Below are positions 1 to 64,000 of a stretch of 64,000 bases of DNA, one piece after another. The notes under the pieces are model-generated. The model did no database searches. It was given only the letters and a program-made list of their open reading frames with translations, and was not told where the DNA came from. The stretch spans positions 6,246-70,245 of the forward strand of contig OZ219900.1 in assembly GCA_964291635.2 (NCBI GenBank), in the 5' to 3' direction. Every line of letters begins with the position of its first letter. The first letter of the stretch is position 1. This DNA comes from Paracoccaceae bacterium (lineage in GTDB: Bacteria; Pseudomonadota; Alphaproteobacteria; Rhodobacterales; Rhodobacteraceae). The translations under genes were made by a program, and so were the position numbers.

Positions 1-363
1 CTGGTCCGGACGCGGTCGAAAAACCAGGTGGACTGACCGCCCCGGAAATGACACAGGCGTCAGGAGGGAAGTCATTGATGGTGCAGCAAAAACCCTTGCG
101 CGTGTGTCTTCGGCGGTGCTCATCCGGGAGGGCCATGTTCAGGTCGCGACAGACCGCTTCCCAAGGCGAATGTTCGTCCACTCAAGAAGCGCCAACAGAT
201 CCGCTCGGCACCGTCATTTTGCCGAACCCGCCGGGGATTCGAATGCCCGGCCATTTGAAACCTGCGGAGCCGGCACGACGTCAATTCTGATTGCCTTATG
301 AGACTTGAGTGATTTAGGTAAGGCGGCTGCCGAATGGCAGTCGAAATCACCAAGAAAAGGAGA

Positions 364-600
364 TTGGGTTCAACGTCTTCGACCGAAGACCGTGTCAAGC
401 AGATCGTCATGGACCGATTCGATGGGATCATGCACCTGATTTCAGTGTCCGGTTCAGCGAAGTGAATACCCTCGATGGCAGCCGTTGCATTCCACGAGGT
501 GGTAACAGTGGGCTTGACGTGAGGCTGGCCACGGAAGACTGCCCCAGTTCAAAACACTGAAAGATCTCGTGGAGCATATCGACGCATGCGGATTGCCGAA
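364..600 (+). pseudogene. possible decayed carrier protein (PP-binding/ACP-like) ORF, broken over three frames
   Basis: Pieces in different frames join into an ACP-like sequence: STEDRVKQIVMDRFDG (frame of 364), APDFSVRFSEVNTLD (frame of 426), SMAAVAFHEVVTVGL (frame of 472), DVRLATED, then LPQFKTLKDLVEHIDA (frame of 539). This resembles the ...F.ElGlDSm.avel....e.fgv.l........f.Tl.dlv.hi pattern of carrier proteins. The start codon is unclear and at least 3-4 frame changes are needed. Confidence 0.25.
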
Positions 601-745
601 AGCCAGCGGTGATGCCGCACATCATAGGCGGCCCCCGGTAACCAAGCGAATGAACTCCTGTGGCCGCCCGCCGCAGGGCGGCCGGATTCACCGCATAACT
701 TGCGTGACGGCCCGATCTTTGGCGTCGCCGCACTGAAAACTCGCC

Positions 746-1687
746 TTGGGAAGAAAACAGGCCCTGATAGTGATGAAAAACGATTTGCCGTGGAACGTGC
801 CCAAGCCGATCTCGACATGCGACGTCCGGCTTGATGATTGTACTGTCACGACCGTGCGCAGGTACGGTAATCCATCCGGCACCCGACTGATCCTGACCCA
901 CGGAAACGGTTTCGCCATCGATGTCTACTATCCGTTCTGGTCGCTGTTCACGGGTGATTTCGACGTGATGGTCTACGACCTCAGGAATCATGGCTGGAAC
1001 AGCGTCAGCGACCGCCGGAATCACAATATCCCGACACTGATCGCCGATCATGACCTCATTCTCGACGCCATCTTTCGCGACTACGGAGAGAAAACGACAG
1101 TCGGAGTCTTTCATTCCCTGTCGACGTTGGTGACCCTCCTGTCATTCAACGACTACCGTTACTCGGCGCTGGTCCTGTTCGACCCGCCGCTATGCAAGCC
1201 TGCGGCGAGCGAGGCTGAATTCGACGCCGCAGCGGAACGCACGGCGGCGTTGGCTCGTCAGCGGACGGAGCGCTTCGCGAATGAAGGGCAGTTCGTCGAA
1301 CTGCTTGCCTTTGTTCCGGGATTTGCGCGCGTATTGCCGGGAGTGCGCGAACTCATGGCGAGATCGATGCTACGGAAAACGGAAGATGGAAATGGCTACG
1401 AACTCCGTTGCCCCCGTGACTATGAGGCTCAAATCGCCGAATACGTGCGGAGCTTCTCACCGCTTCTGGATTTGACCACCCTGGCCTGTCCGACCAAGGT
1501 TGTCGGAGCCGACCCTACGGTTCCCTACGCATATCTGCCTACCTTCGACCTCAGCCATGCAATGGCGGTCGATTACGACTTTGTGCCCGAGGCATCGCAT
1601 TTCCTACAGCTGGAAAAGCCGGAAGAATGTGCTGCAATTCTGTGGCAGTTCCTAGAGCGGCAGGGTCTGGCCCAAAACAGAATCTGA
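746..1687 (+). CDS. alpha/beta-fold hydrolase
   Basis: 313-aa ORF. It has an HGNGF oxyanion-type motif, a nucleophile-elbow-like VGVFHSLST and a C-terminal ...EASHFLQLEKPEE typical of the fold. The track start at 746 is TTG; the ATG at 773 (MKNDLPW) is an alternative. Convergent with the PKS gene. Confidence 0.8.
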   Translation: MGRKQALIVMKNDLPWNVPKPISTCDVRLDDCTVTTVRRYGNPSGTRLILTHGNGFAIDVYYPFWSLFTGDFDVMVYDLRNHGWNSVSDRRNHNIPTLIADHDLILDAIFRDYGEKTTVGVFHSLSTLVTLLSFNDYRYSALVLFDPPLCKPAASEAEFDAAAERTAALARQRTERFANEGQFVELLAFVPGFARVLPGVRELMARSMLRKTEDGNGYELRCPRDYEAQIAEYVRSFSPLLDLTTLACPTKVVGADPTVPYAYLPTFDLSHAMAVDYDFVPEASHFLQLEKPEECAAILWQFLERQGLAQNRI

Positions 1688-1837
1688 ATTGGTGGAACTT
1701 TCCGCAGGATAGTTGGGCCGTGGGCGGTCTCGATAGGTCGTTCAAGTCTTGCGATACGCTGTGAACCGACTCGTCGCTTCACAGAGCCCGGATTTTGTCG
1801 CGTCGTCAGGCAGAGGCGCGACTTGCGCGATCGGTCG

Positions 1838-4800
1838 TCACGTCTTGTCGAACCAGAAGCTCCGACGCTGGAAAGGATACCCCGGCACCGAGATACGTCG
1901 CCGTGCCTCACCTGTGAAGAGGCCCGTGAAGTCGAGCACGTGCCCTGCCTCATACACTTGAGCCACCGATCGAACATGGCCGCCTTCTCCACCGGGACCG
2001 ATCTCCACCAAAGTCATTTCGTCCAGACCCGCGAGCATCGCCGGCGTTCCGGACAATTCCGCACGACGGAATACGCTGGCGCTCCAGGTTGATCTGTCCG
2101 GAGTCGCCCCCGACTGGATCATTCGGCCGGTCGTGCCGTCCAGCAACGGCATCCGGGCAGGTGCGAACGAAAGGTCCTCAAGGAACGAGTCGACGTCTCC
2201 GGGGTCCAAATCACCGCAATCCGCCCCCGTCATCTCTCCCCGCCTCGCCGCGAGAAGCATACCGGCTTCAAGATCGAACACCCCCGCCGCCTGTGCCGCC
2301 GCGATTTCGCCGACCCCGCTGGCACACACCGCGCCGGGCGAGATTCCGAGGCTCGACCACAGCACCGTCACTGCACATTGGAGCGCATAGGCTGCGGCCT
2401 GTACCGGCAAGGGATCGTCCGCAACTTCCGCCTGCCCTGAAATCGCGTCGAGCAGCGATATGCCGCGTTTTTCGCGGAGCGCAGCGTCACAGCGATCAAT
2501 GACTGCCCTCGCCGCCGGCTCGCTTTCGTACAACTCCTGTCCGCGACTTGCCCAATCACCAGCCTCTCCTGCAAAGACGAAAGCCGGTTTTCCCCGCCCT
2601 TGCGGCTTCACGATGCCACCATTGTCGGTGATGCGGGCCAATCCTTCTCTCAGCGTCGGGGCATCCTCGAACACGACACCCGCCCGATGCTCCAGGTGAC
2701 TGCGCCCGATTGCCGCCGTCCACGCCATGTCTGCAAGGTGCGAAGTGCCCGCGTCGTCGTCGGACGAAACGTCTTCCAAGTGTTCGTCGAGCCACCCGAG
2801 ATACAGATCCGCCAATTCCTTGAGTGCGCTTGAAGATTTTCCCGACAGGGGCAGTAGTCGCACGCGGCGCGGCTTGTGCCCGTCATCCGCCAGCTTCATG
2901 TCCTTGAGGAACTCCGGCAGGCGAATCGGTACGCGCTTCGTCGGCCCGACCGGAGATCGATGCGCGCCGTTCCCTGTAGAGTCGTCGCCTATTGCCGAAT
3001 GCCCCTCGACGATCAGGTGTGCGTTTGTTCCCGAAATACCGAATGCGCTGATTCCGGCCGTCGGCTGTCGGCCTGTCGCGGGTGGCCAGGCCGTTTCCTC
3101 TGCCGTGACCCGCACGGGAAGCTCAGCCCACTCGACATGCGGGTTGGGATTGTTGAAATGAAGATGCTTCGGGATCACGCCGTGCCTCATGGAAAGAAGC
3201 ACCTTGATGAGGCCCGCGACACCTGCGGCAGACTCGAGATGACCGATGTTCGTCTTGACGGTGCCGAGCAGGAGCGGACGTTCGGCTTCACGTTCGCGTC
3301 CGTAAACCGTGGCGACCGCACGCACTTCGATCGGATCGCCCAACTCCGACCCTGTGCCATGCACCTCGATGTAATCGAGGTCCCGCGGAGCGATGCCGGC
3401 CTGAGCCAAAGCCTCCTCGTATAGCCGTTCCTGAGCGATTCCGTTCGGGACCGTAAGCGCCGCGGCTGCGCCATTCTGGTTGACTGCCGAACCTTGAACG
3501 ATACCCCAGATACGGTCGCCGTCCTGTTCCGCATCGCTGAGCCGCTTCATGACCACCACGCCACAGCCTTCGCCACGTACGAACCCGTCCGCGTCGGCGT
3601 CGAAGGTCCTGCAAAAACCGGTTCGCGACAACATTCTGTACTCGCGCATGAACCGCATGACCGCAGGGGAAAGAACGATATGCACGCCTCCGGCGAGCGC
3701 CAGATCGACTTCGCGCTGCCTGAGACTCGCAGACGCCTGATGTATGGCCACGAGAGATGCCGCGCAGGTCATGTCGAGCGGTACCGCGGGTCCCATGAGC
3801 CCGAACGAAAACGCAACCCGTCCGATGGCCACGCTGGCGGCAGTGCCGAGATAACTGTCATCCCGGCCCGCGGCCGCAATCAGGTCCCGGTACTCGCTGC
3901 TGCCCAGGCCGGCGAACACCCCCGTGCGGCTGCCCTTGAGAGGTCCGGGATCGATTCCGGCGTCCTCAAGCGCATGCCAGCTCGTCTCGAGCAACATCCT
4001 CTGGCGCGGGTCCATCATTCGCGCCTCGATCGGCTGGATGCCGAAGAATTTCGCGTCAAACCGGTCAAGGCCCTGAAGGAACCCGCCGCGGCGAATCGTG
4101 GCTTCCTCGGCGACCGGATCTCCGACGACGCCGCTCCAGGGGCCGTCATCGCGACGCCCGTCGGTCACGGCGTCAGCGCCTGCCTTGAGCTGACGCCAGT
4201 AACTGGACAGGTCCGGAGCGCCGGGGAAGCGGCACGCCATGCCGACGATCGCGATCCGTTCCTGATCACTCTGCGCTCCGCCTGGCCGTTCCGGCGCCAG
4301 TTCGGCTGGCGGAAATGACTGTGCTTGCGGCACCGGCCACGGGCCGGGCGCCGGTTGCTCCTGCGGGGTCGCTTCGGGGTCGACTTCGCCGAGCTCCCCG
4401 TCAAGATGGCGTGCGAGTGTCTGGATCTCGGGGTAATCGAACACCACAGTGTTCGAAACCTTGCACGTGCCTGCAAACGCGCGATTAAGTCGGTTGCGCA
4501 GTTCCACGGCCATCAGGGAATCCATCCCGAGATCGAAGAATCCGACGTTGGGTGCGGGCGCCGACGGCAGCCGAAGCACCGCCTGCAATTCCTGTTGCAG
4601 GAATGTCACCAGCAAGTCTTCACGCTCACGCGCGTCGGCGGTGGCCAGCCGAACGAGCAGATCTTCGGTGGAAACCCCGGCATCGATGCTGTCCTCGGCG
4701 ACCGGTGAGAGGAGATCCTCGAGAAAGGCGGGGCGGTCTTCGACAGCTTCTTCGAAAACCGACCAGTCCATGGCCATCACGACGGACGTCGTGACGTCCT

Positions 4801-7800
4801 GACGCACGAGTCGGTCAAGCGCCCTTATACCTTGCTGTGGTGTAAACCAGCGTCCGCCGAGGGCCGACCTTTGTCGCTCGATCCGGTCCTTCTGCTCCGC
4901 CGCTTCGCCGATTTCGGACCACGCCCCCCAGGCGATGGCCTGTCCGGGAAGTCCCAGCGACCGACGGTGGCCAGCGAGTTGATCCAGAAAGGCGTTCGCC
5001 GAAGCATGGTTGGCCTGACCCGGATTGCCCATGACACCGACGCGGCTGGAAAACAGGATGAAGAGATCGAGATCGCGGTCTGCCGTCACGCGGTGCAGGT
5101 GCCAAGCTCCGAGGATCTTCGGCCGGAGCACCGTTTCGAATTTTTCCCAGTTCTGGTTGGTGAGCGCACCGTCCGACAGCACGCCGACGCTATGGATGAC
5201 GCCCGCAAGCGGTGGCAGCTCTTTATCCATCCGGGCCAGCATTTCGTCGACCGCTGCCACGTTCGACACGTCCGCGAGTTCGACACGTATGGTCGCGCCC
5301 GCATCTTCGAGCGCGCGAATGGCCTCCTGCGCGGCCTCGTCCGGAGGCCGCCGGCCGTTCAGCACGATCGTGCCGGCCCCCAGGTCTGCAAGCCATTCGG
5401 CCACGGCCAGACCGATGCCACCCAATCCGCCGGTCACAAGATAGGTACGATCCTCCCGCAACCGGCCCGACACCAGCGGCTGCGTAGCGACGACGATCTT
5501 ACCGAGGTGCCGTGCCGAGCGCATGAACCTCAAGGCTGCCCCCGCTTCGGCCAGCGGCCAGCGGCTGTGGACGAGCGGCTTGAGTTCACCCGCCGCGAGC
5601 CGCGCCACGACGTCCCTGAGGACACGCCCCACCCATGCGGGATCGGTCTTCTTCAGGACATCGAGTTCGAGAATGGCATAGGTGACATCCGGTCGTACCG
5701 CCGCCATTTCCTCTTCGCTGAGAATGTCGCGCCTCGCCAGTTCCACGAACCGGCCGTCCTGCGCCAGACAGGACAAACTCGCGTCGATGAAACCCTCACT
5801 CGTCAGGCTATTCAGAACCACGGTCACGCCCGCGCCGTTCGTGGCATCGAGAATCTCCTCGCCGAAACCCGTCTGGCGGCTGTCGAAGACGTGCTTGACG
5901 CCAAGCGACCGCAGATAAGCCTGCTTCGGCGCACTTGCCGTCGCAAAGACTTCCGCTCCGGCGGCCTGCGCCAACCGGATCGCCGCAAGGCCGACACCGC
6001 CGGCGCCTGCGTGAATCAACACGCGGTCACCAGCCTCGAGCCCGGAGAGTTCGTATGAGAGCGCAGCCGATACGTAAGCGCTCGGCACAGTGGCGAGGTC
6101 CGTTCCCGGAATGCCCGGTGGCGCGGGCGCCACCAGTTCCTCGTGCGTGACCATTTCCGCGGCGAACGCCCCAAACCCCAGGCCAACGACGCGATCGCCC
6201 ACTGAGACATTGGTCACTTCCGAACCCACGCCGACGACGTGGCCGCACATCTCCCGCCCCAGATTCCCTTCTTCGATGAAACCGAGCGAGCGGAATACGT
6301 CCCAGAAGTTCAATCCGGCGGCCTCGACCGCGACCCGCACTTCCCGTCCTTCGAGGGGCAGCCCAGGCAGTAGCTTGACGCAGGGCCTTTCGAACACGCC
6401 CGTCGGATCCGGAGTCAGCACCCAGGTCTTTTCCGTCGGCAGGTCCAGTCGTTCCGGACCGTCGCCCGTCCGAACCAGTCGGGCAGCCTGACGGCTCCCC
6501 TGGCGCCAGGCGATGTGGTTTTCCGAATCCGGGTACATCAGTTCATCGACAAGATCGGTCGCGTGCGCCGGGACCGTCGGATCCAGATCGATCATTCGTG
6601 GCATGAGATGCGCCGCTTCACGCGCCACGGCCTTGCCGAACCCCCACAACGCCGCTCCGGCAAGTGCCCCTTGGGTCTCGCGCTCCAATACCTGGGCGCC
6701 CCGGGTAATGAACCACACGCCCTTTTCCGGGATTCGGTCGGAATCGGCCACGCCCTGGACGAGCGCCAGGGCACTCGCTCCCGCATGCTGAATATCCTGT
6801 TCGATATCGCGCGCGGTTGCCTCTCTACCGTGGCCGTCGAGCGCCGCGAGGTGCACGATCCCGTAGAAGGGCGCAGCGCCGGGCAGGTCGTCAAGCAGCG
6901 CCTGCCACGATTCGCGCCGCCGGACATCGGTACTTGCGGCAATCACGCTGTCGGCACCAGATTCCTTCCTGTCTCCCGAGCTGTCACTCACGACCAGGAC
7001 GGTCTGGTTCCGCGCCGCCAGAGCGTTCGCAAGCCCTTCCGCCGTGCAGCCGCTGTCTGCAACGAGAACCCACGTTCCCGGTGCTTCGGACACCTCGTCC
7101 GGGCCCTTTGCCACGATCACTCCGCGATCCGGCATCTCGTCGGGTTGCGATGCATCGAGGCCCAGGATTTCTGCAGCGTCGAACCCTGCATCGTCGAGTG
7201 CACGGCACCAGACGTCGGGACTCGCCAGGGCATGATGCGGCCGGTAATCGTCCGCAAATCGCCACCAGCCGTCGAGCTGTCCGAACGTCAGGTCCATCCA
7301 GCCCTGACCGCGAAGGTTCTCGAGCGCTACCATCTGTCCCGACGGTGCGAGCAGGGTCAGGCAATGAGCGAGAGTCTCGTCGAGATAGCGCGTGGCATGG
7401 AGCACGTTCGACGCGATGATCAGGTCATAGGCATGAGCGTCGAAGCCTTGCGCTACCGGATCCTTCTCTATGTTGAGAGGGCGGTATTCGATGCAGCCTC
7501 CGCCATCCCCGAAGCGCGCCTCGGCCTCTGAAAAGAACCCCGCCGAAATGTCCGTGTACATGTAATCGAAATTGCCTTCGGGAAGCTCCGGCAGAACGGA
7601 AGCGGTTGCCGAGCCTGTGCCCGCCCCGACTTCGATCACCCTGAGACGCCGCCCGGCTGGCAGCCTTGCCACGAGCGCCCGGACAGCATCCCCGAGCAGC
7701 CGGTTGGCAGCAAGCGCGATCGGCGCATTCAGGTACAAATCGCCCGGGGTCGGGTAGCCGCTGCTGAACAGCAGCGTGAGCGGATCCATCCCGCCCCGAA

Positions 7801-10800
7801 GCACCTCGGGCAACGCGGCCCCACAGCGCCGGAACAACCCGATCTCCGTTGCACCGTGCGGATGAAGTTCGGCCAATTCGTCGGCGAACAGTTCCGGATC
7901 AGGCTGAATCTCGTCAGGCAGGGGATCGCCATGCCCGACCTTCACGAGGAAACGGCCGCCGTCCTCCTGCAGCACGCCCGACCGGGCCAGCATCTCCAGC
8001 AACCGGCGGAAGACACGCTTGTGCTCGTCGATGACGCCGAGTTGTTGCCGAAGGTCTTCGGACTCCACGACCTCACCCGAGCCACGCCTCCAACCGAGCT
8101 TCTCGAGCGTCCAGAGTGCGCGGGTACGCGACCATCGCTCAAGATCCGACAAAAGCGCGGATCGATGGGCACGCGCGACACCCCTTTCCTCGAGGTAATC
8201 CGCGAGCGGCATGAAGCTGCGCGCAACAGTCGCAGGTTCCGGCAGAAAATCAGCGGAGGTGATTGCCGGCACGAGGGGGCGCTCGCGCCAGACGACCTCG
8301 TACAATAAGTCGTTCACGCCTTCGATCGCCGAGAAGAGCGCGGCCCGTGTCGCGCGCTTGATCGTGTAACCGTCCAGTCCGCCGAGCAGGGCGCCGTCGG
8401 GATCGTAAATGCGCAATTCTCCGCTCAGGACCTCCGCAGGCCCGCCCTCTTCCGCATTCGGTTCCCCGAAAGCCTCGCTCATGCGTACGTGGCAAAACAC
8501 CCGATCGGGAAGGCGGTCGGACGTCAGCCAAAGACGTTCCCAGCCGAAAGGCAGGTACGTGGTTTCGTCTTCGGCCGAGTCCTGAATCCGTGCTGCAGCC
8601 ACGACCTGGAAACACCCGTCCAGCACAAGCGGATGAATTTCCGCATGGGTTCGGCCGGTCCCTTCCCGCAAGGACACTTCGCCGAGAGCCTCGCCCTGCC
8701 GCGCCCACAGGTTGCCAAGCGTGCGGAAGCTCGCGCCGAGATCGATACCGGTCGTCCCCCTGGCCTGGTACAGGGTCGATGCATCCAAGGAAGACAGTTC
8801 GGACTTCAGGCGCTCAAGATCCGCACGCTGCACGGCGCCTGGCATGTCTGCGCCGGTCGTTATCCTGCACTCGGCGTGCAACATCCAATCCACCTCGTCC
8901 GATCCCTTGCTGAGTATCTGCAAAGAGCCCGGTTCCGTTTCGCCGGGACCGCCGAGAACAAGCTGGATTTTTCGACCTGCCGCTTGGGTTTCGTCGCCAT
9001 GGACCTCCGCGGCGAACACCATTGGGTTATGCAACTGCATGTCTTCGACGACGACCGGCCCGCTGGTGCCGGACAGCGACACCGATGCCGCCATCGTGCC
9101 GTAAAGCGCACCCGGAGCGATGACCCGTTCGAACACGCGATGGTCGTCGAGCCACTCCGGATCCGTAGGGAACAATTCTGTTTCATACGTAACTTCGCCA
9201 CTCGCAGATTCCCTTCGCAGGCCCAGCAGGGGGTGTCCCTCGAGGGTTCGCCTTTGCTTCGGCGCGCGCAACCAATAGCGTTCGCGCTGGAACGGATATC
9301 CGGGCACGGATATGCGGCGACGGGTTTCTCCGGCAAAAAGGCCCTCGAAGCGGATCGGCAGTCCAGACTGATACGCAGCCGCGACTGCTTCGGAAAAACC
9401 GCCCGTACCTGCTGGTGAGGCGGCCGGCGCGGGCTGGATGCTCGACAGCACGACAGGGGCGGGCACCGAATTCGGCCAGGTAGAGGACGCCATGGGGGCC
9501 AACACGGAGCGCGGGCCGATCTCAAGGATCACGTCCACACCGAAATCAGCGAGCGACCTGGCGCCACTGGCGAAGGCGACGGGTTCCCGCGCATGCCGAC
9601 GCCAATAGCCTCCATCCAGCAGTTGGCCATCGCTCACCGCCTGGCCCGTCAGGTTGCTGACGAAGGTCAGTTCAGGCGGTTGGACCGAGACGCGATCGAG
9701 GGAGGCCTGGAGCGCCTCGAGGGCCGGTTCCACGAGCGCGCTGTGGAACGCCCGGGTCGTGTTCAGCCTGCGTACCCGGACACCTTGCAATTCGAGCCGC
9801 GCCGAGAGCGTTTCGACATCCGCGGCGGGACCGCTGACCACCTGGTGCAGCCCGTTGTCCGCCGCGATGTTGACACCAACACCTGCAGATTCCGCGTTTA
9901 CGGCCGTGATTGCAGTCACCACCTGTTCCGGAGGTGCGAACACGGCGGCCATGGCACCAGTTTCTGTTTCCGACAGCAGCGTGCCGCGCGTACAGGCGAA
10001 CCGCATGCCGTCTTCGAGGCTGAACACGCCCGCTGCCTGTGCCGCCGCGATTTCTCCGACACTGTGCCCGAGAACAACATCAGGTTGTATTCCGACACTC
10101 GCCCATTGTGCGGTCAGCGCGCATTCGAGCGTGTAGAGGGCCGGTTGTTCCCAGGCCGTGTTGCCCAGTTGCTCGCCGCTGCTGCACCCGAACATCACAT
10201 CCAGCAGGGATGTGCCGCGCATTTCGAGAAAGACATCTTCGCAGCGGTCGAAGACCGTCCTTGCCACGGGTTCGTGGTCGTACAGGTCGCGACCCATACC
10301 AGCCCACTGGCTTCCCTGGCCAGTATAGGCAAACGCGACGGTGGCCGCTGCGCGGGACGTCGCATCGAGGTCCGTCTTGGCCAGTGTTCCAAGCCGCTCC
10401 CGCAGCTGGCCGACACTGTCGAAGATGAGGCCTGCACGGCAATCGAAATGACACCGCCCAACACTCGCCGTCCACGCCATGTCCGCGAGCAGCGGCGCCG
10501 GCAGCCCGCCTTCGGCCGGAAACTCACCAGCCTGTTCGTCGAGCCATGACAGGTACCGCTTGGCGTATTCGCGCAACGCAGGAACCGATTTACCGGACAG
10601 CGGGAGCAGCCGAACTCTGCGCTCCTGGCACGTTTGTTCATGCCGCGCCGTATCGAGGGAAACCGTTGGCGGCGGCACGACCACTTCCTGACCCGATCCC
10701 ATGACCCAGGGCCCATCATAAGGAGCAGTATCCGATGCCGGGTATTCCTCGACCACGATGTGAACGTTGGTCCCGGAAATACCGAACGAGTTCACGCCTG

Positions 10801-12178
10801 CCAGGCGCGGTCGCCCGTCCCGGGCCGGCAAATCCATCATGGACGAGGTCACCTGCAGCGGCAGCTCATCCCAGTCCATGCTCGGGTTGGGATCCCTGAA
10901 GTGCAGATGCTTCGGGATCACGCCGCGCTGCATCACCAGCACGGCCTTGATCAGGCCGGCGATACCGGCGGCCGATTCCAGATGTCCGAGGTTCGTTTTG
11001 ACGGAACCGACAAGGAGTGGCTGGCCGGCCCCGCGGCCCTTGCCATAAACACTGGCGACGGCATTGATTTCGATCGGGTCACCGACTGCCGTTCCGGTGC
11101 CGTGCGCCTCCAGGTAATCGACGTCTGATGCCGAAACACCGGCCTGAGACAACGCCGTCTCGATCACCTGTTCCAGCGCGGGTTCGTGCGGTACGGTCAA
11201 TCCGATGCTGGCACCGCCATGGTTGACCGCAGAGCCCCGGATCACTCCCCATATCCGGTCGCCGTCGGCTTCCGCGTCGCACAGGCGCTTCAGGACCACG
11301 GCACCGCAGCCTTCGCCACGCACATAGCCGTTCGCAGAGGCGTCGAACGCCTTGCACTGTCCGTCGGGGGACAACATCATCGAATCGGCACGCAGTTCGA
11401 AGATGCGACTGTTCAGAATAGCCTGGACACCGCCGGCAATGGCCAAGTCCGCCTTGCCTTGCTGGAGGTCCGAGACTGCGTCGTGTACCGACACCAGGGA
11501 TGACGCGCAGGCGGCATCTACGGCCTTAGCTGGACCCATGAATCCCAGCACGAATGAAACCCGCCCGCTGGTGCCGTTCAGGTTGGTTCCGCTCAGAGCG
11601 TACAGGGACGCCGCGGCCTCTCCCGGCCTCTCCGAATTCGCGACGAGCATCCGGTACTCGTCGTTGCTGATGCCCGTGTATACGCCGGTCAGACTTTCCC
11701 TGAGCCGATCAGGGTCCATCCCTGCATCCTCGAGCGCCTGCCAGCTCGTCTCCAGCATCATCCGTTGCTGGGGATCGAGCAGTTCGGCCTCGACCGGCGA
11801 GATTCGAAAGAACCCCGCGTCGAACTGATCGATATCATCGACGTAGGCGCAGTAGCGGCAAGCACCTTGCAGGTTCCGGGGGTCGTTGAACAATTCGTCA
11901 AGACGGTCAGGGCCCGAGCCCGGTACGCCGTCCGTCACCGCGTTGCCGCCGGTTTCGAGCAGGCGCCAGAACGAACGAATGTCGGGCGCGCCGGGGAAAC
12001 GGCATGCCATGCCCACGATCGCAACGGGCTCTGCGCGCAGGAGCGTCTCGTCGACCTTGTGGTCCCTGGTCGCCTGGTACTGTTCGGGTCCGTCGCGCTG
12101 CATCTCACTTTCCATCAAATTCCCCGTCTTAGCGCATGCCCCGGACTTGTCCAACCAGAGACAAACGAATCCCGGCAA
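1838..12178 (-). CDS. type I polyketide synthase, KS-AT-DH-CMeT-ER-KR-ACP-KS-AT(like)
   Basis: Uninterrupted 3446-aa ORF (alternative ATG at 12115, MESEMQ...). Motifs read from the translation: KS1 DAACASS (Cys224), EAHGTGT, KTNLGHLE. AT1 GQGSQW, GHSVGE (Ser706), RAFHS. DH HPLLG, LDDHRVFERVIAPGA, LDGCFQ. CMeT VIEVGAGTGS (aa 1514-1523). ER LIHAGAGGVGLAA. KR TYLVTGGLGGIGL. ACP GMDSLMAVEL (Ser2554). KS2 DMTCAASL (Cys2805), EVHGTGS, KTNIGHLE. The C-terminal AT-like region has ASGVGE where GHSxGE is expected. Approximate nt spans: KS1 10745-12028, AT1 9464-10342, DH 8339-9238, CMeT 7229-7861, ER 5474-6436, KR 4904-5452, ACP 4394-4636, KS2 3005-4258, AT-like 1904-2587. Confidence 0.97.
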   Translation of the reverse strand: MPGFVCLWLDKSGACAKTGNLMESEMQRDGPEQYQATRDHKVDETLLRAEPVAIVGMACRFPGAPDIRSFWRLLETGGNAVTDGVPGSGPDRLDELFNDPRNLQGACRYCAYVDDIDQFDAGFFRISPVEAELLDPQQRMMLETSWQALEDAGMDPDRLRESLTGVYTGISNDEYRMLVANSERPGEAAASLYALSGTNLNGTSGRVSFVLGFMGPAKAVDAACASSLVSVHDAVSDLQQGKADLAIAGGVQAILNSRIFELRADSMMLSPDGQCKAFDASANGYVRGEGCGAVVLKRLCDAEADGDRIWGVIRGSAVNHGGASIGLTVPHEPALEQVIETALSQAGVSASDVDYLEAHGTGTAVGDPIEINAVASVYGKGRGAGQPLLVGSVKTNLGHLESAAGIAGLIKAVLVMQRGVIPKHLHFRDPNPSMDWDELPLQVTSSMMDLPARDGRPRLAGVNSFGISGTNVHIVVEEYPASDTAPYDGPWVMGSGQEVVVPPPTVSLDTARHEQTCQERRVRLLPLSGKSVPALREYAKRYLSWLDEQAGEFPAEGGLPAPLLADMAWTASVGRCHFDCRAGLIFDSVGQLRERLGTLAKTDLDATSRAAATVAFAYTGQGSQWAGMGRDLYDHEPVARTVFDRCEDVFLEMRGTSLLDVMFGCSSGEQLGNTAWEQPALYTLECALTAQWASVGIQPDVVLGHSVGEIAAAQAAGVFSLEDGMRFACTRGTLLSETETGAMAAVFAPPEQVVTAITAVNAESAGVGVNIAADNGLHQVVSGPAADVETLSARLELQGVRVRRLNTTRAFHSALVEPALEALQASLDRVSVQPPELTFVSNLTGQAVSDGQLLDGGYWRRHAREPVAFASGARSLADFGVDVILEIGPRSVLAPMASSTWPNSVPAPVVLSSIQPAPAASPAGTGGFSEAVAAAYQSGLPIRFEGLFAGETRRRISVPGYPFQRERYWLRAPKQRRTLEGHPLLGLRRESASGEVTYETELFPTDPEWLDDHRVFERVIAPGALYGTMAASVSLSGTSGPVVVEDMQLHNPMVFAAEVHGDETQAAGRKIQLVLGGPGETEPGSLQILSKGSDEVDWMLHAECRITTGADMPGAVQRADLERLKSELSSLDASTLYQARGTTGIDLGASFRTLGNLWARQGEALGEVSLREGTGRTHAEIHPLVLDGCFQVVAAARIQDSAEDETTYLPFGWERLWLTSDRLPDRVFCHVRMSEAFGEPNAEEGGPAEVLSGELRIYDPDGALLGGLDGYTIKRATRAALFSAIEGVNDLLYEVVWRERPLVPAITSADFLPEPATVARSFMPLADYLEERGVARAHRSALLSDLERWSRTRALWTLEKLGWRRGSGEVVESEDLRQQLGVIDEHKRVFRRLLEMLARSGVLQEDGGRFLVKVGHGDPLPDEIQPDPELFADELAELHPHGATEIGLFRRCGAALPEVLRGGMDPLTLLFSSGYPTPGDLYLNAPIALAANRLLGDAVRALVARLPAGRRLRVIEVGAGTGSATASVLPELPEGNFDYMYTDISAGFFSEAEARFGDGGGCIEYRPLNIEKDPVAQGFDAHAYDLIIASNVLHATRYLDETLAHCLTLLAPSGQMVALENLRGQGWMDLTFGQLDGWWRFADDYRPHHALASPDVWCRALDDAGFDAAEILGLDASQPDEMPDRGVIVAKGPDEVSEAPGTWVLVADSGCTAEGLANALAARNQTVLVVSDSSGDRKESGADSVIAASTDVRRRESWQALLDDLPGAAPFYGIVHLAALDGHGREATARDIEQDIQHAGASALALVQGVADSDRIPEKGVWFITRGAQVLERETQGALAGAALWGFGKAVAREAAHLMPRMIDLDPTVPAHATDLVDELMYPDSENHIAWRQGSRQAARLVRTGDGPERLDLPTEKTWVLTPDPTGVFERPCVKLLPGLPLEGREVRVAVEAAGLNFWDVFRSLGFIEEGNLGREMCGHVVGVGSEVTNVSVGDRVVGLGFGAFAAEMVTHEELVAPAPPGIPGTDLATVPSAYVSAALSYELSGLEAGDRVLIHAGAGGVGLAAIRLAQAAGAEVFATASAPKQAYLRSLGVKHVFDSRQTGFGEEILDATNGAGVTVVLNSLTSEGFIDASLSCLAQDGRFVELARRDILSEEEMAAVRPDVTYAILELDVLKKTDPAWVGRVLRDVVARLAAGELKPLVHSRWPLAEAGAALRFMRSARHLGKIVVATQPLVSGRLREDRTYLVTGGLGGIGLAVAEWLADLGAGTIVLNGRRPPDEAAQEAIRALEDAGATIRVELADVSNVAAVDEMLARMDKELPPLAGVIHSVGVLSDGALTNQNWEKFETVLRPKILGAWHLHRVTADRDLDLFILFSSRVGVMGNPGQANHASANAFLDQLAGHRRSLGLPGQAIAWGAWSEIGEAAEQKDRIERQRSALGGRWFTPQQGIRALDRLVRQDVTTSVVMAMDWSVFEEAVEDRPAFLEDLLSPVAEDSIDAGVSTEDLLVRLATADAREREDLLVTFLQQELQAVLRLPSAPAPNVGFFDLGMDSLMAVELRNRLNRAFAGTCKVSNTVVFDYPEIQTLARHLDGELGEVDPEATPQEQPAPGPWPVPQAQSFPPAELAPERPGGAQSDQERIAIVGMACRFPGAPDLSSYWRQLKAGADAVTDGRRDDGPWSGVVGDPVAEEATIRRGGFLQGLDRFDAKFFGIQPIEARMMDPRQRMLLETSWHALEDAGIDPGPLKGSRTGVFAGLGSSEYRDLIAAAGRDDSYLGTAASVAIGRVAFSFGLMGPAVPLDMTCAASLVAIHQASASLRQREVDLALAGGVHIVLSPAVMRFMREYRMLSRTGFCRTFDADADGFVRGEGCGVVVMKRLSDAEQDGDRIWGIVQGSAVNQNGAAAALTVPNGIAQERLYEEALAQAGIAPRDLDYIEVHGTGSELGDPIEVRAVATVYGREREAERPLLLGTVKTNIGHLESAAGVAGLIKVLLSMRHGVIPKHLHFNNPNPHVEWAELPVRVTAEETAWPPATGRQPTAGISAFGISGTNAHLIVEGHSAIGDDSTGNGAHRSPVGPTKRVPIRLPEFLKDMKLADDGHKPRRVRLLPLSGKSSSALKELADLYLGWLDEHLEDVSSDDDAGTSHLADMAWTAAIGRSHLEHRAGVVFEDAPTLREGLARITDNGGIVKPQGRGKPAFVFAGEAGDWASRGQELYESEPAARAVIDRCDAALREKRGISLLDAISGQAEVADDPLPVQAAAYALQCAVTVLWSSLGISPGAVCASGVGEIAAAQAAGVFDLEAGMLLAARRGEMTGADCGDLDPGDVDSFLEDLSFAPARMPLLDGTTGRMIQSGATPDRSTWSASVFRRAELSGTPAMLAGLDEMTLVEIGPGGEGGHVRSVAQVYEAGHVLDFTGLFTGEARRRISVPGYPFQRRSFWFDKT

Positions 12179-12379
12179 TCTCCGCTGAGGAATTGATCGT
12201 TGGTCGGTTGCGGTATTCGACGCATCTCAGGCCGCGTTTGTTTCTGTTGGATGAAGCGGACCGTCAGGCCTTGGTGTTCGGGGTTCGGTTGGGTCATTGG
12301 AACCGTGTCTCTCCATGCCTGGTACTCAACGGTTTTCGAAAACGAGTGGAACCGTCCGGTCTTTCCTTGAATTGCCCCA

Positions 12380-13100
12380 GTCATGGACAAGCGCTATCGG
12401 TCATACTGATCTCTGTCTTCCCGAGTGTGCAGGCAACGACGCAGGAGAACAACCATTTTTCCTGACTGGTGCGATCAAGCAGGGATGTGACCGGACGCAT
12501 AGACGCAGGACCTGTGCCGCGCATGTTTGCGGTAGGGACGCCGGCTTCCCCGAATCCTCCAGCGGCACGGAAGCATGCCCGGGGTTTTCGGCAATTTCGT
12601 TTGGTCATGGCACTCCGGGCTGTATCAGGGAACTGTTGACTGCCACGCCGGGCATCGCCGGCATCGCTGTGAACCTACCGCTCCGGGTCGGAATGACCGC
12701 AAGGAACTCCACGGCCTTCGACAGAGCAGAGAAATCGAAATCTGCCCCAGGTGAATGTGGCGCGGTTCTGCCATTTCAATGACGCACGGCACCGAATGGC
12801 CGCGAAAACGCCCGACGTGACCCCGTTTCGAAGGAATCCAGCGGCGAATTCGGAAACGGCATCACGCAAGGCCAGGTCAAGCCCGGGCACCGCTCATTTC
12901 CGATGTGGGGCGTGACCTCCAGCGGCCCGACCATCATCGTTTCTCCTGTGCCGCGGTCGTCGGCCAGCATGAATTGCACGGCTGGCGCGGCAGTATCTCT
13001 CCGCGGACGCGATAGATCCCGTGCGCCGGTGGCCCGAGCCGAGCTGAATGGCAAGACGGATGCGTAAAGCGGTCACCCCTCACGGTTAGGTCCCTTCCGT
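12380..13100 (-). pseudogene. decayed tandem paralogue of the 3' third of the permease gene at 13286-15055
   Basis: Frame-hopping fragments on the minus strand match the intact gene. LRIRLAIQLGSG vs GMRVAIQDGVD. FAAGFLRNGVTSGVFAAI vs FAGGLLQNGVTSGGVVAIL. ADFDFSALSKAVEFLAVIPTRSGRF vs ADFDFSILPEIREFLAAFATRSGWR. VVLLRRCLHTREDRDQY vs ISLRLLRWLSASVRHQRY. There are several stops and frameshifts and no intact ORF. Confidence 0.5.
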
Positions 13101-13285
13101 CGTCCTCCCGGGAGCGCCCAAGCCGTGCGCAGCAACAGGACTGCCCGCACAAGCGCCCGCCGGGGCCGCCGTTCCGACTATCGGAAGACTTCGCGGGGCA
13201 CCAAGACGCTGAAGTTCACCGCCCGGTACTTTCCAACACGTCGCATGGACAAACTTCGTGTGACGAGATGCACTCATGCTGGTGT

Positions 13286-15055
13286 TCAGCTCTTCGAATC
13301 CGGTGCCGCAACGCGGACGGTGACAATGTCCGATTCGTGATAACGCTGATGTCGAACCGACGCGGAAAGCCAGCGCAGAAGCCGCAACGAAATCTCGCTC
13401 TCGGCGGGCGAGTCGCCCGGATCATCGCCGATAGCCATGAGGCGATCCTGGATGTTGCCGTCCCCCGCAGCAACGGTGAACTCGAGAACGGCCGTATCGC
13501 CTTCCTGGTGGGCGGAAATGCGCAGCTGCCGTCGTTTGCGTCCCTCTCCGGCGTCCTCCCCGTCCTGGAAAAGCGACAGAAGCGTCTCTTCGCAGGCCGC
13601 GTTGAGCCGCTCGGACATCTCCACTCTCCACCCGCTCCGGGTCGCAAAGGCCGCGAGAAACTCCCTGATTTCCGGCAGGATGGAGAAATCGAAATCCGCC
13701 TTGAAGTGGCTCCGGCGCGATCTTGTCATTTCCACGAAAAGCGTCATCAAAATGGCCACGACTCCGCCCGACGTTACGCCGTTCTGCAGGAGACCGCCGG
13801 CAAATCCCGTGACCTGTTCGGGAAATACCATGTTGTTCTGAAAGCCGACGCCGACCCAGAACGACAGCCCGACAATCACGTTTTTCCGGTTGTCGACCCC
13901 ATCCTGAATGGCGACTCTCATCCCGACCGTGAAAAGCATCGCGAGCAGCACGCCGAGATATCCTGCGACCACCGGTCCGGGAATCGCGAGTACGACGGCC
14001 AGAACCTTCGGAAAGAAGGCCATGGCGATGAAAATCATGCCGGCCGCGATGCCGACGCTACGTGCCGCAACCCCCGTGAGGTCGGCCACTGACGCACCCA
14101 CCGTTGTGGCTGCGTTCGGAACCGTTCCGGCAAAACCGGAAAGCAGGTTTCCCAGGCCATCGACCGTGATCGCTCCCTGGACAGCGCGAAAATCCACCGC
14201 CCGCTTCCTGCGCCACGAGACGTGCTGGATGGCGACGGCGCCGCTGATCGTTCGGATGGAAGCTATCGCGCCCACGAGCAGGAATGCCGGCAGAAGTGCC
14301 CAGAAAGCCGGTCCGAACTCGAGATCGAATCCCGCCCATTCGCCCGCCGGAAACCCGATCCACGGCGCATCGAGCACGCGGTTCACGTCGTACAGGCCGA
14401 ACGTGGCGGCAACGACCGAGCCGACGACGACACCCACTATCGATGCCCAAAGGCGGAGCGCGCCCGTGGCCTTCAGCGCGATCCCGGCGATGACGAGCAC
14501 TGTCGAGAGAGCGCACAACGGCGGCACCACCGCCGGGGTCCCTGGCGGCACCGCAGAAAGCAGATCGAACACGGCCGGCATTACCGTGACCGGGATCAGC
14601 ATGAGTACGGTGCCCGAAACCGTAGGCGTCAGCAGCCGCTGAAACAGCGAGAGCCGGGCGGCCAGCACGATGGGTACGAACGAGGAGACGACGACCAGTG
14701 TTGCCAACAACTCCGGACCCCCTTCCCGGACGGCAGAGATGCAAACCGCGATGAAGGAACCGGTCGCTCCCATGATGATCACATAGCCCGATCCGATCCT
14801 CCCGATCCGGAATGCCTGTAGCATCGTCGTCGCACCACAGACTGCAACTGTCGCGAACACGGCCCAGGAAAGATAGCTCTCGCCCGCACCGCCTGCGCGC
14901 ATCACGATCGTCGGGACCAGTATGATGCCGGCGATGGTAAGCACGGCTATTTGCAAGCCGAGACCGAATGACAGGGCAGGTGCCGGCGTTTCGTCAGGCT
15001 GGTAGCGGATCCCGGGGCCGCTGGCCGCAACGGTGCTCACGGAGTATCTCCGCAC
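13286..15055 (-). CDS. NCS2 (xanthine/uracil/vitamin C permease family) transporter with C-terminal RsbW/SpoIIAB-like (HATPase-like) domain
   Basis: 589 aa. Residues about 20-455 are a multi-TM NCS2-like core (LGLQIAVLTIAG..., NAATTVGASVADLTGVAARSVGIAAG..., PGPVVAGYLGVLL). Residues about 458-589 are soluble and align by eye with anti-sigma-factor kinases (see findings). Confidence 0.85.
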   Translation of the reverse strand: MRRYSVSTVAASGPGIRYQPDETPAPALSFGLGLQIAVLTIAGIILVPTIVMRAGGAGESYLSWAVFATVAVCGATTMLQAFRIGRIGSGYVIIMGATGSFIAVCISAVREGGPELLATLVVVSSFVPIVLAARLSLFQRLLTPTVSGTVLMLIPVTVMPAVFDLLSAVPPGTPAVVPPLCALSTVLVIAGIALKATGALRLWASIVGVVVGSVVAATFGLYDVNRVLDAPWIGFPAGEWAGFDLEFGPAFWALLPAFLLVGAIASIRTISGAVAIQHVSWRRKRAVDFRAVQGAITVDGLGNLLSGFAGTVPNAATTVGASVADLTGVAARSVGIAAGMIFIAMAFFPKVLAVVLAIPGPVVAGYLGVLLAMLFTVGMRVAIQDGVDNRKNVIVGLSFWVGVGFQNNMVFPEQVTGFAGGLLQNGVTSGGVVAILMTLFVEMTRSRRSHFKADFDFSILPEIREFLAAFATRSGWRVEMSERLNAACEETLLSLFQDGEDAGEGRKRRQLRISAHQEGDTAVLEFTVAAGDGNIQDRLMAIGDDPGDSPAESEISLRLLRWLSASVRHQRYHESDIVTVRVAAPDSKS

Positions 15056-15694
15056 AAAATGTCCATCTGAATTCCGTAACTCCTACGACACCGCGTGGAT
15101 CATCCTCGGCGTAACGGACATTGCGGTCCCGCAAAACTGCCTCATCCGATTCCGTCATGCAACCATGTGCCGTCGGGATCCTGATTTCGACGGTTGTTTT
15201 GCGGTTTGCACGACATTTGATACCGGCGGGTACTTCTGGCTCGACCGGATTTCGGCCCCATGTCGACCGGGCGCAGCATTGTCGCCGGTTGAGTGCCGTT
15301 GCCACGGATCCGGATCTTGCCGGCCTGCCAGTCGCTGTCGTCGAGCCGTATGGCGATTTCACATTTTGGACATTCCGTTGAGGCTTCTGCATGGCATGGC
15401 GGAATTTGCCGATGCACGGGCAAGATTTCCTCGACGTCCCGATTGTCCTCACCGGGATCGGGATTCCTTGAAACCTGGAAAATTCCGTGCCGGTCGAAAA
15501 TATCAATCTTTTCCAGTCGTCTCTTGCGGAAAGCACGAAGCGAGGACCAGGTCTGGCCGTGCCTCATTCCGAAAAGCCGTCGCCAACGACATCGATTGAA
15601 GGTATACGGATCAGCAAATCCGAGGATAATACGGACCAGGTTCAGCGACGCCGTCCGGCGTTCGATCCTGGATCGTCAACGAGGGACCGGTACC

Positions 15695-16627
15695 ATGCCC
15701 CGTCAACGCCGCACCGTCATAACCTGTGCCATAACCGGTGCGATTCACACGCCGACGATGTCGGACGCCTTGCCATTGACCTATGATGACATTGCGACGC
15801 ATGCGATCGGGGCCGCCGAAGCCGGCGCGTCGATATTGCATCTCCACGCAAGGAATCCCCGGGATGGGTCTCCGTCAGTCGATCCGGACGATTTCACTCC
15901 ATTCCTGCAACGCATCAAGCAAGCCAGCGACTCGGTCGTGAATATTTCGACGGGCGGGTCACTTTCTCTGTCGATCAAGGACCGGATCAAGCCGGCAAGA
16001 CAGTTTGAACCCGAAATGTGCTCGCTGAACATGGGTAGTTTCAACTTTGCCTTTCATCAACTGGCCGGGCGTTACGAGACCTGGAAGTACGACTGGGAAA
16101 AAGCCTACGTTGAGGGATCGGAAGCAAATATCTTTCGAAACACCTTTCGCGACATACGCGAGGCTGCCGAAGCGCTTGCCCCGCTCGGGATCAAGTTTGA
16201 ACATGAATGCTACGACGTCGGCCATCTCTACAATTTGAAGTTCTGCATGGATTCCGGGCTATTCCATCCGCCAGTGTTCATCCAGTTCATCTTCGGGATC
16301 CTCGGAGGAATCGGAGCCGAAATCGACAATCTCGTTTTCATGAAACGGACGGCGGACCGCCTGTTTGGCGACTCCTATCGCTGGTCGGTGCTCGGGGCGG
16401 GAGGCGCTCAGATGCCTTTGGCAACCACTGCCAGCCAAATGGGAGGTCATGTTCGGGTCGGACTGGAAGACAGCCTGTATATTGCCCGGGGCAAGCTGGC
16501 AAAGAGCAACGCCGAGCAGGTTGCCAAGATCCGCAGAATCGTCGAGGACCTTGGCTGCCAACCGGCGACCCCGGACGAAGCAAGGGAAATCCTTGGACTG
16601 AAAGGGGGCGACCGGGTCGCATTCTGA
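15695..16627 (+). CDS. BKACE family enzyme (3-keto-5-aminohexanoate cleavage enzyme-like, DUF849)
   Basis: MPRQRRTVITCAITGAIHTPTMSDALPLTYDDIATHAIGAAEAGASILHLHARNPRDGSPS... is the typical BKACE N-terminus. The track ORF opens at 15293, but ATG 15695 gives the family-typical length of about 310 aa. Confidence 0.85.
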   Translation: MPRQRRTVITCAITGAIHTPTMSDALPLTYDDIATHAIGAAEAGASILHLHARNPRDGSPSVDPDDFTPFLQRIKQASDSVVNISTGGSLSLSIKDRIKPARQFEPEMCSLNMGSFNFAFHQLAGRYETWKYDWEKAYVEGSEANIFRNTFRDIREAAEALAPLGIKFEHECYDVGHLYNLKFCMDSGLFHPPVFIQFIFGILGGIGAEIDNLVFMKRTADRLFGDSYRWSVLGAGGAQMPLATTASQMGGHVRVGLEDSLYIARGKLAKSNAEQVAKIRRIVEDLGCQPATPDEAREILGLKGGDRVAF

Positions 16628-16799
16628 GAACGCCGGGCTGCGCATTGTTTGCAGCTCGTTCCGATCGCGAACAGCCGTTCCAGGACGTTTCGCAAAGGTG
16701 ATCGATTCCGTCATCCGCCAATGAAAAACTGACGGAATCGAAGCTGACTTCGCGGTGTGCGCGGCCGTTACTGCATGCGCTCGTCATCGTGTGACCGCC

Positions 16800-17861
16800 T
16801 CACGATCGATCAAGTCCTGCGACGGCCAATTTGGCCAAAACCGGAATCGCTTTCGACAACTCGAAGGCCTTTTCGGGATTGGATGCGTTTCCTCGAATGG
16901 CCCGGCTCCGGACACCGGCAAGGATTGCCGCCAGCCGAAACAGGCTGAAGATCGTGTGAAAGGTCCAGTCCGCAGGAAAGCCCATGGCCATCCGGGAGCA
17001 GTATTGCTCCACGATCTCTTCTTCCTCCGGAATCCCGGCCGATCTCCGGTCGACCCCTGCCAATCCGCGCATGAAGAACCCCTCGTTCGGAAGGCGTTGT
17101 TGGGCACACAGGTTCGCCAGGTCGGAAACCGGGTGACCAAGTGTCGACAATTCCCAGTCGAGAACCGCAGTGACTTCGGGACGACCTGCGTGGAAGATCA
17201 CATTGTCGATGCGGAAATCGCCGTGAACAATGCTGGCCAATCCGTCGTCCGACGGGACATTTTCCTCCAACCACGGAATGACCTGGTCCAGCATAGGCTC
17301 CGGCGCCTCCTCGGCCTTCCGGTACAGCGAAATCCACAAGGCTGCCTGGCGCTCGATGTACCCTCGCGGCCTGCCGAAGTCGGACAGTCCGACTGAATCG
17401 GGGTCGACGGAATGGAGCCTCGCCAGGGTCCGAACCATGTCGGAATAGACCTGGCTGCGTTCCACGGCGGGAAGTTCAGGGAGCGCCGGGTTCCAGAAAA
17501 CCCGGCCCTCTACATGCCTCATCACGAAAAACTGCCGACCGAGCGGATTGTCCTCCCCGCTCAGAAAGACGGTCTCCGGAACAGCGACGTCACCAGCGGA
17601 AAGCGCACGCAAGACCCTGAACTCGCGGTCAACGCGATGCGCGGAACGGACGAGCTTTCCGGGCGGTCTTGCCCGCAAGACGAACGAACCCCCGGAACCG
17701 GAGATCAGGTAAGTCGGATTCGACTGGCCATCCGGGAACTTCCGGCTTCCCGTATATGTGCCCAGCCCGGTGACGCGGGCTTCCAGGTACGGGCCGATTT
17801 CCGGTGGCAGCGTGTGCTCGACCTGATGCTCTCCCGTGGCGTCCGAGGGTTGTCGAATCAT
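16800..17861 (-). CDS. phosphotransferase (APH/ChoK-like kinase) family protein, ACAD10/11-associated type
   Basis: 353 aa with the motifs FPDGQSNPTYLISG, VLRARPPGKL, HGDFRIDNVIFH and VLDWELSTLGHP, typical of aminoglycoside-phosphotransferase-fold kinases. Confidence 0.85.
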   Translation of the reverse strand: MIRQPSDATGEHQVEHTLPPEIGPYLEARVTGLGTYTGSRKFPDGQSNPTYLISGSGGSFVLRARPPGKLVRSAHRVDREFRVLRALSAGDVAVPETVFLSGEDNPLGRQFFVMRHVEGRVFWNPALPELPAVERSQVYSDMVRTLARLHSVDPDSVGLSDFGRPRGYIERQAALWISLYRKAEEAPEPMLDQVIPWLEENVPSDDGLASIVHGDFRIDNVIFHAGRPEVTAVLDWELSTLGHPVSDLANLCAQQRLPNEGFFMRGLAGVDRRSAGIPEEEEIVEQYCSRMAMGFPADWTFHTIFSLFRLAAILAGVRSRAIRGNASNPEKAFELSKAIPVLAKLAVAGLDRS

Positions 17862-18025
17862 TGCATCATCGCGGGGATTCGGGATTCGTCAACGCGATTT
17901 CGGGATCACGCGCGGGTACTTCAGGCACAAGGCTCAGACCTGAACCCGAAACGAATTTGCCCGTCGGGTGCCGCTCCGATCCTGACGTTGCCAATGAGCA
18001 TGATGTTCCGCCGCGCGTCCGCCTG

Positions 18026-19225
18026 TCAGGAAAGCGCGGCCTGTACCAAACGGTGAAAGTGGTGAATCGCGTGTTCACCGCGCCCGCTTCGAGCCGAATC
18101 CACGATGATCGGTCCCTGCGAATATCCCCTTGACTTGAGCCCGCGCTGAACGCTTTCGCACAAGCTGATGTCTTCGGGAACAAGCACATCGGCCGTGTAC
18201 CGGGCCCGGTCTTCATCAAACGCGTCCGACACCGACATCGAGTGTCCTTCGAATGACGTCGTCTCCAACCCGGTCGGACGAATTGCCGATATGTTGATTT
18301 CTTCGGAGCCCGGAAGAACATTGAATGTCGTATTCGGCCAAAGATACCAGAAAGCCGAATGGTTCACCCCGGTTTCCAGATTGACGGAATACGCAGAATT
18401 GTCAGGCCTGATGTCAACACCGATCTGGCGCGACCAAAGCGGGAACGTGTCCTGCTGATAGGAATCCATGCAAATGATGTCGGCAAATGCCGGGTGGGCG
18501 TGGTCGCAATGGTAGCATTCGACGTAATTGTCGACGACGACCTTCCAGCCCGCGTCGATGTGGGTCTCGCCCAACCCGTTGGTTCGGGGCACCGTAGCCC
18601 GGTCAATGAACGGCAATCTCTTTCGAACGTCATCTTCAAGACCTCCCGCCAATTCGGACAGGGGTCGAGCGCCGGGATCAAGATTGACGAACACCGAGTT
18701 CAGGAACAGTTCAAGGCGGATTTCGCTCAGCGCGTGGTTTTTCCTGTCGAAACCGGGACGCATGTGCGCCCTCGGAGCCCCCCGTAGGCGCCCGTCGGTT
18801 TCGAACGCCCAGGCGTGATACGGGCAAATTATGACACGTTTGACGTTGCCGGAACCATCCGGCAACAATTCGTGCGCCCGATGCTGGCAGACATTGTAGA
18901 ATGCCCGGAGCCGCTTGTCGCCGGAGCGAATGACAAAGACATGCTGATCGCAGATTTGGAGCGTAAGGTAGTCGCCGACATTCGGGAACAAGCTCTCGTG
19001 CGCGACATACTGCCAAGTCTTGTAGAAGATCCTTTCTTTTTCGAGTTCGTAAACCGCCGGATCGGTATAGAGATATGATGGCAGGGTGAATGAATCCTCC
19101 GGGATCTCGTTGAGGGGTTTTGGATAATCCACCAGGCTTGAACGCTGGCCTGTCTCCGTTTCGAAAACCGTGTCCATTTCTTGCCCACCACCACGTTCAG
19201 TGCCATGAGTATTTGACCGTCGCAT
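18026..19225 (-). CDS. Rieske [2Fe-2S] non-heme iron oxygenase, alpha-subunit type
   Basis: Rieske motif CQHRAH...CPYHAWAF. The catalytic domain has NYVECYHCDHAHP (mononuclear iron His motif). The likely true start is MDTVFETE at 19177. No reductase or beta subunit is adjacent. Confidence 0.85.
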   Translation of the reverse strand: MRRSNTHGTERGGGQEMDTVFETETGQRSSLVDYPKPLNEIPEDSFTLPSYLYTDPAVYELEKERIFYKTWQYVAHESLFPNVGDYLTLQICDQHVFVIRSGDKRLRAFYNVCQHRAHELLPDGSGNVKRVIICPYHAWAFETDGRLRGAPRAHMRPGFDRKNHALSEIRLELFLNSVFVNLDPGARPLSELAGGLEDDVRKRLPFIDRATVPRTNGLGETHIDAGWKVVVDNYVECYHCDHAHPAFADIICMDSYQQDTFPLWSRQIGVDIRPDNSAYSVNLETGVNHSAFWYLWPNTTFNVLPGSEEINISAIRPTGLETTSFEGHSMSVSDAFDEDRARYTADVLVPEDISLCESVQRGLKSRGYSQGPIIVDSARSGRGEHAIHHFHRLVQAALS

Positions 19226-19650
19226 TCCGGTTCAACACCCATGGTGACGTCATTGTCGTACCGTTTTGACGGGGATGAATGGACCCGAAAGATTGTCCGC
19301 TTATCCCCGAATTGTATCTCGCCCCTTGATCGAACCGAACGCGAAATGTCGAACTGTTCGCTCACGTTCCATTTACCGGCATCATGCTATCACACGCGAC
19401 TGTCCCGACAAAGCCATTCTGCACTTTGCTTGCGGCCTGGCGAAATATCTCGAACTCATTTCGCGTCGGTTTGATTTTCTGATCACGAATTGCCTCAGCA
19501 CAGCCCGTATGGCGACGACTCCGTGCCGAGGCGCCGTGGTGGTTCAATAGGGGCAAGGTGCCGGCGACCGCGTTTTTCGGAGTTCCCAACCGTTCCGATT
19601 TCCGGAACCACTTGAAAGAAATGGCCGATCAGAGCAATGAATACACGAGT

Positions 19651-20199
19651 CTAACGGCTTGCCTGAACTACCGCGCGCACCTGTTTCATTGCGATGAACA
19701 TTCGTGAGTGGTTGCTCATGAAGGTCGTAAATCCGAAGCTCCTGTACCATTCCTTGCGCCGGGCAAGTTCCGCCACACCACCGTCTGAAATCACATCGAG
19801 AATGATCGCGTGGCACCGGGCCGCGTCAGCAATCACACATGCCTTTTCGAAAACATGGTGCATGAGGATACCGCCGAAACCTCTGCCCTGCGCATCCTTG
19901 TCGACTGCGACCTGCCCCAAGAACAAAACAGGGATTTCCCCATGGTTGGGCGTTCCCTGAGGTCGCCGTTTGAGTTCGTCCACGTTCAACATGCCAAGGT
20001 TAATGGCATGATAGCCCAGGATTCGCGGGTTTCCCTCTTCGACGACGACATAGACGCGGGTCATGTCGTCTTTCTGCTGCTTCCTGGCGCTCAGCTTGAG
20101 ATAGTTGTTCAGACGGTCGGTACTGCATTCGAAATCGGCACGGTCGTGCCGTTTCGGGTCGAAGTGTTCAATCCTGTAGGCTGGATACTCACTCGGCAT
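19651..20199 (-). CDS. GNAT-family acetyltransferase toxin (TacT-like)
   Basis: It has the acetyl-CoA motif QGRGFGGILM and the context LFLGQVAVDKDA. Start MPSEYPAY at 20199 overlaps the upstream DUF1778 gene stop by 11 nt. The track ORF extends to 20235. Confidence 0.85.
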   Translation of the reverse strand: MPSEYPAYRIEHFDPKRHDRADFECSTDRLNNYLKLSARKQQKDDMTRVYVVVEEGNPRILGYHAINLGMLNVDELKRRPQGTPNHGEIPVLFLGQVAVDKDAQGRGFGGILMHHVFEKACVIADAARCHAIILDVISDGGVAELARRKEWYRSFGFTTFMSNHSRMFIAMKQVRAVVQASR

Positions 20200-20497
20200 G
20201 AACCACACGCGCGCTGTAGTTTCGGGCAGCTTCAAGAGCGCGCTGGGTTGGGGCGGGCGGGGCGTCGAGGGCGTTAGCGAAAATCTCGGCGTCCTCGGGT
20301 TTCAGTGTGTGCCGGGACTGCAGGTCGAGCACACGCGTTGCCTCGCGCTCGATCGCGGCACGAAGGAACGTAGACTTGTCCACGGCCAGAGCAAGCGCTG
20401 CACGCTCGATCAGGCCCGCCAGTCGATCATCGTGGCGTACCTGGGTTGTCCTCGTCTGCGGATTTGGGCTGCTCGATGCAGCATTGAAGTTCAACAT
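20189..20497 (-). CDS. DUF1778 (TacA-like) RHH antitoxin
   Basis: 102 aa. ...RLAGLIERAALALAVDKSTFLRAAIEREATRVL... is typical of DUF1778 antitoxins that pair with GNAT toxins. AAGGAG lies 5 nt upstream of the ATG. Confidence 0.85.
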   Translation of the reverse strand: MLNFNAASSSPNPQTRTTQVRHDDRLAGLIERAALALAVDKSTFLRAAIEREATRVLDLQSRHTLKPEDAEIFANALDAPPAPTQRALEAARNYSARVVHAE

Positions 20498-20510
20498 GCC
20501 CGTCTCCTTG

Positions 20511-20546
20511 TATGATCATATCATGTATTGCGATTTGCACTACATG
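20511..20546. promoter_or_regulatory. candidate operator of the TacAT-like operon
   Basis: Perfect 10-bp palindrome TATGATCATA (20511-20520) sits immediately upstream of the tacA-like RBS. It is followed by the inverted repeat CATGTA (20522-20527) / TACATG (20541-20546). Confidence 0.35.
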
Positions 20547-20945
20547 TAAAGTCTGAATTGATGGCATCAGGTCGTCGTCTCCATCGCTTTGCGCCAAGGT
20601 ACGGCGAGACACAGATCAGCTTAACCAGGCGCTTGGACTTGTGCATCGAACGGATGGTATAACGCGACAGACAGGATGACAGACCAAGGTTCGGGGACCG
20701 GTTAGGTTGCCAACAACGAAGGAAAAATGCGTAACCTGACCGGAATTTTCTTAAGCCAAGGTGGATTTTTGCTGCGGACTGTCGTGTTCATTAGTCATCT
20801 CTGCTGCCCCTTTTTCTTTGCCGGGAAATTGAACGACCAACCAGCAAACCCGGCCACGAGGTCGCGCAGAAGCGACGGTCATCACGGCGTGGCGGAAACT
20901 CGACTCAGCGCAATCGGAATATCAATTTGGGTGTGAACGACATGT

Positions 20946-20990
20946 GTTTCATGTAACGGGGTTTCATGTAACGGGGTTTCATGTAACGGG
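20946..20990. repeat. three perfect tandem copies of a 15-bp unit GTTTCATGTAACGGG
   Basis: Copies at 20946-20960, 20961-20975 and 20976-20990. Each contains the near-palindrome GTTTCATGTAAC centred on CATG. AAGGAG follows directly at 20991-20996. A second short direct repeat, GCATTCCGA(A/G)G x2, lies at about 21010-21031. Confidence 0.9.
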
Positions 20991-21003
20991 AAGGAGAAAA
21001 GCA

Positions 21004-21231
21004 CTGACAGGCATTCCGAAGCATTCCGAGGCACCAATAGGCAAGGTCTGCCGACATCGTGACCGGCTGTTTCGGGACGGCCTGTGTCCATCGCAGATCT
21101 GGGTGCCGGATACCCGCGCGCCGAATTTCGCGGAAGAGGTCCGCCGGCAATCGCGCGCCGTCGCCGCAGGACGACACGCCGATACCGACAAGGCATTTGT
21201 TGTTGCCACAAGCGAATTCGAGAACGGGTGA
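21004..21231 (+). CDS. DUF3018-type (MazE-family) antitoxin
   Basis: RDRLFRDGLCPSQIWVPDTRAPNFAEEVRRQSRAVAA matches the DUF3018 signature (LRPVQIWVPD...F..E.RRQS). The only in-frame ATG (20944) would translate the tandem repeat as FHVTG x3. In-frame CTG 21004 lies 7 nt after AAGGAG and gives a family-typical 75 aa. The start is therefore uncertain. Confidence 0.7.
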   Translation: MTGIPKHSEAPIGKVCRHRDRLFRDGLCPSQIWVPDTRAPNFAEEVRRQSRAVAAGRHADTDKAFVVATSEFENG

Positions 21232-21554
21232 AGCGTGGCAAGACCTGGGTCGCAGCAGGCGGCAGCTACACGGGAAATCCCAGGCCCGTTGTCATTGTTC
21301 AGGACGACCGGGTCGAAGAGACGAATTCCGTCACCGTTTGCGCGATCACCGGCGATTCGACCGAAGCTCCGCTGCTTCGCATCGCGGTTTCTGCCAACCC
21401 GGACAATGGCCTTGTCGGCGACAGCCATGTCATGATCGACAAGATTTCGACCATCCGCCGTGAATGCCTGAACAGGCGGATCGGAAACTTTTCAGCCATG
21501 GATATGAGGCGGATTGACTGGGCCATTCTCGTGATCCTTGGCATTGCTGGGTAG
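21228..21554 (+). CDS. MazF/PemK-family endoribonuclease toxin
   Basis: The GTG start overlaps the antitoxin stop (GTGA). VKRGKTWVAAGGSYTGNPRPVVIVQDD...SHVMIDKISTI is a PemK-like pattern. The track ORF opens at 21084. Confidence 0.8.
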   Translation: MKRGKTWVAAGGSYTGNPRPVVIVQDDRVEETNSVTVCAITGDSTEAPLLRIAVSANPDNGLVGDSHVMIDKISTIRRECLNRRIGNFSAMDMRRIDWAILVILGIAG

Positions 21555-22077
21555 GCGGATACGGCCAGCGATGAAACAAACCCGGCGGAGGGAGTTGGAA
21601 TTCCACCGATCTTCACAGGTTACGGCAACCGTCGTTTTGGTCGGAGGCACGTGAATCGTGGCGGAGCGAGAGATCCGGTAAACGCTGTAAAAGTGCCCGA
21701 GAACAGCGTAGCATCCGGCACGCAGTGAAGCCAGGATATCTCCGTCCCTCCTGATCGAGTCACGGTCGGTCCAAATGACGGGGCGACGCCGTGTTTTGCC
21801 TGTCTAAGGCTGGTGCCGGATGTCCGTGCAAACCAACGCCAAAGCAACGGTTCCTCAAGGAGGAGGTGAATCCGGGTGCGGACCGGCAGTTCCCCTGGGA
21901 TCGCTCCGAACGCGCGCTTCCCGATTTTTCCGACATGAAACGAAGCGAATTTCGCCGTACCGCTTGTCGCACTATTCACGATATCCGATGGAAAATCGGC
22001 ATCGCTCCACTTGATCCGGGCGATGAAGCGTGGCTTGATCGTACCGGAAGAGGAAGCCAGACGAACGAGGCATCGGC

Positions 22078-23307
22078 ATGTTTCTCGGAATGAGTGAAAG
22101 ACTCAAACCTATCCACCGGAAAGTGGTTGATATGATCACGAACGAAATCGCTCCGCTCGATGCCGAATTCCTTGCCGAAGTCGAGTGTGGAGGGCGTTGG
22201 GTGATCAATCCCAGGCAGATGGAGATCCTGGAGGGGCTCAAGGCGCGGGCACGGGAACGAAACCTGTGGAACTTCTGGCTGACCCGGAGCGACAGGGGGT
22301 ACGGCCTCACGACAGTGGAATACGCCTGGCTCGCCGAAGAAATGGGCAAGTCGCACCTGGCTGCCGAAGTCTTCAACTGCAACGCACCCGACACCGGAAA
22401 CATGGAAGTCCTCGAGCGGTTTGCGCCGGATTGGATGAAAAAGAGGTGGCTGGACCCGTTGCTGGCAGGTGAAATCCGCTCGGCTTACCTGATGACGGAA
22501 CCGGACGTCGCGTCGTCCGATCCAACCGGACTGGAATTTTCCTGTCGAAAGGACGGTCCTGACTACGTGCTTGACGGAGAAAAATGGTGGGCAACCGGCG
22601 CCGGCGATCCCCGCTGCGCCGTCTATATCGTCATGGTGCGCACCGGCAACGACGACATGCCGCGCCACGGTCGCCACTCGATGATCGTCGTCGATGCCTC
22701 GTCGGACGGTATTCAGAAGCTTCGGCCCATGGATGTCTATGGACATGACGATGCTCCGCACGGACATTTCCATATTCGTTTTTCGGGCGTCCGGGTGCCG
22801 GTCGAAAACCTGCTTGTCGGAGAAGGACGCGGCTTCGAAATCGCCCAGAACAGGCTGGGTCCTGGTCGAATTCACCATTGCATGAGAGCAATTGGGCAAG
22901 CCGAGAAGGCCCTTGGACTCATGTGCCGACGATCACTGGCCCGTGAAGCGTTTGGCAAGCGACTCGCGGAACTCGGGGCCAACGTCGACATCATTGCCGA
23001 GGCGCGCATGGAAATCGAAATGGCGCGGTTGCTGTGCCTCAAGGCGGCCTGGATGATGGACCAGGGGAACCCGCGCGCGGCTGCGCCCTGGATCAGCATG
23101 ATCAAGACGGTCGCCCCGAACGTCGCGCTCAGGGTCACCGATGAAGCGGTGCAGATGCACGGGGCGTCGGGAGTCAGCGGGGATACTCCGCTGGCCCGGC
23201 AATGGGCCGCACTGAGAACACTGAGGCTCGCCGACGGGCCGGACGCCGTTCACAGGCGGCAGGTCGCAAGGGCAGAGCTCCGAAAACACTCCCAGGAAAG
23301 GATCTGA
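22078..23307 (+). CDS. acyl-CoA dehydrogenase family protein (ACAD10/11-like)
   Basis: 409 aa with LWNFWL, YLMTEPDVASSDPTGL, GRIHHCMRAIGQAE and RLADGPDAVH, the typical ACAD fold motifs of the FadE-like subgroup that accompanies APH kinases. Confidence 0.9.
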   Translation: MFLGMSERLKPIHRKVVDMITNEIAPLDAEFLAEVECGGRWVINPRQMEILEGLKARARERNLWNFWLTRSDRGYGLTTVEYAWLAEEMGKSHLAAEVFNCNAPDTGNMEVLERFAPDWMKKRWLDPLLAGEIRSAYLMTEPDVASSDPTGLEFSCRKDGPDYVLDGEKWWATGAGDPRCAVYIVMVRTGNDDMPRHGRHSMIVVDASSDGIQKLRPMDVYGHDDAPHGHFHIRFSGVRVPVENLLVGEGRGFEIAQNRLGPGRIHHCMRAIGQAEKALGLMCRRSLAREAFGKRLAELGANVDIIAEARMEIEMARLLCLKAAWMMDQGNPRAAAPWISMIKTVAPNVALRVTDEAVQMHGASGVSGDTPLARQWAALRTLRLADGPDAVHRRQVARAELRKHSQERI

Positions 23308-23420
23308 CGTTGTGACCAGCAGGTCCGGTGGTGCCGGTCCCCCGAACAGGTCCGGCGATGCATTGACCTGCGGGCACTCCCGGAACCAGTGGGGAACGCA
23401 TTTCGGCCGGGGGCAGGTTC

Positions 23421-24731
23421 GTGATCACGTCTTCGCCTGATCTGCATAAACTGAGATCCCTCGCCCGGCGCCTGTTCACGACCGGCATCACGGCAGCCGA
23501 TCCGGCTCTCGCCCTCACCAACGCATGGCAGCGGGAACCGCCACAGGGCCCGAGCGGAAACGGCCGAAATATCGTCATCGCGTTCGGCAAGGCGGCCATC
23601 GCCATGCTGACCAGGGCCCGGGACCTGCTTGGTCACGCCAGCGAGGTCACGTGCATCGCGGTAACGAACGACGAAAACTATCGCCGGGTCGCCAGCGCCA
23701 GTGTCTTTGCCGCAGGACATCCCGTACCCGACGAACGGGGGGTCCGTGCCGCACGGATCGTGGTGGATGCGCTCCGTGCCGCGACGGACGAGGATGTCGT
23801 CATCGTGCTCATTAGCGGCGGAGGGTCGGCCCTTCTTCCCGCGCCTTTGCCTGGCCTCTCCCTCGAAGACAAGTCCCGGACCACCGACACTCTTCTCCGC
23901 GCCGGACTCGACATCGGCCGGATGAATGCCGTCCGCCAGCACCTGTCCCGTCTCAAGGGTGGAGGCATGGCCAGGCTGGCGCGTCCGGCGCCGGTTTTCG
24001 CCTATATACTTTCCGATGTCCCCGGCGATCACCTTGGCGTCGTCGCAAGCGGCCCGACCGCCTGTCAAATCATGGCGCGTGAGAAGGTCGTCGAATTGCT
24101 GGCACGTCGCAACTTGCTCGCCGCCCTGCCCCGAACCGCTCGGGACCTGCTGACTCTCCCCCGCGCCGGTCACGATTCACCTGCTTCGATGGCCGCAAGT
24201 GAAAACGACGACACCTGTGTCAACACGGTCATCGGCGGGAACGGCATGAGCCTCACCGCGATCGTCGATTCGGTCGACGAATTTCCAATGGAGGTCGCGG
24301 AGTCGGACTACAGTCTGGATGTCGAGACTGCCGGCCGGCTCATGCTCGACCATGCCGTTCACCTACCGTCCGGCACCCTCCGGGGCCTGCTGTTCGGAGG
24401 AGAGTCCCATGTCGAGGTCAGGGGCAATGGTCTTGGCGGAAGGAACCAGGAACTGGCTCTTCGATTTGCCATCGGCGCCCGGGAACGGGGACTTGATGGA
24501 AACTGGGTGTTCCTGAGCGGAGGCACCGATGGTCGCGACGGCCCCACGGACAGTGCCGGCGCCGTCGTTGACCGGTATTCCCTGGACCGCATGATGACGA
24601 TGGGCGTTGATCCTGCGCATGCGTTGGCGAGGAACGACAGCTACCCTGCCCTCAAGGCGTCCGGCGACCACCTTCACATCGGAGGAACGGGAACGAATGT
24701 TGCCGACATCCAGGTCTTCCTGAGGACGTGA
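23421..24731 (+). CDS. glycerate 2-kinase / hydroxypyruvate reductase family (DUF4147 + MOFRL)
   Basis: 436 aa with AFGKAAIAM, VLISGGGSALL, LSRLKGGG, GGESHVEVRG.GLGGRNQE and SGGTDGRDGPTD. Confidence 0.85.
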   Translation: MITSSPDLHKLRSLARRLFTTGITAADPALALTNAWQREPPQGPSGNGRNIVIAFGKAAIAMLTRARDLLGHASEVTCIAVTNDENYRRVASASVFAAGHPVPDERGVRAARIVVDALRAATDEDVVIVLISGGGSALLPAPLPGLSLEDKSRTTDTLLRAGLDIGRMNAVRQHLSRLKGGGMARLARPAPVFAYILSDVPGDHLGVVASGPTACQIMAREKVVELLARRNLLAALPRTARDLLTLPRAGHDSPASMAASENDDTCVNTVIGGNGMSLTAIVDSVDEFPMEVAESDYSLDVETAGRLMLDHAVHLPSGTLRGLLFGGESHVEVRGNGLGGRNQELALRFAIGARERGLDGNWVFLSGGTDGRDGPTDSAGAVVDRYSLDRMMTMGVDPAHALARNDSYPALKASGDHLHIGGTGTNVADIQVFLRT

Positions 24732-25226
24732 CAACCCGGCCCGCAGAGAGAGGTGTCCGGATGCCATGAACGGCGGCATCCCCGTATGCTGATTGGCCAA
24801 CTGAAAGCAGCCTGCGTGGCGTGACGCCGCCGCAAGGCGAACGCATACCAATGTCAGAGCACGCGCCAAACCGGTCGATCCGGGAATCCCTCATTTCGGG
24901 GCCGTTTGCCCTCGTCGCCATCCCCCGGTCCATTCGGAATACGGAAACGTCAAAAAGTTCCGGGGTCGCTGCGACCAGCCCGGACTCCTGGCGCGTGCAG
25001 TGCCGACACCAGGTTCCGAACCGGCAGGACACCGGTCCTGGTCACCTCGGCGGATGCCGGCGGACCTTGCATCGAAGCCGCGGCGGATTGCCACTCCACG
25101 GAAACGCCATCCAAACCGGGGTGGAATCTGCCTTCGGCGTCCCTGGATCAGCGCCAAACCTTGAGCCACCCGGGCAACGCCACCGCGCGCATGGTTGACA
25201 TGCTTCCCGGCATCAACGTGCTTCGG

Positions 25227-26162
25227 TCAGCGACGGGCACCCCCGGCGCTGATGCCGATCGCGGCAAGAATGATCAACCCGGTGGTCAGGTCGCGGTAGA
25301 AGGGATCGGCATTGAGGATGTTGAAACCATTGTTGATGAGCGCAAGCAGGAAGACTCCGGCGAGGCTGCGCCAAACGGCGCCCCGCCCTCCGTAAATGCT
25401 GGTCCCCCCGAGGATCACCGCGGCGATGGCCTGGAGTTCCATCCCGATTCCCGCCGATGCCTGCCCGAGGGAAATTCGCGATGCGGCGATGGCCGAGGCC
25501 AATCCGGCGGCCAGTCCCGCGATGGCAAAGGTGGCGATCTTGATCTGGTGGGTCCGGATGCCCGAGAGGATGGCCGCCTCCTCGTTGCCGCCGACGGAGA
25601 ACACCCGCCGCCCAAACGTCGTACGGGTGAGGGCAAAGCTCAGGGTCACCGCGAAGATGGCCATGATCCAGACGGCGATAAAGACGCCGCCGATCTTGCC
25701 ACGGCCGAGCCAGGTGAATTCGTCCATGCGTACTGGAATCAGCCGTCCGTCGGAGAGGACAATGGCGATTCCCCTGAAGATCAGGCTGGTGGCGATGGTT
25801 GCGAGAAAGGAGTGCACGTTAAGAAGGGTGATGGCGAATCCGTTGATGACCCCGAGGCCGAGACCGATGACCGGCGCCATGAAAAGGCCAAGAAATGGAT
25901 CGACATGGAGCGCGATATAGGCGCAGGAGACCGCGCCCATGGCGAAGATCGCCCCCACCGACAGGTCGAACCCGCCAGCGATGATGACCAGCGTCATCGC
26001 CGAAGCCATGATCGCCAGTGGTGCGTTCTGATTGAGAATGTTCAGGAGATTGCGGAACGTCAGGAAGCTGTCGGAGAGAATGCTGAGGGCCCCCATCAGG
26101 AGCACGATCAGGATCAGGACCGCGTAGCTCTGGAGGAATCGCTGAACACCGTGCCAGGTCAT
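25227..26162 (-). CDS. ABC transporter permease, ribose/monosaccharide (CUT2) type
   Basis: 311 aa, multi-TM, RbsC-like. Its ATG overlaps the stop of the upstream ATPase gene (ATGA). Confidence 0.88.
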   Translation of the reverse strand: MTWHGVQRFLQSYAVLILIVLLMGALSILSDSFLTFRNLLNILNQNAPLAIMASAMTLVIIAGGFDLSVGAIFAMGAVSCAYIALHVDPFLGLFMAPVIGLGLGVINGFAITLLNVHSFLATIATSLIFRGIAIVLSDGRLIPVRMDEFTWLGRGKIGGVFIAVWIMAIFAVTLSFALTRTTFGRRVFSVGGNEEAAILSGIRTHQIKIATFAIAGLAAGLASAIAASRISLGQASAGIGMELQAIAAVILGGTSIYGGRGAVWRSLAGVFLLALINNGFNILNADPFYRDLTTGLIILAAIGISAGGARR

Positions 26163-27748
26163 GCGATCACCTGCACCGTTTCGTTCGTCCCGGATCCGGC
26201 CTGCGCACCCACGTCGGGGCCGGTGTCCGATTCCGCCTGGTGACGGAACAGGGCCGACAGGACCGTGGCCTCGCTGTGCGCCTCCGGGTCTATTTCCTCG
26301 ACCGTCCGTCCGCGGTCAATCAGGTAGGCCCTGTGCGCGAGGCCAAGGACTTCACTGATTTCGCTCGAGATCACCAGGATGGCCGTTCCGCGCGTGGCCA
26401 GTTCGGCAATGGCCTGGTGGATGCGCTCCCGGGCACCCACGTCGACGCCACGGCTCGGTTCGTCCAGAATGACGAGCCCCGGATTCTCCGCCAGCCACTT
26501 GCTGAACAGGACCTTCTGCTGGTTGCCGCCCGAAAACCGGGAGACATCCCCGTCCGGGTCGGCTGGACGGACGCGAAAATACTCGATCAGTTCCCGTGCC
26601 CGCGACAGCTCCTTCCCCGACCGAACCATTCCAGTGCGGGAAAATCGGGCCAGATGCGGCAGGGTGATGTTTGCCCGGACCCGCATGGCCATGACCAGCC
26701 CCTGCCTGCGCCGGTCTTCCGGGACCATCACCAGGCCCCGTCTCACGGATTCCGCCAGCGTCCGGCGGGAGTAAGGCTGTCCGTTGAGCGTGACATCCCC
26801 GGCTTTTGCCGGGTCGGCGCCAATGATCGCCCGGGCGATCTCGCTGCGGCCGCTGCCAACGAGTCCGATCAAACCGACGATCTCGCCCTTGCCCACGGTA
26901 AGCGACGCCCCCCTGACCCCGGTGTCGTTCCGGAGACAGGACACGTCGAGGACCGTTTCCGACTCGGCTGGCCGGACTTTCTCGGGAAAGAGCGTTTCCG
27001 TCTTGCCCTGCCCCAGCATTGCCGACACCAGGCTGCCCCTGGTTTCTTCCGCCGTCGGGCCGGTTCTCACGTGGACGCCATCCCTGAGAACGGTAACCCG
27101 GTCGGTCACCGCCAGGATATCCTCCAGGTAGTGAGACACATAGATAACAGTCCGGCCCTCGTCCCGGAGCGTCCGCATGGCGTCATGCAACTGGCCGACC
27201 TCGTCCTTGGAGAGGGACGAGGTCGGTTCGTCCATGACGATCACCCTGGCATCACGGGCCAGAGCCCGCAGGATCTCGATCTTCTGCTGATCGGCAATCG
27301 GCAGGTCGGCGACCACGGCTCCCGGGTCGAGCGTGAAACCGCTGCTCTGCATCAGGGTTTCCAGGCGCCCCGCCTCGTCTCTCGCGAGAATGCCCCAACG
27401 TTCGTGCTCGAGACCGAGGAACACGTTTTCGGCCACGGTCATGGCCGGGACCAGTTGCAGCTCCTGGTGCATGATGGCCACGCCATTCGCCAGCGCGGTT
27501 GGCGGGTCCCACCGGGTCACGGGCCGGCCGAAGACGATCAGGCGGCCGGACGTTGCCTGGTAGTATCCGCCAAAGACCTTTCCGAGCGTCGATTTTCCGG
27601 CGCCGTTTTCCCCGATCAACCCATGGATTTCGCCGGGATGGACATCGAGCGTGACGTCTTCGAGAACCGGTACACCGCCGAATGCAACGCCGATTCCCTC
27701 GGCGTGGATGGCGATGGCCTCTTGCCCGACTCCAGGAGTGCCAGTCAG
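26159..27748 (-). CDS. sugar-type ABC transporter ATP-binding protein (two fused ABC domains)
   Basis: It has Walker A GENGAGKST, signature motifs, Walker B and a second ABC half. The track start (TTG 27619) falls 2 codons before Walker A, so it cannot be the real start. The frame stays open upstream and encodes the expected ...AIAIHAEGIGVAFGGVPVLEDVTLDVHPGEIHGL, but with no ATG/GTG/TTG. CTG at 27748 overlaps the hyuB stop (CTGA) and is my best guess. The 5' end is uncertain. Confidence 0.85.
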   Translation of the reverse strand: MTGTPGVGQEAIAIHAEGIGVAFGGVPVLEDVTLDVHPGEIHGLIGENGAGKSTLGKVFGGYYQATSGRLIVFGRPVTRWDPPTALANGVAIMHQELQLVPAMTVAENVFLGLEHERWGILARDEAGRLETLMQSSGFTLDPGAVVADLPIADQQKIEILRALARDARVIVMDEPTSSLSKDEVGQLHDAMRTLRDEGRTVIYVSHYLEDILAVTDRVTVLRDGVHVRTGPTAEETRGSLVSAMLGQGKTETLFPEKVRPAESETVLDVSCLRNDTGVRGASLTVGKGEIVGLIGLVGSGRSEIARAIIGADPAKAGDVTLNGQPYSRRTLAESVRRGLVMVPEDRRRQGLVMAMRVRANITLPHLARFSRTGMVRSGKELSRARELIEYFRVRPADPDGDVSRFSGGNQQKVLFSKWLAENPGLVILDEPSRGVDVGARERIHQAIAELATRGTAILVISSEISEVLGLAHRAYLIDRGRTVEEIDPEAHSEATVLSALFRHQAESDTGPDVGAQAGSGTNETVQVIA

Positions 27749-29451
27749 TGCCGTGGCTCCGATACGCTGTCGTCGACCTGCAATTCGCCGTTGACCCGGA
27801 CGCCGTAATCGTTCCAGGCACCCTCGATCGTCACGAACCCCCGTCGAACGTCCGAAAGCACTTCGTCGAACGGGCGGTTCCCCGGACTGCCGTTGCCGCC
27901 ACCTCCCCCGGTCATTGTTTCGACAACGGTTCCGGCCGGGAATCCCCGCGCGCGCATCTTGAGGACGGATTCAGATGTCCCGTCGGGCTGCCTGATTTCG
28001 ATATGCGGCCCCTTTCCATCGCTCCCGCCGTTCAATCCCCATGCCGGAGTGCGCGATCTCTCGAACCAGAGAGCACAATGACAGTCTTCAAGCAACCTGT
28101 AGCGCCGGATAACCCCGCAGCCGCCGCGATGGCGGCCCGCGCCACCGGAATCGGGGCGAATTGCGAACTCCTCGATCCTGACCGGGAACTTGGTCTCGTA
28201 CACTTCCGCCGGGATATTTCGAAACCCGCCGTTTACAAGGTTGATCAAGGCGTTTTCGCCGTCACCGTCGGCGCGGCCTCCCCACCCGCCGGCGGTCGGT
28301 TCGATCGCGATCCAGTGCCCGCGGCCGGGATCGACCGAAAAGAACGCGGCGACCATGCTGTCACCGTAATGAGCGGCCGTCGACCGTTCCGGCATTGCTT
28401 CCGACATGCAGGAAATGAACAGGTCGGCGAGCAGCCCCAGCCCGGTAAAGTACCACTCGCAGGCCACCGGTTCCTTGGCGTTGAACATGCATTCGTCCGG
28501 AATCCTGACGCTCATGGTTTCGAACGACCCCCCGGTGATCGCGCGGTCAGGATTGATCATCGTCTTGTAGGCCAGGCGCAACAGCGACTCCGTCTGGGTT
28601 GCCCCGCAATTGACCGAACCCGGAACCGGTCCGGACGATCCGTCGAGGTCGACAGTCAGGGAATCTCCCTTGATCGTCAATGCCAGGGCGACCTTGACCG
28701 GTTCGTTTCCGATGCCGTCATCGTCAAGATATCCCTCCCGCGACCAGTGACCGTCGGGAATTGCCCGGATCGCCTCGCGGTCGAGCACGCGTGCCTGTTC
28801 GAAAATGTCCTGGCAGCTCGCCCGGTAGGTTTCCGCGCCGATCCGGTCGAGCAGTTGGCCAAGCCGCCGTTCGCCGGTCCGAATCGCGGCGATCTGCGCA
28901 CCAAGATCGCCGATCGATGCATCCGGCAGACGCGTGTTCAGCCGGAGATGGTCGTACCATTCGCGAATCGGCCGGCCTTTCGAGACGATTCGCGTCGGCC
29001 CCAGCCGCAATCCTTCCTGGTAAATGCTGGTCGATTCCATCGTCGAACCGGGATCGATGGCGCCGATGTCGTTCCAGTGGGCCCGCGCCGCGCCGAAACC
29101 GATCAGTGACCCGTCATGAAAAATGGGACCGACCGCGGTTATGTCATGAAGGTGCGTACCCTGCATGTAGCTGTCGTTCATGATGAATACATCACCTTCG
29201 CCAATATCGTCGCCGTAGTAGTCCCTGACGTGATGGACACAGGCGTCGATCGCACCGATGAACAGGGGAACCCCGGTCGATTGGCCAAGCATGTTTCCAT
29301 GCTCGTCGAGCAAGGCCACCGCGCTGTCCTTGCCTTCGTAGATCACTGCCGAGTGCGCGGAGCGCCAAAGAGATGCATTCATGTCTTCGGCGCACGAGAT
29401 GACGAAATTGCGTACGACCTCGGTGGTGATTGGGTCGGCAGTCCCCGTCAT
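27745..29451 (-). CDS. hyuB: hydantoinase B / oxoprolinase family protein
   Basis: MTGTADPITTEVVRNFVISCAEDMNASLWRSAHSAVIYEGKDSAVALLD... is the classic HyuB N-terminus. ATG 29451 overlaps the hyuA stop (ATGA). The track ORF extends to 29511. Confidence 0.9.
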   Translation of the reverse strand: MTGTADPITTEVVRNFVISCAEDMNASLWRSAHSAVIYEGKDSAVALLDEHGNMLGQSTGVPLFIGAIDACVHHVRDYYGDDIGEGDVFIMNDSYMQGTHLHDITAVGPIFHDGSLIGFGAARAHWNDIGAIDPGSTMESTSIYQEGLRLGPTRIVSKGRPIREWYDHLRLNTRLPDASIGDLGAQIAAIRTGERRLGQLLDRIGAETYRASCQDIFEQARVLDREAIRAIPDGHWSREGYLDDDGIGNEPVKVALALTIKGDSLTVDLDGSSGPVPGSVNCGATQTESLLRLAYKTMINPDRAITGGSFETMSVRIPDECMFNAKEPVACEWYFTGLGLLADLFISCMSEAMPERSTAAHYGDSMVAAFFSVDPGRGHWIAIEPTAGGWGGRADGDGENALINLVNGGFRNIPAEVYETKFPVRIEEFAIRPDSGGAGRHRGGCGVIRRYRLLEDCHCALWFERSRTPAWGLNGGSDGKGPHIEIRQPDGTSESVLKMRARGFPAGTVVETMTGGGGGNGSPGNRPFDEVLSDVRRGFVTIEGAWNDYGVRVNGELQVDDSVSEPRH

Positions 29452-31478
29452 TCCGGATTCTCCATGCGTCCCAGCGACAAGTGCCCGCCCGCGATCACCT
29501 TCACTTGCCAACCGGGAGGTACGAGCGTGGTCGCCGTGTCTTCCTCGATGATTGCCGGCCCCTGGACAACCTTTGCGGAGTCAAGCGAATTCCTGTCGAG
29601 AATGCCGGTCGTATGCACCTTGCCCCGGAACCTGACATCCCGTTTCCCGGGCCGGCGGGCTTTCGCAGGCGCCGGCGGTGCGCTCGCAGGTCGAGGCAGC
29701 CTGCCAAGGGCGACAACGCGAATGTTGGCCATTTCAACACGGTTCTCCGGACTCGAGTGGCCATATTGCCGTTCATAGGCGACATCGAAAGACCGGCGAA
29801 CGGCATCCATGTCGATGAAACCGCCGGGAACCGGGATTGTCAGGACGTATTCCTGTCCGAAGTAGCGGAAGTCGATTCCTCTTTCGAAGGAGATGTCATC
29901 ATCGCCGATTCCTTCCGTCTCCAGGAACGAACGCCCTTCCTCCTCCAGCGCGCAATAGGCCTGTTCCAGCGTCTCCCGGTCGGTCTGATCCCAGAAACCG
30001 TAGAGCGTTTCCTTGAAATCGTGACGGACATCGGTTTGCAGCATGCCCCATGCCGAAAACGCGCCGGGGTGTACGGGAATGATGACTTCGCCGATTCCCA
30101 GTTCATCCGCCAGTGCCGCCGCCTGAGCCGGGCCCGCGCCACCATAGGCCACGAGGGAAAAGTCACGCGGGTCGATGCCGCGCTGCACCGTAATCGTGCG
30201 GATTGCGTCCGCCATCTTGGCGTTGATGATGTCGACGACACCCTCCGCCAACGCCTCGGCCGCCAAGCCGAAACCGGAGCCGAGTCGTTCTAGCGCCGCC
30301 GCGGAAGCTTCCCGATCGAGTATCATCTTGCCTGCGGAAAAGTTGGCATCGTCGAGTCGGCCAAGTAGGAGATTGGCATCCGACACGGTCGCTTCGATGC
30401 CCCCAAGACCATAACATGCCGGACCCGGATTGGCCCCCGCAGACCCGGGACCGACGCGAACCGCGCCGGCTTCCTGCCAGGCTATCGATCCTCCGCCTGC
30501 GCCAATGACATGGATGTCCACGACCGACATTTGGACCGGGAGGCCCTCGAACCTCGTCTCGTTCGACCGCGACGGTTGTCCGTCGATGATCAGGCTGGCA
30601 TCGAAGGACGTTCCGCCCATGTCGATGCAAATCAGGTTGCCGCGGTCGGTGGCAGCCGAAAGCGCCTGTCCGCCGATTGCCCCTCCCACCGGTCCGGAAA
30701 GCAGCGTCTGCAACGGCGATTCGCTTGCCGTCCCCGCGGTCATCACGCCGCCGTTCGACTCCATGACATATAGGGATCGTCCTGCCGGCAACCGGTGTTC
30801 GAGCTTGCTGACCAGCGTCTCAAGGTAACCGCGCACCACGGGAGCGAGGTAACTGTCCATCACGGTTGTCGACATGCGGTCGAATTCCCGCCATTCGGGA
30901 GAAACCCGGTGCGACATGGCGACCGCGACGCCGGGAAGCCGTTCCGAAATGTACCGCGCGGCCATACGTTCGTGTTCCGGGTTCCTGAACGAAAACAGGA
31001 ATGCAATTGCGATCGCCTCGTAGCGGTTTTCGCGCGCCGCATCGACCAGGCGGTCGAGGTCGGACACGCGGAGGGGTTCGACGACCTCGCCGGTCGCCGA
31101 GATTCGCTCCCCTGCAGTGTATGTGTGTTCAAGCGAAACAAGCGGTGCCGGCTTGTTCCAGCGGATCGAGAATATCTCGCCCCTGTCGTTCCCCTGTATC
31201 GTGTAGACGTCCTTGAAATTCCTCGTCGTCAGCAGCGCGACCTTCGCACCCCGGCGGGTGAGGAGGGCGTTCAGCCCGACGGTCGTTCCGTGGACGAAAA
31301 GATCGAATTCCGAATCATCCGGAATCGCAGCGCCGATACCTTCGAGGACGGCAAGCGCGGGGTTTTCCGGCGTCGACAGTACCTTGAAGGCGCTGCATTC
31401 GCCCGTGACGCTGTCCTGCCTGACGATATCCGTGAACGTGCCGCCAATGTCGGCGGCAACGCGGTAGCGCACACCCAT
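29448..31478 (-). CDS. hyuA: hydantoinase A / oxoprolinase family protein
   Basis: MGVRYRVAADIGGTFTDIV..., ICIDMGGTSFD and GGAGPAQA motifs. The track ORF starts 10 codons earlier at 31508. Confidence 0.9.
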   Translation of the reverse strand: MGVRYRVAADIGGTFTDIVRQDSVTGECSAFKVLSTPENPALAVLEGIGAAIPDDSEFDLFVHGTTVGLNALLTRRGAKVALLTTRNFKDVYTIQGNDRGEIFSIRWNKPAPLVSLEHTYTAGERISATGEVVEPLRVSDLDRLVDAARENRYEAIAIAFLFSFRNPEHERMAARYISERLPGVAVAMSHRVSPEWREFDRMSTTVMDSYLAPVVRGYLETLVSKLEHRLPAGRSLYVMESNGGVMTAGTASESPLQTLLSGPVGGAIGGQALSAATDRGNLICIDMGGTSFDASLIIDGQPSRSNETRFEGLPVQMSVVDIHVIGAGGGSIAWQEAGAVRVGPGSAGANPGPACYGLGGIEATVSDANLLLGRLDDANFSAGKMILDREASAAALERLGSGFGLAAEALAEGVVDIINAKMADAIRTITVQRGIDPRDFSLVAYGGAGPAQAAALADELGIGEVIIPVHPGAFSAWGMLQTDVRHDFKETLYGFWDQTDRETLEQAYCALEEEGRSFLETEGIGDDDISFERGIDFRYFGQEYVLTIPVPGGFIDMDAVRRSFDVAYERQYGHSSPENRVEMANIRVVALGRLPRPASAPPAPAKARRPGKRDVRFRGKVHTTGILDRNSLDSAKVVQGPAIIEEDTATTLVPPGWQVKVIAGGHLSLGRMENPE

Positions 31479-31566
31479 CGTGCCTCCCTGAAAAAGAGGC
31501 CCGGCCATGCGTCACGGGCACGGCCGGGTCGGAAAATGTCGGATCATCGTTGTCGATCGGGGCGCC

Positions 31567-32571
31567 CTACTGTTCCCACTCGCCCTTGAAATCCGGGTTG
31601 GCGTCAAGCACGGCCTTGTCGATCATGGCCTGGACCGGACCCGCTTCATCCATGTTGATGACCGCGTTGACCGGCTTTCCTTCGATCGCATTGGCGATTT
31701 GCTCCATCGCCATCGCGCCCATCGTCTTCGGGAAATACGCAAGCGTCGCATCCCAACGCCCTTCCCGGATCGCATCGATCGCTATGGCGGCCGCACCACC
31801 GCCGGACATGTAGAGATCAGGCACGTTGTAACCGGCAGCCTCGAGCGCGATCTCCGCACCTGCCAGATGCTGGTCCGCATTTGACAGGACAACATGAACA
31901 TCCGAGTTTGCCTGCAGGATGTCGGTCATCGCCGTCAGGGATGTCTCCGGCGAATACCATCCTTCTCCGACAGCCAGAACCTTGATATTGTCGTGCTTTG
32001 CGAGCACGGCCTGAAATGTCTCCAGCCGCAGGTTGTCGAATGGAAAGATCTTCGCTCCGATGATGATGACAACGTTGCACGGGTCTTTTCCCGAGCAGTG
32101 ATCAACGACGGACTCGGCCTGAAACGTGGCACCGTCGACCGGCGGCGACGCGACCGTCGCCGTGATTCCCTCGACCTGCGGCTCGAGGGTCGTCAGGTCG
32201 GGGCCCACCGGGAACAGCACCGTTGCTACCGGTATTCCGGCCGCGATGACCTGTTCGAATGCGCCGGCAATGCCGACCGTGTCGTTGGGCAGGATGATGA
32301 ATCCTTCGTAGTTGCCACTGACCAGGACATCCTCGATCTGGCTGTACTGGTGAGCCGCATCGAATTTTCCATCAAAAATCGCTGACTCGTATCCCAGTTC
32401 GGCAGCCTTTTCCTCGACGCCCTCGTAAGTCGCCTGATTGAACCCGTTTTGGGAACTTGCCGCAAAAAAGGCGATTTTCGCTGTCTGCGCGTGAACAGCC
32501 GACGACAGTCCGAAGGCGAGAGCCAGGCCGAACCCCGTGGCCAGCACGTGCTTGTATCGTGAAAGTACCAT
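31567..32571 (-). CDS. ABC transporter periplasmic sugar-binding protein (RbsB-like)
   Basis: 334 aa with a signal peptide (MVLSRYKHVLATGFGLALAFGLSSAVHAQ) and a periplasmic-binding-protein type I pattern. It is the first gene of the SBP-hyuA-hyuB-ATPase-permease operon. Confidence 0.85.
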   Translation of the reverse strand: MVLSRYKHVLATGFGLALAFGLSSAVHAQTAKIAFFAASSQNGFNQATYEGVEEKAAELGYESAIFDGKFDAAHQYSQIEDVLVSGNYEGFIILPNDTVGIAGAFEQVIAAGIPVATVLFPVGPDLTTLEPQVEGITATVASPPVDGATFQAESVVDHCSGKDPCNVVIIIGAKIFPFDNLRLETFQAVLAKHDNIKVLAVGEGWYSPETSLTAMTDILQANSDVHVVLSNADQHLAGAEIALEAAGYNVPDLYMSGGGAAAIAIDAIREGRWDATLAYFPKTMGAMAMEQIANAIEGKPVNAVINMDEAGPVQAMIDKAVLDANPDFKGEWEQ

Positions 32572-32617
32572 TCCCTGTTACCCCTTTGGCTTGAAGTGAC
32601 CCACTTGGCCAACTATA

Positions 32618-32637
32618 ATTATGCAAACATTATGCAA
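32618..32637. promoter_or_regulatory. AT-rich direct repeat ATTATGCAA x2, spaced 11 bp, in the divergent SBP/GntR intergenic region
   Basis: Copies at 32618-32626 and 32629-32637. The segment is unusually AT-rich for this DNA. It is a candidate promoter or operator. Confidence 0.3.
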
Positions 32638-32773
32638 TCAGCACCATTCGATGCAAGTGCGAATTCCGTTCCCGCACAAACGAATTGGAGAAGGACTTGG
32701 CGCGAACCCGGCTAGCGACAACCGAATCGAGCCGACAACCGAATCGTCAGCTTCGAAAAGCAGGCGCGGGGCA

Positions 32774-33535
32774 TTGCAGGTTCACGAGTCGCTCCGCGAG
32801 GACATCCTGTGGTTAAGGATAGAGCCCGGATCCGCCCTGGATGAAGTTGCACTTGCCGAGCGGTTCGAGGTGTCGCGTACCCCGATTCGGGAAGCATTGC
32901 TCCTTTTGTCCGGGGAGGGACTGGTCAAGTTCCTTCCCAATCGGACCACGATTGTTGCCCCGATGTTGATGGACAACGCCGGTGACTACCACGATACCCT
33001 CCTGATCCTGGCACGGTCCGCCGCACGCACGGCTGCCATGGGCGGACGCGCCGACGGCGATTTGCTCTTTTCCCATATCGATCGCTCCCGGGCCGCCGTT
33101 CGGGCCGGCGACATGGAGAGCATCCTGAGGGCCGACCATGCCTTCCTGCGACACCTGGCCGCATTGTCGGGCAACATTTTTCTGGAAAGGTTCATCGACC
33201 AGATCCTCGATGCCGGCGTCAGGATGTACGTCCTGCATTACTTCCGTAATGCCGCGCCCGACGAACTGCATCAGTCAGTCGAACAGATGGCCGAACTCTC
33301 CTACGCCATTCTTGACGGTGACCCTGATCGCAGCGATCAGCGTATTTCGGAAATGATCCAGGCTGGCATCGCGATCATCATGCGGTCGCTCGCACCACGT
33401 GTCGGCCAAGACATGGAATTGACTTCATCCCACGTCGCGAGACCGCACGCGTCGAACCGGAACGGGTTCCGGCGTCGCCTGACGCGGTCACCGACGGACC
33501 AGGCCACTGAACCGCCGTTCCAGGCAGAAGGATAG
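32774..33535 (+). CDS. GntR-family transcriptional regulator (FadR/FCD subfamily)
   Basis: wHTH LDEVALAERFEVSRTPIREALLLLSGEGLV plus a helical FCD-like C-terminus. The track ORF opens at ATG 32621, inside the AT-rich repeats. In-frame TTG 32774 (MQVHESLREDIL...) gives a family-typical length of about 253 aa. The start is uncertain. Confidence 0.8.
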   Translation: MQVHESLREDILWLRIEPGSALDEVALAERFEVSRTPIREALLLLSGEGLVKFLPNRTTIVAPMLMDNAGDYHDTLLILARSAARTAAMGGRADGDLLFSHIDRSRAAVRAGDMESILRADHAFLRHLAALSGNIFLERFIDQILDAGVRMYVLHYFRNAAPDELHQSVEQMAELSYAILDGDPDRSDQRISEMIQAGIAIIMRSLAPRVGQDMELTSSHVARPHASNRNGFRRRLTRSPTDQATEPPFQAEG

Positions 33536-33541
33536 AGACAC

Positions 33542-34648
33542 ATGACGCAGGATTTCCATGCTGACCGACGCCAGAGGGCCGCTGACCTGATCGCCGAGGC
33601 GGGCATGGACGTCCTCGCGATCGTCCCGGGCCCAAACTTCTCCTACCTGACGGGGCTGCACTTCCATCTCATGGAAAGGCCGACCGTTCTCTTCATTTCC
33701 AAGACTGGCGAGATTGCCGCCATCATGCCTGCGCTCGAAGTCCTGAAATGGTCGCGCAGCTTTCCGGATGCCGAGACGTTCTACTGGCAGGACAGTGACG
33801 GATTCGAAGACGCATTTGCTGCCGCCGGTGCCGCTCTCGGCCAGGTTTCGGTGGGGGTAGAGGGCGGCCGCATGCGCATGTTCGAATACGACGCGCTCTG
33901 CCGCCACATGACGGCGGGAACAATCGTCAATGCGGATTCCGTCCTCGTGCAACTGCGCATCGCCAAGGACGACAACGAAATCGCCGCGATCGAGCGGGCG
34001 ATATCGATCAGTGAACTGGCCCTGGAAGAGACACTCGAAGATGTTCGTGCCGGCGTCACGGAAAGGCAGGTCCAGGCCAGGCTGAAAAGCCGGATGCTCT
34101 CCCACGGCGCCGAAGGATTCGCGTTCGAGCCGATCGCGCTTGCCGGCGGCAATGCGGCAAATCCCCATGGCGTTCCCGGCTCGACCGAGCTCGGGCCGGG
34201 GGATGTCCTGCTCATCGACTTCGGCGCACGGGCGGCAGGCTACAATGCAGACATCACCCGCACCTTTTTCGTCGGGCACGCGACCGACGAACACGGGGCG
34301 ATCTACGAGACCGTCCTGTCGGCGAATGAAAGGGGTCGCGCGATCGCGAGACCACGAATGACCTGCCACGATCTTGACTTCGAAGTGACCGCGGTCTTGC
34401 GCGACTCACCTTTCGAGGATCTAATTGTTCACAAGACCGGCCACGGGCTTGGTCTCGATGGTCACGAGGCCCCACAGGTGATGATCGGTAACGATCAACC
34501 CCTGGTTTCGGGTGCAGTCATCACGATCGAGCCCGGACTGTATCGTGCGGACGACATTGGCGTCCGGATTGAAGACGACGTCCTGATCACCGGACAAGGA
34601 TCCCGATCACTGACCGGTTTTGATCGAAGCTTGCGGGTCCTCGGGTGA
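33542..34648 (+). CDS. M24 family metallopeptidase (Xaa-Pro peptidase / creatinase-like fold)
   Basis: 368 aa with a creatinase/prolidase N-domain followed by DFGARAAGYNADITRT, HKTGHGLGLDGHE, VITIEPGLY and VRIEDDV (metal ligands). Confidence 0.85.
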   Translation: MTQDFHADRRQRAADLIAEAGMDVLAIVPGPNFSYLTGLHFHLMERPTVLFISKTGEIAAIMPALEVLKWSRSFPDAETFYWQDSDGFEDAFAAAGAALGQVSVGVEGGRMRMFEYDALCRHMTAGTIVNADSVLVQLRIAKDDNEIAAIERAISISELALEETLEDVRAGVTERQVQARLKSRMLSHGAEGFAFEPIALAGGNAANPHGVPGSTELGPGDVLLIDFGARAAGYNADITRTFFVGHATDEHGAIYETVLSANERGRAIARPRMTCHDLDFEVTAVLRDSPFEDLIVHKTGHGLGLDGHEAPQVMIGNDQPLVSGAVITIEPGLYRADDIGVRIEDDVLITGQGSRSLTGFDRSLRVLG

Positions 34649-35533
34649 TTTGACGACCACGCCGCGTCCGATGCGGCCCCCGGCGCAATGGGACCGAGCC
34701 AGGGCGAACAGCCCGAATCAGCGAAGGCCCGGTCGGCACCTCGGTTTGCGCCACCCCACGTTGCGGCGTCTTCGAGCGACGGGTTATCGACCAGGGCGAA
34801 CGCCCCCATTCCGCCATAGATCGCAACATCGGATCCATTCGGCCAGTTGCTTTCCGGTGACAATGCGAACGCAGCGAATTGCGCGATTTCCGCCGGTATC
34901 CCGGCGCGTCATACGTTTCGGGCCACTCCGTCGCAGGAGGCGCGTCTGAAATCGCCAAGAATGCCAGTGGCTACCGTCCCCGGACTCAATTTATTAGCCC
35001 TCAGGCCCCTCCTGATCAGGAACTCGGCAATTGCGGCACTCCGGAGATTCATGGCGTCTTTCGAAAGATTGTCGGCACGGACCGGGTCCGACCCCTCATC
35101 GGGTAAAAACCGCTCGAGAAGGTCCCGTGAATTCGCTGCCATGAATCTGCGTATCTGCTCGAGATTGTCCTTCCGGCCATGGCCGGCGCGGCTGGCGATG
35201 TTGACGATCGAGGCACCCGGTTTCAGGCAGGGCAGGATTTCTCCCGTAAACTTCCGAGCCCCGACGAAATTCACCTGCAGGATCACGGATTCAGGTCCCG
35301 GGCGGGCGGAACACCCGCGTTGTTGCACCGCCCGCCAAGCCGGAAATCCAGTGATCGCGCGGCGTTGCGAACTGCCCCTTCATCGCTCAGGTCCAGGAAA
35401 ACGAACTAATCGACGTTTCCTCGGGGTCCCGGAGGTCGAAGCCGATGACCTCGTCGCCCCGGGTTTTCAGGAGTCGCGCGCGTTCCGACCCGACGCCGCC
35501 CGCGCAGCCGGTAACCGCAAATGTCGCAAGCAT
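34495..35533 (-). pseudogene. decayed short-chain dehydrogenase (3-alpha-hydroxysteroid dehydrogenase/carbonyl reductase-like)
   Basis: The N-terminus MLATFAVTGCAGGVGSERARLLKTRGDEVIGFDLRDPEE (from ATG 35533) stops at 35387. The next segment, FLDLSDEGAVRNAARSL...NNAGV, is in a second frame. VILQVNFVGARKF...IVNIASRAGHG is in a third frame and ends at an in-frame TGA (34909-34911). The same frame then continues ...RAGIPAEIAQFAAFALSPESNWPNGSDVAIYGGMGA. That makes at least 2 frameshifts plus 1 premature stop. Confidence 0.6.
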
Positions 35534-35776
35534 TGGTCTGACCTCCGGAGCTTCGGGAATTTACGCCTGGCTCACGCAAAGCTGCCCGAATCAGAAGCGG
35601 TTTCGTTCCGATGTTGCGAAGCGTGACCCCTTCGCCCCGTTTCGTGTTCGACCATGTTTCCGCAAGGAAGGTATTGACGGGAAGGACTCGGGCTGCGCAA
35701 AGGTCGACTCCCCTTGTCAATCGGAATACGTATCGCCGGGGATCCGGCCGCATGTTCGCCCAGAGTCGAGATCATC

Positions 35777-36544
35777 ATGAACAAACGTACTGCAATTGTC
35801 ACTGGCGGGATGTCCGGAATCGGGTTGGCGGCCGCAAACCTGCTGGCGAAATCCGGTCACCGGGTCGCTGTTGGCTCGAGGCGGATAACCGGCGGCCAGT
35901 TCCTTGAAGAACGAGTTCATGGCATTGAAGAAACTGCACTCGTCGAACATCTCGATGTCGGCTGTGGCGACTCGATCGACCGCTTCGTCAGGATCGTGAC
36001 CGAACGTCTCGGAACGCCGCAAATCCTCGTGAATTCCGCTGGGATTTACAAGGAAACATTCCTGGGCGAAGGGGACAGCGCGAACTGGTTTGAACAGATC
36101 GATATCAACCTGAGCGGACCATACAGAATGATTCGCGCGGTATTTCCGGGCATGGTCCGGTCCGGCTGGGGCCGCATCGTCAATATCGCGTCCACGGCTG
36201 CATCGACCGGCGCAAGCGGTTACGCGGGCTACTGCGCCTCGAAGGCCGGCCTTGTCGGCCTGACCAGGGCCGTCAGCAAGGAGGGTGCTCCCCACGGAAT
36301 CAGTTGCGTGTCGATCAGCCCGACCTGGGTCGAAACACCCATGATGGAACGCGCGTTGCAGCGCCATGTCCTCCATCGAGACATCGATATCGAGCAGGCA
36401 AGAGCCAATGTCACGGATTCGAATCCACAGGGGCGGGTGGTTCAACCCGGCGAAATCGCAGCAATTGTCGCATTCTGCTGTTCGGAGGCCGCCCCCGCAT
36501 TGACGAATGAGGACATTCAGGTCAACGCCGGAGCCGATTGGTAG
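35777..36544 (+). CDS. SDR family oxidoreductase (3-hydroxybutyrate/3-oxoacyl reductase-like)
   Basis: MNKRTAIVTGGMSGIGLA, NSAGI, IVNIAS and YCASKAG motifs. The track ORF opens at 35714. Confidence 0.88.
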   Translation: MNKRTAIVTGGMSGIGLAAANLLAKSGHRVAVGSRRITGGQFLEERVHGIEETALVEHLDVGCGDSIDRFVRIVTERLGTPQILVNSAGIYKETFLGEGDSANWFEQIDINLSGPYRMIRAVFPGMVRSGWGRIVNIASTAASTGASGYAGYCASKAGLVGLTRAVSKEGAPHGISCVSISPTWVETPMMERALQRHVLHRDIDIEQARANVTDSNPQGRVVQPGEIAAIVAFCCSEAAPALTNEDIQVNAGADW

Positions 36545-36555
36545 AGGTCCGACAC

Positions 36556-37356
36556 ATGCCCTTCATCACCTACAGGTTTCCGGATGGAATCTCGCTCGTC
36601 CAGGAAGCCGGGGTCGCGAATTTCATGCGGTGCAATATCTGGCTGGTTCGCGGGCGCGACCGCGACCTTGTCATCGACACCGGAATGGGATTGGAGTCGC
36701 TGAAAGACTGGATCTCCGGGGAAACCGACCGGCCGCTGACCGCGGTGACGACGCATGCGCATTTCGATCATATCGCGGGGCTTCACGAATTCGACGAGCG
36801 CCTGGGTCACCGTTTGGAAGCAGGGATTTATGCCGCGCCGACACAGGCCACGACGGTCTATACCGGCGCGTGGAAGCAGATCACGATTGTCGATCCGACA
36901 GTCCATTCGACCTTTGATCCGCTGACTTTCGCGGTCACTCCTGCGCCGCTCACGGGATACCTGGATGAAGGCGATGTGCTCGACCTGGGCGACCGCGCCT
37001 TCCAGATTCTTCATCTGCCCGGACACTCTCCCGGCAGCATCGGACTGCTGGATCGAGATGCGCAGGTCCTTTTTTCGGGGGATGCCCTTTATGACGGAGA
37101 ACTCCTCGACAATCTTTACCATTCCGACCCCCTCGTTTACCGGGAAACGCTCCAGCGAATTGCCACGCTCGACGCGGAGGTTGTTCATGCCGGACATTTT
37201 CCATCATTCGGAAGGCGGCGCATGTGCGAATTGGTGACGTCGTACCTCGGCGGCCGAAACACGATTACCGATGTCGTCGAGTGGTACGAAAAGTGCTGCC
37301 GCGGCAATCAAGACATTTTCTCTGAACAGGACTGGTCCGGTGCATCAATGGCTTGA
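36556..37356 (+). CDS. MBL-fold metallo-hydrolase
   Basis: It has THAHFDHIAG (HxHxDH), LHLPGHSPGS and VHAGH. The start MPFITY is 12 nt after the SDR stop. Confidence 0.85.
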   Translation: MPFITYRFPDGISLVQEAGVANFMRCNIWLVRGRDRDLVIDTGMGLESLKDWISGETDRPLTAVTTHAHFDHIAGLHEFDERLGHRLEAGIYAAPTQATTVYTGAWKQITIVDPTVHSTFDPLTFAVTPAPLTGYLDEGDVLDLGDRAFQILHLPGHSPGSIGLLDRDAQVLFSGDALYDGELLDNLYHSDPLVYRETLQRIATLDAEVVHAGHFPSFGRRRMCELVTSYLGGRNTITDVVEWYEKCCRGNQDIFSEQDWSGASMA

Positions 37357-38251
37357 CCGTCGGTCCGACGGCGGGTTGAGCGTCGTCCTCTTTCTTGCGG
37401 CCGGTGTCTGGGGCCTCTACTGGGTTCCACTTCGAATCCTGGAGGCGGGTGGTCTTACCGACGCCTGGAGCGTGGCAGTATTCAACGCGTGCCCGCTCAT
37501 CCTGCTTCTGCCCTATGCGTTCCTGGCCCGCCACAGGCTGTATCCGCATCTCCGGAATATCCTGCTGATCGGCGGTCTGACGGGATGCGGGCTCAGCCTC
37601 TATGCCACCGGGCTTGTGGCCTCGACCGTGGTCAGGGCGACGATTCTCTTTTACCTGACACCGGTCTGGTCAACGATAATCGGGGTTCTTTGGCTGTCCG
37701 AACGACTCGGAGCAGGCCGGGTTGCAGCGATTCTCGTGGGTTTCGCCGGTCTTGCATGCCTGGTCATCGGTAGCGACGACTCGACCCCTCCGCTGAATGT
37801 CGGTGATGTCCTGGCGCTCCTTTCCGGGGTTTTCTGGGGGCTCGGCGCCGCATTCATAAAGCGGCATCCCGAAACGCCGGTCGGGGGTTCGATGGCCTGC
37901 ATGCTTCTGGCCACCGCGATGATCAGTTTCGGGCTCGGATTCCTTCTGTTTCCCGATCCCTTTCCATCCGCTGCGAAACTGGCCGGATCACTTCCGGTCG
38001 CCGTTCCTGCATCGCTCGTTGTCCTGGTCCCGACCGCCTATCTGATTATGTGGATTGCGCGGAAGCTCTATCCCGGCAGGGTCGGGATATTGATGATGTC
38101 GGAAGTGCTCGTTGCCATACTGAGTGCATCACTGTTTCTGCCGGAAGAGACGATGTCGGTCGTGCAATGGGCCGGCGCCACGGCAATAATCCTGTCCTGC
38201 CTGGTCGAAGTCCTGTTCGAACGCAATTCCGGTCCGGTCCGGCCTTCGTGA
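37340..38251 (+). CDS. DMT superfamily (EamA-like) transporter
   Basis: Ten predicted hydrophobic segments and two EamA-like halves. The start is uncertain: GTG 37340 or TTG 37376. The track ORF from 37271 overlaps the MBL gene. Confidence 0.75.
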   Translation: MHQWLDRRSDGGLSVVLFLAAGVWGLYWVPLRILEAGGLTDAWSVAVFNACPLILLLPYAFLARHRLYPHLRNILLIGGLTGCGLSLYATGLVASTVVRATILFYLTPVWSTIIGVLWLSERLGAGRVAAILVGFAGLACLVIGSDDSTPPLNVGDVLALLSGVFWGLGAAFIKRHPETPVGGSMACMLLATAMISFGLGFLLFPDPFPSAAKLAGSLPVAVPASLVVLVPTAYLIMWIARKLYPGRVGILMMSEVLVAILSASLFLPEETMSVVQWAGATAIILSCLVEVLFERNSGPVRPS

Positions 38252-38392
38252 CGGTCGTTGCAAAAACTGGCATCCAACGAACTGCGGGCATCCGTCAAAG
38301 CCGCTGGCGAATTTTCGCCAATCGATGAAAAGTAGGGCACAACAGGGTCATTGCCCCTTTGTATTGCAGGTTTCGGCGGTTATTGAGCCGGC

Positions 38393-39088
38393 ATGTCCAG
38401 ATCAGTTCGGTATGGTGAAGGCGCCCGGTCCGTATGCGACGAATTGCGTACCAGAATCATCAGCGGGGAATACATTTCCGGCTCTGAGCTTCGAATCCAG
38501 TCCCTGGCGAGAGAATTCAACATTTCGATCGTACCGGTACGTGAAGCACTCCGAACACTCGCGGCGGAAGGATTGGTCAAGATTCGACCGCGGCGCAGCC
38601 CGATCGTTGCGAAACCGAAGCTGACCGAAGTCAAGGACATCTCCGAAATCAGGATTCTGCTGGAACCCATCCTCCTCCAGGCGGCTGTTCCCAACCATAA
38701 CCGGAAAACGCTCGACAGATGCCATGAGGTGCTGAAAGCCGAGGAAGGATTTGAACAGGGATGGCAGAAGGTCGCACTCAATCGCGAGTTTCACCACGCA
38801 CTGCTGCTTCCGTCCGGAAAGGAGCGGTTTCTCAAGATCCTGGATGCACAATACGAGTCGATGTCGCTCCTGGCCAGGACCATGGTCAACGCCGCCATGG
38901 TCAGGTACGATGACTCCCACGGCGAGCATGTGCGCATTCTTGAAGCGGTTGAGCGCCAGGACACCGGGCTTGCCCTCGACTGCCTGAAGGATCACCTGAA
39001 CCGGTCGCACGAGATAATCGATTCCGTGCTTGACCGCCGGGAATTTGCCAGTGCGCCGGTTCCGGGGAACGCCAGCGTTACCGCGTGA
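38393..39088 (+). CDS. GntR-family transcriptional regulator (FCD subfamily)
   Basis: LRIQSLAREFNISIVPVREALRTLAAEGLVKIRPRRSPIV wHTH plus a helical C-domain, 231 aa. Confidence 0.85.
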   Translation: MSRSVRYGEGARSVCDELRTRIISGEYISGSELRIQSLAREFNISIVPVREALRTLAAEGLVKIRPRRSPIVAKPKLTEVKDISEIRILLEPILLQAAVPNHNRKTLDRCHEVLKAEEGFEQGWQKVALNREFHHALLLPSGKERFLKILDAQYESMSLLARTMVNAAMVRYDDSHGEHVRILEAVERQDTGLALDCLKDHLNRSHEIIDSVLDRREFASAPVPGNASVTA

Positions 39089-39218
39089 TCAACAGGTCGA
39101 CTTCACGCGGGCCGGTACGTAACGACACCCGAACGACACGCCCGTGCACACCCGGTGACCCGGTCATCGGTCCGACGTAAACGATTCGGCTTCGACCGGA
39201 CCGCGCCGGACTCGCTGG

Positions 39219-39226
39219 ATTGCCGG
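39219..39226. repeat. left copy of the 8-bp flanking direct repeat ATTGCCGG
   Basis: The identical octamer occurs at 40672-40679, immediately outside the two inverted termini of the TnpB element. Confidence 0.6.
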
Positions 39227-39296
39227 GGGGCTTATATAGATGGGTTGACAGTGCGATTACGCTGCCAGTTTCCGATCGATTTCACCTGTTGCAGGG
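39227..39296. repeat. left terminal inverted repeat of the TnpB element
   Basis: By hand alignment it pairs with the reverse complement of 40603-40671 at about 55 of 70 columns, with one 1-nt gap. The first 23 nt match at 21 positions. Confidence 0.75.
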
Positions 39297-39422
39297 ATCG
39301 GGAAGGCTTGATCCTTACCTTGGATGATTCCTTGACAATTCAGGCAGATCGTGTCGTGATCGCGTGACGGGAAGCCAGCCTTTCCCGTCACCAGACGAAC
39401 CTTGTGCCGAAGGCCAGACCGC

Positions 39423-40642
39423 ATGAGCGAGACCTCCACATACCGCAACATCATCTACCGGCTTCTGCCAGGCTCCAGGGCCAACGCACGGCGCCTGGCC
39501 GGACAGGCGGGCGCCTGCCGCTTCGTCTGGAACACGATACTGGGGCAGCACAATGACGCCCATGAGGAGGCGAAGGCCGACGGGGAGAAACCTCCGTCGG
39601 TTTCGTTCTTCTCGCTCGGCAGGGAGTTCACCGTGCTCCGCAACGAAATCCCGTGGCTTTGCGAATACTCCTTCGCCATCACCCGGTACGTGCTCAAGTA
39701 CCAGGCCGATGCGTGGAAGGCGTTCTTCGGGGGCGAGGCAGGACATCCACGCTTCAAGTCCCGCCACGGGTCGACCCCGTCCTTCACCATTCCCGAAGCC
39801 GTCACCATCAGGGACGACATGATCAATGTCCCGAGGTTGGTCCCATGCGCATCCGGCGGAAGGGCGGCAACCCGTATCCCGAGGGCAAGCCGGTGAAAGC
39901 CGTGATCAGGAAGATCGCCGGCAAGTGGTACGTCACCGTCTGCTACGAGGTCGAGGCTGAGGAGCGTCCCGACACCGGGGTCTTGGCGGGCGTGGACATG
40001 AACGTCCGGCAGGTGGCGGTGGTGGACACGACCGGAGAGGCGGAGATCATCCCCGCGCCCGATACGGGCCGGCTTGATGCGAAGATCGGGCGCAACCAGC
40101 GCCGGCTTGCCCGCCAGCGCAAGGGGTCACGGCGGCGCATGAGAACCAGGCTCAGGCTGCAGAGGCTCCAGCGAAAGCGGGCCAACAGGCGCAAGAACTG
40201 GCAACACCAGGTCAGCCGCCGGATCGCGAACCGGGCGAGCACGGTGATTGTCGAGAAGCTCAACACCCGGGGCATAACCCGCTCGGCCAGGGGCACGCTC
40301 GAGAACCCCGGCAGGAAGGTGAAGGCCAAGTCCGGTCTCAACCGGGAGATACTCAACACCGGCTGACACTCCGTGAAAGAGATGCTCGGTTACAAGTGCT
40401 TGGAACTGAACGAGGTCAACCCTGCATATACCAGCCAGTCGTGCAACGCCTGCGGGTTCACTGATCCGGGAAACCGGAACGACCGGAAGTTCGAATGCGT
40501 GACCTGCGGCCATGCCGATCACGCGGACCTGAATGCGGCCCGCAACATCTTGACCTCGGGGACTGGGGTGTCTGCACGGCGAGGGGCGTTGGCGCTGGCC
40601 AACCCTGTGACCCGTGAAACTGATCGAAAGCTGGCGGCGTGA
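39423..40642 (+). pseudogene. tnpB: tnpB (RNA-guided nuclease family, OrfB_IS605/OrfB_Zn_ribbon), one frameshift and one in-frame stop
   Basis: The N-terminal part MSETSTYRNIIYRLLPG...INVPR runs in the frame of 39402. At about 39834 a 1-nt loss shifts the frame; the expected reading is INVPKVGPMRIRRKGG. The middle part carries RuvC motifs GVDMN and VIVEKLN and ends at TGA 40364-40366, where TnpB proteins have W (ILNTG-W-). The same frame continues as KEMLGYKC...CNACGF...CVTCGHADHADLNAARNI (zinc ribbon plus the third RuvC Asp). Confidence 0.85.
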
Positions 40643-40671
40643 CGCGCCGTCAACCCATCTTTATAAGTCCC
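40603..40671. repeat. right terminal inverted repeat of the TnpB element (overlaps the tnpB 3' end)
   Basis: It covers the last about 13 codons of tnpB (…PVTRETDRKLAA) plus 29 nt downstream. The left copy therefore contains an inverted relic of the same coding end; minus-strand ORF 39257-39454 ends ...GEIDRKLAA. Confidence 0.75.
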
Positions 40672-40679
40672 ATTGCCGG
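40672..40679. repeat. right copy of the 8-bp flanking direct repeat ATTGCCGG
   Basis: See 39219-39226. Confidence 0.6.
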
Positions 40680-40726
40680 TTCGTGTCCTGGTCGCGATAA
40701 TTCCGATTTCCGGTAAGGAAATGGAG

Positions 40727-41998
40727 TCATCCGGCTTCCCCGGACCCGAACAACCCATCCAGTTCAGGGCAGGTCTCCCGGTCCTTCAGGAGCGGGTGAT
40801 CACTCCCTTTCACGATTCCGGTCATTCCATTCCGGTCGAGAACAAGACATAGCAGGGTTTCAGGCTCGGCCCGCCCGAGTAGCACGGGCGAATAGGTCGA
40901 TGCGAGAACCTGGCATTCCCGTGCAGTCGCGAGCAAGTCGTACACGGTTTCCATGGCCGCCGGATGAAGGCCGCGCTCCAGTTCCTCCAGCATGAACAAC
41001 TGGCCTTCGTCCGCTGCATAGGGAATCAGCGTCAAGGCGAGGAATCGAAGCATTCCTTCGGAAGCAGCCCATGACGGGATATCGATTCCCGAACGATGTT
41101 TGACGACCACGTGCGCCTGCCCATCACCAGGTTGCTCGACAACATCGATTCCCAGTATGCCTTCCTGGACCGACCGGACCCGATTCAACCATTCATTGTG
41201 AGCCGCCGGATCCCTTGTCCTGAGACGATCGATCAACCACGGCAAGTTCCGGCCGTCGGCCAGGTATTCCCGGCACCGAAGACCTGGCGGACTCGGCGAA
41301 CGCAGCCGTTCTCCATCGAGACAGATCGATCTGGTGTATCGCTCCAGGAAACGCTGTACGCGTGTCGCGACGGGAAATGAAGCCGGCGCGTCGGGCAAAC
41401 TGCCGAATGTCGAGCGCGATGGACCGTACGAACTGTTGATTATCCATCCCTTGCCGGGCCGCTCGGAGACTTCGGAATAAATCGAATCCGTTCCTGCCGC
41501 CGATTTCCTGAAAACGGTCCTCAAGCCCCGCTTCCTGCCGGCGGAAACAATGGTCTCGACCGATTCGGGCGGCAGCGGGAACAGGGAATCCTGCTTCGAA
41601 CGGCGGGGAAGCGTCGCGCCTGGCAGCAAGACCCCGCGCTCGGCAACGATTCCGGCACCTCGCTCACCCTCCCGGATCGATACCTCGTAACGGAATCTCC
41701 CGTAACCGGCTTCGGCGGGCAGATGATCCGCCGCGTCGTCCGGGACGTCGAATTCGAGGGCAAGCTGAAAACCCGGCTGGCCCGTCCTCCTGCCCCAGAC
41801 GAGATCACGAAAGTCACCGGTCCGTTTCCCGATCGCCGAGGGAAGACCATCCCGAACAAGATCGGAGACAAATGCCACGGCATCAAACAGCGCGCTTTTC
41901 CCGCTGGAATTCGCACCGACCAGAAGGTGGAACCGGTCCAACCTGACATCCACATGACGAAGACATCGATAGTTCAGGGCCTGAAAACGGCGTATCAT
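40727..41998 (-). CDS. AAA_15/AAA_21-type (ABC/SMC-like) ATPase, orphan
   Basis: 423 aa with an N-terminal RFQALNYRCLRHVDVRLDRFHLLVGANSSGKSALFDAV (Walker A), a long insert, then a signature-like SEGMLRFLAL, Walker B LFMLEELERGLHP and a D-loop/H-loop region QVLASTYSPVLL. Confidence 0.8.
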   Translation of the reverse strand: MIRRFQALNYRCLRHVDVRLDRFHLLVGANSSGKSALFDAVAFVSDLVRDGLPSAIGKRTGDFRDLVWGRRTGQPGFQLALEFDVPDDAADHLPAEAGYGRFRYEVSIREGERGAGIVAERGVLLPGATLPRRSKQDSLFPLPPESVETIVSAGRKRGLRTVFRKSAAGTDSIYSEVSERPGKGWIINSSYGPSRSTFGSLPDAPASFPVATRVQRFLERYTRSICLDGERLRSPSPPGLRCREYLADGRNLPWLIDRLRTRDPAAHNEWLNRVRSVQEGILGIDVVEQPGDGQAHVVVKHRSGIDIPSWAASEGMLRFLALTLIPYAADEGQLFMLEELERGLHPAAMETVYDLLATARECQVLASTYSPVLLGRAEPETLLCLVLDRNGMTGIVKGSDHPLLKDRETCPELDGLFGSGEAG

Positions 41999-42171
41999 TG
42001 AAACGCTTTCATTGTGGCGTTGACCGTCGTCGCCTACCGTTCACATTTCTGACTCTACGACCGGCCGACGGAACCGCTTCCATTAATCCAGAACATTCCG
42101 CTCCGGCGATGGGACCCGAAACACGGTCCCGTACCCCGGCTGGAAGTCTGGAAGCAAAGGTTTTCCGATTG

Positions 42172-43371
42172 TCAATCCCCCGTCAAGGCAGAGGCCTGGA
42201 CGTCGGAGAGCTCCACCCACCTGCCTCTTTCTCGCGCCGAGAGTACCGCCGCGTGGATCGCAACGACAGAACGCATTCCGTCCTCGGCAGATGGATACAG
42301 GTAGCCGCTGCCGTCAAGGTTCTTCACGGATCCGACATCGCCATTTCCGGCCTTCATGGATCGAATTGCCCTGGACAGCTCGCTGTAGATGTTCGCGAAA
42401 GCCAGAGGCATGCCCTCGACATGCCCGACGGCGACCCGGGATGCACGCTCCGTCTCCGGTGCGAGCCCGGCCTCGCCGCGCTCGATGGTCGAGGTCCGGC
42501 CTCCCACGGGTGTCCAGAACAATTGGTTTGCCTGCTCCTGGGCCCAGCGCAACCCGCCGCGTTCGCCGTATACCTGTATGGTCAATCCATGCTGCCTCCC
42601 CACAGCAACGGCCGACGTCCAAAGCCGTCCGACGATTCCGTCCTCCAGGCGGAAGTCCACCTGGGCATCGTCCTCGAGTTCGCGTCCGTCGACACAGGAA
42701 GCGAAGTCCGACGCCAGCCGAAGCACGTCGCGGCCGGTTACGAATGTCGCAAGGTGAAGCGCGTGGATTCCGCAGTCGGTGAACTGGGCCGAAACCCCGA
42801 CCTGGGCAGGGTCGTAACGCCAGCGAACCCGGGGATTGTCCCGGTCGTCACCGGCGGAGTGATGGCCGTGGGCGAATTCAACGACGACAAGCCGGACCCT
42901 GCCGAGAACACCATCCCGCACCATGGCCCGCATCTGGCGCACGAGTGGATAGCCGGAGTACCCGTAGTTGACCGCACAAATGCACCCCGTCGACGTCACC
43001 GTTTTGACAATGCCGGCGGCCTCTGAAACCGTCATTGTCATTGGTTTTTCGCAGAGGACGTTGAAACCGCTCTCCAGAATCCTCCTGGTGATTTCAAAGT
43101 GGGTGGAATTCGGAGTCGCGACCGTGACGAGGTCGAGCCGGTCGCCGTCGCCAAGAGAAGACTCACGCGCAAGCATTTCCTTCCAGTCACCATAAGCACG
43201 TTCCGCCGGAACGCCGAGCCGGATCGCGAAATCCCGCCCAGCGTCCGGCACGTGGTCGAGCGCGGCGGCGACCAGGGAGAATTCCCCGTCGAGTCGAGCC
43301 GCCATCCGGTGAACAGGGCCGATCTGGCTCCCCTCGCCGCCCCCGATCAGGCCCCAGTTCAGTTTGACCAT
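42172..43371 (-). CDS. Gfo/Idh/MocA family oxidoreductase
   Basis: MVKLNWGLIGGGEGSQIGPVH Rossmann N-terminus, VLCEKPM motif, 399 aa. Confidence 0.85.
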   Translation of the reverse strand: MVKLNWGLIGGGEGSQIGPVHRMAARLDGEFSLVAAALDHVPDAGRDFAIRLGVPAERAYGDWKEMLARESSLGDGDRLDLVTVATPNSTHFEITRRILESGFNVLCEKPMTMTVSEAAGIVKTVTSTGCICAVNYGYSGYPLVRQMRAMVRDGVLGRVRLVVVEFAHGHHSAGDDRDNPRVRWRYDPAQVGVSAQFTDCGIHALHLATFVTGRDVLRLASDFASCVDGRELEDDAQVDFRLEDGIVGRLWTSAVAVGRQHGLTIQVYGERGGLRWAQEQANQLFWTPVGGRTSTIERGEAGLAPETERASRVAVGHVEGMPLAFANIYSELSRAIRSMKAGNGDVGSVKNLDGSGYLYPSAEDGMRSVVAIHAAVLSARERGRWVELSDVQASALTGD

Positions 43372-43396
43372 CGATCCCGACCCGAAAATCCGCGCT

Positions 43397-44533
43397 TTAC
43401 TGAAACTCTGACATCAGGACCCATTCACGGCGCCTGCCAGATTCGCGTATCGCCGCAATGACCCGGTTGACTTCATGCCCGTCCTGAAAAGTTGGCCAGA
43501 CCGGGTTGCCGGTTGCGATGGCCTCGAGAAAATCACGCGCCTCGATGATGATCTGGTCCTGATACCCCGTCCCGTGACCCGCTCCCTGGCAGAATGGAAG
43601 GAAATCAGGGTGGCTCGGGCCAGTGAGAATCTTCCTGAACCCGAGATTGCCGGCGTGGTCATCCGCCCGGTACAGCCAGACCGCGTTCTGATCCTCCTGG
43701 TCGAACCGGATGGCGCCCCCGGTCCCGGTGATTTCGTAGCGATAGCCCATCTTGCGGCCGGTCGAGACACGGCTGAAATACAGGTGACCCATTGCTCCGG
43801 ACTCGAACCGGCACATCGCCTGGGCCTGGTCGTCGTTGTCGACCTGTACGATCCCCTTGCCATCGGCTGACGGTCGTTGCCGGAAAACCGTTTCGTACTC
43901 GCCGACGAGTTCAAGGATGCTGCCCATGAACGCGAGCGCCGCATTGACCATGTGCGGTGCGAGGTCGCCGAGTGTGCCCGTGCTGTCTCCCGCGGTTCGC
44001 CACGACACCGGCTCGTTCGGATCGGACAGGAAATCCTCGGTGTGCTCCCCGCGGAACCATGTGATGTCGCCGATCTCCCCCGATCCCACGATTTCGCGGG
44101 CAAATTGCGAGGCGGGCGTCCGAATGTAGTTGAACCCGACCATGTTGGTCACGCCGGCCGAGGCGGCGGCATCGACCATGGCCTGGCTGTCGGCCAGCGA
44201 GGCGCCTAGCGGCTTTTCGCAGAAAACGTGTTTACCAAGCGCGAGTGCGCGTTCGGCAATGGCTCGATGCATGGACTGCGGCGTTGCGATGACGACAGCT
44301 TCGACTCCAGGATCATCGACCAGTTCGCGATAGTCTCCGGTAGACCGGGCAAATCCATACATCCTGCGGTAACGTTCCGCGGTACCGGCGGTGGATGCGG
44401 CGATCATCTCGAGACGGGGTCGCAGGGCCGTATCAAAAACGCTGCCGACCGCCGCCATTGCGACCGAGTGCGCCTTGCCCATGTAGCCGCCACCAACGAT
44501 GCCGATTCCGATTTCACCTGTCGTCCCGGTCAT
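43397..44533 (-). CDS. Gfo/Idh/MocA family oxidoreductase (inositol 2-dehydrogenase-like by context)
   Basis: IGIGIVGGGYMGKAH and HVFCEKPLG motifs. It is divergent from iolD. Confidence 0.85.
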   Translation of the reverse strand: MTGTTGEIGIGIVGGGYMGKAHSVAMAAVGSVFDTALRPRLEMIAASTAGTAERYRRMYGFARSTGDYRELVDDPGVEAVVIATPQSMHRAIAERALALGKHVFCEKPLGASLADSQAMVDAAASAGVTNMVGFNYIRTPASQFAREIVGSGEIGDITWFRGEHTEDFLSDPNEPVSWRTAGDSTGTLGDLAPHMVNAALAFMGSILELVGEYETVFRQRPSADGKGIVQVDNDDQAQAMCRFESGAMGHLYFSRVSTGRKMGYRYEITGTGGAIRFDQEDQNAVWLYRADDHAGNLGFRKILTGPSHPDFLPFCQGAGHGTGYQDQIIIEARDFLEAIATGNPVWPTFQDGHEVNRVIAAIRESGRRREWVLMSEFQ

Positions 44534-44769
44534 GGGAAACGATACCGTTTCGGTTGTCCGTCATGTCTCGCCATCCTCGATCCCCGGTCAAAAAATCTGT
44601 TTCCAACGTACAGGGAAACCCGTATCTTCCCACGCTGTTGAACGTCAACAGTAATCAGGCGCCGGGCAACCGGGGCAAACGCCTGAAATCCGCGGGTCTC
44701 CCGCGGCTCTTGGCCGGGACAAGGGGCAAGGTCAGGACTGTTGCGCGAGGAGTCGATTGTGGGGGACGC

Positions 44770-46641
44770 ATGGGCACCGGGGCAAACAGTGTTCGTCTGA
44801 CGACGACACAGGCAATCGTCCGTTTTCTGGCAAACCAGTATGTCGAAACCGATGGCGGAAAGGTTCGCCTCTGCGGCGGCGGTTTTGCCATATTCGGGCA
44901 CGGGAATGTCACCTGTCTGGGCGAGGCACTTTATCAGTACCGCGATGAACTTCCCCTGTACCGGGGGCAAAACGAGCAGGGCATGGGACTTGCTGCCACT
45001 GCTTACGCCAAGTACCACCTCCGGCGCCGGTTCATGTTCTGCACGGCTTCGGCCGGTCCCGGCACATCCAATCTCGTGACCGCAGCCGCGACCGCTCATG
45101 CCAACCGGCTGCCGTTTCTCCTCCTGTGCGGCGACACCTATGTCACGAGGTTTCCCGATCCCGTCCTTCAGCAGCTTGAGCATTTCGGCAACCCGGTCGA
45201 CGGCGTCAATGACGCCTTTCGCCCCGTCACGCGCTACTGGGACCGGATCACCCATCCGGCACAGGTCATCTCGTCCCTGCCGAACGCGATCGCAATCATG
45301 CTCGACCCGTCCGACTGCGGCCCGGCCTTCCTCGGACTGCCGCAGGATGTCCAGGGTTGGGCGTTTGACTATCCGGTCGAATTGTTCGCCGAAACCGTTC
45401 ATCGCGTCAGGCGGCAAACGCCTGACCGCGATGAGATTGCCGCCGCGGCCGCACTTCTCAGGACGGCTCGAAGGCCGCTGATCATTGCGGGAGGCGGAGT
45501 TCAGTACTCGGGAGCCGTCTCCGAACTCGGGGATCTCGCACACGGCCACAACATCCCGGTGGTGGAGACGATTGCCGGCCGGGCCAACCTGGTTGCCGAC
45601 GATCCGCTCAATGTCGGCCCGATCGGTGTCACGGGATCGAATTCAGCCAATGCGGTTGCCGAAAAGGCTGATGTCGTCGTCGCGATCGGAACCCGTCTCC
45701 AGGACTTCACCACGGGTTCCTGGACCGCGTTCGATCGCTCGGCGCGCTTCATTTCGCTGAACACGGCAAGGCACGATGCCCTGAAGCATCGCTCACTCCC
45801 CGTCGTCGGTGACGCGAAACTCGGGATTCGCGCGCTGGTCGAGGCGATCGGCGACTACGCGGCACCCGCTGCCTGGACGGATCAGGCCAAATCGGAACGT
45901 GCCGCATGGGATGAATACGTCAGCGCCAATGTCCGGACGGGGAACCGCCCGAATTCCTATGCACAGGCGATCGGGGTCGTTAACGGGCAATGCAGGAAAC
46001 GCGACCGGATCGTTTCGGCAGCAGGCGGCCTCCCGTCGGAAATAGCCGCGAACTGGCGCACCCTCGACGCGGGTACAGTCGACATCGAGTTCGGCTATTC
46101 ATGCATGGGTTACGAAATATCGGGTGGGTGGGGTGCCCGCATTGCCCAGTCCGAGGTTGAACCCGATGCCGACACCATCGTTTTTGTCGGTGACGGTTCG
46201 TACCTGATGATGAACTCGGACATCTACTCTTCCGTCCTCTCCGGCAAGAAACTGATTCTCCTGGTTCTCGACAACGGCGGTTTTGCGGTCATCAACAAGC
46301 TTCAGAACAACACCGGCAACGAATCCTTCAACAACCTCATCGCCGACTGCAGACTCGGCGTCGACCCTTTCACTGTCGACTTCGAGATGCATGCCAGGTC
46401 CATGGGAGCCGACGGTGAGACGGTCGAACGCGTTTCGGACCTTGGAGCGGCACTTGAACGCGCCAGAAATTCCGACCGGACCTACGTGATCGTCATGAAG
46501 GTGGACCCCTACGAAGGATGGACGGCCGAGGGTCACGCCTGGTGGGAGGTCGGAACGCCGGAAGTGAGTGAAAGCGAACGGGTTCGACAGGCGCATGCAG
46601 ACATCGAAGCCGTCCGGGTCAGGCAACGGCCAGGTGTGTGA
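44770..46641 (+). CDS. iolD: 3D-(3,5/4)-trihydroxycyclohexane-1,2-dione acylhydrolase (TPP enzyme)
   Basis: MGTGANSVRLTTTQAIVRFLANQYVETDGGKVRLCGGGFAIFGHGNVTCLGEAL... is the characteristic IolD N-terminus. The TPP-binding motif is VGDGSYLMMNSDIYSSV...LDNGGF. The track ORF opens at 44395, but ATG 44770 fits the family length of about 620 aa. Confidence 0.9.
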   Translation: MGTGANSVRLTTTQAIVRFLANQYVETDGGKVRLCGGGFAIFGHGNVTCLGEALYQYRDELPLYRGQNEQGMGLAATAYAKYHLRRRFMFCTASAGPGTSNLVTAAATAHANRLPFLLLCGDTYVTRFPDPVLQQLEHFGNPVDGVNDAFRPVTRYWDRITHPAQVISSLPNAIAIMLDPSDCGPAFLGLPQDVQGWAFDYPVELFAETVHRVRRQTPDRDEIAAAAALLRTARRPLIIAGGGVQYSGAVSELGDLAHGHNIPVVETIAGRANLVADDPLNVGPIGVTGSNSANAVAEKADVVVAIGTRLQDFTTGSWTAFDRSARFISLNTARHDALKHRSLPVVGDAKLGIRALVEAIGDYAAPAAWTDQAKSERAAWDEYVSANVRTGNRPNSYAQAIGVVNGQCRKRDRIVSAAGGLPSEIAANWRTLDAGTVDIEFGYSCMGYEISGGWGARIAQSEVEPDADTIVFVGDGSYLMMNSDIYSSVLSGKKLILLVLDNGGFAVINKLQNNTGNESFNNLIADCRLGVDPFTVDFEMHARSMGADGETVERVSDLGAALERARNSDRTYVIVMKVDPYEGWTAEGHAWWEVGTPEVSESERVRQAHADIEAVRVRQRPGV

Positions 46642-46743
46642 AATGACGGAGGGAAACGGGCGACCTGAGGTCCTGGCGTCCTTCCGCCCGCTCCCGGGAA
46701 CCGGCTGCAAGCCGCTGACGGAGATTTTGCCGCCGGGGCTACC

Positions 46744-47724
46744 ATGAGCCCTTTCGCCAAACTTTCGCGTAATCGGTTCCTGGTCGTCGGGCGGGGCGGC
46801 ATGGACATCTATCCCGACCCGCCAGGCGTCCGGACCGAAGACGCGGTCCGTTTTTTCGCCGCCCTTGGCGGTTCGGCTGCCAACATCGCCGTCGCCTTGA
46901 CCCGGCTCGGAGGCAGCGCCTCGCTGGTGTCTCCGGTCTCCGATGACGCTGTCGGCCGGTATGTCGTCAACCAGCTCGATCGCTATGGAGTCGATCGGCG
47001 GCATGTGGCCTTTGTCGGCGGGCAGGTCCGAACATCACTCGCCGTGGTCGAAAGCAGGATGGAAGACCACCAATCCGTGATCTACCGAAACCGTGCGGCC
47101 GACTTCGAATTAACCGTCGCGGATGTCGAGAATCTCGACTACCGCGATTACGGCGCCCTGATCACGACAGGAACGGTCTTTGCTTCGGAACCGTCGCGAA
47201 GCGCCGGGTTTAACGCGCTTGAACGCGCAAGGTCCGCCGGCCTGCCGCTGGTATTCGACATCGACCACCGGCCATATTCCTGGCCTTCGGCAGAGACTGC
47301 ATGTGAAATCTACTCGCGCGTCGGCCGCTCATGCGATTTCGTCGTCGGCAACGATGACGAGTTCGGGTTCATGGCCGGGGACTATTCGCGCGGCCTCGAC
47401 ATGGCCCGCGAACTTGGCCGCAACACCTCAGGGGCGATCGTCTACAAGATGGGCGAGCGCGGTGCGATCACTCTTGCCGGGGACCGAGAGGTTCGCACCG
47501 GAATCTACCCGGTGACGGCGCTCAAGCCAACGGGCGCAGGAGACGCATTCATGGGCGGGTTCATGTCATCGCTCGCCAACGGACGCGATCTCGAGGATGC
47601 CGTCCTTCGGGGCTCCGCCTGCGCCGCAATCGTCGTCTCCAAGGTGGCCTGTGCTCCGGCCATGCCCGACTCGTCAACGCTCGAAGAATTCCTGTCCGCG
47701 CATGACGGGCCCGTTCAATTGTGA
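46744..47724 (+). CDS. iolC: 5-dehydro-2-deoxygluconokinase (PfkB family)
   Basis: 326 aa with GRGGMDIY, ALGGSAANIAV and the PfkB signature PTGAGDAFMGGF. It sits between iolD and iolB. Confidence 0.85.
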   Translation: MSPFAKLSRNRFLVVGRGGMDIYPDPPGVRTEDAVRFFAALGGSAANIAVALTRLGGSASLVSPVSDDAVGRYVVNQLDRYGVDRRHVAFVGGQVRTSLAVVESRMEDHQSVIYRNRAADFELTVADVENLDYRDYGALITTGTVFASEPSRSAGFNALERARSAGLPLVFDIDHRPYSWPSAETACEIYSRVGRSCDFVVGNDDEFGFMAGDYSRGLDMARELGRNTSGAIVYKMGERGAITLAGDREVRTGIYPVTALKPTGAGDAFMGGFMSSLANGRDLEDAVLRGSACAAIVVSKVACAPAMPDSSTLEEFLSAHDGPVQL

Positions 47725-47754
47725 CCATAGCCCGGCGGCGATCGGAACACGCAC

Positions 47755-48597
47755 ATGCACATTCCTCCCCATGACAACCGAAACGAACCGATCGTGGCTG
47801 CTGACAACGATTGTGTTCCCCTCACCTACTTCAACATCGTCAAGTTGCGCGATGGGGAGAGTTTCGAATACAGCGTCCCGGGATACGAGACCTGCATTGT
47901 TCCCGCGACCGGAACCATCGACGTTTCGGTCGGGGATTCATCGTTCCGTCGGCTCGGGAACCGCGGCCAGGATGTCTGGGACGGAGAGCCGGAGGGCGTG
48001 TATGCGCCAACGGGCGCCAGGGCCATCCTGACCTGCAGATCGAGGCAGACCGAAGTGTTCGTCGCGGGTGCGCGCTGCGACGACGTGTTTGAACCTTTTG
48101 ACGTTCGCGGCGATCAACTCGATGTCGTCCAGTACGGCTCGGACGAAACCAAGACCCACCGGAAGATCAAGCACATACTCGGTCAGAAACAGGTTGGGCG
48201 TGTCGGACGCCTGCTGGTTTCCGAGCTGTTTACCGTCGGCAGGGGGGGATGGTCGGGTTTCCCGTCACACAAGCATGACACGGACCGATTGCCGGTCGAG
48301 ACCCGGCACGACGAGACATACAATTTCCGCTTTCGACCCAGTTACGGCTCCGGACTGCAAATGCTGCAGAGAGAAGACAACCTGCCCGGTGACGCCTACC
48401 ACATCGTCGACGGTTCGACGATTTGCCTGGACAGAGGTTATCACCCCTGCGTGGCATTGCCGGGGTACGAGATGTATTATTTCACCATTCTTGGCGGGCT
48501 GAGCCAGCGCGGCCTGGTCCAGTATTTCCAGCCGACCCATTCGGAACAGCTGAAGACGATTCCCGGAATCCTGGACATGGTCGCGAAATTCAAATGA
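47755..48597 (+). CDS. iolB: 5-deoxy-glucuronate isomerase
   Basis: 280 aa, cupin-like, with GGWSGFPSHKHD...ETYNFRF. It is typical of IolB in sequence and position. Confidence 0.85.
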   Translation: MHIPPHDNRNEPIVAADNDCVPLTYFNIVKLRDGESFEYSVPGYETCIVPATGTIDVSVGDSSFRRLGNRGQDVWDGEPEGVYAPTGARAILTCRSRQTEVFVAGARCDDVFEPFDVRGDQLDVVQYGSDETKTHRKIKHILGQKQVGRVGRLLVSELFTVGRGGWSGFPSHKHDTDRLPVETRHDETYNFRFRPSYGSGLQMLQREDNLPGDAYHIVDGSTICLDRGYHPCVALPGYEMYYFTILGGLSQRGLVQYFQPTHSEQLKTIPGILDMVAKFK

Positions 48598-49448
48598 GCC
48601 TCGCGACGCTTGCGGATGTCCTCCAGCCGGCGCTCGGAAACCGGTATGCGGTCGCGGGCCTCGTGGTTCTCGGTTGGGAAGACGCACGCGCCTACGTGGA
48701 AGCGGCGGAAGCGGAGCGGGCACCGGTCATCCTCCAGGCCGGGCCGGGATGCAGGGCCCACACCCCTTTACCGGTTCTTGCGGCCATGTTCCGCACGCTG
48801 GCGGCCGATGCGTCCGTGCCGGTCGTCGCGCACCTGGACCACGGGTACAGCCGGGATGAATGTGTCGAGGCAATCGACTCCGGGTTTACGTCCGTCATGT
48901 ATGACGGATCGAGGAAACCGCTGCCGCAGAACATCGATGAAACTGCCGAAATCGTCGAAATTGCCCGGCGGGCCGGCGTTTCCTCCGAAGGTGAGATCGG
49001 ATTCGTCGGATATGCCTCGGGCGACGCTTCCACCACGACCGACCCGGACGAGGCCCGGCAGTTCGCGATGGAAACCGGCGTGGACGCCATGGCGGTTTCG
49101 GTCGGCAACGTCCACCTGAAGGAAACGCGCGACGCGAGAATTGATCTCGTCGCTGTGCAGAAGATCGAGAACGTGACGACGGTACCCCTGGTCATCCACG
49201 GTGCTTCAGGGATCCCGACTGCAAGCAGGAGCGAGTTGGCCCGGACAACCGCAGTCTGCAAGTTCAACATCGGGACGGAACTTCGCAAGACATTCGGGTC
49301 AGCCCTGCGCCTCGCGGTTGACAGGGACCGAAACCGGTTTGACAGGAACGCAATACTCTCGGAAACGATCGTACCGGTTCGTGACGCAGCCCAGGCTGCC
49401 ATCCGCGCGATTTCGGCGGCACCTACATCAAGCCCGGGCCATTCCTGA
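48594..49448 (+). CDS. iolJ: class II fructose-bisphosphate aldolase family protein (6-phospho-5-dehydro-2-deoxy-D-gluconate aldolase-like)
   Basis: The ATG overlaps the iolB stop (ATGA). MSLATLADVLQPALGNRYAVAGLVV..., HLDHG, VSVGNVHL and LVIHGASG motifs. The gene symbol is assigned from context. Confidence 0.8.
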   Translation: MSLATLADVLQPALGNRYAVAGLVVLGWEDARAYVEAAEAERAPVILQAGPGCRAHTPLPVLAAMFRTLAADASVPVVAHLDHGYSRDECVEAIDSGFTSVMYDGSRKPLPQNIDETAEIVEIARRAGVSSEGEIGFVGYASGDASTTTDPDEARQFAMETGVDAMAVSVGNVHLKETRDARIDLVAVQKIENVTTVPLVIHGASGIPTASRSELARTTAVCKFNIGTELRKTFGSALRLAVDRDRNRFDRNAILSETIVPVRDAAQAAIRAISAAPTSSPGHS

Positions 49449-49821
49449 TCGCAACTTGGGTCGTCTTATTTTCTGTTTATTGCATCGTGAATCGCCGGCA
49501 TCATTTTGTCGTGCCACGAGGATTCCTGGATGCGTGGAGAGACGCACCTGATGGTGGCGCGGATGTTCCTGGCGGATCCGATGCGTTGGAGGAGCCCGGA
49601 TTCCGTTGCGCTTTTTGTCATGCTCGCTCTGCTCGGGAACGCGAGGGATTGCTAACGCCCGACTCTTGTCTCCTCGGGTCATGGGAGCAATGGATTGTTA
49701 CGTCGGCCGACGTTCCGGCGTTGCGTTGGGCTCAACCTGCAAGAGACATGACAGAATGGCGTTCAGCCGAAAATTTCCAGAAACCCGAGCGCCGATACCA
49801 TGACGTTCAAACCCACCATCG

Positions 49822-50219
49822 TCACCAGGCGTCCAATTCCGCAGGCCGCTGCCAAACGATTTCATGCAACGCCTGCGTCTGAGCGAGGGCTTTACAGCGG
49901 TCAAGCGGTTGTGAATCCGTGTCGGCGGACGTGTAACGCAAGCGAACGGCATAACCGGTGTCGTCCATCAGATCGTCAAACCAAGCGACATCCTCGCCAC
50001 GCTTGCGAAACATGTCCAACAGCGATGCCAGATCGTGCGACAAGGGATAGATCTCACCGAGAGAAGTGAGCCAAACCTTCAACAGTTTCTCTGCCGCCTG
50101 TTGCACGAGGAAGCCAAGATCTCGTCAGCGAATACGACCTCGTCGCCCATACCTCGAAGCGCCGACACGTCCTTCGCCCCCGCCTCCAGAAGTGTCCGGG
50201 CCTGCTTAAGGTCGCTCAT
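49822..50219 (-). pseudogene. HEPN-domain toxin of a HEPN/MNT pair, frameshifted
   Basis: ATG 50219 gives MSDLKQARTLLEAGAKDVSALRGMGDEVVFADEI..., then the frame is lost near 50111-50123. The rest, LGFLVQQAAEKLLKVWLTSLGEIYPLSHDL...YAVRLRY, is in another frame (track ORF 49822-50106). Confidence 0.7.
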
Positions 50220-50548
50220 AGAGCACCTTGCCTTCCCGTCGAACACGCGCGAGCACGTGATTGAGAGAATCTCGCCAGTAGTCGACAGTCGACCTCGTCA
50301 CGGCTGTACACCAGGATGTCTTTCGGTACACGGAATTGCGCGAGGGCACGCCAAATGCGCGCCTCTTCGGCATTTCGGTCCCGGCCCGGTCCGAACGGCT
50401 CCGCCTCGACGATCACCAGATCAACGTCGGAGTCATTGCCCGCGTTCCCGCGCGCGTGTGAGGCGAACAAGATCACCTGCTCGGGATCGGCCACCCTGAC
50501 AATGGCTGCCGTCATTCGCCGTAGTAGCGCGTTGTCAACCCGCGTCAC
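50216..50548 (-). CDS. nucleotidyltransferase (MNT) antitoxin of HEPN/MNT pair, C-terminus altered by a 7-bp duplication
   Basis: VILFASHARGNAGNDSDVDLVIV is the minimal NTase motif (GS..RG...SD.DL). After ...VYSRDEVD the tandem duplication GTCGACAGTCGAC (50281-50293) shifts the frame. The alternative frame reads VDYWRDSLNHVLARVRREGKVLYERP*, which looks like a native MNT tail with its stop at 50206-50208. Confidence 0.7.
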   Translation of the reverse strand: MTRVDNALLRRMTAAIVRVADPEQVILFASHARGNAGNDSDVDLVIVEAEPFGPGRDRNAEEARIWRALAQFRVPKDILVYSRDEVDCRLLARFSQSRARACSTGRQGAL

Positions 50549-51151
50549 GCCCGTCCATCCTGATGAGACGCATTGGGGAACTCATGACGAATACTTGGCA
50601 ACACATCACGTCGCCACGTCCTGCCGTCTGTTTCCGTGGCTCGTCGGGACCGGCCGGCGCGAAAGCCTCTCTCCGTGCGGTTGGGCCAGTCCTTCGCGCT
50701 GTGTGTGTGCCGCTGTGTTCAGGTCCGCAACGGCGGCATGGCCTCAAGTCGCACATTCAAGGACCGCCCTCGTTCCTGGTCAGGCAGCAAAGGATTTCTG
50801 CGCACCTGGCTCACACACCCCGCTCCACTCCAACGGCGTTCCAGCGCCCAGTGCACCCGGTCATCGCGGCAGCCGTCCGGACCCAGCATCCGCACGTGTG
50901 GTCCCAAGGACGGTTCGAACTCATTCCTCTCTGCCCCTCGGTATCGTCGTCGCCTCCTTGGCCCGGTAGCCGGTTCAATCTCTGGGCACCTACTTCGTGG
51001 CCTTTGGACCAGAGCAAATCGTCGGAATGCGACTTCCGGATTTGCGGGGTCTTTAACAACGATCTTGATGAGTTGATGGTTTCGACAAGAGAAACATTCC
51101 CGGCTTAAGCAGTATAAACTGTCGTGTGAATTGGTGTGCCAATGGTCAGTG

Positions 51152-53300
51152 TCCGATCTTTAGACTGAAGTTCTGGACGTTTTCAGTTTTTTTGTCACGT
51201 TTATTTACGTACATTCAAGGGGTTAGGGTGCCAAGGGTACCCTCCGGACCGGTCGCGTGTAGGCACTAGGTGTCCGTGGGCCGGCTTGTGGCCCATCAAC
51301 AGGCATCCCCAACATTTTCCGCAATGATCCCGCATTTCGGCGAAATATCCCCTTGACACCATAGCAGATGTCAGCCAAAAGAGGACAAACAAGTAGGCAC
51401 TAGCCAGCAGGGCAACCACATGACCGCTTCCCCCTCCATGCATGTCGCCGTCATCAAGTCGCACCAGAACGGAAAAACATACACCTCGGTCCTCCTCCGA
51501 CAGAGCTACCGCGACCATAACAACCGGGTGCAGAAGCGAACCCTCGCCAATCTCTCCCACCTGCCGCCGCACACGATCCCGTTGCTGCGCGGCGCGCTGG
51601 CGGGAAAGCAGTACGCCGAAGTCGGCGACGTGCTCGGGGACCCGGTCCGTTCACGCCACCACGGGGCAGTGCAGGCAGTGCAGACGGCCATGAATGCCAT
51701 CGGCCTTCCCCGTCTCGTCGCCCGCGAGCGGAGCCCGGAACGCGACCTTGTCATGGCCATGGTCGCCGGCCGCATCCTCAGGCCGAACTCAAAGCTCGCC
51801 ACCACCCGATGGTGGCGGAACACCACCCTGCCGCAGGCGTTCGCCATCGCCGGGGACGTCACCGCCGATGACCTCTACGCGGCGATGGACTGGCTCGATC
51901 AGCGGCAGGAAGGCATCCAGGGACGCCTGGCACGGCGCTGGATCGCGAAGGACGATCTCGTCCTCTGGGACCTGTCATCGACCTGGTACGAGGGGAGCCA
52001 CTGTCCGCTCGCACGCTTCGGCTACAGCCGCGACCGCAAGCGCGGCCTCCCGCAGATCAATTTCGGCCTCCTCTGCAACCGTGACGGGCGCCCGGTCGCG
52101 GTCTCGGTCTACCCGGGAGACATCGCCGACAAGGACACCCTCCTGCCCGAGCTCGACCGCCTCCAGCGCCGCTTCGGGCTCTGCCGGGTGGTGATGGTCG
52201 GAGACCGCGGCATGATCATCAAGGCCACCATCGAGGCCCTGCGCAAACGCGACGGCGTCGCGTGGATCACCGCCCTCAAGAGCCGGACCATCGGCAAGCT
52301 CGCCCGCCAGGGCCATCTCGACCGTTTCCAGGACCCCGAACAGGAGCAGACCCTGTTCGAGATCCAGGACCATCCCGACTTCCCCGGGGAACGCCTCGTC
52401 GCCTGCCGCAATCCCCGTCTCGCCGGGTACCGCGACCGGGTGCGGCAGGAGCTGCTCAAGGCCACCGAAAAGGCGCTCGCGGAGATCGTCACCCGTGTCG
52501 AGGGCGGAACCCTCGAGGGCGAGGCCGACATCGGTCTCGCCGTCGGCGAGGTCATCAACAAGAAAAAGGTCAGGAAGCACTTCGACGTCGACATCACCGC
52601 GACCAGCTTCAGCTTCCGCCGCAAGCAGCAGTCCATCGACGCCGAGGCCGCCCTCGACGGAATCTACATCATCCGCACCTCGCTCGGCTCCGAAGACATG
52701 GCCGCCGAGGAATGCGTCAGGAGCTACAAGCGGTTGACCCGCGTGGAGCGCGCTTTCCGCTGTCTCAAACTGAGCGATCTCCAGGTCCGGCCCATATTCC
52801 ACCGCCTCGAGCACCGGGTCCGCGCCCACTTCTTCATCTGCATGCTCGCCTACCTCGTCGAATGGCACATGCGCAAGGTATGGGCTCCGCTGTGCTATAC
52901 CGACACCGAACCCGACGAGACTGGGGATCCGGTCCTGCCCGCCCGGCGTTCGGAGCCGGCACTGACCAAGGTTCATACCCACACCCTGCCGGACGGCAGC
53001 GGCGCCCACAGCTTTCGTACCCTTCTCGACAGCCTGTCAACCATTGTCCGCTCCTCCCATGCGGTTCCACGCCCGGGCGGCGGGAAGGGGGAGGCCACGA
53101 TCGAGGTGACGACCCGGCCCGATGCCGGCCAGGAGAGGGCGCTGAAACTGCTGAAGGATATCGCAGGCATGTGACGGCGGATCCGGTCGGATTCGCCGTT
53201 TGTAGGCAGACCGTGACAATCCCGATCCACGTATCATGTTGATACGATTCAATTAATTTCGTACCTGCCTCAGAACTTCAGTTTAGACGACTTGATCGGA
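51152..53300. mobile_element. IS1634-family (IS4 superfamily) insertion sequence
   Basis: Imperfect terminal inverted repeats: left TCCGATCTTTAGACTGAAGTTCTG (51152-51175), right CAGAACTTCAGTTTAGACGACTTGATCGGA (53271-53300). There is a single transposase ORF. The exact ends and any target duplication are not resolved. Confidence 0.75.
51420..53174 (+). CDS. IS1634-family DDE transposase
   Basis: 584 aa. The N-terminus MHVAVIKSHQNGKTYTSVLLRQSYRDHNNRVQKRTLANLSHLP resembles the conserved IS1634 transposase start. The DDE region includes VMVGDRGM and YKRLTRVERAFRCLK. Confidence 0.85.
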   Translation: MTASPSMHVAVIKSHQNGKTYTSVLLRQSYRDHNNRVQKRTLANLSHLPPHTIPLLRGALAGKQYAEVGDVLGDPVRSRHHGAVQAVQTAMNAIGLPRLVARERSPERDLVMAMVAGRILRPNSKLATTRWWRNTTLPQAFAIAGDVTADDLYAAMDWLDQRQEGIQGRLARRWIAKDDLVLWDLSSTWYEGSHCPLARFGYSRDRKRGLPQINFGLLCNRDGRPVAVSVYPGDIADKDTLLPELDRLQRRFGLCRVVMVGDRGMIIKATIEALRKRDGVAWITALKSRTIGKLARQGHLDRFQDPEQEQTLFEIQDHPDFPGERLVACRNPRLAGYRDRVRQELLKATEKALAEIVTRVEGGTLEGEADIGLAVGEVINKKKVRKHFDVDITATSFSFRRKQQSIDAEAALDGIYIIRTSLGSEDMAAEECVRSYKRLTRVERAFRCLKLSDLQVRPIFHRLEHRVRAHFFICMLAYLVEWHMRKVWAPLCYTDTEPDETGDPVLPARRSEPALTKVHTHTLPDGSGAHSFRTLLDSLSTIVRSSHAVPRPGGGKGEATIEVTTRPDAGQERALKLLKDIAGM

Positions 53301-53426
53301 CAAATTTGGCGTCCGTTCCCAATGACCAAACCGACAAACGAACATTGCGAACTTGACCTTGAATTGACTTTGACTCAAAGCACAAATTCGACCGGAATCG
53401 GCACTTTTCCCAGATGGAGGGGCCCA

Positions 53427-54464
53427 ATGTCCAATCAGGATCGGTTGCTTCGCGGCGGTTCCGTCGCCGTGTTTTTGACCGTGCCGACATTTGCGCTTGC
53501 TCTGGAGCCCCTGCAGAGATGGATACTCGAAACCGGATTCGAACCCGATCCAAGGTACGCGGAAGTGGCGGCGGGTGGACAGCCCCAAGGCGAATGCGGG
53601 TACCTGCCGTCCCGGCCGCAGCTTGTCGTCGATTACAGGAGCGGCAGCTACGTCTTGGGTTTTGGCACCGAAGGCTTTGGCTTGGATACCACGCTGCAGG
53701 TTACAACGCCGTCCGGCGATGTCCTCTGCGACGATGACAGCGGCGAGAACGACGGTGACGCATTCATCAGGCTGGATGATCCGGAAAGTGGTCTCTATGA
53801 AATTCGAGTTGGGACCTACTCATCCGATGAGATCGGGACAAACGCCGATGTGTTCGTCACGGAGATCGATGCCGGAACCACTGGAACGGGCTTCTTCGTC
53901 ACGGACAATCACATCGTCACGAACTGGCATGTCATCGATGGAGTCACCGGCCCAGTGATAGGACGCGCCCTCGGTCAGCCGGAATTCGAGGCCGAGGTCG
54001 TGGTGTACAACGAAGAGGACGATATCGCGCTGCTTTTCACCAAAGACAGGCCCGAGAGCCTGGGCACGGTTGAATTTCGTGCGTATCCACTGGCCTCCAT
54101 CGGCGAGACGGTCTTTGCTTTCGGGTTTCCGACGGATGGCGGCAACTTTACCCGGGGTGAAATCTCGGCACTGACCGGCGACGACGGCGACCTTGCGGAG
54201 TTCCAGTTCACGGCGCCGATCCAGCCGGGCAACTCCGGGTCGCCGTTGTTCGACGAGGAGGGACGTGTCGTAGGAATGGTAACCTCATTCCAGGAAGGTG
54301 GACAATTGGCCAATTTCGCGTTGCGCGGAACCTTGATCAGAGTCTTCCTTGACAGCAACAACGTGGGGTACAGGCTTTCGGATTCCGGCGACGGTCAGCC
54401 CGATGGAGAGATCGAAACCATGGCACGAAATGCCGTGGTATTGTTGGATGTCGCCACCCGATGA
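53427..54464 (+). CDS. secreted trypsin-like serine protease (Trypsin_2/S1C-like) with an N-terminal pre-peptidase-like beta domain
   Basis: Signal-like MSNQDRLLRGGSVAVFLTVPTFALA. Catalytic triad context: GTGFFVTDNHIVTNWHV (His), DIALLF (Asp), GNSGSPLFD (Ser). The track ORF opens at 53292, inside the IS end. Confidence 0.8.
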   Translation: MSNQDRLLRGGSVAVFLTVPTFALALEPLQRWILETGFEPDPRYAEVAAGGQPQGECGYLPSRPQLVVDYRSGSYVLGFGTEGFGLDTTLQVTTPSGDVLCDDDSGENDGDAFIRLDDPESGLYEIRVGTYSSDEIGTNADVFVTEIDAGTTGTGFFVTDNHIVTNWHVIDGVTGPVIGRALGQPEFEAEVVVYNEEDDIALLFTKDRPESLGTVEFRAYPLASIGETVFAFGFPTDGGNFTRGEISALTGDDGDLAEFQFTAPIQPGNSGSPLFDEEGRVVGMVTSFQEGGQLANFALRGTLIRVFLDSNNVGYRLSDSGDGQPDGEIETMARNAVVLLDVATR

Positions 54465-54563
54465 GCGATTTCGGGTGATCGCACATGATCTTGGTCGGTT
54501 CCTTTCCTTGGCGCGAAACGAACTGATTGGGGGCATATCTGGACAGACTTAGGCCGTGGCGGC

Positions 54564-55235
54564 TTGCTCTTTCTCGCTATTGTCGACGCGGCTATCCGCA
54601 AGTTGAAATTGGAACCTGGCTGGAACCCCAGGCGACTCCCGATGCCAGAAGCACGGGTGTTTCATTTCGGTGACGAGCGCTTGCCCGGATTGACGCGTGC
54701 ACCGATCCACCCCGGATGTCCGGAGATGCGTCCGGTCAAGCGGTTCGGATCGTGGGAACATCGCAACACTATTCCGGCGTTCGATCGGAGCGGGATGGTG
54801 TTCTCATGCGAACGCCGGCCTGGATTTCATCTGAAGGATACCAGCTTCATCGGACAATGCCGCCTTTTCGACCGGCTCGGCGACGAATTCGGCGAAACAC
54901 CGCCCGCCCTGGACAGCGATGATTTGCCCGAGGACCCCGGGCGCGTGGTCAAGGCGTGGTGCGATGCCGACGGCATTCCGGTCATTCCGGACGCGTTGCG
55001 GTGGGAGCCGGGAGCCCGGGACGAAGTGAGCCGGTGGGATGGCGGGTCATTCCACGAAAACCTGCGCAATTCGGACAGCCTCAAGCGGCAACCGAGCTCC
55101 AACATGGACATCGCCAAGGCGCCGGATCGGGCGAGGGAGATCTGCGAGACTGTTCTGCCTCACGACGAGCACCTCAGTGCTCACCGATTGACGGCGCCCG
55201 CCGCGAAGCCGGCGCAACGCGTCAAGCTTTCGTGA
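54564..55235 (+). CDS. hypothetical protein, possibly a truncated or decayed sulfotransferase-family-like protein
   Basis: The C-terminal half (FDRLGDEFGETPPALDSDDLPEDPGRVVKAWCDADGIPVIPDALRWEPGARDEVSRWDGGSFHENLRNS) resembles, from memory only, a conserved proteobacterial sulfotransferase-like family. The N-terminal half looks non-native. A related piece (VLMRTPAWISSEGY) sits in another frame (54716-54922). Confidence 0.3.
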   Translation: MLFLAIVDAAIRKLKLEPGWNPRRLPMPEARVFHFGDERLPGLTRAPIHPGCPEMRPVKRFGSWEHRNTIPAFDRSGMVFSCERRPGFHLKDTSFIGQCRLFDRLGDEFGETPPALDSDDLPEDPGRVVKAWCDADGIPVIPDALRWEPGARDEVSRWDGGSFHENLRNSDSLKRQPSSNMDIAKAPDRAREICETVLPHDEHLSAHRLTAPAAKPAQRVKLS

Positions 55236-55558
55236 ATCCTGGTCCGAAGCCGTGACGAGCGCATCCCCTGGCAGTCCGGAGGTTGTCCGGGCTTGTGTGG
55301 CGGCGTTGCCGGGCATGCTTGCGTTCCGTTGTCTCCTTGCAATGTGCATCGGGAGCGCGGTTCCCGGGTTCCGCCCACTTCGCTCGAAACCGCGGTCAAT
55401 CGCCCGGTCGACGCATGCCGGAGTATCGGTCGATTTCTTGCGCAATCGACGTACTTTCTTGCCGGGTGGCGGGGCGTGCATGAAGCTCAACCTTGCCCCG
55501 TCTTTCGCCTCAAACTAAACACCGTTTCCGAAACGAGTTTCCATGGGTACGTCCGAAC

Positions 55559-56800
55559 ATGCAGCCACCCCGAAAAGTCGTCCTCGCCTACTCGGGAGGA
55601 CTCGATACATCGATAATCGTGAAATGGTTGATGGTGACCTACGATTGCGAGGTTGTCACATTCACCGCTGATCTCGGCCAGGGCGAAGAGCTGGAACCGG
55701 CGCGCCGCAAGGCGGAATTGCTGGGCGTGCATCCCGACAACATCCACATCGAGGATCTACGCGAGGCATTCGTCAGAAACTTCGTGTTTCCGATGTTTCG
55801 CGCCAACGCGCTTTACGAAGGTCAGTACCTTTTGGGCACATCGATCGCACGGCCCCTGATCGCCCAGCGACTGATCGAAATCGCACGGGAAACGGGGGCA
55901 GATGCCATTGCGCACGGGGCCACCGGCAAAGGGAACGATCAGGTCCGTTTCGAACTTTCGGCCTATGCGCTTGACCCCGACATTCGCGTCGTTGCGCCCT
56001 GGCGGGAATGGGAACTGGAGAGCCGGTCACGGCTCATGGAATTTGCCCAGAAACACCAGATTCCGATCGCACGCGACCGTCAAGGCGAGGCGCCGTTCTC
56101 GGTCGACGCCAACCTTCTTCACACTTCTTCCGAAGGCAAGATCCTCGAAAATCCCGCGGAGGAGGCGCCCGCCCATGTCTACCAGCGGACAACGGACCCC
56201 GAACGGGCACCGGACACTCCGGAATTCGTCGAGATCAAGTTCCGCAGCGGCGACCCGGTAGCGGTTGACGGTGTCGACCTGTCGCCTGCGCGCCTGTTAT
56301 CGGTTCTGAACGATCTCGGAGGGCAGCACGGCGTCGGACGACTGGACCTCGTGGAAGACCGCTACGTCGGAATGAAGTCGCGGGGGATTTACGAGACACC
56401 CGGGGGAACGATCCTGCTCGATGCTCACCGTGGCATCGAGTCGATTACCCTCGACCGGGGCGCGCGGCACCTCAAGGACGAACTCATGCCCCGGTACGCG
56501 GAGCTGATCTACAACGGCTACTGGTTTTCTCCCGAGCGATCGATGTTGCAGGCGCTGATTGACGAGTCGCAGACACATGTTACCGGAACCGTTCGCCTGA
56601 AGCTGTTCAAGGGGTCGGTCACGACCGTCGGACGCAGGTCGAGCCATTCTCTCTATTCCGAGAAACACGTGACCTTTGAGGAAGATCATGGCGCCTACAA
56701 CCAGGGCGACGCCGCCGGTTTCATCCGGTTGAACGCGCTCCGGCTTCGCCTGCTTGCCGCGAGAAACATCCGGTCGAGACGCGACCCCGGCAAGGAGTAA
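55559..56800 (+). CDS. argG: argininosuccinate synthase
   Basis: [24 protein letters not shown]..., [15 protein letters not shown] and [17 protein letters not shown]. The track ORF opens at 55493. Confidence 0.95.
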
Positions 56801-57295
56801 GCGCAAGTACCTCATGTATTTGGGCCAGTGTTCCGGGCAAGCGACGTCGGCAATGAGTTTGATCCGAACCCGGTGGAGATCCTTCAGAATTGCAAATGCG
56901 GTCACTCTCCTATCCCTGCGTTGTTTCTGGCAATTTCATCGCATCCCTCCCCAGTGCCGCTGCACTTCGATGCCGCGAACGGGCCTGGCCCGCACGTCAG
57001 CAAGGACAAGGGTCCCGATTCCTGCCTAATTCACGCCCAAGGCCGCCGACTCCGGGACGGGGCTCTTGCGATTCCAAAGGAAAATCGCACATCGAATCAG
57101 AAATTCGGTCAGGTAGACCGTTGCTGAGCCGTGGGCTGTATTGTCTTTTCCGAAAATGGTCGAATTGAAAAAGGCGGAAATCGGGCCGACGGTTGTTTTG
57201 TCGAATAAATCGCATGGACATTGTAGCGGCAGCCTTGCGGCAGCCGGGCCCGTGTAAAGACCGAGGCGGGCTGGACGAACACCAACGAGAAGACG

Positions 57296-57478
57296 GTGAA
57301 GGATCGGTTCTCGGACGCGTACGGTCCGAAAAGGTCGCAGCCTACGGCGCTGGCACTGCATTCCGACGGGGAGACGAAGACGTTCCTGGCCATGGCAGGG
57401 CACGAGGATCTGGCGGTGGCCATCACGTCCGTGCATGCAGAGGCTGCGATTGAGAAACTGCTGGACGCCGTGCATTAA
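57296..57478 (+). CDS. small hypothetical protein (possibly the 3' part of a frameshifted ~90-aa gene starting at ATG 57214)
   Basis: 60 codons from the GTG, with third-position GC of about 77% by my count, so it is strongly coding-like. The same frame is open and coding-like back to a TAG at about 57224. ATG 57214 (MDIVAAALRQPGP) is in a neighbouring frame across a GGGCCC run. Confidence 0.4.
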   Translation: MKDRFSDAYGPKRSQPTALALHSDGETKTFLAMAGHEDLAVAITSVHAEAAIEKLLDAVH

Positions 57479-57606
57479 CTTGGTGGCAACACCGATTTCC
57501 AAGACCGGAAACAACGGCCGTCATCTGCTAAAGGGCGATGAATCGATCTTGTTTTGTACGCAACTTTGCTTATATTGAATACGAATGTAACGAGAGGAGT
57601 TGCGTC

Positions 57607-57860
57607 GTGCCCCAGAAGACAACGATGACTGTTCGTCTTGGAGGCGCCTTAAGTGACTTTGTAGCGGCCAACGTAGGCAATGACGGCTCATACGAGAACG
57701 TCAGTGAATACATCCGTGACTTGATCCGGCGTGACAAGGACGGGCTGAAGCGGCAGCCTTCGAACGGCTGAAGGCCGAACTGACCCTTGCTTTCGCGGCG
57801 CCGGAGGAGTCGTATCGACCGCTCGCCGCGACCGAGGTGATTGCGCGGAACCGAGTCTGA
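57607..57860 (+). pseudogene. parD: ParD-type (RHH, PF03693-like) antitoxin, frameshifted
   Basis: GAGAGGAG then GTG 57607 gives VPQKTTMTVRLGGALSDFVAANVGNDGSYENVSEYIRDLIRRDKD. The frame then ends at TGA 57769-57771. A different frame opens at 57735 and reads RAEAAAFERLKAELTLAFAAPEESYRPLAATEVIARNRV*, stopping at 57858-57860, 4 nt before parE. The shift lies between 57735 and 57769. Confidence 0.65.
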
Positions 57861-57864
57861 ACTC

Positions 57865-58185
57865 GTGACCACCGTTCGTGTCCAACAACGGGCGGCCCAT
57901 CGCCTCGATGAAATCTTTCGCTATACACGCGACAGGTGGGGCGACGACCAGGCCGAGGAATATATCAATGGCCTGTTCGCCTCCTTCGACAAGATTGCGA
58001 CCCATGGCGTCGCATCAAGACCCATTCCTGCCGAATTCGGCGTCGAGGGCTTCTTCTTTCGCCATGAGCGCCATTTCGTCTATTGGCGCCATCTCTTGAG
58101 TGGCGATTTCGGGATCGTGACAATCCTGCACGAGCGTATGCATCAGATCGACCGCTTTCGGGATGACTTCGGGATTGGCCGATAA
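57865..58185 (+). CDS. parE: ParE/RelE-family toxin
   Basis: VTTVRVQQRAAHRLDEIFRYTRDRWGDDQAEEYINGLFASFDKIA...FFFRHERHFVYWRHLLSGDFGIVTILHERM is the classic ParE pattern. The ORF appears intact. Confidence 0.85.
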   Translation: MTTVRVQQRAAHRLDEIFRYTRDRWGDDQAEEYINGLFASFDKIATHGVASRPIPAEFGVEGFFFRHERHFVYWRHLLSGDFGIVTILHERMHQIDRFRDDFGIGR

Positions 58186-58794
58186 GCCAAGATTCCAAAG
58201 GTCGTCAGATTTGCACCGGGATTGCACTTGTCGAGCATGATGCAACGGAAATAGCCGAGCGGAGCCCGCGAACCCCTGTCAAAATTCGCACCATACTGAT
58301 TCGGCGAATCCTTCATCCGCGTCCGGAACCGCACCGTCGCCCTGGCCGTCAGCCGAGCAGATTTGCCCGCTCGGAATCCCGCCCTCGCCGTTCACCATCA
58401 AGGCGCAGGCACCGCGCCGAATCCGGTCGCGCATGACCGAGGAGATGCAGAAGCTCGAGAGTTTTTCCCGTGCCTTCGTCCAGAAATCCGAAAGCGGAGA
58501 ATCCGTTCTGTGTGCCGACTCACGATCGGCCGCACGCCACTCGGCAGTTTCCAACGACGGCGAAACACCTGGCCTGTCCATCCGGTGACCAAAACAAGAT
58601 CTGGTTTCAAGCGAGGACATGCCGGCGCGTGGCCGGTTCAGAACCAGCAGGGCGAAAAGCCCCGGTCCAGGCGTTTCGCAGATCAAGCTGGCGTCACGCA
58701 CTCGTGACGGCCTGCGCGCCGACGGGCAATTGTTTTTCCATCTTGAAGACGGCATAGGCCGATCAACGATATGCTTGTTTTGGGAGACGACACC

Positions 58795-59472
58795 ATGTTC
58801 ACCGTTCAACCTGCTCGATTGCGCGCACTTTGCCTCGGTCTTGGAATGGCGGCGGTCGCTGTTTCGTCCCCCGTCGTTTCCTTCGCGGAACGGCTCGAGA
58901 CCGCTCTTCTTGCCGGCGGGTGCTTCTGGTGCGTCGAATCTGATTACGAATCGGTTCCCGGTGTCGTGTCGGCGGTGTCCGGATTCGCCGGCGGACAGGT
59001 CGAGAACCCGACATACAAGCAGGTCGTGAAAGGCGGAACCGGCCACTACGAAGTCGTCGAAATCACGTATGACGCGGACAGGATTTCGTACGATACAATC
59101 CTCGACATTTTCTGGCGCAGCGTCGATCCCACTGACGCGGGCGGACAGTTCTGCGATCGTGGAGACAGTTACCGGACCGCGATCTTCGCGTTGACCGATG
59201 AACAGAGGAACATCGCCGAAGCGTCAAAGCAATCCGTGGAAGAGAGCGGCCGACTGCCGGCACCCGTCGTCACACCGATTCTTGCCGCGGCCGAGTTTTA
59301 TCCTGCCGAGGACTATCACCAGGACTATTACAAGAGCCCGGCAAAGGTCATCACGAGATTCGGCATTGTCTCGAAGGCGAATGCCTACAAGCGTTACCGG
59401 AAAGCATGCGGACGGGACACACGGGTTCGCGAACTGTGGGGAGGCGACGCATTCATCGATGCAGGCGTGTAA
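58795..59472 (+). CDS. msrA: peptide-methionine (S)-S-oxide reductase, exported form
   Basis: Signal-like [31 protein letters not shown] followed by the GGCFWCVE active site, [11 protein letters not shown] and DYHQDYY. Confidence 0.92.
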
Positions 59473-59556
59473 GTCAATCGCCCGTGGAAGCCGGCGCGTT
59501 GTCGGAGCATGGGCATGGCTCGGCACGCTGCCCGGCAGCGAATGGACCTGGCAGAC

Positions 59557-59835
59557 CTAAACGAGATTGTTCACAATGATCACGCGCAACGCGTAAATTC
59601 CGACAAATACCACCAGCGGCGTAAAATCGATTGTTCCGGTTCTCGGCATGTATTGTCGAATTGGCCTGAAAACCGGCTCCAACAGTCCATTCAGACCGTA
59701 CCAGAACTGTGCGACCAATGGCTGGCGCAGGTTGAGGACTTGAAAGCCGATCAGCCAACTCATGATGATGTGAACGATCAGGACGAACCACGCGACGTCA
59801 AGAACGAACAGCAAAATTTGAGCCAGGGAACCCAT
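59557..59835 (-). CDS. yggT: YggT family membrane protein
   Basis: 92 aa. ...IIMSWL...LEPVFRPIRQYMPRTGTIDFTPLVVFV... is typical of YggT. Confidence 0.85.
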   Translation of the reverse strand: MGSLAQILLFVLDVAWFVLIVHIIMSWLIGFQVLNLRQPLVAQFWYGLNGLLEPVFRPIRQYMPRTGTIDFTPLVVFVGIYALRVIIVNNLV

Positions 59836-60237
59836 GCGATCTCAGCGAATCCTGTCAAGTTGCGCGTTTGGGGGCGCATTTTGCGTCTGCATCTAAGCGA
59901 GATATAGCATTGACGGCACCGAACTCAAGGCATCCCGTTCAGGGATTCCCCGACCGTTCGCCACCAATCCTGTCCGGTTTTTCTGTTTCTCTGGCGATTC
60001 CGTGCCCCTGACTACCGTCTCCTGAAGGCTGGATTCGACCCGGAAGCGTGTCTCGCCCTGTTCCCATCGCGTGTTGCATCTCGTTATCGCGGCAGGCATT
60101 ATCGAGGTGTCTTCGTTCGACAAGGACGGCATGCCTTCAGCAAGTTCATTTTGCCAAGCGTGTATTCGGTTTCGACACCGCATCGGCATTGTTCTCCGAA
60201 TTGACCGTGTCAGGGCGGTGGCAAGGGGATTGCGATC

Positions 60238-61572
60238 GTGACCGAGACCATGAACTGGAAATCCGCCTGGAGCTGGATGTTCTACGACTGGGCCGCCCAG
60301 CCGTACCATACCTTGCTCGTCACTTTCATCTTTGCACCATACCTGACATCGGCAGTCGTTGGCGACCCTGTACAGGGGCAGGTCATCTGGGGATATACCG
60401 TCGCCATCGCCGGAATCCTGGTGGCGGTTTCCGCACCGGTCCTCGGTTCCATCGTGGATGCCGTCGGCCCCCGCAAACCCTGGGTCGCACTGTTTTCACT
60501 GTTCCACGTTCTCGGCGCGTTTGCGCTCTGGTGGGCGACCCCGGGGATGGACGAGGTCCTTCTCATTCTCGCAGCCTTCGCCATCGGACTGGTTGGTGCC
60601 GAGTTTACCCAGATCTACACGAATTCGATGCTCCCCGATATCGTGCCCCGCCGGCAAATTGGCCTGATTTCAGGATGGGGCTGGGCGATCGGTTATGGCG
60701 GCGGACTGCTTTCGCTCGTGCTGACCCTGCTGCTCCTGGCTGAAAACACCGATGGCGTGACGCTTCTTGGCATTCCACCAATCCTCGGACTCGATCCATT
60801 CGTGCGGGAGGGTACGCGATCGGTCGGCCCGCTGACCGCGTTTTGGTACGTCCTGTTCATGATTCCGTTTTTTGCCTTCGTGCCTGACACTGGACGCAGG
60901 ATGGAAGTCGGAAATGCCTTGCGCGATGGACTCGACAGCCTGGTTAACACAATCCGCAGGTTGCCCGAACGCGTGAGCTACACCTGTTTCCTGGGCGCAT
61001 CCATGTTCTACCGGGACGCCCTTGTCGGCATCTACAGTTTCGGCGGTATCTACGCGGCCGGGGTTCTGGGCTGGTCGATCATCCAGATCGGAACCTTCGG
61101 CATTCTCGGAACACTTGCCGGATTCGCCTTCTGTTTCCTCGGTGGATTTGCCGACAGGAAGTTCGGACCCAAACCGGTTATCGTCACCTGCGTCCTCGTG
61201 CTCATAGTCGTCTGCTCGATAATTGTCGGAACGTCACGCACACACGTGTTCGGGGTTGCGGTTTTGCCCGGGTCCAGTGCACCCGATATAGCCTTCATGA
61301 TTTGCGGTGGAATCCTGGGGGCAGCCGGCGGCATCCTCCAAGCCGCTTCACGCACATTGCTTGTTCACCAGACTGAACCGGGAAAAGTCACTGAGTCCTT
61401 CGGGCTTTATGCCCTGGCGGGAAAGGCGACCGCGTTCATTGCTCCGTTCTCGGTCGCTGCATTTACAGACTTCACCGGCAGCCAGAGACTCGGTGTGATC
61501 CCGATCATCGTCCTGTTCCTGTTTGGCCTGGCCCTGCTCGTCCGGGTCAAACCCGGAGACGCGCATGCTTGA
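60238..61572 (+). CDS. MFS transporter, UMF1 (Atg22-like) family
   Basis: 444 aa. WSWMFYDWAAQPYHTLLVTFIFAPY is the conserved UMF1 N-terminus. There are 12 hydrophobic segments. Confidence 0.85.
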   Translation: MTETMNWKSAWSWMFYDWAAQPYHTLLVTFIFAPYLTSAVVGDPVQGQVIWGYTVAIAGILVAVSAPVLGSIVDAVGPRKPWVALFSLFHVLGAFALWWATPGMDEVLLILAAFAIGLVGAEFTQIYTNSMLPDIVPRRQIGLISGWGWAIGYGGGLLSLVLTLLLLAENTDGVTLLGIPPILGLDPFVREGTRSVGPLTAFWYVLFMIPFFAFVPDTGRRMEVGNALRDGLDSLVNTIRRLPERVSYTCFLGASMFYRDALVGIYSFGGIYAAGVLGWSIIQIGTFGILGTLAGFAFCFLGGFADRKFGPKPVIVTCVLVLIVVCSIIVGTSRTHVFGVAVLPGSSAPDIAFMICGGILGAAGGILQAASRTLLVHQTEPGKVTESFGLYALAGKATAFIAPFSVAAFTDFTGSQRLGVIPIIVLFLFGLALLVRVKPGDAHA

Positions 61573-62614
61573 ACTGAAGACTGGCATAAGAATCGCCGCG
61601 GCAGCCATCCTGATTTCGGCAGTCTCACTGCAGTCCGATTGCCTGGCTCAGACATCGGGGGACGAAATCGCCGCTCAGGACCCGCCCGGACCCAAGGCCG
61701 CGGCGCTTTTCGGATCCAAGTGGTGGGGATCCCGACAGGTCCCGTCTCCCATCGGCTCATACAGTCTCGGTTGCCTCGCGGGTGGCGGCGAACTCCCTGA
61801 AACCGGACCGACCTGGCAAGCCATGAGGTTGTCGAGAAATCGCAACTGGGGCCATCACTCGACCGTCGCGTTCGTCAAGGAACTCAGCGAGAAGGTCGCG
61901 ACATTCGATGGTTGGAAGGGCCTTTATGTTGGAGACATCGGGAATCCGCGCGGCGGGCCCATGATGTCCGACCATCGCTCGCACCAGGTCGGACTCGATG
62001 TCGATATCTGGCTGTTCCCCCCTGACAGGCTGGACCTGACGGTCGAGGAACGCGAAACCCTGTCCGCAATCTCCGTCCGCTCGCAGGACCTTCGAAGTGT
62101 CAACGACTTCTGGCGGCCCACGCACATGGACGTCCTGAGAACAGCTGCCGAGGACCCGAGGGTCGACAGGATTTTCATCACCGCACCCGCAAAGATCTGG
62201 ATGTGCGCGCGCGCCGGCGATGACCGGGACTGGTTGCAGAAGATCCGCCCTTACTGGGGTCACCACTACCATTTCCATGTACGCCTGAAATGCCCGGCTG
62301 ACGCACCGGATTGCGTTACGCAGAAGCCAAGCGTAGCGTGGTTGTCCAATGGTGGAGACGGATGCGATGAAACCCTCGACTGGTGGATAACAGACGCATT
62401 GAAGCCACCTGACCCCGATGCGCCCGAACCCCCGAAGGTACGTGGACCCAGGGATTTCGTGATGGCTGAGTTGCCGGCTTCATGCCAGGCCGTGCTCGAC
62501 GCCCCGGGAGTGGGTCCTGGCGAAGTCGAATCGCTTGATCCCAGGCGCCCCCCGCCGCGTCCATGGCTGAGGCGTTCAGTCGAGCATACCGCTCTTCACG
62601 AGCCCGGCTTGTGA
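61565..62614 (+). CDS. mepA: penicillin-insensitive murein endopeptidase
   Basis: Signal peptide MLELKTGIRIAAAAILISAVSLQSDCLAQ, then GSYSLGCLAGG, NRNWGHH, GGPMMSDHRSHQVGLDVDIW and WGHHYHFHVRLKCP. The C-terminal ~35 aa look like a non-conserved extension. Confidence 0.88.
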   Translation: MLELKTGIRIAAAAILISAVSLQSDCLAQTSGDEIAAQDPPGPKAAALFGSKWWGSRQVPSPIGSYSLGCLAGGGELPETGPTWQAMRLSRNRNWGHHSTVAFVKELSEKVATFDGWKGLYVGDIGNPRGGPMMSDHRSHQVGLDVDIWLFPPDRLDLTVEERETLSAISVRSQDLRSVNDFWRPTHMDVLRTAAEDPRVDRIFITAPAKIWMCARAGDDRDWLQKIRPYWGHHYHFHVRLKCPADAPDCVTQKPSVAWLSNGGDGCDETLDWWITDALKPPDPDAPEPPKVRGPRDFVMAELPASCQAVLDAPGVGPGEVESLDPRRPPPRPWLRRSVEHTALHEPGL

Positions 62615-62896
62615 GATCGAACGGCATCCCGAGAAAATAGGCGTGTCCTTCGTCACCCGCCGGAAGGTCCTCGAATTCACCCATTGAAACATACTCTTCG
62701 GCGTCGCTCCAATCTCCCGCGCATCCCTGCCGCGGGCGCGAGCATGGTGCTCGAGAGCAGAATCAAACTCAGCGGTTTCCTTTGGAGTCTTCGTGGTCCG
62801 GAACGCGTTCAGTGACTGGAGACCCGGAAATCCTTCCAGGAAGGCAATTCGCCCGTTGAGCCGGCCTGCGTGCCTCATTGCCTCGTCGCGGTCCAC
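62576..62896 (-). CDS. hypothetical protein (weak call)
   Basis: 106-codon ORF with third-position GC of about 69% by my count. I recognise no family. Neighbouring minus-strand frames (62684 and 63237 ORFs) carry protein-like fragments, so this may be one piece of a decayed gene. Confidence 0.25.
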   Translation of the reverse strand: MDRDEAMRHAGRLNGRIAFLEGFPGLQSLNAFRTTKTPKETAEFDSALEHHARARGRDAREIGATPKSMFQWVNSRTFRRVTKDTPIFSGCRSISQAGLVKSGMLD

Positions 62897-63271
62897 CGGA
62901 CTCCGTGCCGAAATCCCCTTCCCCCGGTCGTGCCGGAGACGGGAACGTAGCCGGAATTGAAGAACCAGAGTCGGTTAGGCCGTGACTGGCCACGTCCTGT
63001 CGAGATCCGGTCAAAAACGTTGCTTCCCGCTTTCCTCGAAGCTACGTGCCACACCCGATTCGCGACTCGAAACGAAGTACCATTTTGAAATTTACGAAAG
63101 GCTATCCGAAACGATCGAGAGTTCCGGGTCAGGGTTAGCGACGGACTGAACCCTGCGACCGGTTGGCGCACGGCGGAAGATCTTTCCCTGTTCGCGTTCA
63201 AACATCCACCAGGAATCTGGAACGGAAGCAGCGGCATAGCTGGTCCCTGTCTTTCCCGTTACAGTCCCGGC

Positions 63272-63517
63272 TCAACCACCCTTGATCCGTTGCAGGAGAA
63301 CAACTTCGCTATCCGCCCTGACCGGCTCCCAAAGCGCGTTCGTGATGATTCGCCCGTCGACCGCTACCGACACCCCGGCATCCAGGTGGGGCTTGAGGGC
63401 CGGATAGGCGACTTCGAGGCCTTCAAGAACCCCGCCAACCGTGTTCGCCTCAACCGAAACTGTGTCGTTGCCGTCAGCAAACGGCTTCAGGCTCCCCCAA
63501 AGTACGACATCAACCAC
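63272..63517 (-). CDS. MoaD/ThiS-family ubiquitin-like sulfur-carrier-type protein
   Basis: 81 aa from GTG 63517: MVDVVLWGSLKPFADGNDTVSVEANTVGGVLEGLEVAYPALKPHL...DSEVVLLQRIKGG*. It has the diagnostic C-terminal Gly-Gly and the family length. The start overlaps the stop of the upstream gene by 8 nt. The track ORF opens at 63697. Confidence 0.75.
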   Translation of the reverse strand: MVDVVLWGSLKPFADGNDTVSVEANTVGGVLEGLEVAYPALKPHLDAGVSVAVDGRIITNALWEPVRADSEVVLLQRIKGG

Positions 63518-64000
63518 TGTCTTCCCGCGCCATTTCCAGCGCCTCCAGAATGCGCGGAGGCGACATCGGGAGTTCACGAAGTCGAACGCCCGCAGCATTC
63601 GAAACAGCATTGGCGATTGCGGCCAGCGGCGGGCAGATCGACGTTTCGCCAACCCCGCGAACACCGTAGGGGTGTCCGGGATTCGGAACCTCGACAATGA
63701 CGGTGTCGATCATAGGCAAATCCGACGCGACCGGAATGCGATAGTCCAGGAATCCGGCGTTCTGAAGCCGCCCGTCCTCCCCGTAGACATACTCTTCGTT
63801 CAAGGCCCATCCAATGCCCTGTGCCGCTCCACCCTGAAACTGACCTTCGACATAGGAAGGATGAATCGCCTTGCCGGCATCCTGGACGACCGTGTAACGG
63901 ACAATCTTCGTGGCGCCGGTTTCCTTGTCGACTTCGGCGTCGACAAGATGCGTTGCGAAGCTGACGCCGGCTCCTTCGGGAGTCGCTTCGTAGTGACCGA
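63510..64000 (-). CDS. xanthine dehydrogenase/aldehyde oxidase-family molybdopterin-binding large subunit, 3' end (partial, continues beyond the window)
   Basis: ...VEGQFQGGAAQGIGWALNEEYVY...GFLDYRIPVASDLP...NPGHPYGVRGVGETSICPPLAAIANAV... is the conserved C-terminal region of Mo-hydroxylase large subunits. The frame is open to position 64000. Confidence 0.88.
   Translation of the reverse strand, partial: GHYEATPEGAGVSFATHLVDAEVDKETGATKIVRYTVVQDAGKAIHPSYVEGQFQGGAAQGIGWALNEEYVYGEDGRLQNAGFLDYRIPVASDLPMIDTVIVEVPNPGHPYGVRGVGETSICPPLAAIANAVSNAAGVRLRELPMSPPRILEALEMAREDSG

Follow-up and report, generated by a model that had tools for sequence, protein, structure and literature searches.

A probable SupA-type polyketide synthase gene with a proposed split second module in a Paracoccaceae symbiont

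The Synthase Gene and Its First Module

Annotation of the 64,000 nt stretch of Paracoccaceae DNA analysed here (hereafter, the window) revealed a PKS gene on the reverse strand (1838..12178, stop codon 1838–1840) that is probably of the SupA type (see later). The ORF runs without interruption for 3446 aa when counted from a TTG at 12178, but the true start is probably an ATG at either 12115 (MESEMQ) or 12103 (MQRDG). A Pfam scan gave the domain order KS-AT-DH-CMeT-ER-KR-ACP, then a second KS (KS2) and a truncated AT, all within the one ORF, and so bore out the architecture proposed in the initial annotation. An exact-sequence look-up of this PKS in public assemblies returned no match. Homologous ORFs are present in 62 other loci, each as one ORF of 3365–4014 aa (3365–3622 aa in all but one) with an identical alignment end point, and since this end point is shared by all of them the stop codon is genuine; a sequencing artefact at 1838 was thereby ruled out.

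All domains lie on the reverse strand. KS1 (aa 50–480, 10739..12031; Pfam KS, aa 50–427) carries its Cys in DAACASS, its His residues in HGTGT and GHLES, and a DPQQR motif (in full, LLDPQQRMMLE and EAHGTGT); its median identity to the homologues is 77%. The motifs GQGSQ, GHSVG and RAFHS of AT1 (aa 616–905, 9464..10333; Pfam AT, aa 616–902) form a malonyl-type signature. Pfam also delimited the DH (aa 982–1281, 8336..9235; HPLLG...DDHRVFERVIAPGA), the C-methyltransferase (aa 1498–1668, 7175..7687; SAM motif VIEVGAGTGSAT, and NVLHAT), the ER (aa 1945–2231, 5486..6346; NADPH motif LIHAGAGGVGLAA), the KR (aa 2245–2422, 4913..5446; NADPH motif TGGLGGIG and a B-type LSD motif) and a PP-binding domain, ACP1 (aa 2527–2592, 4403..4600; LGMDSLMAVEL).

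The KR has a histidine (His2391, codon 5006–5008) in the position of the catalytic Tyr, and the same replacement is found in all 63 sequences compared, i.e., the window and its 62 homologues. By canonical rules the KR would therefore be predicted to be dead as a reductase, which is at odds with the well-conserved DH and ER. The literature on KRs in which Tyr is replaced by His yielded nothing decisive, and the family-wide His could mark an SDR ketoreductase in which a His is the proton donor.

The Second KS and the AT Remnant

KS2 (aa 2647–3060, 2999..4240) is a paralogue of KS1, and its triad consists of exactly the residues first reported, Cys2805, His2940 and His2980, in DMTCAAS, EVHGTGS and NIGHLES, respectively. 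The triad is retained in 61 of the 63 sequences and the median KS2 identity across phyla is 65%; the domain is predicted by sequence to be condensation-competent. It is followed by a second KS-AT linker domain (aa 3108–3186, 2621..2857; PF22621, PF22336) and by a second, weaker AT stretch (aa 3196–3400, 1979..2593) in which FAGEAGDW stands in place of GQGSQ and ASGVG in place of GHSxG, and from which the small subdomain and the xAFH histidine are deleted. A post-AT linker (aa 3401–3446, 1841..1978; C-terminal end PGYPFQRRSFWFDKT) closes the protein, which terminates in ...RRISVPGYPFQRRSFWFDKT just past this linker. Neither Pfam nor structure comparison of the PKS tail detected a carrier, TE, reductase or condensation domain downstream of KS2, so the absence originally claimed is upheld. 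Compared with a canonical cis-AT module, the KS2-AT2 segment thus has no GHSxG serine, no catalytic His, no small subdomain and no cis ACP.

The closest matches to KS2 by sequence are cis-AT KS-AT didomains such as those of CurL and DEBS. In fold, KS2 and the AT remnant together resemble a KS-AT didomain (CurL, TM 0.82), with the KS-AT of CalA3 among the structural neighbors. Their 48.5% identity to KS1-AT1 identifies them as the product of an internal duplication of these cis domains. The motif content marks AT2 as a dead remnant: small subdomain and catalytic His are missing in every member of the family examined, and a motif census found no intact GHSxG in any AT2, although a separate alignment shows GHSTG in one locus (L043). 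The initial annotation was correct in describing a shortened AT-like stub but overlooked that small subdomain and catalytic His are lost completely. In three loci (L075, L077 and L079) the PKS ends immediately past the linker domain and the remnant is wholly absent, with KS2 and the trans-encoded genes kept, and the family survey indicates that the AT remnant is dispensable.

Genes Flanking the Synthase

Convergent with the PKS gene is an alpha/beta hydrolase gene (746..1687, forward strand; likely start an ATG at 773), the product of which is a predicted releasing thioesterase with invariant Ser124, Asp256 and His285. Its structural model resembles the CurM thioesterase and the acyl-CoA hydrolase MpaH, among other alpha/beta hydrolases. 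The hydrolase had been singled out as the only neighboring tailoring candidate, but two further genes have to be considered. On its far side lies a free-standing ACP pseudogene (~373–595, forward strand), and beyond the other end of the PKS gene is an intact, constrained, SupE-like permease gene of the Xan_ur_permease family (13286..15055, reverse strand, 589 aa), which is co-conserved with the PKS in related loci. The interval that separates the permease from the PKS contains a decayed fragment of a second permease copy (12623..12878, reverse strand).

Searches of the 64 kb window with tblastn and an ACP HMM turned up the ACP remnant but neither a linked PPTase nor an intact ACP. A discrete acyltransferase gene was not seen among the larger ORFs of the window, to which the scan was confined, and no further PKS or FAS genes were found elsewhere in the window. 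The remainder encodes a hydantoinase, inositol-catabolism-like proteins, an acyl-CoA dehydrogenase, regulators and an IS605 OrfB fragment.

Homologous Loci in Sponge-Associated Genomes

The 62 homologous loci are from MAGs, mostly sponge-associated, that represent at least 12 phyla. A wider set of 80 related loci is likewise made up entirely of MAGs, mostly sponge bins (SB, COS, IRC, RHO, APA), with Chloroflexota, Spirochaetota, Proteobacteria and Acidobacteriota among their phyla; the closest relatives of the window are Paracoccaceae MAGs. In these relatives, the set of PKS-adjacent genes comprises an ACP of 75–81 aa, an Sfp-type PPTase, the alpha/beta hydrolase and the permease, most often just downstream of the PKS. 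Of 82 related loci, 58 have the free-standing ACP gene no more than 10 kb away from the PKS, in most cases directly past the PKS stop codon, and the PPTase gene is beside the PKS in 36 loci. The hydrolase is a conserved partner across loci (45–96% identity), in keeping with its earlier nomination as a candidate partner.

Because its 'missing' parts adjoin the PKS gene in relatives, gene order indicates that the second module is split, with the remaining parts encoded in trans, mostly directly past the PKS. The pairing of KS2 with the free ACP is read from gene order only, since an ACP is lacking within 10 kb in about a dozen further loci that have long flanks and an intact PKS.

Decay of the ACP Gene and Selection on the Synthase

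The ACP pseudogene of the window has ACG in place of its ATG start codon, four frameshifting deletions and no stop codon. One of the deletions, of 1 nt, is shared with two related loci (L003 and L004), and the other three, along with the loss of the start codon, are further changes in the window copy. Assembly errors were rejected as the source of these frameshifts, as the first indel occurs in three independent assemblies and the adjacent 10.3 kb ORF is free of frameshifts.

Purifying selection still acts on the PKS (omega about 0.19) and on KS2 within it (0.10–0.12). Between the window and L003, the closest relative (complete chromosome OY759767.1), dN/dS is 0.185 for the whole PKS, 0.12 for KS2 and 0.11 for the hydrolase, values that support the earlier claim, made from the length of the intact ORF, that the protein is selected. 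It is very unlikely that the locus is simply decaying, with ACP and PPTase gone and the PKS a functionless relic not yet disrupted: the four indels and lost start codon of the ACP, the lack of a PPTase in 64 kb and the permease fragment adjoining the PKS gene would fit such decay, but the 10.3 kb ORF has stayed intact in all three lineages, at dS 0.15–0.20, since the ACP frameshift that they share, and the low omega of PKS, KS2 and hydrolase contrasts with a divergence of 0.11 per site in the ACP remnant.

Relationship to Sup and Other Synthases

In KS amplicon surveys of sponges with high microbial abundance, Sup PKS genes predominate. To our knowledge, no Sup product has been demonstrated and the role of the C-terminal KS has likewise never been shown. 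SupA itself presumably carries the extra KS-AT; the domain order of SupA was not found in the Sup/Swf literature searched, and the names SupA–E did not occur among the protein matches to the window PKS. Gene context and literature descriptions nevertheless make it probable that the gene encodes a SupA-type (sponge symbiont ubiquitous) type I PKS/FAS-like synthase of a Paracoccaceae symbiont, with a split second module and a KS2 mechanism of the kind proposed in the next section.

The Sup family, with genes supA–E, was described in 2007 (Fieseler et al. 2007; Hochmuth et al. 2010; PMC3908369, PMC4245539, PMC9426513), and its PKSs are small, monomodular, restricted to sponges and spread over phyla (PMC4245539, PMC3908369, PMC9426513). 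They have been called 'unusually small' monomodular PKSs, with mid-chain methyl-branched fatty acids as the proposed product (PMC4245539). Sup resembles the window gene in its small size and FAS-like character, with one module, C-methyltransferase included, encoded by a single gene of roughly 10 kb. The Sup KS primer motifs DPQQR and HGTGT (PMC3908369, PMC4245539) are both present in KS1, and SupE (ABE03914) is listed as a permease (PMC3908369), a likeness to the 589 aa Xan_ur_permease gene that is one of annotation. The sponge-associated, multi-phylum range of Sup, which does not follow taxonomy, is also that of the loci related to the window, and SUP-like GCFs have been named from Chloroflexota, Spirochaetota, Proteobacteria and Acidobacteriota (PMC9426513). 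What sets the window apart from Sup is the decay of the free-standing ACP to a pseudogene and the lack of a linked PPTase. The novelty implied by the initial annotation is not upheld: the architecture is abundant, occurring in at least 62 loci, and matches a family known since 2007 (PMC3908369, PMC4245539, PMC9426513). Close homologues with this exact architecture do exist, as had been envisaged, but not biochemically characterised ones.

The Swf synthases (sponge widespread FAS; SwfA–C) are also monomodular FAS-like PKSs of sponge symbionts, with a SupE-like permease on the same fosmid (PMC3908369). SwfA differs in being a KS-AT-DH-ER-KR-ACP protein of 2349 aa that lacks both the MT and the second KS (PMC3908369); its KS has DPQ(I/V)R and HATGT where KS1 has DPQQR and HGTGT, and the Swf partners, a reductase/sulfotransferase and a radical SAM enzyme, are both missing from the neighborhood of the window PKS. 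Membership of Swf was rejected on these grounds, i.e., the presence of the MT, the KS1 motifs and the lack of either partner gene nearby.

More distant likenesses concern parts of the protein. The first module has the order KS-AT-DH-(CMeT)-ER-KR-ACP of MAS-like and fungal highly reducing (LovB-type) PKSs, and MAS and DEBS are among the best solved-structure matches; however, identity to the MAS-like and LovB-type enzymes is about 30%, they lack a second KS with an AT remnant and a set of trans-encoded ACP and hydrolase, and MAS, which has no CMeT, obtains its methyl branches from methylmalonyl-CoA. Trans-AT PKSs have split modules and KS-linker units devoid of an AT in which, as in the family described here, a KS is followed only by a linker or AT vestige, the break falls past the KS and the ACP is on another protein, but the AT remnant of the window PKS stems from a duplicated cis KS1-AT1 and its surroundings showed no discrete trans-AT gene. 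PUFA synthases (PfaA/PfaC) resemble it in having several KS per synthase, more KS than active ATs, and fatty-acid-like products; the window PKS has no tandem ACPs, CLF or FabA-type DH pairs, and its match to PfaA was partial and below threshold.

Possible Roles of KS2

In the family at large, AT1 would load malonyl units, KS1 would extend an acyl primer, the CMeT would add a SAM-derived alpha-methyl group, and KR, DH and ER would leave the unit fully reduced. KS2 would then accept the chain from ACP1 and condense it with malonyl-ACP, which would have to be charged by AT1 or FabD because AT2 is dead, and the hydrolase would release a methyl-branched fatty-acid-type lipid. Among the roles suggested for KS2 at the outset, service of a free-standing carrier fits the family best, given the frequency of the adjacent ACP gene; in the window, however, that ACP is a pseudogene. 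With its trans-encoded ACP dead and no PPTase anywhere in its 64 kb, the window cannot run the split-module scheme in the way that relatives do, and the extender carrier in this lineage would have to be ACP1, AcpP of the housekeeping type, or an ACP copy not linked to the locus.

The loss of the free ACP therefore leaves some likelihood, in the window, to the use of ACP1 by KS2 or to a non-canonical role of KS2. Use of ACP1 in cis could even be family-wide, for certain chain lengths or certain rounds of iterative synthesis, much as the KSs of PUFA synthases share tandem ACPs, the free ACP then serving the hydrolase or another step. The persistence of purifying selection on KS2 where the free ACP is dead speaks for this, as do the intact-PKS loci with no ACP within 10 kb and the position of AT1 as the sole AT in the protein once AT2 is dead. 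Across many phyla, however, most loci have the free ACP directly past the stop codon of the KS2-AT remnant, as is usual for split modules, and the evidence for pairing KS2 with either carrier is indirect; we regard family-wide sharing of ACP1 as possible but rather unlikely. Less likely again is a KS2 that does not elongate but acts in transfer, gatekeeping or off-loading to the hydrolase or another acceptor, comparable to KS0 domains or to the KS of CalA3, which forms amides. Neither an active AT nor a cis ACP follows KS2, and the CalA3 KS-AT is one of its structural neighbors, but non-elongating KSs usually lose a His, and here the Cys and the decarboxylation/condensation His residues are kept in 61 of 63 sequences, and most relatives have a dedicated ACP gene downstream of the PKS.

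A further reading, which we advance tentatively and regard as rather unlikely, is that KS2 is a bridging ketosynthase with no dedicated carrier. It would join the methyl-branched, fully reduced chain from ACP1 to FabD-loaded malonyl-AcpP of the housekeeping type II FAS, which would thus receive a branched primer made by a type I module. If true, this would explain the mid-chain methyl branch of sponge fatty acids, the dead or deleted AT2 in every member, and the loss of the free-standing ACP here despite purifying selection on KS2.

For genome scans, the lesson is that a 'missing' ACP or TE can be accounted for by trans-encoded partners, and the survey also provides concrete features in the conserved split-module gene set and the KR histidine in place of the catalytic Tyr. 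The window itself represents a natural experiment, in which a Paracoccaceae lineage has lost the partner ACP, yet PKS, KS2 and hydrolase are still under selection, and this combination narrows the ways in which KS2 can work.

Architecture and distribution of the PKS family

The PKS gene is a single, uninterrupted ORF of 3446 aa on the minus strand (1838–12178), as stated in the initial annotation, and comparison with close relatives puts the probable start at an ATG at 12115 or 12103 rather than at the TTG at 12178. Pfam searches detected a first KS (aa 50–427), AT (aa 616–902), DH (aa 982–1281), methyltransferase (aa 1498–1668), ER (aa 1945–2231), KR (aa 2245–2422) and PP-binding domain (aa 2527–2592), followed by a second KS (KS2), a second KS-AT linker domain (aa 3108–3186) and, within the tail, a second, weaker AT match. 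The catalytic triad previously assigned to KS2 (Cys2805, His2940 and His2980) is exact. The C-terminus reads ...PGYPFQRRSFWFDKT, and no carrier, TE, R or C domain was found after KS2 by Pfam or by structural comparison of the tail, in agreement with the earlier reading that ACP and TE are missing there.

The last 800 aa, used as query, gave thousands of matches, many of them in MAGs of sponge symbionts. Scanning one genome per GTDB species provided 80 loci, all in MAGs, the majority being sponge bins (SB, COS, IRC, RHO, APA) or long-read symbiont MAGs. These MAGs belong to the Paracoccaceae, Gammaproteobacteria, Binatia, Thermodesulfobacteriota, Gemmatimonadota, Nitrospinota, Nitrospira, Acidobacteriota, Latescibacterota, Rhodothermales, Dehalococcoidia, Spirochaetia and Actinomycetes. 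In most of the 80 loci the tail aligned from residue 1 to 796–800 (46–92% identity). A single ORF with the same alignment end point as that of the window is found at 62 loci (3365–4014 aa, all but one 3365–3622 aa), so the stop codon at 1838–1840 is genuine, ruling out the artefact considered initially, and the architecture is characteristic of the family. Its nearest relatives are L003 (OY759767.1) and L004 (COS2_bin_10), two MAGs from Paracoccaceae/Rhodobacteraceae, with 91–92% identity to the window PKS in the tail. Median identity of the first-module domains across phyla is 75–81% (loci L003–L082), which suggests that the cluster has moved horizontally between sponge symbionts.

The KS2-AT2 tail

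Within the protein, KS1-AT1 and KS2-AT2 share 48.5% identity over 686 aa, while KS2 is about 30–34% identical to solved cis-AT didomains (CurL, DEBS). Median orthologue identities across phyla are 77% for KS1 and 65% for KS2. These values indicate that the tail arose by an old duplication within the protein, before the family spread. When AT2 was aligned to AT1 and E. coli FabD, the whole small (ferredoxin-like) subdomain (~70 aa) and the catalytic His (xAFH) proved to be gone in the aligned members, and in the ~50 measurable members the motif-to-C-terminus length is shorter by at least 45 aa. The window, other Paracoccaceae and Gammaproteobacteria lack a further ~40 aa ahead of the post-AT linker. 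Common variants at the GHSxG site of AT2 are ASGVG, GRDIG, GYGVG, GHDLG and GRGPG; in a separate alignment, a member from Thermodesulfobacteriota (L043) carries GHSTG, yet its small subdomain is gone, as is the catalytic His.

Three PKSs (L075:4904–14452, L077:4865–14500 and L079:4535–14494; 3183–3320 aa) have no AT remnant at all and stop just past the second KS-AT linker domain; KS2 is kept, and the ACP, PPTase, hydrolase and permease genes are retained. From its Pfam list, the PKS of another relative, L001, probably lacks the remnant as well. Since the tail as modelled by AlphaFold (pLDDT 82) preserves the fold of the CurL KS-AT didomain (TM 0.82), and the remnant is deleted at these three loci, it is best described as a structural vestige that is dispensable in some lineages. 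The Cys, His and His residues of KS2 are retained in 61 of 63 sequences and, judged by conservation, KS2 is the functional element of the tail. With AT2 dead throughout, loading of the malonyl-ACP extender for KS2 would fall to AT1 or to a trans AT such as FabD.

The first module and its ketoreductase

Across 63 sequences the KS1 Cys/His/His, DH His, MT motif I, NADPH sites of ER and KR, and ACP DSL motif are all kept, as are GQGSQ, GHSxG and (R/K/H)AFHS in AT1, which mark this domain as malonyl-type, in keeping with a methyl branch derived from SAM. In all 63, His takes the place of the catalytic KR Tyr (GQxNH(A/S)(A/S)AN); in the window this is His2391 (5006–5008), within GQANHASAN in place of YAAAN. 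The change was confirmed by HMMER alignment of the AmphB KR (GQPGYAAANAYLD) with the family KR (GQANHASANAFLD), and the Lys, Ser, NADPH motif and B-type LSD motif are retained. By canonical rules a KR without the catalytic Tyr is reductase-dead, which is hard to reconcile with the conservation of DH and ER. A literature search found no discussion of this substitution.

Partner genes and the decayed ACP

The usual gene order across loci is PKS, ACP, PPTase, alpha/beta hydrolase and permease, with the free-standing ACP (75–81 aa) directly 3' of the PKS stop. An HMM built from family ACPs found a full-length copy at 58 of 82 loci, and a PPTase with Sfp-type motifs (FNxSHSG, GVDxE and WTxKEAxxKA) is present at 36. 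In the relatives L001 and L002, a Xan_ur_permease-family permease and an Abhydrolase_6 protein accompany the PKS, along with a 76 aa PP-binding protein in L002; the L001 locus is flanked by toxin-antitoxin genes (PIN, MazE). The initial annotation had considered the ACP and release enzyme to be missing and the hydrolase to be the sole neighbouring tailoring candidate, but relatives encode an ACP and a putative release enzyme beside the PKS, and the second module of the family is thus best read as a split module completed in trans.

In the window, the hydrolase gene (746–1687, plus strand, probable start 773) is intact, and its product is 96% identical to those of L003 and L004 and 45–72% identical to those of other loci. 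Sequence comparison revealed no close solved homologue. A confident model (pLDDT 84) has a generic alpha/beta hydrolase fold, with the CurM off-loading thioesterase (ranks 2–4) and the acyl-CoA hydrolase MpaH as structural neighbours, and Ser124 (in FHSLS), Asp256 and His285 are invariant. A thioesterase function is plausible. The permease (13286–15055, minus strand; 58% identity to that of L002) has a Xan_ur_permease core at residues 32–405 and a C-terminal extension of ~180 aa without a Pfam match. In the 1.1-kb gap between permease and PKS, two short pieces (12623–12878, minus strand) with 44–46% identity to residues 408–435 and 453–493 of the adjacent permease look like the remnant of a second, decayed copy. 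No PPTase was detectable anywhere in the 64-kb window.

Just upstream of the hydrolase gene lies an ACP pseudogene (about 373–595, plus strand), legible piecewise in three frames. In a nucleotide alignment of the window and five relatives, the window, L003 and L004 all carry one 1-nt deletion and have lost the stop codon, while deletions of 2, 1 and 1 nt and an ATG to ACG change are specific to the window, giving four frameshifting deletions in total. The gene is intact in L006, L013 and L015. Sequencing error can be dismissed because the first lesion occurs in three independent assemblies and the neighbouring 10.3-kb ORF has no frameshift, so the pseudogene is real.

Selection was estimated by the Nei-Gojobori method among the window, L003 and L004, all comparisons postdating the shared ACP frameshift. 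With dS of 0.15–0.20 over the whole PKS, omega was 0.185–0.196 for the whole PKS, 0.04 for KS1, 0.10–0.12 for KS2, 0.33–0.44 for the AT remnant and 0.11–0.14 for the hydrolase. The ACP-intact pair L006/L013 gave similar values (KS2 0.08, AT remnant 0.33). Between the window and L003, divergence of the ACP remnant amounts to 0.11 per site, nearing the synonymous rate and far above dN. From the low omega values and the near-synonymous divergence of the remnant, it follows that the PKS, KS2 and hydrolase stayed functional after the adjacent ACP was lost. KS2 of the window must be served by ACP1, the housekeeping AcpP or an unlinked ACP; given ACP decay with KS2 under selection, its role may be carrier-independent or AcpP-dependent.

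Other genes in the window

Upstream of the permease, genes for a BKACE (beta-keto acid cleavage enzyme), an APH-family kinase and a Rieske oxygenase alpha subunit (15293–19225) are probably unrelated to the PKS cluster, as none of these families occurs beside the PKS in L001 or L002, the two relatives with called genes. Further along are hydantoinase A and B genes (27745–31508) and a region resembling an inositol catabolism cluster (42172–49448), with two GFO/IDH/MocA oxidoreductases, a TPP enzyme (IolD-like), a PfkB kinase and a class II aldolase. Next to an AAA_21 (AbiEii-like) ATPase gene (40727–41998, minus strand) is an IS605 OrfB-type transposase fragment (39653–40366, plus strand), suggesting a mobile or defence-type insertion.

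Relationship to the Sup and Swf families

Membership of the sponge widespread FAS family (Swf) is excluded by the methyltransferase and second KS of the window PKS, its KS motifs and its partner genes, since SwfA has neither of these domains, carries DPQ(I/V)R and HATGT in its KS, and has different partners (PMC3908369). Sponge symbiont ubiquitous PKSs (Sup) are unusually small, monomodular and FAS-like, dominate KS amplicons of high-microbial-abundance sponges, and are proposed to produce mid-chain methyl-branched fatty acids (PMC4245539, PMC3908369). MAGs of Chloroflexota, Spirochaetota, Proteobacteria and Acidobacteriota carry them regardless of taxonomy (PMC9426513), and a permease, SupE, accompanies them (PMC3908369). 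The present family, compared by published descriptions rather than with a reference SupA sequence, fits all of these features, and its order of PKS, ACP, PPTase, hydrolase and permease would match supA-E. SupA was reportedly drawn with an extra KS-AT originally. The gene had been read correctly, but the architecture is already known and widespread, and neighbouring genes supply what it seems to lack. The analysis adds a view across the family of an AT remnant that is dead or deleted, a split-module gene set that is conserved, a KR with His in place of Tyr, and a lineage whose partner ACP has decayed but whose KS2 is still under selection.

Follow-up and report, generated by a model that had tools for sequence, protein, structure and literature searches.

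The element at positions 39227-40671 of the window (i.e. the whole 64,000-nucleotide stretch of Paracoccaceae DNA that was analysed) is 1,445 bp long with tnpB as its sole gene, and it is very probably a non-autonomous IS1595-family (DDE) transposon that carries tnpB as cargo, has a putative omega-RNA region in the 3' end of that gene and is moved in trans. This reading follows from an IS1595-family transposase that is linked to related tnpB units and has the same ends, together with a target-site duplication (TSD) around the resulting composite. Since there is no DDE_Tnp_IS1595 gene in the element or in the window, the window element itself can only be a non-autonomous derivative.

The left 70 nt of the element, when aligned with the reverse complement of the right 69 nt, match in 55 of 70 columns with one gap, and in 21 of the outer 23 nt. 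The local alignment score of 63 compares with 13.9 +/- 2.2 (maximum 24) for 500 shuffles, and a repeat search found the outer 29 nt to be 86% complementary. The imperfect terminal inverted repeats (TIRs) of about 70 bp, with nearly identical outermost 23 nt, that were proposed in the first-pass annotation of this DNA are therefore real. The left TIR (39227-39296, plus strand) combines an outer ~24 nt, GGGGCTTATATAGATGGGTTGACA, that form an IS1595-type terminus with an inner ~45 nt that repeat the tnpB 3' end in inverted orientation, while the right TIR (40603-40671, minus strand) ends in ...TTATAAGTCCC. As the tnpB stop codon (40640-40642) lies 29 nt short of the right end of the element, the right TIR includes the last ~13 tnpB codons, as had been noticed earlier, and the minus strand of the left end encodes ...EIDRKLAA, so that the ...DRKLAA frame is indeed kept on the opposite strand. 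With GGGGCTTATATAG and GGGACTTATAAAG as its ends, the element has termini typical of IS1595. In the Paracoccaceae subfamilies the long TIR is conserved and its two ends co-vary; a promoter scan of the left end returned no sigma-70-like promoter.

Immediately outside both ends lies an identical octamer, ATTGCCGG (39219-39226 and 40672-40679). In five related Paracoccaceae assemblies (L188-L192), the same GntR-AAA ATPase intergenic region holds ATTGCCGG only once, and the window minus the element and one octamer has exactly the length of this empty site (2,153 bp; 94% identical). The presence of one octamer in the empty sites means that the pair is a true 8-bp TSD, i.e. the element inserted into the GntR-AAA ATPase intergenic region and duplicated ATTGCCGG. 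Both the interpretation of the octamer as a TSD and the empty sites that were suggested as a check on it are thereby confirmed.

The tnpB gene of the window (39423-40642, plus strand) is a pseudogene: near 39839 a single base pair has been lost (TTGGGT to TTGGT), and at 40364-40366 an in-frame TGA stands in place of a conserved Trp. The earlier statement that the element encodes just a TnpB-type protein holds in so far as tnpB is the only gene, but it overlooked that the frame is broken. The homopolymer deletion could be an assembly error, since some relatives come from low-coverage assemblies. Upon repair, the product is 406 aa long and 95% identical over its full length to an intact 406-aa homolog (P0001). 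Pfam domains OrfB_IS605 (1.8e-19), Cas12f1-like_TNB (3.4e-18) and HTH_OrfB_IS605 (2e-5) are recognised in the window TnpB. The RuvC residues D192, E278 and D369 and the zinc-finger cysteines C341, C344, C359 and C362, which are invariant in 26 homologs (alignment A4), are all present in the repaired protein, whereas the actual window ORF is interrupted.

A putative omega-RNA scaffold lies in the 3' coding region of tnpB (40497-40616, plus strand), with predicted helices at 40497-40515, 40553-40569 and 40575-40616, and its nucleotides are conserved among TnpBs that are only ~60% identical at the protein level. In the alignment, 96.9% of cells are paired, compared to 32-42% when the partners are slid, and ten pairs have compensatory changes, although the structure was predicted from that same alignment. 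An Rfam scan of 38500-41500 gave no match at E<=1, and a single-sequence fold of the 3' region was not unusually stable relative to shuffles (z = 0.59).

The element belongs to a multi-copy family, as the first-pass annotation had proposed to check, of which one Paracoccaceae metagenome-assembled genome (MAG) has at least 16 copies and one Rhodothermales MAG at least 50; elements with the same termini and TSD length thus occur in two phyla or more. Among the 61 related insertions with flanks that match at 7 or 8 of 8 positions, 51 have a perfect 8-bp TSD, the sequence of which varies, while 8/8 matches between non-cognate flanks had a rate of 0.0002 in an earlier tally of 66 copies. For copies that seemingly had no TSD, one was recovered after allowing for a group II intron or an adjacent IS module. 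Together the TnpBs make up a single clade (57-100% identity) with these ends throughout, including further tnpB lineages (57-69% identity; L185-L187, L026 and L027) with the same ends and TSD. The other lineages, which have no inverted tnpB 3'-end copy, have TIRs of just 22-24 nt, or a left end taken over from the partner IS. BLAST of the whole element and of its left 74 nt against 72,556 plasmids returned just distant TnpB fragments or chance matches, a metagenome scan for the TIR core CTTATANAGATGGGTTGAC gave 8 matches (all chance, without tnpB or an IS1595 transposase), and a scan of viral contigs with the TnpB alignment found one close relative, L177, without recognisable ends.

The partner is seen in Rhodothermales (TnpB ~60% identical), where a gene for an IS1595-family transposase (L032, 681-1637; DDE_Tnp_IS1595, E=1e-37, and Zn_ribbon_IS1595) adjoins a tnpB unit and is bounded by the same TIRs. 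This transposase gene is present in 19 of 55 Rhodothermales loci (tblastn). The pair forms a compound element of ~3.7 kb with an 8-bp TSD at its outer ends, and of the 12 composites with both outer ends present, 10 have the TSD around the composite as a whole; other end pairs in the same genome also transpose. All linked Rhodothermales arrangements are compounds of two TIR-bounded units, and none among them has transposase and tnpB between one single pair of ends. In addition, 47 TnpB-less IS1595-family elements, found via their transposase, have perfect 8-bp TSDs and the terminus GGGAATTATATAC... (GGGnnTTATAT) like the tnpB units.

Over its left 89 nt, the Rhodothermales tnpB unit shares 93% identity with the end of the IS itself. 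Left ends in this family have been re-invented around a conserved tnpB/right-end core, in the Paracoccaceae lineage by inverted duplication and in another by taking over the end of the partner IS. The two origins that the first-pass annotation had set out as alternatives, capture of tnpB in a non-autonomous DDE element or an inverted duplication of the right end, are therefore both partly correct, the duplication being confined to the inner ~45 nt and to the Paracoccaceae lineage.

For the window lineage, the partner was assigned by homology of the ends, because no transposase was found near the Paracoccaceae copies. In fact, tblastn gave no IS1595-family transposase in the 64-kb window, nor one at up to 3 kb from any of the 25 Paracoccaceae copies; the Paracoccaceae-type TIR (GGGGCTTATATAGATGGGTTGAC ends) was found on no element other than tnpB units; and no partner was seen on a Paracoccaceae chromosome among the matches listed, either in look-ups with P0001 and P0009 or in a homolog search with the Rhodothermales transposase. 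This absence from the surroundings would also fit movement of the Paracoccaceae element by a different DDE family that likewise makes 8-bp TSDs, the IS1595-like ends being convergent or inherited without the partner, as would the unusual length of the Paracoccaceae TIR (~70 nt) and its divergence from the Rhodothermales TIR beyond the first ~12 nt. However, the window lineage, the Rhodothermales units and the 47 IS1595-family elements agree in TSD length and in those terminal 12 nt, GGGnnTTATATA, and the TnpBs are one clade with the same ends throughout, which makes a different family improbable. IS1595-family elements make A/T-rich 8-bp direct repeats (PMC12561309), and the duplication of the window element is of this length and leans towards A/T.

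Far less probable is an ordinary tnpB-only element of the IS1341 group of IS200/IS605, which a Y1 TnpA acting in trans would move as single-stranded DNA and for which the repeats and the octamer would be incidental. The cargo is a typical TnpB by its OrfB_IS605 and Cas12f1-like_TNB domains, and the majority of solo TnpBs belong to IS200/IS605 (PMC10691335); like members of the IS1341 group, the window element is also non-autonomous and has a putative omega-RNA-like structured region overlapping the tnpB 3' end. IS200/IS605 elements, however, lack TIRs, do not generate a TSD and insert on the 3' side of a fixed tetra- or pentanucleotide (PMC13565253), their ends being asymmetric with subterminal hairpins and their target motif doubling as the target-adjacent motif (TAM). 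The window element, in contrast, has the same terminus on both ends, a duplication that is seen against an empty site, and merely one fixed flanking base (the G at position -1, discussed below). The variable TSDs of the independent insertions and the linked DDE transposase with these ends in relatives likewise argue against single-strand transposition, and they support the mobilisation by a DDE transposase in trans that had been favoured over IS200/IS605 from the start. Finally, although ATTGCCGG is over-represented in the window (14 occurrences, both strands) and the inner left end truly is an inverted tnpB 3'-end copy, a local accident, in which tnpB acquired a one-off inverted duplication of its right end next to a chance octamer and is immobile as a unit, is barely credible given that a position-exact coincidence of the octamer has a chance of ~1e-4, that the same pair of ends recurs in dozens of copies across different genomic sites, each copy flanked by a TSD of its own, and that an empty site exists.

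With the window element taken as a non-autonomous IS1595-family transposon, its history can be sketched as follows. An IS1595-family transposase encoded elsewhere would bind the outer ~24 bp of both TIRs, cut an A/T-leaning target with a stagger of 8 bp and integrate the element. The window copy presumably decayed after insertion, through the frameshift and stop in tnpB, and may be immobile. Where tnpB is intact, the nuclease would use a guide transcribed over the right end (i.e. into TSD and flank) to recognise the empty site, which would help to retain the element; the right TSD copy would then also supply the first bases of any such read-through guide RNA.

The insertions of this family share one further feature, which is a G directly 5' of the left TSD copy (position -1; 39218, plus strand, in the window). 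The same base precedes the single octamer in the five empty sites, and position -1 is G in 59 of 61 related tnpB-carrying insertions from several lineages, whereas position +1 is C in merely about a quarter of the tnpB-carrying sites. The TnpB-less IS1595 elements have G at -1 in 20/47 (17/43 without duplicate loci) and C at +1 in 20/47, i.e. a weak and symmetric G...C preference. The right junction always has a C before the TSD, which is supplied by the element's own right end. A 9-bp TSD, or a G belonging to the element, can be ruled out, since the right junction is always C and there is variation at the eight bases in between; a palindromic target preference is likewise ruled out by the low share of C at +1. 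The G at -1 sits where the TAM of a TnpB would, which makes it a candidate TAM: if the guide runs from the right end into the TSD and flank, position -1 would be the TAM position.

The general arrangement is not new, as Altae-Tran et al. (2023, PNAS; PMC10691335) surveyed TnpBs in DDE transposons with inverted ends, and described six DDE-associated branches (DDE-1 to DDE-6) with inverted terminal repeats as well as solo TnpBs with the same ends that are mobilised in trans. The earlier remark that no such bacterial class was known is thereby overturned. Like the DDE-associated TnpBs, the present family has a prokaryotic TnpB between symmetric inverted ends in a multi-copy, evidently mobile form, with the tnpB 3' end less than 250 bp from the transposon end (29 nt here) and, in the Rhodothermales lineage, solo tnpB units that share their ends with transposase-bearing elements. 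ISL2, IS630 and IS1031 elements make 2-3-bp or TA duplications. It is these DDE families that have been named for the published branches (IS630 in PMC10691335; ISL2, IS630 and IS1031 in a review, PMC13565253), unlike the IS1595-family partner and 8-bp TSD found here. The main text of Altae-Tran et al. (PMC10691335) does not mention IS1595, nor does it describe a one-sided G by the TSD or a left end made from an inverted tnpB 3'-end copy. As far as that main text goes, the arrangement as such has been reported, while the IS1595 partner family and the one-sided target base have not.

Within the IS1595 family, where the transposase consists of a DDE_Tnp_IS1595 domain and an N-terminal zinc ribbon, the element fits by TIRs that start with GGGnnTTATA and by its 8-bp, A/T-leaning TSD, and its subgroup is presumably the ISNwi1-like one (ends 'ggnnatTAT' in ISfinder). 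Some members of the family reportedly have passenger genes (Siguier et al. 2009), and a cargo-bearing example with a DNA methylase was found at locus L096. Unlike the insertion sequences of the family, the window element has no transposase, carries an RNA-guided nuclease as cargo and has a TIR of ~70 nt instead of ~20-30 nt, and the target preference of the tnpB-carrying insertions is one-sided at -1. Eukaryotic Fanzor genes also ride in DDE transposons with TIRs and TSDs (Bao and Jurka 2013, PMC3627910; Yoon et al. 2023, PMC10711439). The likeness, which is one of description alone, lies in a TnpB-type nuclease inside a cut-and-paste transposon, a guide RNA region that reaches the transposon end, and a TSD between scaffold and flank. 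The present family differs in being bacterial, in its transposase superfamily and in having a canonical, compact 406-aa TnpB.

Cas12 descends from TnpB, which is known to retain transposons by cutting the donor site once it is empty; this role was established with IS200/IS605 elements, where excision is scarless. To our knowledge, published examples of prokaryotic TnpBs in DDE transposons are few and uncharacterised. The present family is tractable: its ends are clear, the family of the partner transposase has been identified, empty sites exist, one genome has at least 50 copies, solo and compound forms occur side by side within a genome, and the sharp one-sided target base gives a specific and testable TAM prediction. 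For annotation, it means that such elements should not be filed under IS200/IS605. It is conceivable, if at present rather doubtful, that this TnpB/omega-RNA clade is a stable passenger of IS1595-family DDE transposons whose nuclease imprints where copies persist. If so, copies would be retained or copied back solely at TAM-adjacent sites, and the C that the right end places at the corresponding position would provide self/non-self discrimination. This would indicate for the first time which role an RNA-guided nuclease has for a bacterial cut-and-paste transposon, and would be a prokaryotic counterpart of Fanzor in TIR transposons.

The left 70 nt of the element (39227-39296) match the reverse complement of its right 69 nt (40603-40671) at 55 of 70 columns with one gap, giving a local alignment score of 63 compared to 13.9 ± 2.2 (maximum 24) in 500 shuffles, and the outer 29 nt of these terminal inverted repeats (TIRs) are 86% complementary. 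With ATTGCCGG directly outside both ends (39219-39226 and 40672-40679), the long inverted ends and flanking octamer described in the first-pass annotation are confirmed. This octamer occurs 14 times in the 64-kb window (both strands together), compared to ~ 2.5 expected from base composition by our own estimate, and the duplication therefore needed separate proof. Most occurrences apparently lie in unrelated sequence, which suggests that the excess stems from base composition or codon usage rather than from a repeat element. A short palindrome lies inside each TIR: the right one (40632-40652) reads GGCGGCG-TGA-CGCGCCGTC and has the stop codon of tnpB in its loop, and the left one (39246-39266) is a weaker mirror version.

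In the window, the element separates a GntR-family regulator (38393-39088) from an AAA ATPase (40727-41998, minus strand). In five other Paracoccaceae assemblies (L188-L192), the same two genes lie next to each other, spaced by 185 bp compared to 1,638 bp in the window, and the junction (...CCCCGG ATTGCCGG TTCGTG...) holds a single octamer. If the element and one octamer are deleted from the window sequence, what remains is exactly as long as the empty site (2,153 bp) and 94% identical to it. The empty-site comparison, which the first-pass annotation had named as decisive, thus bears out an 8-bp target-site duplication (TSD).

As originally proposed, a TnpB-type protein is the only cargo, since tnpB is the sole coding content and matches the Pfam families HTH_OrfB_IS605, OrfB_IS605 and Cas12f1-like_TNB. 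What had been overlooked is that the gene is broken, i.e. frameshifted by a 1-bp deletion near 39839 and interrupted by an in-frame TGA (40364-40366) in place of a conserved Trp. When repaired, it encodes 406 aa with 95% identity to intact homologs over the full length. An assembly error is conceivable for the deletion, because it falls in a run of G residues and some of the relatives derive from low-coverage assemblies.

A family search, in which one genome per species was scanned, returned 80 loci. At least 16 copies are present on chromosome OY759767.1 of one Paracoccaceae MAG, with further copies in three other Paracoccaceae MAGs, and at least 50 in a single Rhodothermales MAG (OY760427.1) with a TnpB of ~ 60% identity. 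The similarity between copies always breaks off at GGG(G/A)nTTATAT... at the left end and at ...ATATAAnTCCC at the right. The final tally comprises 61 insertions with flanks matching at 7 or 8 of 8 positions, 51 of them perfect 8-bp repeats, while non-cognate flank pairs match at 8/8 with a frequency of 0.0002 (earlier count, 66 copies with both ends). Five further loci examined singly share these termini and likewise have perfect 8-bp TSDs, both at 57-69% TnpB identity (L185-L187) and at 61-62% (L026, L027). Most copies that seemingly lack a TSD are accounted for by a second element. In the Rhodothermales copies this is an adjacent IS. In five copies from Paracoccaceae it is a group II intron located two bases in from the left end, and the TSD emerges once the intron is discounted.

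This intron occupies about 780-2802 in each of the loci L002-L004, L007 and L008 (at least five copies, at different sites of OY759767.1) and is partial in L005 (1654-2802). Its shared block of ~ 2.03 kb is 100% identical in most pairwise comparisons and codes for a 446-aa RT/maturase (RVT_1 and GIIM), antisense to tnpB. The arrangement resembles retrohoming into the transposon terminus, by which the TIR would be split. IS4/IS5-type (DDE_Tnp_1) insertion sequences also occur inside tnpB units or compounds (L091, 7303-9118; L184, 2386-3768), in the left part between left TIR and tnpB, another level of nesting in genomes that are rich in IS elements. In the 3.2-Mb contig of L185, a large Cas9-like gene (7735-9221, Csx12 and Cas9_C_2 Pfam matches, continuing past the locus edge) lies 2.5 kb downstream of the tnpB unit, probably by coincidence.

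In twelve Rhodothermales loci, a second TIR-bounded unit precedes the tnpB unit by ~ 470 bp, with a transposase gene (681-1637 in locus L032) for a 318-aa protein matching DDE_Tnp_IS1595 (E=1e-37) and Zn_ribbon_IS1595. The ends of this unit are GGGAGTTATATAGCTGACTGCCCACGCG and GGGAGTTATATGGCTGAGTGCCACGCG, the latter being the same sequence as the left end of the tnpB unit, and by tblastn the gene is present in 19 of 55 Rhodothermales loci, in either orientation. An 8-bp TSD brackets the entire ~ 3.7-kb compound, from IS left end to tnpB right end, in 10 of the 12 composites, and other end combinations have TSDs of their own (L047 873-4256, L073 908-4256, L050 2108-4256). The outer edge of the L050 compound is a ~ 170-bp MITE-like element (2108-2277) with the same TIRs (GGGAGTTATATGGCTGAGTACCCA / GGGAATTATATTGCTGAGTACCCA), the spanning TSD being ATACATTA. 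In L046, the tnpB unit sits in the 5' part of a degenerate second IS1595-family transposase gene (4257-5119, 63% identical to the partner), i.e. a nested insertion.

The ISNwi1 subgroup of IS1595 has ends 'ggnnatTAT' and 8-bp repeats. In an independent set gathered via the transposase alone (alignment A3, viral contigs and three look-ups), automatic search yielded 47 IS1595-family elements with TIRs starting GGGAATTATATAC-like and perfect 8-bp TSDs, none of which carries tnpB. Published IS1595-family elements have A/T-rich 8-bp repeats (PMC12561309). Two IS1595-family transposons with perfect 8-bp TSDs carry non-transposase cargo, namely a DNA methylase and an unknown ORF in L096 (2408-5616, ~ 3.2 kb), and a SocA_Panacea-domain protein and others in L095 (1653-4782, ~ 3.1 kb). 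Neither the window itself, the 3 kb around each of 25 copies, plasmids nor JGI metagenomes yielded a partner transposase for the window's own lineage, in which mobilisation in trans by an IS1595-family enzyme is thus an inference.

The TIRs are 22-24 nt in most lineages, compared to ~ 70 nt in Paracoccaceae, where the left end includes an inverted copy of the last ~ 13 tnpB codons and the 29-nt tail, and subfamily-specific changes affect both ends together. The second of the two origins suggested in the first-pass annotation, an inverted duplication of the right end, is thus true in this lineage. The Rhodothermales left end, by contrast, derives from the partner IS: the left 89 nt of the tnpB unit are 93% identical to the IS end, far past the 30-nt TIR. 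The tnpB ORF of this lineage extends into the right TIR, with a TAA stop 5 nt from the end (...GTATATAATTCCC; L043-L046 and other loci, e.g. 4249-4256 in L046). Because the left ends differ in this way, the constant core is tnpB plus a right end doubling as an IS1595-type terminus, with left ends rebuilt variously. Most Rhodothermales loci (e.g. L034, ~ 2979-3003) also hold a direct internal copy of the left-end motif GGGAGTTATATAyCACAGTGCCATG. This copy, which overlaps the start codon of tnpB and lies ~ 180 bp inward of the true left end, could be an additional binding site for the transposase or what is left of a former end.

Over the last ~ 180 nt of tnpB, the nucleotide sequence is conserved even between genes whose proteins share only ~ 60% identity. 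In the several helices predicted there, 96.9% of cells are paired compared to 32-42% with slid partners (the structure being predicted on the same alignment), and ten pairs have compensatory changes on both sides. Rfam gave no match for this region and its single-sequence fold is unremarkable; the covariation fits a putative omega-RNA scaffold.

The base 5' of the left TSD copy (-1; 39218 in the window) is G in 59 of 61 insertions, and in empty sites too. The TSD preference itself is palindromic (H-W-W-N-N-W-W-D). At the mirror position (+1), only about one site in four has C. Among the 47 TnpB-less IS1595 elements, which belong to other hosts and whose transposases share only 39-55% identity, the preference is weak and symmetric (G at -1 and C at +1, each in 20 of 47; Fisher test on provisional counts for the -1 G, 56/58 versus 17/43, p ~ 1e-10). 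In the empty site, the G lies directly 5' of the would-be match of a guide transcribed across the right end, which is where the target-adjacent motif (TAM) of TnpB would be. Once the site is occupied, this position is held by the element's terminal C. One reading is that the G may be part of the TAM, such that only TAM-adjacent copies would be kept after excision. Alternatively, the bias may stem from an asymmetry of the transposase that is particular to this lineage.

IS200/IS605 elements lack both TIRs and a TSD, and they insert beside a fixed motif (PMC13565253). The window element, although it resembles them in its TnpB cargo, fails these criteria, and should therefore not be filed under that family. 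Altae-Tran et al. 2023 described six TnpB branches with DDE transposases, all with inverted terminal repeats, as well as some solo TnpBs with the same ends that are presumably mobilised in trans (PMC10691335). The class was therefore already published, and while the main point of the first-pass interpretation (DDE-type mobilisation of a tnpB cargo) is supported, its novelty was overstated. The DDE family named in that work is IS630, and a 2026 review names ISL2, IS630 and IS1031 (PMC13565253), whereas the partner here is IS1595-family, which is mentioned neither in the main text of PMC10691335 nor in the TnpB literature searched. The IS1595 partnership, 8-bp TSD, rebuilt left ends and one-sided G thus appear undescribed. 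The window element is very probably the decayed copy of a non-autonomous IS1595-type transposon with tnpB as its cargo, and the weight of the finding lies mainly in the family-level picture and the TAM-like base rather than in this dead copy.
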